This document shows, one piece after another, positions 1 to 32,000 of a DNA stretch of 32,000 bases; within the stretch, counting starts at the first letter, position 1; the number at the start of each line of letters is the position of its first letter. This stretch comes from Vibrio maritimus. Lineage in GTDB: Bacteria; Pseudomonadota; Gammaproteobacteria; Enterobacterales; Vibrionaceae. The notes under the pieces are model-generated. The model did no database searches, was not told the DNA's origin, and saw only the letters and a list, made by a program, of their open reading frames with translations. The stretch covers positions 1,803,730 to 1,835,729 of the forward strand of contig NZ_CP090438.1 of the NCBI RefSeq assembly GCF_021441885.1. Direction: 5' to 3'. The position numbers and the translations under genes are program-made.

Positions 1-2
1 CA

Positions 3-1650
3 GGCACAGAAGGTGTGTTCACCGACAATGGTGATGGCACTTATACCTTTGCGCCAAACGAGAACTTTAATGGTGACGTAGACCTAAGCTTCTCAGTAAG
101 CGATGGTACGACCACCACAGAAGCTAATATTGATGTGACGGTTGAGTCGGTCAACGACATTCCTGTTGCCGGTTCTACCACATACTCAGTGAATGAAGAC
201 GGTATCATCACTATCTCTGACGACCAATTGCTTGCTAACTCAAGTGATGTGGAAGGCGAGGTGAGTGTCAGCGATGTTTCTTACTCGGGTACAGACGGCA
301 TCTTTACCGATAACGGTGATGGAACTTACAGCTTTGCGCCAAACGAAAACTTCAACGGTAACGTATCGCTTGATGTAACGGTTGTAGATGAAGACGGTGC
401 AACGGCAGAGACCACTGCAGGCATTGACGTCATTGCAGTCAACGATGCGCCAGTTTCAGGTGGCTTGGCTTACTCAGTTGACGAAGATGGTTCTATTACG
501 CTGACTCAAGATCAATTGCTATCGCAAGCAGGGGACGTCGATGGAGATGCACTAACTGCATCGAACCTCAGCGCGGGAGACAACGCAACAGTAACGGACA
601 ATGGCGATGGTAGCTTTACTATTACGCCAGATGCCAATTTCAACGGAGATATCGACCTTAACTTTGATATCTCTGATGGAGCAGAAACGATCGTTGCAAA
701 CGCTGATCTTACGGTCAATCCGGTAAATGACGCTGCAACATCGGATCCTGTGAGTCTTGCAGGTGTAGAAGACAACGCCATCATCATTTCTCAAGAAGAT
801 TTGTTGATGCATGCTCAAGACATTGATGGAGACGACCTAACCGCGAAAGATCTATCTATCGATGAATCGTTTGGTTCACTGGTTGATAATACTGATGGCA
901 CTTGGACATTCACACCAACGGAAAACTTCAACGGCGACGTTCCATTCAACTTTAACGTTGATGACGGTACTGAACTGACACCTGTTCAAGGCAACATCGA
1001 CATTGCTGCTGTTAACGATGAACCTCAGGCACCTGCAATCGAAATGCAGGGAGAAGAAGACCAAGTTATGGTCATCGATCCTGAATTCATCTTGGCACAA
1101 GCAAGTGATTTAGATGGCGATGAACTCACACTTGAAAGTATCAGTGTTAAGTCACCACAAAATGCGCAATTGCAACAGCAACCGGATGGTATGTATCACC
1201 TCGTTACTTCACAAGATTTCAACGGATTAGTTGAACTGGCTTACGAAATCACAGATGGAGAAGCGACGGCAGAAGGCTCGTTAAATGTTGATGTCATTCC
1301 TGTAAATGATGCTCCATTTGCAGATGGAAACGCCTTCTTAACGACCAATGAGGATGGGGCATTTACCTTCGATTCATCCGATATGCTCGACCTGTTTGGT
1401 GATATAGACACAGAAAGCCTAGTTATTTCACGAATCATCATGCCAGATGGTGAAGATGCCGGTGATCTGAATGACAACGGTGATGGTACCTGGACATTCA
1501 CACCAACGGGTGATTTCGCCGGAACGTCAGGGCTTCAAGTTATCGCTTCAGATGGAGAGTTTGAAACCTCACTCGATGTTCCTGTCTTTGTTCGTCCAGT
1601 CGCGGATGGAGCCGTTATTACAACAGATCATGACGGTCCATTGGTGTTCT
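3..1650 (+). repeat. Tandem ~285-nt (95-aa) domain repeats inside the adhesin gene
   Basis: DNA at 19-80 recurs with silent or near-silent changes at 304-365. The DNGDG..NFNG motif recurs near nt 18, 303, 591, 880, 1180 and 1455. Degenerate copies lie further on (~2080, ~2390, ~3030). Confidence 0.7.
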
Positions 1651-3389
1651 CTGAAGATTCAACCGGTCACTTAGGGCTTAACGTTGACCTCATTGATGAT
1701 TCGGAAATGCTCAGCAACTTGGTTATGACTGGTTTCCCTGTCGGGTTTGAAGTAAGCGATGGTGAAAATACTGTCATTATTACAGAGCCTGGACAAATGA
1801 TCAGTATCACCAACTGGAACATAGACGATCTACAGTTAACACCACCTGAAGACTTCTCTGGAAACTTCTTCGTAACTGTTAGTGCAACCACGGTTGACTA
1901 TGGTGACGAACCGTTGCCAGAACCAGAAGGTAGTGAAATTGCAGGCGACTTTGATACAACGCTAGGCGAACCAATTATCCTCACAGAAGAAGACTTGATT
2001 GGCATGGCACAAAACATCGACGCTAATGATGATGACGCTATCCAGATGGTTCACTTAGTTGATCCTAACCAAGGCTCGATGGTTGACAATGGTGACGGTA
2101 CCTGGACCTTTAGTCCGGCCGATGGCTTTACAGGCGAAGTAGACTTTGCGTATGTCGTTGAACGTGATGGTATTCTTCATGATGAACAAAGCACTATTGG
2201 TGTTCATGAAAATGAAGGACAAATCACCGATGGACCGCAGATTGAATCAATCGCTTCTGCTAGTGTGGAGGAAAGTGAACCACTTAACTTCACCGATAGC
2301 GATATGCTTAGCACCTTGAGCTCCGAATCTGGAGAAATGAGTATTGAATCCGTTACATTGCTTGAAGGTGAAGGGCTAATTGAATCTGACGGGCAGGGTG
2401 GTTATCAATTCACCCCAGCTGAAGGATACACTGGAAGTGCTCAAATCGGCTTTGTCGCGAGTGATGGTGAGAACAGTGTCGAAAGCCACTTCAATATCAA
2501 TGTAGACGAGCAAGAACCTTCAACGGTTGAAGCGCTAAGTCAAGCGGATGATGGTTCGGTTAGCATCAGTGGCGAACAAGTGCTTTCAAGTCTTGATGTC
2601 GCGGACGATGCAAGCTTATCTGATCTTAGCTATACAGGCGACGAAGGCGCACTAGTTCCTGCAGGAGACGATCAATGGACATTCTGGCCAGACTCTGAGT
2701 TTAGCGGTGATATCCCACTGGAAGCAACAGTTCAATCTGGTGGCGAAGAGCAAACTCTAACTACAACGATGAACGTTGAGACTGCACCTGAATCGACAGA
2801 AGCAACTCCTGAGCAAGCGACGGCTGAAACAGAAACTACGCAAGAATCTGTAGAAGCTTCAGCAAGCGACGATTCAGCCACATCAGATGACGAAGCCGCT
2901 GACATGACAGCTGCGCCAGGCGATGATGTCAGTCTATCAATTCCTGATGAGGTAGCTTCAGCAGAAGGTGTTGAACAGGTTGAACTATCGGGTATTCCAG
3001 ATGGTGCATCTGTGAGTGGAGCGCTAGATAATGGCGATGGTACTTACACGGTATCTGGTGACTTGTCACAACCGGTCACGATGTCGCTGGGTGATTCGTT
3101 TGAAGGTGAAGCAGAGATCTCGTTCCAAGGTGTGGATGAACTTGATACTCCAATAGATGGCGCTTCGGCAACAACAACAATTGAAGTTGATGACCAATAT
3201 GCGATGCAAGCGAGTAGCCAAACTCCAGCAGATACGTCAGGTCTACAAGATGCAGGTGGCAGCGGCGATTGGACATCTGGGGACAACACAGATACTGGTG
3301 TTGACTTTACAGATGACTCGGGAAGCTTCGGTCATGATGATCAATCATCAGGAGGCAGTCAACACGACTTTGACGATAACAACTTCTAG
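3..3389 (+). CDS. Giant repetitive adhesin-like exoprotein, C-terminal part (5' end lies upstream of the window)
   Basis: The frame is open from the window edge. Codons before the track's GTG at 15 (GTEG) continue the repeat, so 15 is not a real start. About 95-aa units carry DNGDGT(Y/W)(T/S)FxPxxNFNGD and VND(A/I/E)P motifs. The tail is acidic and T/E/S/D-rich, the stop is TAG at 3387-3389, and a hairpin terminator follows. Confidence 0.85.
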   Translation, partial: GTEGVFTDNGDGTYTFAPNENFNGDVDLSFSVSDGTTTTEANIDVTVESVNDIPVAGSTTYSVNEDGIITISDDQLLANSSDVEGEVSVSDVSYSGTDGIFTDNGDGTYSFAPNENFNGNVSLDVTVVDEDGATAETTAGIDVIAVNDAPVSGGLAYSVDEDGSITLTQDQLLSQAGDVDGDALTASNLSAGDNATVTDNGDGSFTITPDANFNGDIDLNFDISDGAETIVANADLTVNPVNDAATSDPVSLAGVEDNAIIISQEDLLMHAQDIDGDDLTAKDLSIDESFGSLVDNTDGTWTFTPTENFNGDVPFNFNVDDGTELTPVQGNIDIAAVNDEPQAPAIEMQGEEDQVMVIDPEFILAQASDLDGDELTLESISVKSPQNAQLQQQPDGMYHLVTSQDFNGLVELAYEITDGEATAEGSLNVDVIPVNDAPFADGNAFLTTNEDGAFTFDSSDMLDLFGDIDTESLVISRIIMPDGEDAGDLNDNGDGTWTFTPTGDFAGTSGLQVIASDGEFETSLDVPVFVRPVADGAVITTDHDGPLVFSEDSTGHLGLNVDLIDDSEMLSNLVMTGFPVGFEVSDGENTVIITEPGQMISITNWNIDDLQLTPPEDFSGNFFVTVSATTVDYGDEPLPEPEGSEIAGDFDTTLGEPIILTEEDLIGMAQNIDANDDDAIQMVHLVDPNQGSMVDNGDGTWTFSPADGFTGEVDFAYVVERDGILHDEQSTIGVHENEGQITDGPQIESIASASVEESEPLNFTDSDMLSTLSSESGEMSIESVTLLEGEGLIESDGQGGYQFTPAEGYTGSAQIGFVASDGENSVESHFNINVDEQEPSTVEALSQADDGSVSISGEQVLSSLDVADDASLSDLSYTGDEGALVPAGDDQWTFWPDSEFSGDIPLEATVQSGGEEQTLTTTMNVETAPESTEATPEQATAETETTQESVEASASDDSATSDDEAADMTAAPGDDVSLSIPDEVASAEGVEQVELSGIPDGASVSGALDNGDGTYTVSGDLSQPVTMSLGDSFEGEAEISFQGVDELDTPIDGASATTTIEVDDQYAMQASSQTPADTSGLQDAGGSGDWTSGDNTDTGVDFTDDSGSFGHDDQSSGGSQHDFDDNNF

Positions 3390-3417
3390 TGAGTAATTGA
3401 TAAAAGCTAGAGTCATA

Positions 3418-3456
3418 AAGCCCATGTGAATTGTTGAAATGATCATGGGCTTTTTC
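3418..3456 (+). terminator. Rho-independent terminator of the adhesin gene
   Basis: Stem AAAGCCCATG (3417-3426) pairs with CATGGGCTTT (3444-3453) and is followed by a T-run, 29 nt after the stop codon. Confidence 0.8.
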
Positions 3457-3597
3457 TAATAGTCACAATTACTAATCTCTGATTAAGTAATGTGATTATT
3501 AGGTATTTTATGGTAAATCATGATTATCGTTAAATACGATGATGAAATGAGGGAATAGTGGCAAGGAGAACATAGATTTCAAGCTAACGCACATTCA

Positions 3598-3625
3598 ATT
3601 TAACATAAGATAGATAATACGCACT
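3598..3625. other. dif: dif-type XerC/XerD recombination site, chromosome/prophage hybrid (left junction of the array)
   Basis: ATTTAACATAA-GATAGA-TAATACGCACT. The XerD arm is 11/11 to the remembered TTATGTTAAAT arm of E. coli and V. cholerae dif. The XerC arm is 10/11 to V. cholerae dif1 (AGTGCGCATTA). Identity with the later units begins at 3612, inside the 6-nt core. Confidence 0.8.
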
Positions 3626-3644
3626 AAATCTGTAAGCGCAAAGT

Positions 3645-5162
3645 TGTAATGTCACTATTTACCAAAGTTAAAATGTCTCTTTAGCTCGTGGTCACTAAGC
3701 TTTACTTACAACCAGCTAAGGATGCGTTTAAGATGCTAGTGACTATGAATGATTCTGATATCAATCGTTTTAAAGTAATCCAAGATGTTTGCGATCGTAG
3801 GATCCGACGAGTCGACGCGGCAGACATCCTTGATTTGAGTGTTCGCCAAGTTCAGAGGCTTATGAATCGCCTGAGGGAATTCGGTGCTGTAGGATTGACT
3901 CACCAAGCTCGAGGTAAGCCAAGTAATAACCGCTATCCTAGTGACTACCGAGACACAGTTTTAAAACTGATTCGTGATCACTATTCTGATTTTTCTCCAA
4001 CGCTTGCTAGAGAAAAACTATTGGAGTTACATAGCCTTCCAGTATCTAACGAGACCTTACGAAGTTGGATGATTGCAGATGGTTTATGGACGCCACATTC
4101 GCAACGCAAGCCTAAAGTTTACCAACCTCGCTACCGACGTGATTGTTTGGGCGAGCTCGTTCAAATTGATGGCTCTCACCATGATTGGTTTGAAGGACGC
4201 GCTGACAAATGTTGTTTACTGGTCTTTATCGATGATGCGACTGGCCGCCTGATGAATTTAAGGTTCAGCGAAACCGAATCGGCCTTTGATTACATGCTAA
4301 CAACGAGAGAATATCTTAATGAACACGGCAAACCCGTAGCGTTCTACAGCGATAAGCATTCGATTTTTCGGGTGAATCAGGAAAAGCAAAAACAAGTCGG
4401 TCAAACTCAATATGCCCGTGTATTAAAAGAGTTAGGTATTGAACTGATATGTGCGAACAGCTCTCAAGCTAAAGGTCGTGTGGAGCGAGTAAACTTGACG
4501 CTACAAGACCGACTCGTCAAAGAGATGCGCTTACAAGGAATTAACACCATCGAAGAAGCGAATGCTTGGCTTCCCTACTTCATTGCCGATTTCAATCGAC
4601 GCTTTGCTAAGCCGGCAATGTATCCGAAAAACATGCATCGAAAAGTGCGTGAAACCACACAGGAACTCGACGATATTTTCAGTTGGCAAGAAATACGTAA
4701 ACTCTCTAAATCGTTGACATTTCAATATGACAAAGTGGTTTATCTTATTGAGCCAAATGAAGAAAATACTCGCTTAGTTCACGAGCATGTCAAAGTCTTA
4801 GACTATCCCAACGGAGACATTGCGATTGTGTATGGCCACAGAAAGTTGGAATTCAAAATTTTCGATAAGCTTGAGCATGTTCAACAAACCCAAATTGTCG
4901 ACAACAAGCGATTAGGTCAAGTACTAAAGTTTGCTCAACAGCAGCAAGAAGAATTCGAGCGACAACAGAAACGCACACGGAGCAAAAAAGCCCCTAAACG
5001 CAGAGCTCAACAAAGAGCGCTTCAGGAACAACTAAGGGCTATAAACCCAGTTCTCATCACACCAGAAACCTTCAAAGCATCTAAGAGTAAAACCTAACTC
5101 ACCTACTCTATTTAGCTCATAAAGAGACATTTCTACCTGGGAGAAAAGAGGACATTTTAAAA
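3645..5162 (+). mobile_element. ISNCY-like (IS1202-group-like) insertion sequence, ends approximate
   Basis: A single DDE transposase gene is flanked by inverted motifs. A perfect 12-bp pair AATGTCTCTTTA (3672-3683) / TAAAGAGACATT (5120-5131) is flanked by an imperfect outer pair AATGTCACTATT (3648-3659) / AAAGAGGACATT (5145-5156). No target-site duplication could be identified. Confidence 0.7.
3688..5097 (+). CDS. DDE (rve/integrase-core) transposase, ISNCY-like
   Basis: N-terminal HTH (SVRQVQRLMNRL). Candidate catalytic residues lie in VQIDGSHH, AFYSDKHS and AKGRVERVN. The C-terminus is basic. The track start is GTG; ATG at 3733 (AAGGA upstream) or 3745 (MNDSD) is a more likely start. Confidence 0.85.
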   Translation: MVTKLYLQPAKDAFKMLVTMNDSDINRFKVIQDVCDRRIRRVDAADILDLSVRQVQRLMNRLREFGAVGLTHQARGKPSNNRYPSDYRDTVLKLIRDHYSDFSPTLAREKLLELHSLPVSNETLRSWMIADGLWTPHSQRKPKVYQPRYRRDCLGELVQIDGSHHDWFEGRADKCCLLVFIDDATGRLMNLRFSETESAFDYMLTTREYLNEHGKPVAFYSDKHSIFRVNQEKQKQVGQTQYARVLKELGIELICANSSQAKGRVERVNLTLQDRLVKEMRLQGINTIEEANAWLPYFIADFNRRFAKPAMYPKNMHRKVRETTQELDDIFSWQEIRKLSKSLTFQYDKVVYLIEPNEENTRLVHEHVKVLDYPNGDIAIVYGHRKLEFKIFDKLEHVQQTQIVDNKRLGQVLKFAQQQQEEFERQQKRTRSKKAPKRRAQQRALQEQLRAINPVLITPETFKASKSKT

Positions 5163-5310
5163 TGGGATTGACAAAATCGAATTTATCCAAAACAGCATTT
5201 TATCCTGTGGTTATCCCGTCAAACTTCACAAAATCCACTATCGAGACCCAAACCGGTCATGACTTTATACTGCCACCTCCGCTCTCAATGCGAAAAACTT
5301 AGCACAAAAT

Positions 5311-5348
5311 AAAATGACATACCAATCGACTCAGTATGTCATTTTTTT
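5311..5348. terminator. Bidirectional rho-independent terminator (end of phage cargo operon; also faces the IS)
   Basis: AAAATGACATAC (5311-5322) pairs with GTATGTCATTTT (5334-5345) around an 11-nt loop. A T7 run follows on the plus strand and TTTTATTTT on the minus strand. It lies 24 nt beyond the stop of the 169-aa gene. Confidence 0.75.
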
Positions 5349-5371
5349 ACTCTGTCCATTCTTTACAACGG

Positions 5372-5881
5372 TTACGGCTCGTCCAGTAACCCAAGCTTTT
5401 TAGCCACCTTTATTAGGTCGAATGGCTGTTGAAATTGAGCTTGTATCTTTTGCACTTCCAAAATGTCGAGTCCTGAAATTTCCGAACTATAATCCACGTT
5501 TTCAACAAGATTGAGACTACTTCGAATTTCATCCAAAGTCATACCATTAGGGTATTCTTCAGATCGAATGGTTATCTGTGGGTATTGGTCTAAAATCTCA
5601 ACCACTTTCAAACGTTCTTGTTCCGAGCACTTTTCTCTATTGTCCAAAGAAAGATATAGAAGCACCTTTTTTTTATCGTCATTTCCTAATGATGAAAACC
5701 AGCTTGTAGTTGGAAATCTTTTTGAAGCCGCTCTTGATTGAAGTAAACAATACTCAACTCGATTACCATAAGCTTGCATAGCATCAGACAAAGCTAAAGA
5801 ACGTAACTCATTAGAGCCAGCATAAGAAAAAGGTAAGAAACACATTAAAAATAAGCAGGTTAAACCTTTACAAAGCCGCAT
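5372..5881 (-). CDS. Secreted 169-aa cargo protein, function unknown
   Basis: The N-terminal signal peptide is MRLCKGLTCLFLMCFLPFSYA/GS. GGAGG lies upstream. It overlaps the 113-aa gene by 14 nt and is the last gene before the terminator. I recognise no family. Confidence 0.75.
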   Translation of the reverse strand: MRLCKGLTCLFLMCFLPFSYAGSNELRSLALSDAMQAYGNRVEYCLLQSRAASKRFPTTSWFSSLGNDDKKKVLLYLSLDNREKCSEQERLKVVEILDQYPQITIRSEEYPNGMTLDEIRSSLNLVENVDYSSEISGLDILEVQKIQAQFQQPFDLIKVAKKLGLLDEP

Positions 5882-6209
5882 TTGATACGCACCTCCAAAA
5901 TTCGCCCTCAGCAGTATAACTACCAGTTCTTAAGCTCATGGTTTCCGCAATAGAAAATACACGCCCTTTTGCAGTTTTATTAATAGCGTTCAGAGTTTTA
6001 CTAAACTCAACCCAATCATAGCCAGCTATACTCAGCATGGTTTGACTCGTATTTGCTTTACCAAGAAACAAATCAAACAATGGAACGGTGCTCGTTGCAA
6101 CTGCTAGCATGTTCGCCCTATCTACGATATCTCTAATCTCATCAACTGCCTCTATACTTTCACGAGACAATTTTAAATTATCAATCCGACAATACCCTAC
6201 ATTTGCCAT
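5868..6209 (-). CDS. 113-aa soluble cargo protein, function unknown
   Basis: ATG start with AAGGG 8-9 nt upstream. No TM segment or signal peptide. It is probably translationally coupled to the 169-aa gene. I recognise no family. Confidence 0.7.
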   Translation of the reverse strand: MANVGYCRIDNLKLSRESIEAVDEIRDIVDRANMLAVATSTVPLFDLFLGKANTSQTMLSIAGYDWVEFSKTLNAINKTAKGRVFSIAETMSLRTGSYTAEGEFWRCVSNAAL

Positions 6210-6258
6210 TTATTAAGCCCTTATGAAACCAATATAGTATCGTAAATCTTACTATACA

Positions 6259-6414
6259 CTAAGAAGCCTTTTCTAATCTCCTCTCAAGCTCTCGAATAAC
6301 ACGGCAAAGCTCAACAATTCGCTCAAACATTAAAGACGAAGGCTCACGTTCGTAAGCCTCCATAGCTAAAGCTAATTCATCACGCAAACGAGATAAAGAA
6401 AAATCCAAAACCAT
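6259..6414 (-). CDS. 51-aa helical small protein (below the ORF-track cutoff)
   Basis: Hand translation: MVLDFSLSRLRDELALAMEAYEREPSSLMFERIVELCRVIRELERRLEKAS. The ATG directly abuts the zot-like TAG (6415-6417), and GGTGGTG lies upstream. Confidence 0.5.
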   Translation of the reverse strand: MVLDFSLSRLRDELALAMEAYEREPSSLMFERIVELCRVIRELERRLEKAS

Positions 6415-7590
6415 CTAGTCACCACCAAACGCCGATGAAAAAGACGAAGCTAAATCAATATTAGGATGTTGGCCTGTAGGCCGTTCACCCTCGCAGTAAA
6501 CGAAATCTGAATAGCCCTCAAACTTCAATTCAACCAAACAAGGACCCATTACCGCCACATCATAGCCTGCCATATATAAGTCCTGAAGCTTCAAGGGGAA
6601 TTCATAACGAGATTTATTCACTGCCTTAAAATAAACCTCTGTTTGTCGATGCAAACGCCCTCTATCGTCTTTGTAGAACGAATCAGACGACCCTGTGATA
6701 GCCAGTTGAAGTTTACCAAATGGATGCACTGTATCAGCCTTACGCTGCCTAGAAGACGGTCTTTTCTTCTCTGGCTCTGAATTTTGCTTATCTTCCACTA
6801 CGACACGCTTAGATTCTACTACGGGCTCAGGCTCTGATTTGTTGCCAAACAACGCTAAACCACTCGTTATAGACATAGGCAACGCAATGATAATTGCAGG
6901 GATACCTACCCAGAAATACCAACGCTTCCAGATAGGCTTAATGTCACTAGCGTGAGCTTCATTCACCGATTGGTCAGATTGAGTATGCGAAGTATAGAAC
7001 GGGAAAAATCGAGGCTTATATGTTCGAACGTTGGTGTTCAACTCAGCAGGCCGACCCTCAGCACCGTCTAATACTTTTTGCGTATAAGTTTTATCAGACC
7101 CAGCTGCGGAATGCTTCGACACTCGATACTGAATTTGTATCATTGCTCGAACATCTTTGTGAAGTTTTCCAAGGCTTTGAGTCATTAACAAAATATCATG
7201 GCCATAATGACGGTGCATCGACATATATTCCAATACATCCGCCAAATTCTCAGATGCTTTCTTGCCTCTGCCTTGACTAGGTAAAACAAAGTGACATTCA
7301 TCAATGACGAACAATGCACCAACGCCCTCGTCATTCTTCCACTCGTCAGACGTAAAACAATCCTTTGTAGAGAAAGCTTTGACCGCCCCAACCTCACGGG
7401 AATAGCTATCTTCTCGAACCTCGATAAGATCTAATATTTCCTTGCCAAAAACCGATTCGAAATGATCTAAATTTAAAGGCACATTAGTGATAACTTTGCG
7501 CCCTTCCTTAAGCGCAGGAATGATGTGATACACCACAGATTCGTAAGATTTACCCGAACCTGGTCTACCCACGATAATGTTAATTGGCAT
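6415..7590 (-). CDS. Zot/pI-family inovirus assembly ATPase
   Basis: Walker A GRPGSGKS at residues 8-15 and Walker B LFVIDECH. A central TM segment (WYFWVGIPAIIIALPMSITSGLALF) has a C-terminal domain beyond it. The SD is GGGGGTG. The position follows the pVI-like gene, as in Ff and CTXphi. Confidence 0.9.
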   Translation of the reverse strand: MPINIIVGRPGSGKSYESVVYHIIPALKEGRKVITNVPLNLDHFESVFGKEILDLIEVREDSYSREVGAVKAFSTKDCFTSDEWKNDEGVGALFVIDECHFVLPSQGRGKKASENLADVLEYMSMHRHYGHDILLMTQSLGKLHKDVRAMIQIQYRVSKHSAAGSDKTYTQKVLDGAEGRPAELNTNVRTYKPRFFPFYTSHTQSDQSVNEAHASDIKPIWKRWYFWVGIPAIIIALPMSITSGLALFGNKSEPEPVVESKRVVVEDKQNSEPEKKRPSSRQRKADTVHPFGKLQLAITGSSDSFYKDDRGRLHRQTEVYFKAVNKSRYEFPLKLQDLYMAGYDVAVMGPCLVELKFEGYSDFVYCEGERPTGQHPNIDLASSFSSAFGGD

Positions 7591-7600
7591 CAGTCACCCC

Positions 7601-7918
7601 CTAAGAACCTAAACGTGTAAACGGAATAATCTGCAAACCTAGACGAATCAAGATTGCAGACACGATAATTACACTTGCTTCATTCACGCCCACTAAAGCC
7701 ATGATAGATTTTGCTTCGTCAGGAATCAGGTCGATATATTGAATCACGTTCAAGGCCGAAAACGCCGAACCAAAACCATTGATAGCAACTAAAGCTATCG
7801 ATAACACGCTATCAAAAAAGAATATGCCAATATCTTTCAACAAATCGTAGAGCGACAATAAAATAGACAAGCAAAAGTTAACAAAGTCATTCCAACGCTC
7901 AGCAAACCAATCCAACAT
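7601..7918 (-). CDS. pVI-like minor coat / membrane protein (Ace position)
   Basis: A hydrophobic multi-TM ~105-aa protein between the pIII-like and pI-like genes. The track start at 7930 is TTG. ATG at 7918 has GGAGG 5 nt upstream and lies 1 nt after the pIII-like stop codon. Confidence 0.75.
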   Translation of the reverse strand: MLDWFAERWNDFVNFCLSILLSLYDLLKDIGIFFFDSVLSIALVAINGFGSAFSALNVIQYIDLIPDEAKSIMALVGVNEASVIIVSAILIRLGLQIIPFTRLGS

Positions 7919-7919
7919 A

Positions 7920-14722: not shown

Positions 14723-15232
14723 TTACGGCTCGTCCAGTAACCCAAGCTTTTTAGCCACCTTTATTAGGTCGAATGGCTGTTGAAATTGAGCTTGTATCTT
14801 TTGCACTTCCAAAATGTCGAGTCCTGAAATTTCCGAACTATAATCCACGTTTTCAACAAGATTGAGACTACTTCGAATTTCATCCAAAGTCATACCATTA
14901 GGGTATTCTTCAGATCGAATGGTTATCTGTGGGTATTGGTCTAAAATCTCAACCACTTTCAAACGTTCTTGTTCCGAGCACTTTTCTCTATTGTCCAAAG
15001 AAAGATATAGAAGCACCTTTTTTTTATCGTCATTTCCTAATGATGAAAACCAGCTTGTAGTTGGAAATCTTTTTGAAGCCGCTCTTGATTGAAGTAAACA
15101 ATACTCAACTCGATTACCATAAGCTTGCATAGCATCAGACAAAGCTAAAGAACGTAACTCATTAGAGCCAGCATAAGAAAAAGGTAAGAAACACATTAAA
15201 AATAAGCAGGTTAAACCTTTACAAAGCCGCAT
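14723..15232 (-). CDS. Secreted 169-aa cargo protein (copy 2)
   Basis: Translation identical to copy 1. Confidence 0.75.
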   Translation of the reverse strand: MRLCKGLTCLFLMCFLPFSYAGSNELRSLALSDAMQAYGNRVEYCLLQSRAASKRFPTTSWFSSLGNDDKKKVLLYLSLDNREKCSEQERLKVVEILDQYPQITIRSEEYPNGMTLDEIRSSLNLVENVDYSSEISGLDILEVQKIQAQFQQPFDLIKVAKKLGLLDEP

Positions 15233-15560
15233 TTGATACGCACCTCCAAAATTCGCCCTCAGCAGTATAACTACCAGTTCTTAAGCTCATGGTTTCCGCA
15301 ATAGAAAATACACGCCCTTTTGCAGTTTTATTAATAGCGTTCAGAGTTTTACTAAACTCAACCCAATCATAGCCAGCTATACTCAGCATGGTTTGACTCG
15401 TATTTGCTTTACCAAGAAACAAATCAAACAATGGAACGGTGCTCGTTGCAACTGCTAGCATGTTCGCCCTATCTACGATATCTCTAATCTCATCAACTGC
15501 CTCTATACTTTCACGAGACAATTTTAAATTATCAATCCGACAATACCCTACATTTGCCAT
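15219..15560 (-). CDS. 113-aa cargo protein (copy 2)
   Basis: Translation identical to copy 1. Confidence 0.7.
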   Translation of the reverse strand: MANVGYCRIDNLKLSRESIEAVDEIRDIVDRANMLAVATSTVPLFDLFLGKANTSQTMLSIAGYDWVEFSKTLNAINKTAKGRVFSIAETMSLRTGSYTAEGEFWRCVSNAAL

Positions 15561-15609
15561 TTATTAAGCCCTTATGAAACCAATATAGTATCGTAAATCT
15601 TACTATACA

Positions 15610-15765
15610 CTAAGAAGCCTTTTCTAATCTCCTCTCAAGCTCTCGAATAACACGGCAAAGCTCAACAATTCGCTCAAACATTAAAGACGAAGGCTCACGT
15701 TCGTAAGCCTCCATAGCTAAAGCTAATTCATCACGCAAACGAGATAAAGAAAAATCCAAAACCAT
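15610..15765 (-). CDS. 51-aa helical small protein (copy 2)
   Basis: Copy 1 +9351; DNA checked identical by eye. Confidence 0.5.
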   Translation of the reverse strand: MVLDFSLSRLRDELALAMEAYEREPSSLMFERIVELCRVIRELERRLEKAS

Positions 15766-16941
15766 CTAGTCACCACCAAACGCCGATGAAAAAGACGAAG
15801 CTAAATCAATATTAGGATGTTGGCCTGTAGGCCGTTCACCCTCGCAGTAAACGAAATCTGAATAGCCCTCAAACTTCAATTCAACCAAACAAGGACCCAT
15901 TACCGCCACATCATAGCCTGCCATATATAAGTCCTGAAGCTTCAAGGGGAATTCATAACGAGATTTATTCACTGCCTTAAAATAAACCTCTGTTTGTCGA
16001 TGCAAACGCCCTCTATCGTCTTTGTAGAACGAATCAGACGACCCTGTGATAGCCAGTTGAAGTTTACCAAATGGATGCACTGTATCAGCCTTACGCTGCC
16101 TAGAAGACGGTCTTTTCTTCTCTGGCTCTGAATTTTGCTTATCTTCCACTACGACACGCTTAGATTCTACTACGGGCTCAGGCTCTGATTTGTTGCCAAA
16201 CAACGCTAAACCACTCGTTATAGACATAGGCAACGCAATGATAATTGCAGGGATACCTACCCAGAAATACCAACGCTTCCAGATAGGCTTAATGTCACTA
16301 GCGTGAGCTTCATTCACCGATTGGTCAGATTGAGTATGCGAAGTATAGAACGGGAAAAATCGAGGCTTATATGTTCGAACGTTGGTGTTCAACTCAGCAG
16401 GCCGACCCTCAGCACCGTCTAATACTTTTTGCGTATAAGTTTTATCAGACCCAGCTGCGGAATGCTTCGACACTCGATACTGAATTTGTATCATTGCTCG
16501 AACATCTTTGTGAAGTTTTCCAAGGCTTTGAGTCATTAACAAAATATCATGGCCATAATGACGGTGCATCGACATATATTCCAATACATCCGCCAAATTC
16601 TCAGATGCTTTCTTGCCTCTGCCTTGACTAGGTAAAACAAAGTGACATTCATCAATGACGAACAATGCACCAACGCCCTCGTCATTCTTCCACTCGTCAG
16701 ACGTAAAACAATCCTTTGTAGAGAAAGCTTTGACCGCCCCAACCTCACGGGAATAGCTATCTTCTCGAACCTCGATAAGATCTAATATTTCCTTGCCAAA
16801 AACCGATTCGAAATGATCTAAATTTAAAGGCACATTAGTGATAACTTTGCGCCCTTCCTTAAGCGCAGGAATGATGTGATACACCACAGATTCGTAAGAT
16901 TTACCCGAACCTGGTCTACCCACGATAATGTTAATTGGCAT
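15766..16941 (-). CDS. Zot/pI-family assembly ATPase (copy 2)
   Basis: Translation identical to copy 1. Confidence 0.9.
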   Translation of the reverse strand: MPINIIVGRPGSGKSYESVVYHIIPALKEGRKVITNVPLNLDHFESVFGKEILDLIEVREDSYSREVGAVKAFSTKDCFTSDEWKNDEGVGALFVIDECHFVLPSQGRGKKASENLADVLEYMSMHRHYGHDILLMTQSLGKLHKDVRAMIQIQYRVSKHSAAGSDKTYTQKVLDGAEGRPAELNTNVRTYKPRFFPFYTSHTQSDQSVNEAHASDIKPIWKRWYFWVGIPAIIIALPMSITSGLALFGNKSEPEPVVESKRVVVEDKQNSEPEKKRPSSRQRKADTVHPFGKLQLAITGSSDSFYKDDRGRLHRQTEVYFKAVNKSRYEFPLKLQDLYMAGYDVAVMGPCLVELKFEGYSDFVYCEGERPTGQHPNIDLASSFSSAFGGD

Positions 16942-16951
16942 CAGTCACCCC

Positions 16952-17269
16952 CTAAGAACCTAAACGTGTAAACGGAATAATCTGCAAACCTAGACGAATC
17001 AAGATTGCAGACACGATAATTACACTTGCTTCATTCACGCCCACTAAAGCCATGATAGATTTTGCTTCGTCAGGAATCAGGTCGATATATTGAATCACGT
17101 TCAAGGCCGAAAACGCCGAACCAAAACCATTGATAGCAACTAAAGCTATCGATAACACGCTATCAAAAAAGAATATGCCAATATCTTTCAACAAATCGTA
17201 GAGCGACAATAAAATAGACAAGCAAAAGTTAACAAAGTCATTCCAACGCTCAGCAAACCAATCCAACAT
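16952..17269 (-). CDS. pVI-like membrane protein (copy 2)
   Basis: Translation identical to copy 1. Confidence 0.75.
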   Translation of the reverse strand: MLDWFAERWNDFVNFCLSILLSLYDLLKDIGIFFFDSVLSIALVAINGFGSAFSALNVIQYIDLIPDEAKSIMALVGVNEASVIIVSAILIRLGLQIIPFTRLGS

Positions 17270-17270
17270 A

Positions 17271-18965
17271 CTAACCTCCAAATACTAAGCGACGTGCTAA
17301 AAGTGCAGCCGTAAATAAAATGAACGCTCTAATCGCCAACCATACACGGCTATCAATTTCGATAGGCTGACAACCAAAATCAACAAAACCCAAATCAAAA
17401 CACATCGTCCAAGTAGGAATCCCTTCTGACACATAACTTAATTTAAAGGAATTGACCCAGCCAGATAAGGCTGTATTTTGAAAGTCATTATTAAAATTAT
17501 TCCAAACACCTTGAAAGCCATTTGGATAATTGGAAGTCCAAAAGCTTGAAGCTCTGCTACTATCAGGAGTCGTACTTATAGGAACGGTAGTTGTAGATAA
17601 ACCCCCTATTAATTCATTTGTTCTATCAATCCTCTCTTCAACCCCAGTCATATCAACATCAACGTTAATATTCATATTTTCTAGAAGTTGATTTGTCATA
17701 TCTAAACGTGATTCGATACCTGTTAAGTTTGAAACAGCAACGACACTACCGCCCTCAATAGGCGGGTCAATTGGAGGGTATATCGGTGGGTCAACTGGAA
17801 CATCAATATCAACTATTGGTTTAACACCATCGACAATAGGCTTAATAATATCTTCTGCAATAGTATCGGTATCAGGGTCACCCGTTAATATTCCAGAAAT
17901 AACAGAATTAATAGCATCACCATAAATAGGGTCGAAAATTGGCGGAAGCGGTCTATCAGAAGGCAATGACACAGGAGGGAGTCCAATAGCAGGAGGAATA
18001 GGAATGTTGTTATCATCAACAGGGATAACCACCGTATTATCGACAAAATATTGAGGAGGAACATCGACACAACCATCATTACCGCAATAACTTACGTCAG
18101 GGTCACTAAAATACCAAACAGGAATTTCATCATTGACTGCTTCATTATCTAAAACATCCTCAATTGCACCTTCCATTACAGAATCTTGTGTGGAAGCTAC
18201 AGGAAATAATACTTCAATTTCATTAATGCTTACACGATTTTTAATTGTTAACTCGCCATTAAAATGAACCTCATGGAAAAACTCACCCTTTAAGATAAAG
18301 GAATTACCTGACATCCCCCAGTGAATAATAGAGTGACTATCGAAACAACTTTTACGTCCTTGCTCTTCACCAACAGTCACCCATTGACCACAATCTGGCT
18401 CAAGATTATTATTTTCCCATGAGCGATATTTTAACCACCAATTATCAGATAACGCCTGTCCACAATCAAATAAAGTGTTTTTCCCGTTTTCATCAGCAAA
18501 ACCAACGTTAATAGGACAAACTAATTTAGTTCCTGTTTTATACAAACCTTTATCCCACGTAGAAGACCAACTACCATCTGCCATTTTAAAAGAAACACTC
18601 TTACCGCAATAATCCGATAAGAAACATTCGTCATCCTTGATTACCATCTCTCCGCCATCAAGATGAAAACCAACTTTTTCTAATGCATACGCCCAAGTTC
18701 CCCAAGGTCTAAGCGCATATTCAGAAGTCATATAATCTTTTATCATTGGAGTGGTAGCAACGGCGGCTGTAGCTAAAACACCTAAATCAGCACCATAATT
18801 AACCGCCATGCGAGCAACCAATGTTCTACCTGTCCACATCGCTGCTTGACCAGTCAGACCAACAACGACAGGAAAAAAAGCACGAGCTGGACGAACGGGA
18901 ATATAAACAATGAAAAAACAAAGAAAATATATCGATAGCCGCTTAATAATCATTTTGCCCACCAT
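17271..18965 (-). CDS. pIII-like minor coat / receptor-binding protein (copy 2)
   Basis: Translation identical to copy 1. Confidence 0.8.
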   Translation of the reverse strand: MVGKMIIKRLSIYFLCFFIVYIPVRPARAFFPVVVGLTGQAAMWTGRTLVARMAVNYGADLGVLATAAVATTPMIKDYMTSEYALRPWGTWAYALEKVGFHLDGGEMVIKDDECFLSDYCGKSVSFKMADGSWSSTWDKGLYKTGTKLVCPINVGFADENGKNTLFDCGQALSDNWWLKYRSWENNNLEPDCGQWVTVGEEQGRKSCFDSHSIIHWGMSGNSFILKGEFFHEVHFNGELTIKNRVSINEIEVLFPVASTQDSVMEGAIEDVLDNEAVNDEIPVWYFSDPDVSYCGNDGCVDVPPQYFVDNTVVIPVDDNNIPIPPAIGLPPVSLPSDRPLPPIFDPIYGDAINSVISGILTGDPDTDTIAEDIIKPIVDGVKPIVDIDVPVDPPIYPPIDPPIEGGSVVAVSNLTGIESRLDMTNQLLENMNINVDVDMTGVEERIDRTNELIGGLSTTTVPISTTPDSSRASSFWTSNYPNGFQGVWNNFNNDFQNTALSGWVNSFKLSYVSEGIPTWTMCFDLGFVDFGCQPIEIDSRVWLAIRAFILFTAALLARRLVFGG

Positions 18966-18989
18966 AAAAAAAGGGGCTTAAACGCCCCT
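18966..18989 (-). terminator. Candidate gVIII/gIII-type terminator (copy 2)
   Basis: Copy 1 +9351. Confidence 0.5.
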
Positions 18990-19076
18990 CATACCTAACA
19001 CAAATGCTATTCCAGCTAGACCGCCGATAACCATAACAGCGGAATAGAACTGGAGGGTAGATACCGCAACAATCAT
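18978..19076 (-). CDS. 32-aa hydrophobic small protein (copy 2)
   Basis: Copy 1 +9351; DNA checked identical by eye. Confidence 0.45.
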   Translation of the reverse strand: MIVAVSTLQFYSAVMVIGGLAGIAFVLGMRGV

Positions 19077-19285
19077 GCTCGACTAACGAGACGTTTAGCT
19101 AGGCTAATACCCTTAACAGCTAGCGCAATACCAACAATGACCACACCGGTAGTACCAATAAACGCTGTTACAGTAGAAAGGTCTACTGCTGCAAAAATTG
19201 AATCGATAGTTGTAGTGTCAGCCATTGCTTGAGGTGCAAGAGAAGCAAGAGTTAACGCTGCTATAGTTGAAGCTGCTTTTTTCAT
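19073..19285 (-). CDS. Major coat protein (copy 2)
   Basis: Translation identical to copy 1. Confidence 0.9.
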   Translation of the reverse strand: MKKAASTIAALTLASLAPQAMADTTTIDSIFAAVDLSTVTAFIGTTGVVIVGIALAVKGISLAKRLVSRA

Positions 19286-19297
19286 AATAAAATCCCT

Positions 19298-19534
19298 CTA
19301 TACGAGTTGTATCATTTTTTTAGCTATGCCAATGACAAAGCCACCAAAATAACCTACCACTACAACCGCACCAAAAGCCCAAGCGAAAACTAATCCAATA
19401 TCGGACGATGATACAAAAACGTGTGATAAATTATATTCATCGGCAGTCTGTAGAACATACGTAGAGCAATTTTCGATAGGTGTTTCACTAACATATAAAA
19501 AATCATCTACAGTTTTTTCAATACAAATTGCCAT
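19298..19534 (-). CDS. 78-aa membrane-anchored protein (copy 2)
   Basis: Translation identical to copy 1. Confidence 0.65.
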   Translation of the reverse strand: MAICIEKTVDDFLYVSETPIENCSTYVLQTADEYNLSHVFVSSSDIGLVFAWAFGAVVVVGYFGGFVIGIAKKMIQLV

Positions 19535-19543
19535 AATTAGAAC

Positions 19544-19831
19544 CTAAGTATTAGAAGCTACAGGAATTAGAGTAATATTACGCTCAAACTCTAAACGACC
19601 AAATTGACCTACTTTAAAAGACGTTTGGTCTAGGTAATATTTACCCGATGCATAATGTGTTTCATCTTCTTGAAGTGGTAAAGAAAATTCAACAGGGAAA
19701 CGACCGCCAAGATGAACAAAGGCAACTTGACTATATAGTTTCATTTCTGCCCTATCGCCTTTAGGTGGAATGGTGCGAATGTCTTTTGTTTCATTATCTT
19801 TAAATATTTCTACTATTAATGCGTTTTTCAT
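19544..19831 (-). CDS. ssDNA-binding protein, gV-like (copy 2)
   Basis: Translation identical to copy 1. Confidence 0.85.
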   Translation of the reverse strand: MKNALIVEIFKDNETKDIRTIPPKGDRAEMKLYSQVAFVHLGGRFPVEFSLPLQEDETHYASGKYYLDQTSFKVGQFGRLEFERNITLIPVASNT

Positions 19832-19840
19832 AATAATTAC

Positions 19841-20236
19841 CTATGCTACTAAACTAATTACGCTATCTTCTTGACCGTATAATTTGGTGATATCCCCTGC
19901 TTGAGGCTCTATCCAGTCAGACGGTCTTTGCTGACTAAAATCAATTTCTATAACTTGTAATAAAGGAACTACGTTATCCTTACCGTGCCCTTTGAGGTTT
20001 TGAAGTTGAGCTTTAGAAAATCCAACTTCCAATAATGGATTTAATTGGTTATAAAATGACTTTTTATTTGATTTACTAAAAGAATCAAAAACTGCGTGAT
20101 AACCATCGCTAACAAGAGAACGATAGAATCTAAATATTCTATCTGCCTTAGAATAAGTAATATTGCCTTTCTTAGTGACAGTAAAAAATTCTTTCTTTAG
20201 TGTGTTATGTACTTGTTCATCATTAAATATGTTCAT
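19841..20236 (-). CDS. Gene X-like internal product (copy 2)
   Basis: Copy 1 +9351. Confidence 0.55.
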   Translation of the reverse strand: MNIFNDEQVHNTLKKEFFTVTKKGNITYSKADRIFRFYRSLVSDGYHAVFDSFSKSNKKSFYNQLNPLLEVGFSKAQLQNLKGHGKDNVVPLLQVIEIDFSQQRPSDWIEPQAGDITKLYGQEDSVISLVA

Positions 20237-21145
20237 TTTTTGACCCTCCAATGCCTCCATTAATGGCGAAAATGCTTTAATCCAAATATCTTTAATTAAA
20301 CAACGTCCGTCTTTTTCATACTCTAATTGAAACCGACAAGCTTCAAATAGGTTTTTGGGTATATTAAACTCATCTAAATATCTACGCTTAGCACTTGCTT
20401 CAAAGCGGATTAAATTTCTAGCAAAGTTAATTAATTCAGGGTTAGACATAACATCAATAACTCTATCATGCGTACGGTCTCCCTTTTCCTGTAAAGAACG
20501 CAAGCTATTAAGCTGTCTATTAAATTCACAACCCTTTAAATATGCCTTTCTATCTACATGACGTGAGCCACGACTAAAGTAACAAGTAGTTTCATGTTCA
20601 TTTCTAACACTAGCTCTCATATGCTTATTGGAGACTGATTTTAACTGACCAATAACTTGCTTAGCTTGTAAATCTGTTTTTGCTCTAGCTGAAAATGTGC
20701 AATCTATAGCATCTAGTGTAGTTCTATAGATGTCTAACATTTCGTAAAAATCTGGATAAGCATGATAAAGAGCCATGAGCATTTCATAAGAACCGACCAC
20801 CATCTGAGTAGAGCCGTAAACGTTATGACCTTGAAGAATTTTAGCTGGAGAGGCTTTTAGCTCGACACAGGCATCTCGTAACTTTGTACCTTGAAAAATT
20901 TTGAACGCAATACCAGTAAAAGAAGTCGGAAGCGTTTGATATGGGTGACGCAAATCTGCAACTTCAAGCTCATCCTGAGAGCCTGAGCCAGTAAAAAAAA
21001 TAGACTTAGCTTCAAGACCAACACCCCCAATCAAAGAGCAAGCACGTATATCAACATAAGATACAAACTCACCCTTAGAACTTTGTTGAGTTTCCAAAAG
21101 ATAGTCTTGCTTGAATGGTATTGAAATTTTAAGCATGTCTATCAT
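19841..21145 (-). CDS. Replication initiator, gII-like (copy 2)
   Basis: Translation identical to copy 1. Confidence 0.9.
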   Translation of the reverse strand: MIDMLKISIPFKQDYLLETQQSSKGEFVSYVDIRACSLIGGVGLEAKSIFFTGSGSQDELEVADLRHPYQTLPTSFTGIAFKIFQGTKLRDACVELKASPAKILQGHNVYGSTQMVVGSYEMLMALYHAYPDFYEMLDIYRTTLDAIDCTFSARAKTDLQAKQVIGQLKSVSNKHMRASVRNEHETTCYFSRGSRHVDRKAYLKGCEFNRQLNSLRSLQEKGDRTHDRVIDVMSNPELINFARNLIRFEASAKRRYLDEFNIPKNLFEACRFQLEYEKDGRCLIKDIWIKAFSPLMEALEGQKMNIFNDEQVHNTLKKEFFTVTKKGNITYSKADRIFRFYRSLVSDGYHAVFDSFSKSNKKSFYNQLNPLLEVGFSKAQLQNLKGHGKDNVVPLLQVIEIDFSQQRPSDWIEPQAGDITKLYGQEDSVISLVA

Positions 21146-21163
21146 GAGACCCCTTCTATACAT

Positions 21164-21290
21164 CCATACCTACATTTATCTATAGAATCGACCATGAAAA
21201 TCAATCTGTCCATACAAAAATACATGTATACACGTGTAACTGTGTTAGAAATCACATAAAATACAAAAAAATGTAAAGGTATGAAGAACC
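21164..21290. promoter_or_regulatory. Divergent promoter/operator region (copy 2)
   Basis: Copy 1 +9351. Confidence 0.45.
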
Positions 21291-21476
21291 ATGACACAAC
21301 GAACAACTATGCAAGTAACAGAGAAAAGAAAGCAGAAGCTAGAAAGAGCAGCTATAGAGATAAGCTACAGAACGGGAAAGCCGATAAAATGGACTGAACT
21401 AGCAAACAAACTTTTCGACGAAAAATTAGATGAACTGAAAAAAGACATGATAAATGAACGTGGCATAACAAAATGA
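21291..21476 (+). CDS. RHH-like regulator (copy 2)
   Basis: Translation identical to copy 1. Confidence 0.55.
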   Translation: MTQRTTMQVTEKRKQKLERAAIEISYRTGKPIKWTELANKLFDEKLDELKKDMINERGITK

Positions 21477-21569
21477 CACAAGAGCCCAGGAGATCAAATA
21501 GGAAGTGAAAGTGTAATATTTACACAAAAGTACACTATTAAAGATAGTGTACCCTCTCTTTGCATTAGC

Positions 21570-21644
21570 GAAAGCTAATCCACAAAATCAAGGCAACCAC
21601 CCCGCAAGCGGGGCCCCCTCCTTTAATTTTGTGGATTAGCTTTC
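21570..21644. other. 75-nt compound hairpin (copy 2)
   Basis: Copy 1 +9351; checked by eye. Confidence 0.6.
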
Positions 21645-21859
21645 TTAACTGAAAAATCGACGGGTTGCAGTGGCAGAAATCGCCTCTTTCGTGGTGAGTC
21701 TCTGCAAGGCTGGCTTAACAGAAAGGAAGGGTATTTATTTTTTGTCTTTGAATGGAGATTGGCTTCGGGCGTTTGGAGGAGTCATACCCAAGAACTACAA
21801 CAAGCGCCCTTTTATCGCTGCGCGATGAAGTTAGATTTAGGGTTCAACTGCTTTCTTAG

Positions 21860-22108
21860 TTAAATGATAGGCCTAAAACGAATTACATGATTATCTCGAA
21901 TTGTAATCGTTTCACCTCTGCGATTCTCACTCAATTTTTCTTTTCTGGTTTTTGCCAAGAAATCACCAAGCTCTGAAATCTCGATAAATTCACGATCTAA
22001 CAAAGCCCTGGCCATTTCATCAAAAGTTACTTCAAAAAGAACAGAAATGCTCTTTTGGTCTAAGTCGTACTTAGTTGAAATTCTTGAGATTAATTCAGTT
22101 TTGTTCAT
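21860..22108 (-). CDS. HU/IHF-like DNA-binding protein (copy 2)
   Basis: Translation identical to copy 1. Confidence 0.65.
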   Translation of the reverse strand: MNKTELISRISTKYDLDQKSISVLFEVTFDEMARALLDREFIEISELGDFLAKTRKEKLSENRRGETITIRDNHVIRFRPII

Positions 22109-22162
22109 TGTGGCTTACCTCATTCACATAAGAATAACTACAATACCACACCGTCATAACTT

Positions 22163-22190
22163 AATGCGCATTATCGAAATTATGTTACGG
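22163..22190 (+). other. dif-like site 1 of attP (copy 2)
   Basis: Copy 1 +9351; checked by eye. Confidence 0.7.
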
Positions 22191-22294
22191 GCTAACCTTG
22201 TAAAACGATTCTCCCTCCTAGCATGCACGGCCTTGACAGACCGACATTGAGCAAGTCTATCGCCCACTTTTTACTGCTGTTAGGCAAAGCAAAC

Positions 22295-22327
22295 CCTCAA
22301 CATAATTCCATGCAGATAATACGCACT
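22295..22327 (-). other. dif-like site 2 of attP (junction of units 2 and 3)
   Basis: Copy 1 +9351. Confidence 0.7.
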
Positions 22328-22346
22328 AAATCTGTAAGCGCAAAGT

Positions 22347-23864
22347 TGTAATGTCACTATTTACCAAAGTTAAAATGTCTCTTTAGCTCGTGGTCACTAA
22401 GCTTTACTTACAACCAGCTAAGGATGCGTTTAAGATGCTAGTGACTATGAATGATTCTGATATCAATCGTTTTAAAGTAATCCAAGATGTTTGCGATCGT
22501 AGGATCCGACGAGTCGACGCGGCAGACATCCTTGATTTGAGTGTTCGCCAAGTTCAGAGGCTTATGAATCGCCTGAGGGAATTCGGTGCTGTAGGATTGA
22601 CTCACCAAGCTCGAGGTAAGCCAAGTAATAACCGCTATCCTAGTGACTACCGAGACACAGTTTTAAAACTGATTCGTGATCACTATTCTGATTTTTCTCC
22701 AACGCTTGCTAGAGAAAAACTATTGGAGTTACATAGCCTTCCAGTATCTAACGAGACCTTACGAAGTTGGATGATTGCAGATGGTTTATGGACGCCACAT
22801 TCGCAACGCAAGCCTAAAGTTTACCAACCTCGCTACCGACGTGATTGTTTGGGCGAGCTCGTTCAAATTGATGGCTCTCACCATGATTGGTTTGAAGGAC
22901 GCGCTGACAAATGTTGTTTACTGGTCTTTATCGATGATGCGACTGGCCGCCTGATGAATTTAAGGTTCAGCGAAACCGAATCGGCCTTTGATTACATGCT
23001 AACAACGAGAGAATATCTTAATGAACACGGCAAACCCGTAGCGTTCTACAGCGATAAGCATTCGATTTTTCGGGTGAATCAGGAAAAGCAAAAACAAGTC
23101 GGTCAAACTCAATATGCCCGTGTATTAAAAGAGTTAGGTATTGAACTGATATGTGCGAACAGCTCTCAAGCTAAAGGTCGTGTGGAGCGAGTAAACTTGA
23201 CGCTACAAGACCGACTCGTCAAAGAGATGCGCTTACAAGGAATTAACACCATCGAAGAAGCGAATGCTTGGCTTCCCTACTTCATTGCCGATTTCAATCG
23301 ACGCTTTGCTAAGCCGGCAATGTATCCGAAAAACATGCATCGAAAAGTGCGTGAAACCACACAGGAACTCGACGATATTTTCAGTTGGCAAGAAATACGT
23401 AAACTCTCTAAATCGTTGACATTTCAATATGACAAAGTGGTTTATCTTATTGAGCCAAATGAAGAAAATACTCGCTTAGTTCACGAGCATGTCAAAGTCT
23501 TAGACTATCCCAACGGAGACATTGCGATTGTGTATGGCCACAGAAAGTTGGAATTCAAAATTTTCGATAAGCTTGAGCATGTTCAACAAACCCAAATTGT
23601 CGACAACAAGCGATTAGGTCAAGTACTAAAGTTTGCTCAACAGCAGCAAGAAGAATTCGAGCGACAACAGAAACGCACACGGAGCAAAAAAGCCCCTAAA
23701 CGCAGAGCTCAACAAAGAGCGCTTCAGGAACAACTAAGGGCTATAAACCCAGTTCTCATCACACCAGAAACCTTCAAAGCATCTAAGAGTAAAACCTAAC
23801 TCACCTACTCTATTTAGCTCATAAAGAGACATTTCTACCTGGGAGAAAAGAGGACATTTTAAAA
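22347..23864 (+). mobile_element. ISNCY-like insertion sequence, copy 3
   Basis: Copy 1 +18702. Confidence 0.7.
22390..23799 (+). CDS. DDE transposase, ISNCY-like (copy 3)
   Basis: Translation identical to copy 1. Confidence 0.85.
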   Translation: MVTKLYLQPAKDAFKMLVTMNDSDINRFKVIQDVCDRRIRRVDAADILDLSVRQVQRLMNRLREFGAVGLTHQARGKPSNNRYPSDYRDTVLKLIRDHYSDFSPTLAREKLLELHSLPVSNETLRSWMIADGLWTPHSQRKPKVYQPRYRRDCLGELVQIDGSHHDWFEGRADKCCLLVFIDDATGRLMNLRFSETESAFDYMLTTREYLNEHGKPVAFYSDKHSIFRVNQEKQKQVGQTQYARVLKELGIELICANSSQAKGRVERVNLTLQDRLVKEMRLQGINTIEEANAWLPYFIADFNRRFAKPAMYPKNMHRKVRETTQELDDIFSWQEIRKLSKSLTFQYDKVVYLIEPNEENTRLVHEHVKVLDYPNGDIAIVYGHRKLEFKIFDKLEHVQQTQIVDNKRLGQVLKFAQQQQEEFERQQKRTRSKKAPKRRAQQRALQEQLRAINPVLITPETFKASKSKT

Positions 23865-24012
23865 TGGGATTGACAAAATCGAATTTATCCAAAACAGCAT
23901 TTTATCCTGTGGTTATCCCGTCAAACTTCACAAAATCCACTATCGAGACCCAAACCGGTCATGACTTTATACTGCCACCTCCGCTCTCAATGCGAAAAAC
24001 TTAGCACAAAAT

Positions 24013-24050
24013 AAAATGACATACCAATCGACTCAGTATGTCATTTTTTT
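24013..24050. terminator. Bidirectional terminator (copy 3)
   Basis: Copy 1 +18702. Confidence 0.75.
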
Positions 24051-24073
24051 ACTCTGTCCATTCTTTACAACGG

Positions 24074-24583
24074 TTACGGCTCGTCCAGTAACCCAAGCTT
24101 TTTAGCCACCTTTATTAGGTCGAATGGCTGTTGAAATTGAGCTTGTATCTTTTGCACTTCCAAAATGTCGAGTCCTGAAATTTCCGAACTATAATCCACG
24201 TTTTCAACAAGATTGAGACTACTTCGAATTTCATCCAAAGTCATACCATTAGGGTATTCTTCAGATCGAATGGTTATCTGTGGGTATTGGTCTAAAATCT
24301 CAACCACTTTCAAACGTTCTTGTTCCGAGCACTTTTCTCTATTGTCCAAAGAAAGATATAGAAGCACCTTTTTTTTATCGTCATTTCCTAATGATGAAAA
24401 CCAGCTTGTAGTTGGAAATCTTTTTGAAGCCGCTCTTGATTGAAGTAAACAATACTCAACTCGATTACCATAAGCTTGCATAGCATCAGACAAAGCTAAA
24501 GAACGTAACTCATTAGAGCCAGCATAAGAAAAAGGTAAGAAACACATTAAAAATAAGCAGGTTAAACCTTTACAAAGCCGCAT
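24074..24583 (-). CDS. Secreted 169-aa cargo protein (copy 3)
   Basis: Translation identical to copy 1. Confidence 0.75.
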   Translation of the reverse strand: MRLCKGLTCLFLMCFLPFSYAGSNELRSLALSDAMQAYGNRVEYCLLQSRAASKRFPTTSWFSSLGNDDKKKVLLYLSLDNREKCSEQERLKVVEILDQYPQITIRSEEYPNGMTLDEIRSSLNLVENVDYSSEISGLDILEVQKIQAQFQQPFDLIKVAKKLGLLDEP

Positions 24584-24911
24584 TTGATACGCACCTCCAA
24601 AATTCGCCCTCAGCAGTATAACTACCAGTTCTTAAGCTCATGGTTTCCGCAATAGAAAATACACGCCCTTTTGCAGTTTTATTAATAGCGTTCAGAGTTT
24701 TACTAAACTCAACCCAATCATAGCCAGCTATACTCAGCATGGTTTGACTCGTATTTGCTTTACCAAGAAACAAATCAAACAATGGAACGGTGCTCGTTGC
24801 AACTGCTAGCATGTTCGCCCTATCTACGATATCTCTAATCTCATCAACTGCCTCTATACTTTCACGAGACAATTTTAAATTATCAATCCGACAATACCCT
24901 ACATTTGCCAT
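24570..24911 (-). CDS. 113-aa cargo protein (copy 3)
   Basis: Translation identical to copy 1. Confidence 0.7.
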   Translation of the reverse strand: MANVGYCRIDNLKLSRESIEAVDEIRDIVDRANMLAVATSTVPLFDLFLGKANTSQTMLSIAGYDWVEFSKTLNAINKTAKGRVFSIAETMSLRTGSYTAEGEFWRCVSNAAL

Positions 24912-24960
24912 TTATTAAGCCCTTATGAAACCAATATAGTATCGTAAATCTTACTATACA

Positions 24961-25116
24961 CTAAGAAGCCTTTTCTAATCTCCTCTCAAGCTCTCGAATA
25001 ACACGGCAAAGCTCAACAATTCGCTCAAACATTAAAGACGAAGGCTCACGTTCGTAAGCCTCCATAGCTAAAGCTAATTCATCACGCAAACGAGATAAAG
25101 AAAAATCCAAAACCAT
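24961..25116 (-). CDS. 51-aa helical small protein (copy 3)
   Basis: Copy 1 +18702. Confidence 0.5.
   Translation of the reverse strand: MVLDFSLSRLRDELALAMEAYEREPSSLMFERIVELCRVIRELERRLEKAS

Positions 25117-32000: not shown

Follow-up and report, generated by a model that had tools for sequence, protein, structure and literature searches.

The 28-nt sequence at positions 3598-3625 of the window (the whole 32,000-nucleotide stretch of DNA analysed here) is, with good confidence, a dif site of the mediterranei/maritimus clade of Vibrio that has been regenerated at the XerD-side edge of an array of CTX-type IMEXs, integrative mobile elements exploiting host Xer recombinases. This reading is carried by the sequence architecture of the region, an exact repeat boundary, the presence of a dif at the same locus in relatives, and the identity of the attachment-site arms to those of CTXphi. 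The mechanism concerned is already well known, and the current understanding of Xer recombination is unchanged; what the window provides is a clean, base-resolved CTX-type case outside V. cholerae.

A dif site at a conserved chromosomal locus

The site reads ATTTAACATAA-GATAGA-TAATACGCACT at 3598-3625, and its reverse complement is AGTGCGTATTA-TCTATC-TTATGTTAAAT. This 28-mer occurs once in the window, on the - strand, and was seen in 0 of 100 window shuffles with up to three mismatches permitted. Consisting of two 11-bp arms around a 6-bp core, it agrees at all positions with the Vibrio dif consensus, ATTTAACATAA(N)6TAATRCGHASY (PMC12715192), which bears out an earlier description of the site as a near-canonical dif. 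Its parts are as follows.

3598-3608, - strand: XerD-binding arm of dif, TTATGTTAAAT; chromosomal in origin, absent from the phage units and the same in all relatives
3609-3614, - strand: 6-nt dif core TCTATC; 3609-3611 found in the chromosome only, 3612-3614 common to the host core and the attP1 core
3615-3625, - strand: XerC-binding arm AGTGCGTATTA; assigned to the phage by the model below, and the same as the native dif arm of the relatives

The XerD arm matches both E. coli dif and V. cholerae dif at 11/11 positions. The XerC arm matches the dif of N16961 chromosome I at 11/11 positions, as tabulated in PMC2731167 and PMC3089051, and the AGTGCGCATTA form of V. cholerae dif1 at 10/11. The preliminary description of this DNA had counted 11/11 and 10/11 for the two arms, using the AGTGCGCATTA form, and both counts are correct for that form. 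In a CTX prophage record, the AGTGCGCATTA arm sits at what is taken to be the far junction of the prophage. We infer that this difference between AGTGCGCATTA and the phage arm AGTGCGTATTA in V. cholerae probably explains why the published tables of N16961 dif1 carry a T.

To the left of the site lies the chromosomal flank, with these features.

15-3389, + strand: 3' portion of the gene for a giant cadherin-repeat adhesin (Pfam Cadherin_5, Big_9, Cadherin_4); chromosomal left (XerD-side) flank
3420-3455, + strand: terminator-like hairpin, GCCCATG...CATGGGC with a T run after it, 3' of the adhesin gene, as read from the sequence
3457-3518, no strand assigned: host palindrome with arms at 3457-3477 and 3481-3501; it overlaps a 28-mer (3491-3518) that weakly resembles dif in inverse orientation

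Around 150 nt of intergenic DNA separate the terminator-like hairpin from dif. With the C-terminal 299 aa of the adhesin as query, the orthologous locus was found in five species, each with an adhesin orthologue before dif.

V. methylphosphonaticus: 87% amino acid identity
V. variabilis: 83% amino acid identity
Vibrio sp. 10N.286.49.B1: 82% amino acid identity
V. mediterranei: 82% amino acid identity
V. maritimus: 80% amino acid identity

At this locus, approximately 210 nt past the adhesin gene, V. maritimus and V. variabilis carry a dif identical to that of the window (28/28). The syntenic site of Vibrio sp. 10N.286.49.B1 differs in its last base only (27/28), and that of V. mediterranei has the same arms around a TATACA core. 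In the intergenic alignment, the stem and T run of the terminator-like hairpin are kept in the relatives, and the window and its relatives are homologous through the entire 28-mer and diverge right after 3625. DNA to the left of 3612, which the preliminary description had called unique, is indeed unique in the window, and its orthologue is the chromosomal flank in related vibrios. On either side of dif, V. maritimus and Vibrio sp. 10N.286.49.B1 share synteny with one another, and because only 1.2-1.8 kb separate their dif from the conserved right flank, we regard them as prophage-free comparators. The presence of a dif at this locus in prophage-free relatives had been proposed as a test of the original claim, and the 28/28 and 27/28 sites in these two genomes bear it out. 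In V. variabilis, another element, approximately 8.9 kb long, occupies this dif site, and the dif locus is therefore an IMEX hot spot.

The host palindrome is nearly invariant across the five species and lies outside the phage. We considered whether the inverse dif-like 28-mer at 3491-3518 is the scar of an older CTX-type junction and rejected this candidate, because it is on the XerD-side flank, where the integration model leaves no scar, and because the palindrome it overlaps is kept in all relatives.

GC skew within the window is uninformative since everything right of dif belongs to the phage and has a strand bias of its own, and skew was therefore taken from the relatives. In three of these, with approximately 4-11 kb of left flank and 10 kb of right flank, GC skew was +0.06 before dif and -0.055 to -0.076 beyond it, local values that the giant adhesin gene may bias. 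This change of sign has the polarity of a terminus, not an origin, and on this local scale is only supportive. A skew terminus lying elsewhere, which the preliminary description had named as grounds for refutation, was not seen over these flanks. The same flanks contained one GGGNAGGG motif (KOPS, FtsK-orienting), on the left side and pointing to dif, and none reversed. The 28-mer probably marks the replicon terminus and is useful as such for annotation, and an array at dif explains the short-read assembly breaks in the clade, in which contigs end at two of the loci.

A tandem array begins within the dif core

When the window is compared with itself at an offset of 9351, not one mismatch occurs from 3612 onward, and 3609-3611 are all mismatched. 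The coordinates and sequence of the 28-mer and the repeat start at 3612 given in the preliminary description are exact. A repeat finder and the self-comparison together give a period of 9351 bp, 3.04 copies and 100% identity, and the array exits the right end of the window.

3612-12962, - strand: prophage unit 1, 9351 bp, comprising a 7803-bp filamentous phage, a 1543-bp insertion sequence (IS) and a 5-bp duplication
12963-22313, - strand: prophage unit 2, sharing 100% identity with unit 1
22314-31664, - strand: prophage unit 3, likewise at 100% identity; beginning at 31665, a fourth unit leaves the window

Phage and host sequence overlap by 14 nt (3612-3625), and this overlap contains the expected XerC cut site. 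Because phage homology starts at 3612 and homology to the relatives' chromosome ends at 3625, strand exchange would be confined to these 14 nt. Position 3612 is the left limit of shared sequence and not a mapped crossover. The original claim of a XerC-type phage junction with its crossover inside the core is supported in substance and corrected on one point: a phage lacking a recombinase and equipped with a CTXphi-like attachment region is present, while the placement of the crossover extends only to the 14-nt overlap. A correction is also due to the term hybrid dif, which would apply to the origin of the site under the integration model and does not apply to its sequence, which is that of the relatives' native dif. 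No base distinguishes a phage XerC arm from a native one, and it is the model that would assign 3615-3625 to the phage.

The junctions between units are plain copies of the phage attachment site attP1, and an exact 26-mer of this junction had no match in IMG/VR. Look-ups of the exact HU-like, transposase, pII and Zot protein sequences likewise gave no match. We also considered whether each 9351-bp unit might represent two IMEXs, a transposase element and a phage, parted by a hidden dif-like site. Between the transposase element and the phage there is no XerC-like arm (up to one mismatch) and no dif-like 28-mer. This reading was rejected on those grounds, and because the transposase element has a 5-bp duplication and inverted ends of its own, which make it an ordinary inserted IS.

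The repeated unit encodes a filamentous phage

Judged by its gene content, the repeated unit is a complete filamentous phage (inovirus) with its genes on the - strand. Coordinates below are those of unit 1.

5372-6414, - strand: three accessory ORFs (169, 113 and 51 aa) downstream of zot, without a function by profile
6415-7590, - strand: Zot / pI-like assembly ATPase (Pfam Zot, E = 7e-32)
7601-7930, - strand: Ace/pVI-like minor coat protein
7920-9614, - strand: pIII-like adsorption protein
9722-9934, - strand: major coat protein
9947-10183, - strand: small conserved protein
10193-10480, - strand: pV ssDNA-binding protein (Pfam Phage_DNA_bind)
10490-11812, - strand: pII rolling-circle replication initiator of the Ff/IKe type (Pfam Phage_CRI, G2P_X_C)
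11940-12125, + strand: divergently transcribed 61-aa ORF (PHROG 2503)
12509-12757, - strand: gene for a HU/IHF-like DNA-binding protein (Pfam Bac_DNA_binding, E = 6e-15), adjoining the attachment region

The genes at 7601-9614 matched PHROG 306 and PHROGs 31956/19407, and those at 9722-10480 matched PHROG 6548 and 2924. The accessory ORFs at 5372-6414 had no match in Pfam, NCBIfam or PHROG. The pII protein shares 40-42% amino acid identity with the pII proteins of IKe and Ff. From its position, the 61-aa ORF is possibly a regulator. Weak matches to both IHF and HU in NCBIfam were found for the HU/IHF-like protein. Among selected ORFs of at least 46 aa, searches of Pfam, NCBIfam and PHROG returned no tyrosine or serine recombinase or other recombination-factor family in the unit, whose sole DDE enzyme is that of the inserted IS. 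Likewise, no family match in the general profiles of Pfam, NCBIfam and PHROG hinted at an XafT-like activation factor among the ORFs of the unit. GenBank phage records contained no close phage relative.

Two inverted attachment sites and a predicted forked hairpin

A single intergenic region of each unit contains two dif-like sites in inverted orientation, which we refer to as attP1 and attP2.

12944-12976, - strand: attP1, which also forms the junction between units, AGTGCGTATTA-TCTGCATGGAA-TTATGTTGAGG; spacer of 11 nt, further copies at 22295-22327 and 31646-31678
12812-12839, + strand: attP2, AATGCGCATTA-TCGAAA-TTATGTTACGG, with a 6-nt spacer and in the opposite orientation to attP1; further copies at 22163-22190 and 31514-31541
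12806-12982, - strand: predicted forked hairpin attP(+) of the packaged strand, with a XerC-arm stem, a 5-nt bulge TGCAT within the core, a XerD-arm stem and a 104-nt structured loop

The distance from attP1 to attP2 is 104 nt. The former combines a perfect XerC arm with a XerD-like arm displaced to 11 nt. Scanned with the same script, the arms of attP1 match those of CTXphi at 22/22 positions and the arms of attP2 at 21/22 (AF510996, GQ485651), and the CTXphi values agree with Table II of PMC3089051. The attP2 region is 83-85% identical over 52 nt to ig-1 of CTXphi. When the attP1 core TCTGCATGGAA is set against the host core TCTATC, the TCT next to the XerC arm is common to both (AGA on the + strand) and nothing beyond it is. 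A phage site sharing AGA beside the XerC arm is what the preliminary description had called for, and these three bases are all that attP1 shares with the host core.

By analogy with CTXphi, the packaged (+) strand would be the - strand of the window, because the phage genes are on that strand, and attP1 would lie on the top strand as it does in CTXphi. Folded as DNA, the - strand of this region gives -23.6 kcal/mol (z = -2.5), with the XerC arms paired to one another and the XerD arms paired to one another. The predicted pairing, with its 5-nt TGCAT bulge, restores a 6-bp core. We found the same consensus forked hairpin in five phages, namely the window phage, CTXphi, V. parahaemolyticus V5 and two V. 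cyclitrophicus elements. Because the arms are invariant, the stems have little covariation support, and the five-phage alignment shows conservation of the hairpin stems rather than covariation.

With its canonical 6-bp spacer, attP2 was itself considered as the true crossover site. This candidate was rejected on account of its inverted orientation and because the units meet at attP1.

The attachment region is of the CTX type, and the replicon to which it is joined is of the Ff/IKe type. This combination leads us to conclude that the attachment module moves between phage backbones.

A model for integration and array growth

In CTXphi integration, XerC cuts both partners where its own arm meets the first base of the core, and the freed bases swap and must pair, such that the bases beside the XerC arm set specificity; XerD is inactive because the remaining cores differ, and the junction is resolved by replication (PMC4246890). 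XerC catalysis, a hairpin substrate, resolution by replication and array growth through serial integration would, by analogy, account for the arrangement in the window.

Under this model, the packaged (+) single strand would fold back on itself, attP1 pairing with attP2 to give a bulged (5 nt), dif-like duplex of 28 bp, and host XerC and XerD would bind both the hairpin and dif. XerC would then cut each top strand between AGTGCGTATTA and the core and exchange the strands, with the shared TCT stabilising the exchange. From the biochemistry of CTXphi and dif, cleavage is expected at 3614|3615, the boundary of arm and core (PMC4246890). Since the rest of the cores differ, the XerD step would be blocked, and the Holliday junction would be resolved by replication. 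The predicted product consists of the left flank, a XerD arm and TCTATC core from the chromosome, a XerC arm from the phage, and then the prophage. This regenerated dif, predicted to be functional, could take the next phage copy, leaving plain attP1 between units. A regenerated dif on the side of the XerD flank with plain attP1 between copies, as found in the window, is the model's prediction. Because the junction has the same sequence as the dif of prophage-free relatives, it should remain a working dif and a landing site for phage.

A dif-hunting insertion sequence beside the XerC arm

Every unit of the array carries an intact IS between the XerC arm and the phage genes.

3631-5173, + strand: 1543-bp IS of the IS1202 family (ISAjo2-like, 'dif hunter'), with ends TGT (3631) and ACA (5171-5173); copies at +9351 and +18702
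3688-5097, + strand: transposase ORF (NCBIfam ISNCY_2, 509.6 bits against a cutoff of 250)

The preliminary description had included neither this element, 5 bp from the XerC arm, nor attP2, which would set the single-stranded hairpin route. A 5-bp target duplication, AAATC, flanks every copy (3626-3630 and 5174-5178 in unit 1), and the IS starts exactly 5 bp past the end of the XerC arm at 3625. Without the IS, the phage is 7803 bp. Members of the ISAjo2/ISAba32 subgroup of IS1202 are approximately 1.5 kb in length and encode a TnsB-like DDE transposase with N-terminal HTH domains (PMC10132070; bioRxiv 2022.12.17.520857). The dif hunters among them have TGT...ACA ends, produce a 5-bp duplication and insert exactly 5 bp from the XerC arm (PMC10132070). 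The window IS agrees with this description in length, transposase, ends, duplication and 5-bp offset.

Related IS copies or remnants occupy the same 5-bp offset in V. cyclitrophicus phage records, on unrelated backbones and with both attP types, and also in V. variabilis. A decayed copy lies beside the chromosomal dif of Vibrio sp. 10N.286.49.B1, and a homologous transposase fragment is present in 30 V. cyclitrophicus phage records. Vibrio phages go unmentioned in two papers on IS1202 (PMC10132070; bioRxiv 2022.12.17.520857), as do transposases in the Vibrio IMEX survey (PMC12715192). We tentatively suggest, while holding it slightly doubtful, that a dif-hunting IS rides dif-integrating phages: inserted 5 bp from the XerC arm of attP, where it would not destroy the site, it could be packaged, carried between Vibrio species and delivered to the terminus. 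The presence of the IS at 5 bp in every unit is suggestive of a two-layer parasitism of the Xer system.

Alternative explanations

Serial integration is not the only way in which identical copies could come to lie beside a Xer junction. Unequal crossing-over, rolling-circle re-replication, integration of a multimer or concatenation of replicative-form reads by the assembler could each produce an array, and since the copies are 100% identical throughout, IS and duplication included, a single recent event fits equally well. Plain attP1 junctions between units are expected under every one of these scenarios, and, as the window ends within the array, the copy number is a within-window figure. We nevertheless consider a non-serial origin rather unlikely: the left junction is clean to the base, serial integration into a regenerated dif is the documented IMEX route (PMC12715192, PMC4246890), and arrays are usual for this type of phage, occurring with 94.9% of CTX-II inoviruses (PMC12715192).

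Two further explanations concern the junction itself. It is improbable that a double-stranded replicative form integrated through attP1 alone, whether by duplex XerC exchange as in VGJphi or by XerD-first exchange as in TLCphi. At a spacing of 6-7 nt, attP1 is superficially TLCphi-like, a perfect XerC arm without a proper XerD arm, and two related V. cyclitrophicus elements do have single sites of the VGJ type with a 7-nt spacer. However, the XerD-like arm TTATGTTGAGG is intact and identical to that of CTXphi at 11 nt, a spacing at which a duplex is no Xer substrate (PMC4246890), and an inverted attP2 is present at the CTX spacing, pairing with which restores the 6-bp spacing. The cores also match on the XerC side only, where the TLC type needs the XerD side, and no XafT-like family was found among the ORFs of the unit in Pfam, NCBIfam or PHROG. 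We regard it as very improbable that the 28-mer is an untouched native dif and that the phage was brought in by a transpositional cointegrate of the IS 5 bp from the XerC arm, even with an intact, position-specific IS1202-family element separating dif from the phage genes of each unit and a 28-mer that is the same as the native dif of the relatives. With a cointegrate, the repeat would be expected to start at 3626 or 3631, and its start was found at 3612. A cointegrate would also leave the chromosomal 5 bp at the first IS; the relatives have GGGAT, GAGAT, TAAAG and TTGAT at this position, against AAATC in the window. As AAATC flanks every IS copy, there was one simple insertion inside the phage. 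The complete attP1/attP2 module at the end of each unit would also be left unexplained by a cointegrate. A regenerated dif at the edge of a CTX-type array remains our preferred reading.

Comparison with known systems

CTXphi is reportedly a CTX-type IMEX, as described by Val and colleagues in 2005 and Das and colleagues in 2010, and it is among the known systems closest to the window phage. Both carry a pair of inverted dif-like sites within a single intergenic region, with a long spacer in attP1 and a short one in attP2; attP1 reads from XerC to XerD on the coding strand, and the packaged strand has a forked hairpin, predicted in the case of the window phage. In both, identity to the host core is limited to the three bases adjoining the XerC arm, dif is regenerated on the side of the XerD flank, and tandem arrays form without an integrase. 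The sites themselves differ in detail. In CTXphi, attP1 is AGTGCGTATTA-TGTGGCGCGGCA-TTATGTTGAGG and attP2 is AATGCGTATTA-TACGCCA-TTATGTTACGG, while the window phage has AGTGCGTATTA-TCTGCATGGAA-TTATGTTGAGG and AATGCGCATTA-TCGAAA-TTATGTTACGG, giving spacers of 12 and 7 nt in the former and 11 and 6 nt in the latter. The loop between the two sites is 89-90 nt in CTXphi and 104 nt in the window phage. The core triplet is TGT (TGTATG) or GGT (GGTATA) for CTXphi and TCT (TCTATC dif) for the window phage, and the three-base tropism rule is thereby extended to a new core pair, phage TCT with host TCTATC. Unlike CTXphi, which replicates with RstA, the window phage has a pII of the Ff/IKe type, lacks ctxAB, carries an IS next to attP1 and resides in a host of the V. 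mediterranei clade.

The CTX-II inoviruses of Ma & Zhang (2025) are CtxAB-negative and XafT-negative Vibrio inoviruses, 94.9% of which are in arrays; arrays of this kind are found in 12.6% of complete Vibrio genomes (PMC12715192). The window phage resembles them as a dif-integrated Vibrio inovirus without toxin genes, with no XafT detected and in a tandem array, though what defines the CTX-II class is its gene content, with rstR and zot as termini, and the window phage is of the pII type, with three ORFs and an IS beyond zot.

VGJphi and TLCphi are similar to the window phage in using host XerCD at dif and in regenerating dif. Both have a single double-stranded attP, in contrast to the paired inverted sites of the window phage. 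The attP of VGJphi has a 7-bp spacer, and at 6-7 nt from the XerC arm of attP1 the XerD-like match is only 5/11 and 3/11. In TLCphi the XerD arm is degenerate, XerD acts first in the exchange and XafT serves as activation factor, and the attP1 core of the window phage is unlike dif on the XerD side.

The IS1202 dif hunters are known from the pdif modules of Acinetobacter and from the chromosomal dif of several genera (PMC10132070; bioRxiv 2022.12.17.520857). Unlike these, the IS of the window has as its target the attP1 or regenerated dif of a Vibrio filamentous phage, and it is copied with each unit of the array.

An IS1202-family insertion sequence beside XerC arms

Every phage unit in the window carries an insertion sequence (IS) whose distance to the XerC arm is exactly 5 bp. 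The intact element is of the IS1202-family 'dif-hunter' type, with ends TGT...ACA and a 5-bp duplication, AAATC. Related copies or remnants with the same 5-bp offset lie in unrelated filamentous phages of V. cyclitrophicus and next to the chromosomal dif of relatives.

Insertion sequences beside XerC arms
3631-5173, 12982-14524 and 22333-23875 of the window: intact IS and its copies
L001 10498+, L002 8716+, L014 6505+ and L017 473+ (V. cyclitrophicus phage records): related copies or remnants
L004 ~13534+ (V. variabilis) and L005 11365-11880 (Vibrio sp. 10N.286.49.B1): related copies or remnants in relatives

The recurrence of this offset in the phage units, in unrelated phages and at the dif of relatives suggests that dif-integrating phages may serve as vehicles on which the IS hitchhikes, an association not described in those IS1202 and Vibrio prophage papers that were checked. 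In many deposited V. cyclitrophicus phage records (PQ189335, PQ189383 and PQ189311, for example), aa 323 is the last residue of the transposase homologue, and the record finishes 6 nt beyond it. The borders published for these prophages thus repeatedly fall at one position within the IS.

The dif locus in related species

In V. variabilis, the same dif is taken by a different element of ~8.9 kb (L004 4644-13533). At the end of this element is a dif-like site, ATTTAACTTAA-GGCGAGA-TAATACGCACT, whose spacer measures 7 nt, and an IS1202-family end follows 5 bp further on. The first ~100 nt of the element are also present after the V. maritimus dif, where they may be a remnant. Short-read assemblies of V. 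methylphosphonaticus (L003, a contig of 3244 nt) and V. mediterranei (L006, ending 117 nt past dif) break at or just beside the locus, which fits the presence there of repeated IMEX or IS copies. The V. mediterranei dif has the core TATACA in place of GATAGA.

To the left of dif lies a conserved block (3457-3518) that is near-invariant across five species, and the intergenic DNA adjoining it is variable.

Features left of dif
3457-3477 and 3481-3501: palindrome with 21-nt arms, overlapping the dif-like 28-mer
3491-3518: inverse dif-like 28-mer, 79 nt left of dif (XerD-like arm 10/11, XerC-like arm 8/11)

Comparison of the phage with CTXphi

Directly adjoining attP2 is a gene whose product could act as a bender or stabiliser of the attachment hairpin, or as a regulator.

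Gene beside attP2
12509-12757, minus strand: HU/IHF-like DNA-binding protein, 82 aa

The XerC arm of CTXphi attP1 itself differs by prophage record, being AGTGCGCATTA in GQ485651 (~723-755) and AGTGCGTATTA in AF510996 (~272-304); the former is consistent with a far junction that retains the native dif1 arm. The attachment module of the window phage (12806-12982) resembles that of CTXphi, even to identical arms. However, whereas CTXphi replicates with RstA, the window phage encodes an Ff/IKe-type pII (10490-11812, 40-42% amino acid identity). The phage is thus a mosaic of a pII-type replication protein and a CTXphi-like attachment module.

Follow-up and report, generated by a model that had tools for sequence, protein, structure and literature searches.

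In the chromosome of Vibrio maritimus (NZ_CP090438.1), every unit of a tandem filamentous prophage array carries a transposase gene directly beside the phage attachment site (attP). Is this gene a phage function, an insertion sequence (IS) that came to rest there by chance, or an IS directed to that spot, and does it travel with the phage? We analyzed a stretch of 32,000 nucleotides (the window; contig positions 1,803,730 to 1,835,729, forward strand), to which all coordinates below refer. Here, we report that an intact IS of the ISAba32/ISAjo2 subgroup very probably targeted the XerC arm of a dif-integrating phage and, after one insertion, was amplified with it.

The insertion sequence and its ends

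Features of the first complete unit, and the further IS copies, are collected in Table 1.

Table 1. Features of the IS, its host phage and the array junctions (window coordinates)
Feature	Position	Strand	Details
Left array junction, canonical 28-bp dif-like site	3598-3625	+	XerD arm ATTTAACATAA (3598-3608), center GATAGA (3609-3614), XerC arm TAATACGCACT (3615-3625)
Target-site duplication (TSD), left copy	3626-3630		AAATC
Complete IS, IS1202 family, ISAba32/ISAjo2 subgroup	3631-5173	+	1,543 bp, 5'-TGT...ACA-3'
Left inverted repeat (IRL)	3631-3656	+	TGTAAGCGCAAAGTTGTAATGTCACT; C at position 9, AATGTC at positions 18-23
Left subterminal repeat of the inner terminal inverted repeat	3670-3685	+	AAAATGTCTCTTTAGC
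Transposase gene	3745-5097	+	450 aa counted from the conserved Met
Right subterminal repeat	5118-5135	-	Reverse complement AAATGTCTCTTTA
Right inverted repeat (IRR)	5148-5173	-	Reverse complement TGTCAATCCCATTTTAAAATGTCCTC
TSD, right copy	5174-5178		AAATC; phage DNA comes next
Hairpin terminator between IS and convergent phage cargo genes	5311-5345		15-pair stem, A-run on one side, T-run on the other
Filamentous-phage gene block of the unit	5372-12757	-
Two phage open reading frames (ORFs) without assigned function	5372-5881, 5868-6209	-
Zot/pI	6415-7590	-
DUF2523 pVI-like ORF	7601-7930	-
564-aa phage ORF, then small ORFs	7920-9614	-
pII/X replication protein	10490-11812	-
HU-like ORF	12509-12757	-
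Second dif-like site of the phage, inverted	12812-12839	+	AATGCGCATTA TCGAAA TTATGTTACGG
Internal array junction	12946-12976	+	XerD-like arm CTCAACATAA, 11-nt spacer, XerC arm TAATACGCACT; recurs at 22297-22327 and 31648-31678
IS copies identical to 3631-5173	12982-14524, 22333-23875; partial 31684-32000	+

The transposase has helix-turn-helix (HTH) domains at its N terminus, followed by a DDE core. It matches the NCBIfam profile transpos_ISNCY_2 (E = 4.9e-153; 509.6 bits, cutoff 250) and the Pfam profiles HTH_28, HTH_32 and, weakly, rve, so that what a preliminary description of this DNA had called an ISNCY-like element is an ISNCY/IS1202-type insertion sequence. Translation could also start at ATG 3733 (454 aa) or at GTG 3688 (maximal ORF, 469 aa); residues are numbered here from ATG 3733. 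Residues D146, D167-D168, D207, E251 and Q258 (E+7) were invariant when aligned with ISKpn21 (sequence taken from a plasmid other than CP013323 [pCAV1193-258]) and with Acinetobacter and Klebsiella relatives. The family signature, as given in the portion of PMC10132070 used here, is a DDE triad with two additional D residues that are conserved and lie between its first two Ds and with Q, not K or R, at E+7. The IS1202 subgroup carries an insertion of roughly 30 aa and the ISTde1 subgroup one of 5 to 10 aa, whereas the ISAba32/ISAjo2 subgroup has neither; the catalytic region of the window transposase, compared with ISKpn21 and an Acinetobacter member, had no indel relative to either. Identity was 46 to 49% with ISKpn21, 55 to 57% with Acinetobacter members and 62 to 67% with Klebsiella relatives, which sets the element in a distinct, Vibrionaceae-wide clade. 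The ORF is full length and intact and, judged from its codon differences against three other copies (29 to 30 synonymous versus 6 to 7 non-synonymous), is under purifying selection.

The IS begins TGTAAGCGC... at IRL and finishes ...TTGACA at IRR, its plus-strand end reading ...GGGATTGACA, with the TTGACA facing outward. IRL and IRR are identical at 14 of 26 positions, slightly under the IS1202 family range (15 to 25 of about 22 to 29). The C at position 9 and the AATGTC of IRL have both been described for the subgroup (bioRxiv 10.1101/2022.12.17.520857). AATGTC-type motifs lie at 3648 and 3672 on the left and, as GACATT, at 5126 and 5151 on the right, with a spacing of 24 to 25 nt. The preliminary description had noticed the two motifs at each end and read them as terminal plus subterminal transposase sites, in agreement with family data (PMC10132070), where an internal site analogous to the repeat at 3670-3685 is known in ISAjo2-type IS; by that analogy, this repeat is probably a second transposase-binding site. 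The outer motifs had, however, been mistaken for the ends themselves, and the element was consequently misdrawn as 3645-5162. Its actual limits are fixed by the TGT/ACA termini, by the perfect 5-bp AAATC direct repeat that flanks the IS in all three complete units, and by three independent sources, namely a Logan contig (1,543 bp, exactly TGT to ACA, 97% identity), a V. pelagius plasmid copy, also 1,543 bp long, whose own duplication is AAAAA (97% nucleotide identity), and a third copy located at a chromosomal dif.

A promoter scan gave no convincing sigma-70 promoter reading outward from the IS. A promoter formed at a circle junction was also considered and rejected; with the ends joined, 19 nt would separate the TTGACA of IRR from the TGTAAT of IRL, a gap too wide for such a claim.

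A passenger of the phage

The same transposase could in principle be a native phage gene for integration or mobility, and homologous transposase fragments do end many deposited filamentous prophage records; a V. cyclitrophicus filamentous prophage has been described with "its transposase" (ISME J 2024, PMC11630473). We consider this reading very improbable. Inverted repeats and a 5-bp TSD bracket the gene, and phage-free copies at 97% identity are found both at a chromosomal dif and on the V. pelagius plasmid. These independent insertions, like the intact ORF under purifying selection, are indirect evidence that the IS may transpose. A lack of matching ends or of copies elsewhere had been named beforehand as the result that would favor a phage-native gene; matching ends and copies elsewhere were both found. 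A homologue of the transposase was absent from all 12 related phage contigs, and in 5 of these an attP of the same type runs straight into phage DNA; the transposase is therefore a passenger, not a phage gene. The junction of chromosome and phage is away from the IS ends, within the dif central region, 19 bp outside IRL. An IS110-type transposase is employed in such a role by Neisseria filamentous phages. In phages with an integrative transposase of their own (Neisseria Nf/MDA type), the prophage-chromosome junctions would be expected at the recognition ends of the transposase and the gene would be conserved across the lineage; here, the junction is off the IS ends and the gene is missing from the 12 related contigs.

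The V. cyclitrophicus records were examined as further cases of an IS within a phage and were rejected. In them, the XerC arm, the IS remnant and an OmpA-like region are 95 to 100% alike across unrelated prophage records and always terminal, so this region is host flank and also speaks against a phage origin of the gene. The V. cyclitrophicus "transposase" (PMC11630473; GenBank PQ189xxx) belongs to a homologous IS (~75% nucleotide identity, nearly identical IRL) that likewise lies 5 bp from the XerC arm at dif; those copies are truncated, whereas the window IS is complete, has its own TSD and is inside every repeated phage unit.

A search for the same phage without the IS had been proposed. 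An empty-site 21-mer had no match in viral contigs, and no metagenome matched a 23-mer that covers the right TSD with the adjoining phage flank; the IS-free state was consequently seen in related phages only, the 12 contigs above.

Targeting of the XerC arm

With IRL beginning at 3631, 5 bp separate the IS from the XerC arm, not the 20 bp or so given in the preliminary description. IRL lies at the same 5-bp distance from a TAATRCGCAC-type XerC arm, in constant orientation, in 16 of 19 other Vibrio-type copies (those named are L001, L004, L010, L012, L018, L019, L033, L037 to L042 and L044), the off-pattern copies having 6 bp (L047), 7 bp (L051) and 15 bp (L013). The 5-bp flanks of the Vibrio-type copies include at least 11 different sequences. 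The 5-bp layout was also present at ISKpn21, at an Acinetobacter baumannii plasmid copy and at a Klebsiella pneumoniae plasmid copy. The XerD arm at 3598-3608 fits the consensus TTATGTTAAAT tabulated in the portion of PMC10132070 used here.

In the ISAba32/ISAjo2 subgroup ("dif hunters") of the IS1202 family (formerly ISNCY), IRL is always 5 to 6 bp past the XerC arm in one orientation, and the hallmarks are TGT/ACA ends, an imperfect terminal inverted repeat of about 24 to 26 bp, a duplication of 5 to 6 bp and a second transposase-binding repeat per end (bioRxiv 10.1101/2022.12.17.520857; PMC10132070). The spacing in the 16 copies, together with this published specificity, argues that the position of the IS is targeted rather than lucky. 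An ordinary, untargeted insertion, kept because the intergenic spot near attP is harmless, was the implicit view of the preliminary description and would account for the sparing of all phage ORFs and both dif-like sites. Such an insertion is highly unlikely given the exact 5-bp spacing in the Vibrio-type copies, ISKpn21 and the Acinetobacter and Klebsiella relatives, and given a subgroup specificity already in print. The sparing itself, which was noted earlier and which we confirmed (all phage genes and both sites are intact), is explained by XerC-arm targeting. Recognition of XerC may be the targeting cue. The preliminary description had overlooked that the position of the IS reflects a target specificity already known.

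Matches to the IRL pattern were also obtained from non-Vibrio metagenome-assembled genomes and sediment metagenomes, which share the 23- to 25-nt tip and have no dif-like site upstream; a simple right-end pattern did not find an IRR for these matches.

The host phage and the tandem array

The terminator between the transposase gene and the convergent phage cargo operon, proposed earlier, was confirmed as a hairpin that starts 138 bp past the IS end. No recombinase domain was detected by domain search in the phage ORFs scanned. In a protein search, pII had a 100% match in V. maritimus, in one genome only, and the next relative was at 81%; the phage DNA gave only short matches to GenBank phages, at about 75%.

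In the phage (+) strand, the junction site at 12946-12976 pairs with the inverted site at 12812-12839 to give a forked hairpin, a CTX-type attP. Minus-strand minimum free energy and centroid folds both paired XerC arm with XerC arm and XerD arm with XerD arm, with a 5-nt bulge in the center (whole-fragment z-score only -1.2). The next IS copy starts 5 nt outside the base of this hairpin. With their 11-nt spacer, the internal junction sites are not canonical xrs.

The array has a period of 9,351 bp, made up of a 7,803-bp phage portion, the 1,543-bp IS and a 5-bp TSD, with zero mismatches from 3612 to 32000, and comprises at least three identical units and a partial fourth, the window ending inside it. 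Periodicity that starts at 3612 places the crossover on the XerC side of the dif center. The preliminary description had the same element at the same place in every unit and its insertion before array formation, and both points stand; all units are identical and have a common duplication, which means one insertion before amplification.

A repeat that was collapsed and then expanded, or heavily polished, would also show the zero mismatches found over 28.4 kb, and the array, or its perfect identity, might be an assembly artifact around a single IS-bearing prophage. This is improbable, since the source appears to be a finished chromosome, tandem filamentous prophages at dif are common, and an IS-free relative is tandem too (period, 6,197 bp). 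Part of the perfect identity could nonetheless come from assembly or polishing; the anatomy of the IS and its position within the phage unit are unaffected either way.

Origin of the IS-bearing unit

By analogy with the family, the DDE transposase would bind the terminal inverted repeat and the subterminal repeat at each end. The TSD and many independent copies show that insertion takes place with a 5-bp stagger, IRL toward the XerC arm 5 bp away, presumably by copy-out-paste-in transposition. The target was very probably the XerC arm belonging to a filamentous phage that integrates at dif and has a CTX-type attP. The IS may have reached this arm while the phage was in its replicative form; the more canonical course would be insertion into a prophage, at the dif regenerated by integration (attL), after which another integration event, with rolling-circle replication running through the junction, would bring the IS into the phage genome. 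Because the phage junction site has an 11-nt spacer, entry via the replicative form would mean a non-canonical target. With the XerC arm on one side and the start of the phage sequence on the other, the IS disrupts no phage gene or dif-like site, and from its insertion on it belongs to the stretch of DNA that runs from one Xer site to the next. Amplification of this 9,351-bp segment then gave a tandem series of at least three identical units at the chromosomal dif, and we infer that it took place by re-integration of the IS-bearing phage genome.

Tentatively, and at somewhat less than an even chance, we propose that the 9,351-bp chimera of IS and phage works as a phage genome that is packaged and re-integrates, with the filamentous virion as a vehicle for the IS between cells. 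In that case, XerC-mediated integration of the hairpin attP would not be blocked by an IS that lies 5 bp from the XerC arm, and every integration would bring the IS beside the active dif of the host. The IS could then hop to plasmid xrs, to the dif of the second chromosome or to other integrative mobile elements exploiting Xer (IMEXs), and could supply the homology through which IMEXs are gained or lost in a RecA-dependent way. Exchange of this kind between two IS is hinted at by one Vibrio-type copy (L019), whose hybrid flanks are GAAGG/GTAAT.

Alternatively, the IS may have landed next to attL in a prophage already in place, and the array may have grown solely by unequal XerCD or RecA exchange between sister chromosomes, with no IS-bearing circle or virion at any time. 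Unequal attL-attR exchange of sister chromatids would duplicate the intervening DNA, IS included; in line with this, the exact phage was seen in one genome only, and neither the viral nor the metagenome collections yielded a circular contig with the IS. We regard this course as rather unlikely. As established for CTXphi, phages of the CTX type typically form their arrays through one integration after another at the regenerated dif and need tandem copies for progeny; the IS-free relative is also tandem, and the phage genes and hairpin attP are intact. The XerCD-independent route once suggested for the phage is not supported, since a lone IS moves itself only and would land again beside a Xer site.

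Comparison with known elements

The window IS resembles the ISAba32/ISAjo2-type IS (ISAjo2, ISAba32, ISAba71, ISKpn21, ISKpn65 and ISLad2) in its length of ~1.5 kb and TGT...ACA ends, its imperfect terminal inverted repeat with an internal repeat per end, its 5-bp TSD, its IRL 5 bp from the XerC arm in fixed orientation, and its HTH-DDE transposase with the internal DD pair and Q at E+7. A further trait of these IS, one insertion after another at a single xrs, is seen at the V. pelagius copy. The known targets are plasmid pdif/xrs and chromosomal dif, whereas here the target is a filamentous-phage site and the IS is amplified along with it. The main texts of Siguier et al. (bioRxiv 10.1101/2022.12.17.520857) and of PMC10132070 make no mention of phages or IMEXs, and within the portion of the tables of Harmer, Pong and Hall (Microb Genom 2023, PMC10132070) used here, the only Vibrio entries belong to the group with a 16-bp TSD.

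The host phage is like the CTXphi-type IMEXs of Vibrio in rolling-circle replication, Zot, two inverted dif-like sites that give a forked hairpin, a XerC-side crossover, a dif regenerated at one junction and a tandem array at dif. It differs by the complete dif-targeting IS just outside the base of the attP hairpin, by a pII/X (Phage_CRI) replication protein instead of RstA/Rep_trans, and by cargo genes without assigned function.

Significance

The element type and its targeting were already known; residence in a dif-integrating filamentous phage appears to be undescribed. The reading of this locus is corrected accordingly, the IS adjoining attP since its family seeks XerC arms and not by chance. 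Dif-hunting IS have been documented at plasmid pdif modules and at chromosomal dif; the site of a CTX-type filamentous phage is now added to these targets, and such an IS is here part of an amplified, possibly transmissible, phage unit. A large Vibrionaceae IS clade, absent from the tables of the founding papers (bioRxiv 10.1101/2022.12.17.520857; PMC10132070) in the portions used here, has dif-adjacent remnants that are annotated as "the transposase of" filamentous prophages. The locus offers a natural test case for two questions, whether a site with an 11-nt spacer can serve as a target by its XerC arm alone, and whether Xer recombination is affected by an abutting IS.

Boundaries and family of the insertion sequence

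The insertion sequence (IS) carried by each phage unit is 1,543 bp long, starts with TGT, and ends with ACA; on its two sides, the 5-bp sequence AAATC is directly repeated without mismatch (see table). These ends were confirmed by three independent sequences, namely, a Logan contig from SRR6325266 (exactly 1,543 bp; 97% identity; start, TGTAGGCGC; end, GGGATTGACA), a copy on Vibrio pelagius plasmid pATCC25916 (1,543 bp; 97% identity; own 5-bp duplication, AAAAA), and a third 97% copy at a chromosomal dif in SRR6325281. The element of the preliminary description is real and its interpretation is partly supported, but it had been placed at 3645-5162, about 20 bp from the XerC arm of the Xer recombination site (xrs). 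Those positions mark the outer AATGTC motifs; given the true left end, the IS begins 5 bp after the arm. The copies do occupy the same position in all units and are identical, the AATGTC motifs are doubled at both ends, and a hairpin terminator exists 138 bp past the IS end.

Features of the array and its flank (window coordinates)
Feature	Position	Strand	Remark
Cadherin-repeat ORF	15-3389		1,124 aa; before array
Unique DNA			About 200 bp, between cadherin-repeat ORF and dif-like site
Canonical dif-like site	3598-3625		28 bp; XerD arm ATTTAACATAA, centre GATAGA, XerC arm TAATACGCACT
Start of 9,351-bp periodicity	3612		Within dif-like site centre; extends to window end
Direct repeat AAATC	3626-3630, 5174-5178		Either side of IS
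IS	3631-5173		TGT at 3631, ACA at 5173
TGTAAT	3645-3650		In left terminal inverted repeat (IRL)
AATGTC motifs	3648, 3672, 5126, 5151		Two left, two right
TTGACA	5168-5173		Perfect; outward facing
Hairpin terminator	5311-5345		
Two cargo ORFs	5372-6209	-	169 and 113 aa; downstream of Zot
HU/IHF-like gene	12509-12757	-	PF00216, E = 5.9e-15; adjoins attP
Second dif-like site	12812-12839		Inverted relative to junction site at 12946-12976

The transposase, encoded on the + strand, matched NCBIfam transpos_ISNCY_2 (E = 4.9e-153), with helix-turn-helix (HTH) domains at the N-terminus and a weak rve match. When it was aligned with ISKpn21 and with copies from an Acinetobacter baumannii plasmid and a Klebsiella plasmid, D146, D167-D168, D207, E251, and Q258 (E+7) were invariant. 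Such a DDE signature defines the IS1202 family (Siguier et al., bioRxiv 10.1101/2022.12.17.520857; Harmer, Pong and Hall 2023, PMC10132070), which, together with the profile match, bears out the ISNCY-like identity first proposed. In both papers, the ISAba32/ISAjo2 subgroup has TGT...ACA ends with C at IRL position 9 and a conserved block near position 20, an inner terminal inverted repeat duplicated internally at each end, a target-site duplication (TSD) of 5 to 6 bp, and an IRL without exception 5 to 6 bp from the XerC arm of a Xer site; all of these features are present in the window IS. The transposase ORF is intact and differs from three other copies by 29 to 30 synonymous and 6 to 7 nonsynonymous codon changes, an excess that indicates purifying selection. 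In a circle junction (right inverted repeat [IRR], 5 bp, IRL), the terminal TTGACA would lie 19 nt from TGTAAT, a suggestive pair resembling the junction promoters of copy-out-paste-in IS, though the spacing is long.

Targeting of XerC arms

Genomes, viral contigs, metagenomes, phage records, and plasmids were searched by IRL for further IS copies. The spacing between the IRL and a XerC arm of the TAATRCGCAC type was exactly 5 bp, in the same orientation, in 16 of 19 other Vibrio-type copies (fetched records L001, L004, L010, L012, L018, L019, L033, L037-L042, and L044 among them), with at least 11 distinct 5-bp flanks among Vibrio-type copies; the exceptions were at 6 bp (L047), 7 bp (L051), and 15 bp (L013). 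In the last of these (Vibrio ouci; about 3670-3715, minus strand), three TGACA repeats, rather than one 5-bp spacer, separate arm and IRL, and TGACA is also the final five bases of the IRR. The layout was identical at ISKpn21 and at the Acinetobacter and Klebsiella copies. On the V. pelagius plasmid (NZ_AP025505; L033, 2860-4970), the 97% isoform with TSD AAAAA sits between the xrs and a diverged older IS1202-type remnant (beginning TGTTATTACC...AATGTCC). This matches the pattern of successive insertions, the proximal one last, of Siguier et al. and, as read from the sequence, indicates repeated targeted insertions at a single site. The place of the IS beside the phage XerC arm is the outcome of target specificity, and because insertion was targeted, no phage gene or site was damaged, which accounts for the intact phage genes and sites noted at the outset.

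The outer 23 to 25 nt of the IRL (TGTAAGCGCAAAGTTGTAATGTC) were identical in copies from sediment metagenomes and from MAGs labelled Chlamydiae, Bathyarchaeia, Nitrosomonadales, and Woeseiaceae (among L002-L017, plus L043, L045, L046, L048-L050, and L052). These non-Vibrio copies had no dif-like site upstream of the IRL, and their inner sequence differs; they represent either a separate subgroup with the same tip or contaminated binning.

The phage and its passenger

The phage block of each unit (- strand) encodes Zot/pI, a DUF2523 ORF, a pII/X rolling-circle replication protein (TIGR01629, E = 5.8e-105 by profile search; 100% identical to a V. maritimus protein, next relative 81%), and an HU-like ORF. 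The two ORFs in cargo position had no match in Pfam or NCBIfam. Two dif-like sites in inverted orientation, their centres 6 and 11 nt long, lie about 106 bp apart (12812-12976, again at +9351 and +18702). In the predicted fold of the phage (+) strand, they pair arm to arm around a 5-nt central bulge (z-score of the whole 191-nt fragment, just -1.2), and on this model they form a CTX-type forked-hairpin attP, with the IS starting 5 nt outside the hairpin base on the XerC side. This attP type is coupled here with a pII/X-type (Phage_CRI) replication protein, not RstA; the long-spacer site is also present in phage relatives L021-L027.

Whether the transposase is a phage gene was assessed with 12 viral contigs encoding relatives of the replication protein (44 to 77% identity). 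None of the 12 contained a transposase homologue, and in 5 the same site type (CTCAACATAA, 10 to 12 nt, TAATRCGCACT) is followed directly by phage DNA. A tandem arrangement also occurs in one IS-free relative (IMG/VR contig L027, 1062-12775; 61% identity in pII), whose repeat period is 6,197 bp. A phage-native gene would have been favoured had no copies existed elsewhere, but 97% copies occur without any phage on the V. pelagius plasmid and at a chromosomal dif. The ends of the IS, moreover, do not form the chromosome-array junction, which falls within the dif centre. All this makes the IS a passenger, and the phage without it is expected to be 7,803 bp.

Order of events and mobility

The array (period, 9,351 bp; 3.04 units) contains no mismatch, and from the pII identity the window probably represents the dif region of V. 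maritimus chromosome 1. Each TSD copy falls within the unit, and unit DNA continues after the right one; the IS was thus inserted in phage sequence (...CGCACT AAATC^GAATTT...) once, before amplification, as the preliminary description had held. Growth of the array may have proceeded by reintegration of IS-bearing genomes or by unequal exchange between sister chromosomes. For the insertion, two routes fit the data. The IS may have entered the double-stranded replicative form, at the site with the 11-nt spacer, a noncanonical xrs; or its target may have been the canonical dif that an integrated prophage regenerates (attL), in which case another integration and rolling-circle replication through the junction would put the IS inside progeny genomes. 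CTXphi hybrid genomes reportedly arise by replication across the junction, as in the attL route (Davis and Waldor, in 2000, are said to have found this).

A virion would be a plausible vehicle for the IS. The suggestion that the IS gives the phage a XerCD-independent route was unsupported, as a single IS mobilises itself alone, and to Xer sites. Weaker possibilities are that IS-phage-IS within the array formally constitutes a composite and that IS homology could drive RecA-dependent phage gain or loss. The two sides of a 97% copy at a chromosomal dif (L019, 1-1650) do not match: GAAGG lies to its left and GTAAT to its right. GTAAT also stands to the left of a second 97% copy, behind a Rep_trans/Zot prophage (L040, 9650-11164), which is consistent with recombination of one IS copy with another within the dif region.

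Relation to published records

Both the element type and its target preference were already described in 2022-2023 (bioRxiv 10.1101/2022.12.17.520857; PMC10132070). The clade of the window copy extends across the Vibrionaceae (hundreds of clusters at 65 to 99% identity, including V. campbellii, V. owensii, V. harveyi, Photobacterium, and Aliivibrio); the sole Vibrio entries in the Harmer et al. table consulted are 16-bp-TSD elements (PMC10132070). Phages, integrative mobile elements exploiting Xer, and, for the ISAba32/ISAjo2 subgroup, Vibrio are absent from the main text of both papers, and full-text literature searches found no publication connecting IS1202/ISNCY elements to filamentous phages at dif. 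The element is thus of a known kind, and its residence in a phage unit is not described in the literature searched.

In a 2024 ISME J study of V. cyclitrophicus prophages (PMC11630473), a homologous gene was regarded as a transposase belonging to the filamentous prophage itself. In those records (L001, L041, and about 34 GenBank PQ189xxx entries), what is annotated as the transposase is a dif-hunter IS, truncated and adjacent to the XerC arm, whereas the window IS is complete, with its own TSD, inside each repeated phage unit. The XerC arm, truncated IS, and downstream OmpA-like region are 95 to 100% identical across unrelated prophage records and always terminal, and so are probably the host flank of dif; the "separating" insertions, judged from the same comparison, probably simply used the dif site. 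This reading reinterprets Fig. 4b of that study.

Follow-up and report, generated by a model that had tools for sequence, protein, structure and literature searches.

A tandem inovirus prophage of Vibrio maritimus carries, downstream of its zot gene, two small genes of 113 and 169 aa, which we call A and B and which belong to no named family. We propose, at about even odds (probability roughly 0.5), that this cargo, which lies in a slot of Vibrio inoviruses known to be hypervariable, consists of an envelope-acting toxin (A) and its exported immunity protein (B). The stretch from zot to the attachment end of these phages is an accessory, hypervariable hot spot that is shared with double jelly-roll prophages (PMC12715192, PMC11630473). 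Since two surveys have covered this slot, the presence of cargo there is known biology; what is new here is the identity of the cargo, a cassette without a named family.

The prophage array and its cargo slot

The window, by which we mean the whole analysed stretch of 32,000 nucleotides, contains a head-to-tail array of a 9351-bp inovirus unit, which occurs three times in full and a fourth time with its first 336 nt only, with 0 mismatches among the copies (Table 1). Each unit encodes its inovirus genes on the minus strand. The repeat homology begins at position 3612, as read at the junction, and as the array starts at a dif-like site, the phage is a Xer-dependent integrative element. Its attachment region also looks like that of CTXphi, with two inverted dif-like half-sites. 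An ISNCY-family insertion sequence, with terminal inverted repeats at 3655-3683 and 5120-5148, separates the cargo terminator from the dif junction in every unit.

Table 1. Positions of the prophage and cargo features within the window
Feature	Position	Strand	Remarks
dif-like site, left junction of the prophage array	3598..3625	-	3 mismatches to V. cholerae dif1
ISNCY-family insertion sequence	3655..5148	+	NCBIfam transpos_ISNCY_2, 5e-153
Terminator-like hairpin closing the zot-cargo transcription unit	5311..5345	-	15-bp stem, T-run; same as inverted repeat I5
Cargo copy 1, three ORFs (51, 113 and 169 aa)	5372-6414	-	between zot/pI and the terminator hairpin
Gene B, 169-aa Sec-exported helical protein, putative immunity protein	5372..5881	-	overlaps the end of A by 14 nt
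Gene A, 113-aa leaderless helical protein, putative toxin domain	5868..6209	-
51-codon ORF	6259..6414	-	ATG abuts the zot stop; outside the A-B cassette
zot/pI assembly ATPase gene, upstream edge of the cargo slot	6415..7590	-	Pfam Zot 7e-32, phrog_197 1e-75
Replication protein pII gene	10490-11812	-	Phage_CRI 1.5e-53
Genes following pII, in order		-	ssDNA-binding protein, small coat genes, 564-aa pIII-like, pVI/Ace-like, Zot/pI
Cargo copy 2, three identical ORFs	14723..15765	-
Cargo copy 3, three identical ORFs	24074..25116	-

The cargo follows zot and precedes the terminator and the dif-like junction. The initial annotation had placed it in the post-zot slot that matches the position of ctxAB, which the ORF coordinates and the Zot match upstream confirm, and had put its number at three or more; three identical complete copies are counted in the window. 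The hairpin sits just past the stop codon of the 169-aa gene. A search of the minus strand between 5100 and 7700 found no sigma-70-like promoter, which fits co-transcription of the cargo with zot, and we infer that read-through from zot is the simplest model for its expression.

The 51-codon ORF had been described as abutting the zot stop, and indeed the sequence reads gacTAGATG, with the ATG directly after the zot TAG and in the same frame as zot. No homologue of this ORF was found in the phage collection, the viral contigs or any fetched locus, and no family match in Pfam, PHROGs, NCBIfam or PADLOC. It is also missing from all other A-B cassettes. Having no homologue in any collection searched, it is not verifiable as a gene; it may not be one, and it is separate from the cassette. 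The cargo, first described as a three-gene module, is therefore better seen as a two-gene cassette (113 aa and 169 aa) beside an orphan 51-aa ORF.

Related inoviruses had been expected to carry different genes in this slot, and they do: VGJphi has its 'distinctive region' there and PQ189300 a 68-aa ORF. Two close relatives of the phage, whose Zot is ~80% identical, stop exactly at the zot stop and are uninformative on the slot, and a metagenome scan with Zot gave no matches.

We also considered a packaging or morphogenesis factor like PSB15, a DUF3653 packaging protein (bioRxiv 10.1101/2024.03.19.585677), and rejected this candidate because the window holds no DUF3653 match. DUF3653 is the domain of XafT (PMC6744903). 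A tblastn search with three DUF3653 proteins returned only a 27-aa match (E = 1.0) in the window, and the window proteins scanned against Pfam gave no match to this domain.

A and B form a conserved mobile cassette

Searches of Pfam, PHROGs, NCBIfam and PADLOC with the three window proteins and ~130 family members gave nothing significant. This agrees with the initial annotation, which had recognised no family for the three proteins and had set them apart from inovirus morphogenesis genes, for which the lack of any Pfam or PHROG match in all three speaks as well. Likewise, A and B matched no PDB sequence profile, no toxin-antitoxin or DNA-binding domain in Pfam or NCBIfam, and no type VI effector marker domain in Pfam. 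The PADLOC-DB 2.0 models matched none of the three window proteins, and the homologues gave only two chance-level matches (E 0.004 and 0.009). A literature search by the locus tags of the V. coralliilyticus homologues returned no papers.

Gene A has homologues in Vibrio with 42-58% identity and belongs to an unnamed family of ~150 clusters (50% identity) of 105-125-aa proteins. Searched exhaustively with HMMER, the A profile recovered 153 cluster representatives; of the 150 listed, all except two have lengths of 48-144 aa. The A of the window is a stand-alone small gene, like these ~150 representatives. The hosts are Vibrio, many species of Aeromonas, Pseudoalteromonas, Salinivibrio and Halopseudomonas. 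Two giant matches to the A profile (P0075 and P0076) are repeat adhesins that match by composition, and they were rejected as members of the family.

The genes downstream of the Vibrio A homologues overlap them by a few codons and encode proteins of 143-156 aa, which are 36-40% identical to the B of the window; over all the comparisons with genes that follow A homologues, the identity to B is 36-49%. A B profile search recovered 22 B-family clusters. The idea that B is a singleton was rejected, as a word-indexed single-sequence search had missed its relatives, which were found by aligning the genes downstream of A.

Judged from their sequences and gene order, A and B are a conserved mobile two-gene cassette, which recurs in ~20 loci. 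In all examined loci but one, those of distant family members included, B comes directly after A, either overlapping the A stop or starting at most 65 nt from it. The cassette is present in dif-integrated XafT elements of V. europaeus, V. coralliilyticus and V. aquaticus, where a DUF3653 (XafT-type) gene comes directly after a dif site with 1-2 mismatches and the opposite end has an M15 endolysin gene. It is also found in a Mu-like tailed phage, as a divergent unit between the methylase and Mu F/portal genes, at variable sites on the chromosomes of Aeromonas, Pseudoalteromonas, V. zhugei and others, and on Vibrio plasmids. A few copies, in V. aerogenes, V. coralliilyticus ATCC BAA-450 and on V. 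harveyi pVH2, are degraded.

The genes around the cassette are varied. In other genomes it directly adjoins DRT5 (7e-206), a TIR effector with a HEPN protein, PDC-S06 (9e-220) and an AAA_21 ATPase, while AbiH and ParE occur nearby, and on V. harveyi pVH2 it adjoins a Hok/Gef gene. The distance from the cassette to a PAAR gene is ~5 kb on two V. alginolyticus plasmids, and that to vgrG is ~7.6 kb in V. aerogenes. These are the nearest such genes, as no hcp, vgrG, PAAR or adaptor gene is adjacent to the cassette in any of ~17 stand-alone loci.

Some loci depart from the simple pair. The lone exception to the A-then-B order is V. diazotrophicus, which has B only, beside an exported ankyrin protein; one chromosomal locus (L021) has a second copy of A after B; and a V. 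nigripulchritudo plasmid has an extra orphan B near an AHH toxin gene. Such behaviour is typical of immunity genes.

Sequence features of the A and B proteins

The N-terminus of B, MRLCKGLTCLFLMCFLPFSYA|GS, contains a charged, a hydrophobic and an S-Y-A part, as a Sec signal peptide does, so that the signal peptide assigned to the 169-aa protein in the initial annotation stands. An export signal, either a signal peptide or a lipoprotein-like N-terminus, was present on B in all 11 of the 11 loci checked. In the same number of loci (11/11), the mature domain has exactly two Cys residues, spaced 36-41 residues apart, which are C45 and C85 in the B of the window. The C-terminal end of the family shows a conserved PF(D/N)...LG motif. 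The AlphaFold2 (AF2) model of B is all-helical, with moderate confidence (pLDDT 79), and Foldseek gave nothing significant for this fold, the best E values being 0.35 in PDB and 0.6 in BFVD.

A lacks a signal peptide. Nevertheless, exactly one Cys lies within 14 residues of each terminus, with none elsewhere, in 111 of 118 family members (C7 and C107 in A), and the retention of Cys at both ends despite the missing signal peptide suggests that A works in an oxidising compartment. The AF2 model (pLDDT 77, moderate confidence) has an N-terminal beta-hairpin followed by helices, and Foldseek against PDB found nothing significant (best E 0.94). The central helix is moderately hydrophobic, with a median best 19-residue Kyte-Doolittle value of 1.35 and 25% of members reaching 1.6, which does not make a convincing hydropathy case for a membrane protein.

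The start of B has a GGAGG 10 nt before its ATG. The last two genes had been thought to be co-translated on the basis of this site and the 14-nt overlap, and the sequence bears this out, pointing to translational coupling. A comparison of two Vibrio loci gave 17 synonymous and 0 non-synonymous differences for A and a dN/dS of 0.21 for B, which makes B the faster-evolving of the two. The purifying selection on the homologues of both A and B shows that both are functional genes.

An A-family domain as the tip of an Rhs-type protein

The locus that bears most directly on function is L030, in which a distant A-family match (P0181) is no separate gene, as its reading frame stays open to the end of the contig. 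The first 40 residues of P0181 (…GGNFANGAVSGAFVHMFNAEA) stand before the A-like domain, and this segment, a pre-toxin junction that ends in ...GAFVHMFNAE, is common to 50 metagenome loci. It corresponds to the C-terminal end of SpvB+FG-GAP+RHS proteins of ~2,230-2,270 aa (at most 2271 aa), and the sequence after "VHMFNAE" differs in each of the metagenome loci. A second contig from the same sample (L033) has an identical junction, preceded by a YD-shell segment. As read from these contigs, a conserved junction with variable tips is how a polymorphic toxin of the Rhs type is built.

The tip in L030 belongs to the A family (hhalign probability 98.8%, E 1e-16; 73.7 bits with the local HMM), and the next gene, which overlaps the tip stop, encodes a member of the B family (probability 94.8%, E 5e-8) that has a signal peptide. 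In Rhs and other polymorphic toxin systems, it is the variable tip that is toxic, and the immunity protein is encoded by the gene that follows. An A-family domain at an Rhs tip, followed by a B-family gene, thus makes toxin-immunity the best reading of the cassette. This A-family tip is a single example, from a distant family member without the terminal cysteines.

A toxin-immunity model for the cassette

In the model that we propose, A would be a small toxin domain whose action on the cell envelope would come from the periplasmic side. B would be the cognate immunity protein: Sec would export it, cleavage would follow Ala21, a disulfide between C45 and C85 would stabilise it, and it would presumably interact with A. 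As the putative immunity protein is exported, the target is probably reached from the periplasm. In a lysogen, A and B would be read through from the zot operon with coupled translation, the tandem array would amplify their expression, and B would shield the periplasm of the lysogen. As long as it stays in the cytoplasm, A would do no harm; to act, it would have to reach neighbouring cells, and a type VI secretion system is the obvious candidate for its delivery, given a periplasmic immunity protein and the host genera concerned. The cassette would then favour lysogens over non-lysogens, or make lysogens immune to attackers with the same toxin.

Several observations count for toxin-immunity: the A-B order with its coupled start, the export pattern, the conserved cysteines, the Rhs-borne tip, the orphan and extra copies, the PAAR gene at ~5 kb, the purifying selection and the hot-spot slot. 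Others count against it, namely that the fused example is single and divergent, that no secretion genes are adjacent, that several loci adjoin anti-phage systems and that neither protein resembles a known toxin in fold or motif.

Type VI effector-immunity pairs with a periplasmic immunity protein include Tse1/Tsi1 and Ssp6/Sip6. The cassette shares with polymorphic toxin-immunity modules the order of toxin then immunity gene, the coupled translation, a leaderless toxin with an exported immunity protein, orphan immunity copies and residence on mobile elements, and one member of the A family is the variable tip of an SpvB/FG-GAP/Rhs protein. Unlike polymorphic toxins, A is a stand-alone protein of ~110 aa with its own start codon and no PAAR, VgrG, Hcp, MIX or Rhs part. 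In further contrast to such modules, A-B has no secretion genes beside it, neither family is in the Ntox/Imm catalogue of Pfam, and A is only a putative toxin.

Alternative explanations

The main rival, which had already been listed among the first candidates and which we rate as live but unlikely, is that the cassette acts in envelope-level anti-phage defence or superinfection exclusion. Here, periplasmic B would sense or block phage, or entry that depends on the pilus or Tol, and A would serve as an effector or regulator in the cytoplasm or at the membrane. The inovirus hypervariable slot is enriched in defence genes according to two surveys (PMC12715192, PMC11630473), three unrelated kinds of phage or Xer-dependent element carry the cassette, and the central helix of A is moderately hydrophobic. 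The direct neighbours listed above, from DRT5 to the AAA_21 ATPase, with AbiH and ParE close by, point the same way, and the direct neighbours, being anti-phage systems, bona fide or candidate, suit a defence role equally well. Nevertheless, such neighbours are typical of toxin-immunity modules in variable regions too, and A and B match no PADLOC model. Defence also leaves two things unexplained, the Rhs-tip A-family domain with its downstream B-family gene and the orphan B near the AHH toxin.

The same surveys allow a comparison with the pHVR, the hypervariable accessory region of Vibrio inoviruses and dif-type double jelly-roll prophages, for which the bearing class of phages, CTX-I, is defined by XafT (PMC12715192). 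The V. maritimus cargo sits in the same place, between zot/pI and the attachment end, is about as large (~1 kb of genes and an insertion sequence) and varies in content among relatives as the pHVR does. The A-B cassette is also common to XafT-bearing dif elements, a tailed phage and bacterial chromosomes. In contrast to CTX-I, the V. maritimus prophage has no XafT/DUF3653 homologue, and A-B is not among the named systems.

A much less probable reading is an addiction or stabilisation module of the toxin-antitoxin type, in which B would be a labile neutraliser of A and the pair would keep the mobile element in place. Two small coupled genes on prophages, plasmids and islands would fit such a module, as would the Hok/Gef gene next to the cassette on V. 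harveyi pVH2. However, the two products belong to different compartments, with a signal peptide on B in all loci checked, and this export signal is incompatible with classical type II neutralisation. In addition, neither protein has a DNA-binding or known toxin or antitoxin domain, and B occurs by itself in V. diazotrophicus. Among the first candidates, the 'toxin-antitoxin-like pair' nevertheless comes closest in spirit to the toxin-immunity model; the evidence speaks against a cytoplasmic toxin-antitoxin pair.

Least probable of all is the proposal, also made at the outset, of a secreted host-interaction or virulence factor like cholera toxin (B) with a cytoplasmic partner or chaperone (A). 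In its favour, the slot is equivalent to that of ctxAB, the copy number is high and B has a Sec signal peptide and a disulfide as in type II-secreted toxins. Against it, the pair is widespread at chromosomal variable sites of free-living marine Vibrio, Aeromonas, Pseudoalteromonas, Salinivibrio and Halopseudomonas and resembles no enterotoxin or effector family, and the Rhs-tip context suggests that the active partner is A rather than B.

The likeness to ctxAB of CTXphi is one of arrangement: in both cases, a dif-integrated Vibrio inovirus, present in tandem copies, closes its zot transcription unit, at the 3' end, with two coupled genes. There is no sequence or fold similarity between them, and unlike ctxAB, A-B has a signal peptide on one product only and is common outside phages too. 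We conclude that the cargo probably represents a new family of toxin-immunity pairs and not a virulence factor.

Implications

Cargo downstream of zot sets what a filamentous prophage does for its host, cholera toxin being the classic case. The A-B cassette moves among inoviruses, dif-integrated elements, a Mu-like phage, plasmids and the chromosomes of several marine gammaproteobacterial genera. More tentatively, this phage might carry, in the slot of cholera toxin and at three or more copies, either an undescribed envelope-targeting interbacterial toxin with its exported immunity protein or an entirely new envelope-level anti-phage system.

If A-B is a defence system, it would be of a new kind, with a periplasmic component. 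If it is a toxin-immunity pair, it would add a new family of toxin tips and a new family of exported immunity proteins, and would clearly exemplify how a chronic, non-lytic phage can arm its host for competition with other bacteria. Lysogens would then kill, or become immune to, their non-lysogenic neighbours, a phage-imposed kin discrimination that would select for the prophage.

Tandem array and attachment sites

The three full prophage units show 100% identity to one another and to the partial fourth across 28,389 nt (window 3612-32000), which implies a very recent amplification, homogenisation, or an assembly effect. Every unit has an ISNCY-family insertion sequence with imperfect terminal inverted repeats, placed between the dif junction and the cargo terminator, indicating that the unit which underwent amplification already carried this element. 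At the regulatory end of the prophage we observe an HU/IHF-like gene, which lies past both pII and a divergent gene of 61 aa (phrog_2503). Outside the array, the gene of a giant acidic repeat protein stops about 200 nt short of the dif-like site.

Features of the window and of one plasmid locus
Feature	Position	Strand	Remarks
Giant acidic repeat protein, 3' part	15-3389	+	at least 1124 aa; adhesin-like tandem domains
dif-like site	3598-3625		left junction of prophage array
ISNCY-family insertion sequence	3655-5148, equivalent offset in each 9351-bp unit		transposase and terminal inverted repeats
IS transposase gene	3688-5097
HU/IHF-like DNA-binding protein gene	12509-12757	-	82 aa; Pfam Bac_DNA_binding, 6e-15
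Two inverted dif-like half-sites	12795-12985		about 120 nt apart, inside each unit
Extra B-family ORF	L082 4508-5020	-	V. nigripulchritudo conjugative plasmid

In the gene-sense single strand, the inverted half-sites pair to form a hairpin that is long and bulged (z = -2.1), resembling the single-stranded attP type of CTXphi. No homologue of XafT, the DUF3653 protein, is present in the V. maritimus prophage, and the phage thereby differs from the published XafT-positive class of the hypervariable accessory region (pHVR); because of this absence we place it in neither that class nor the ctxAB class.

Relatives of the cassette in other genomes

The closest relative of the window's B, the putative immunity protein, is a V. 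diazotrophicus protein (loci L007-L011, about 8591-10027) with 47-49% identity and a common 14-residue insertion. A gene for an exported protein with ankyrin repeats flanks it on one side, and a 132-aa gene of unknown family on the other. The locus has no gene for A, the putative toxin, and this looks like an orphan-immunity arrangement.

Two V. alginolyticus plasmids (L081 and L083, 2580-2902) carry an amidase gene and a cluster of PAAR genes some 5 kb away from the A-B cassette, and on the V. nigripulchritudo plasmid an AHH-domain toxin gene sits beside the extra B-family ORF. The metagenome loci L032-L080 encode SpvB/FG-GAP/Rhs proteins of about 2,230-2,270 aa sharing a glycine-rich pre-toxin junction that ends in GAFVHMFNAE, after which many different C-terminal tips follow; Pfam PT-VENN matches this junction only below threshold (E 0.29).

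The zot junction

At window 6412-6417, a single TAG separates zot from the 51-codon ORF, both of which share one reading frame. If this codon were read through, Zot would hypothetically gain 52 residues.
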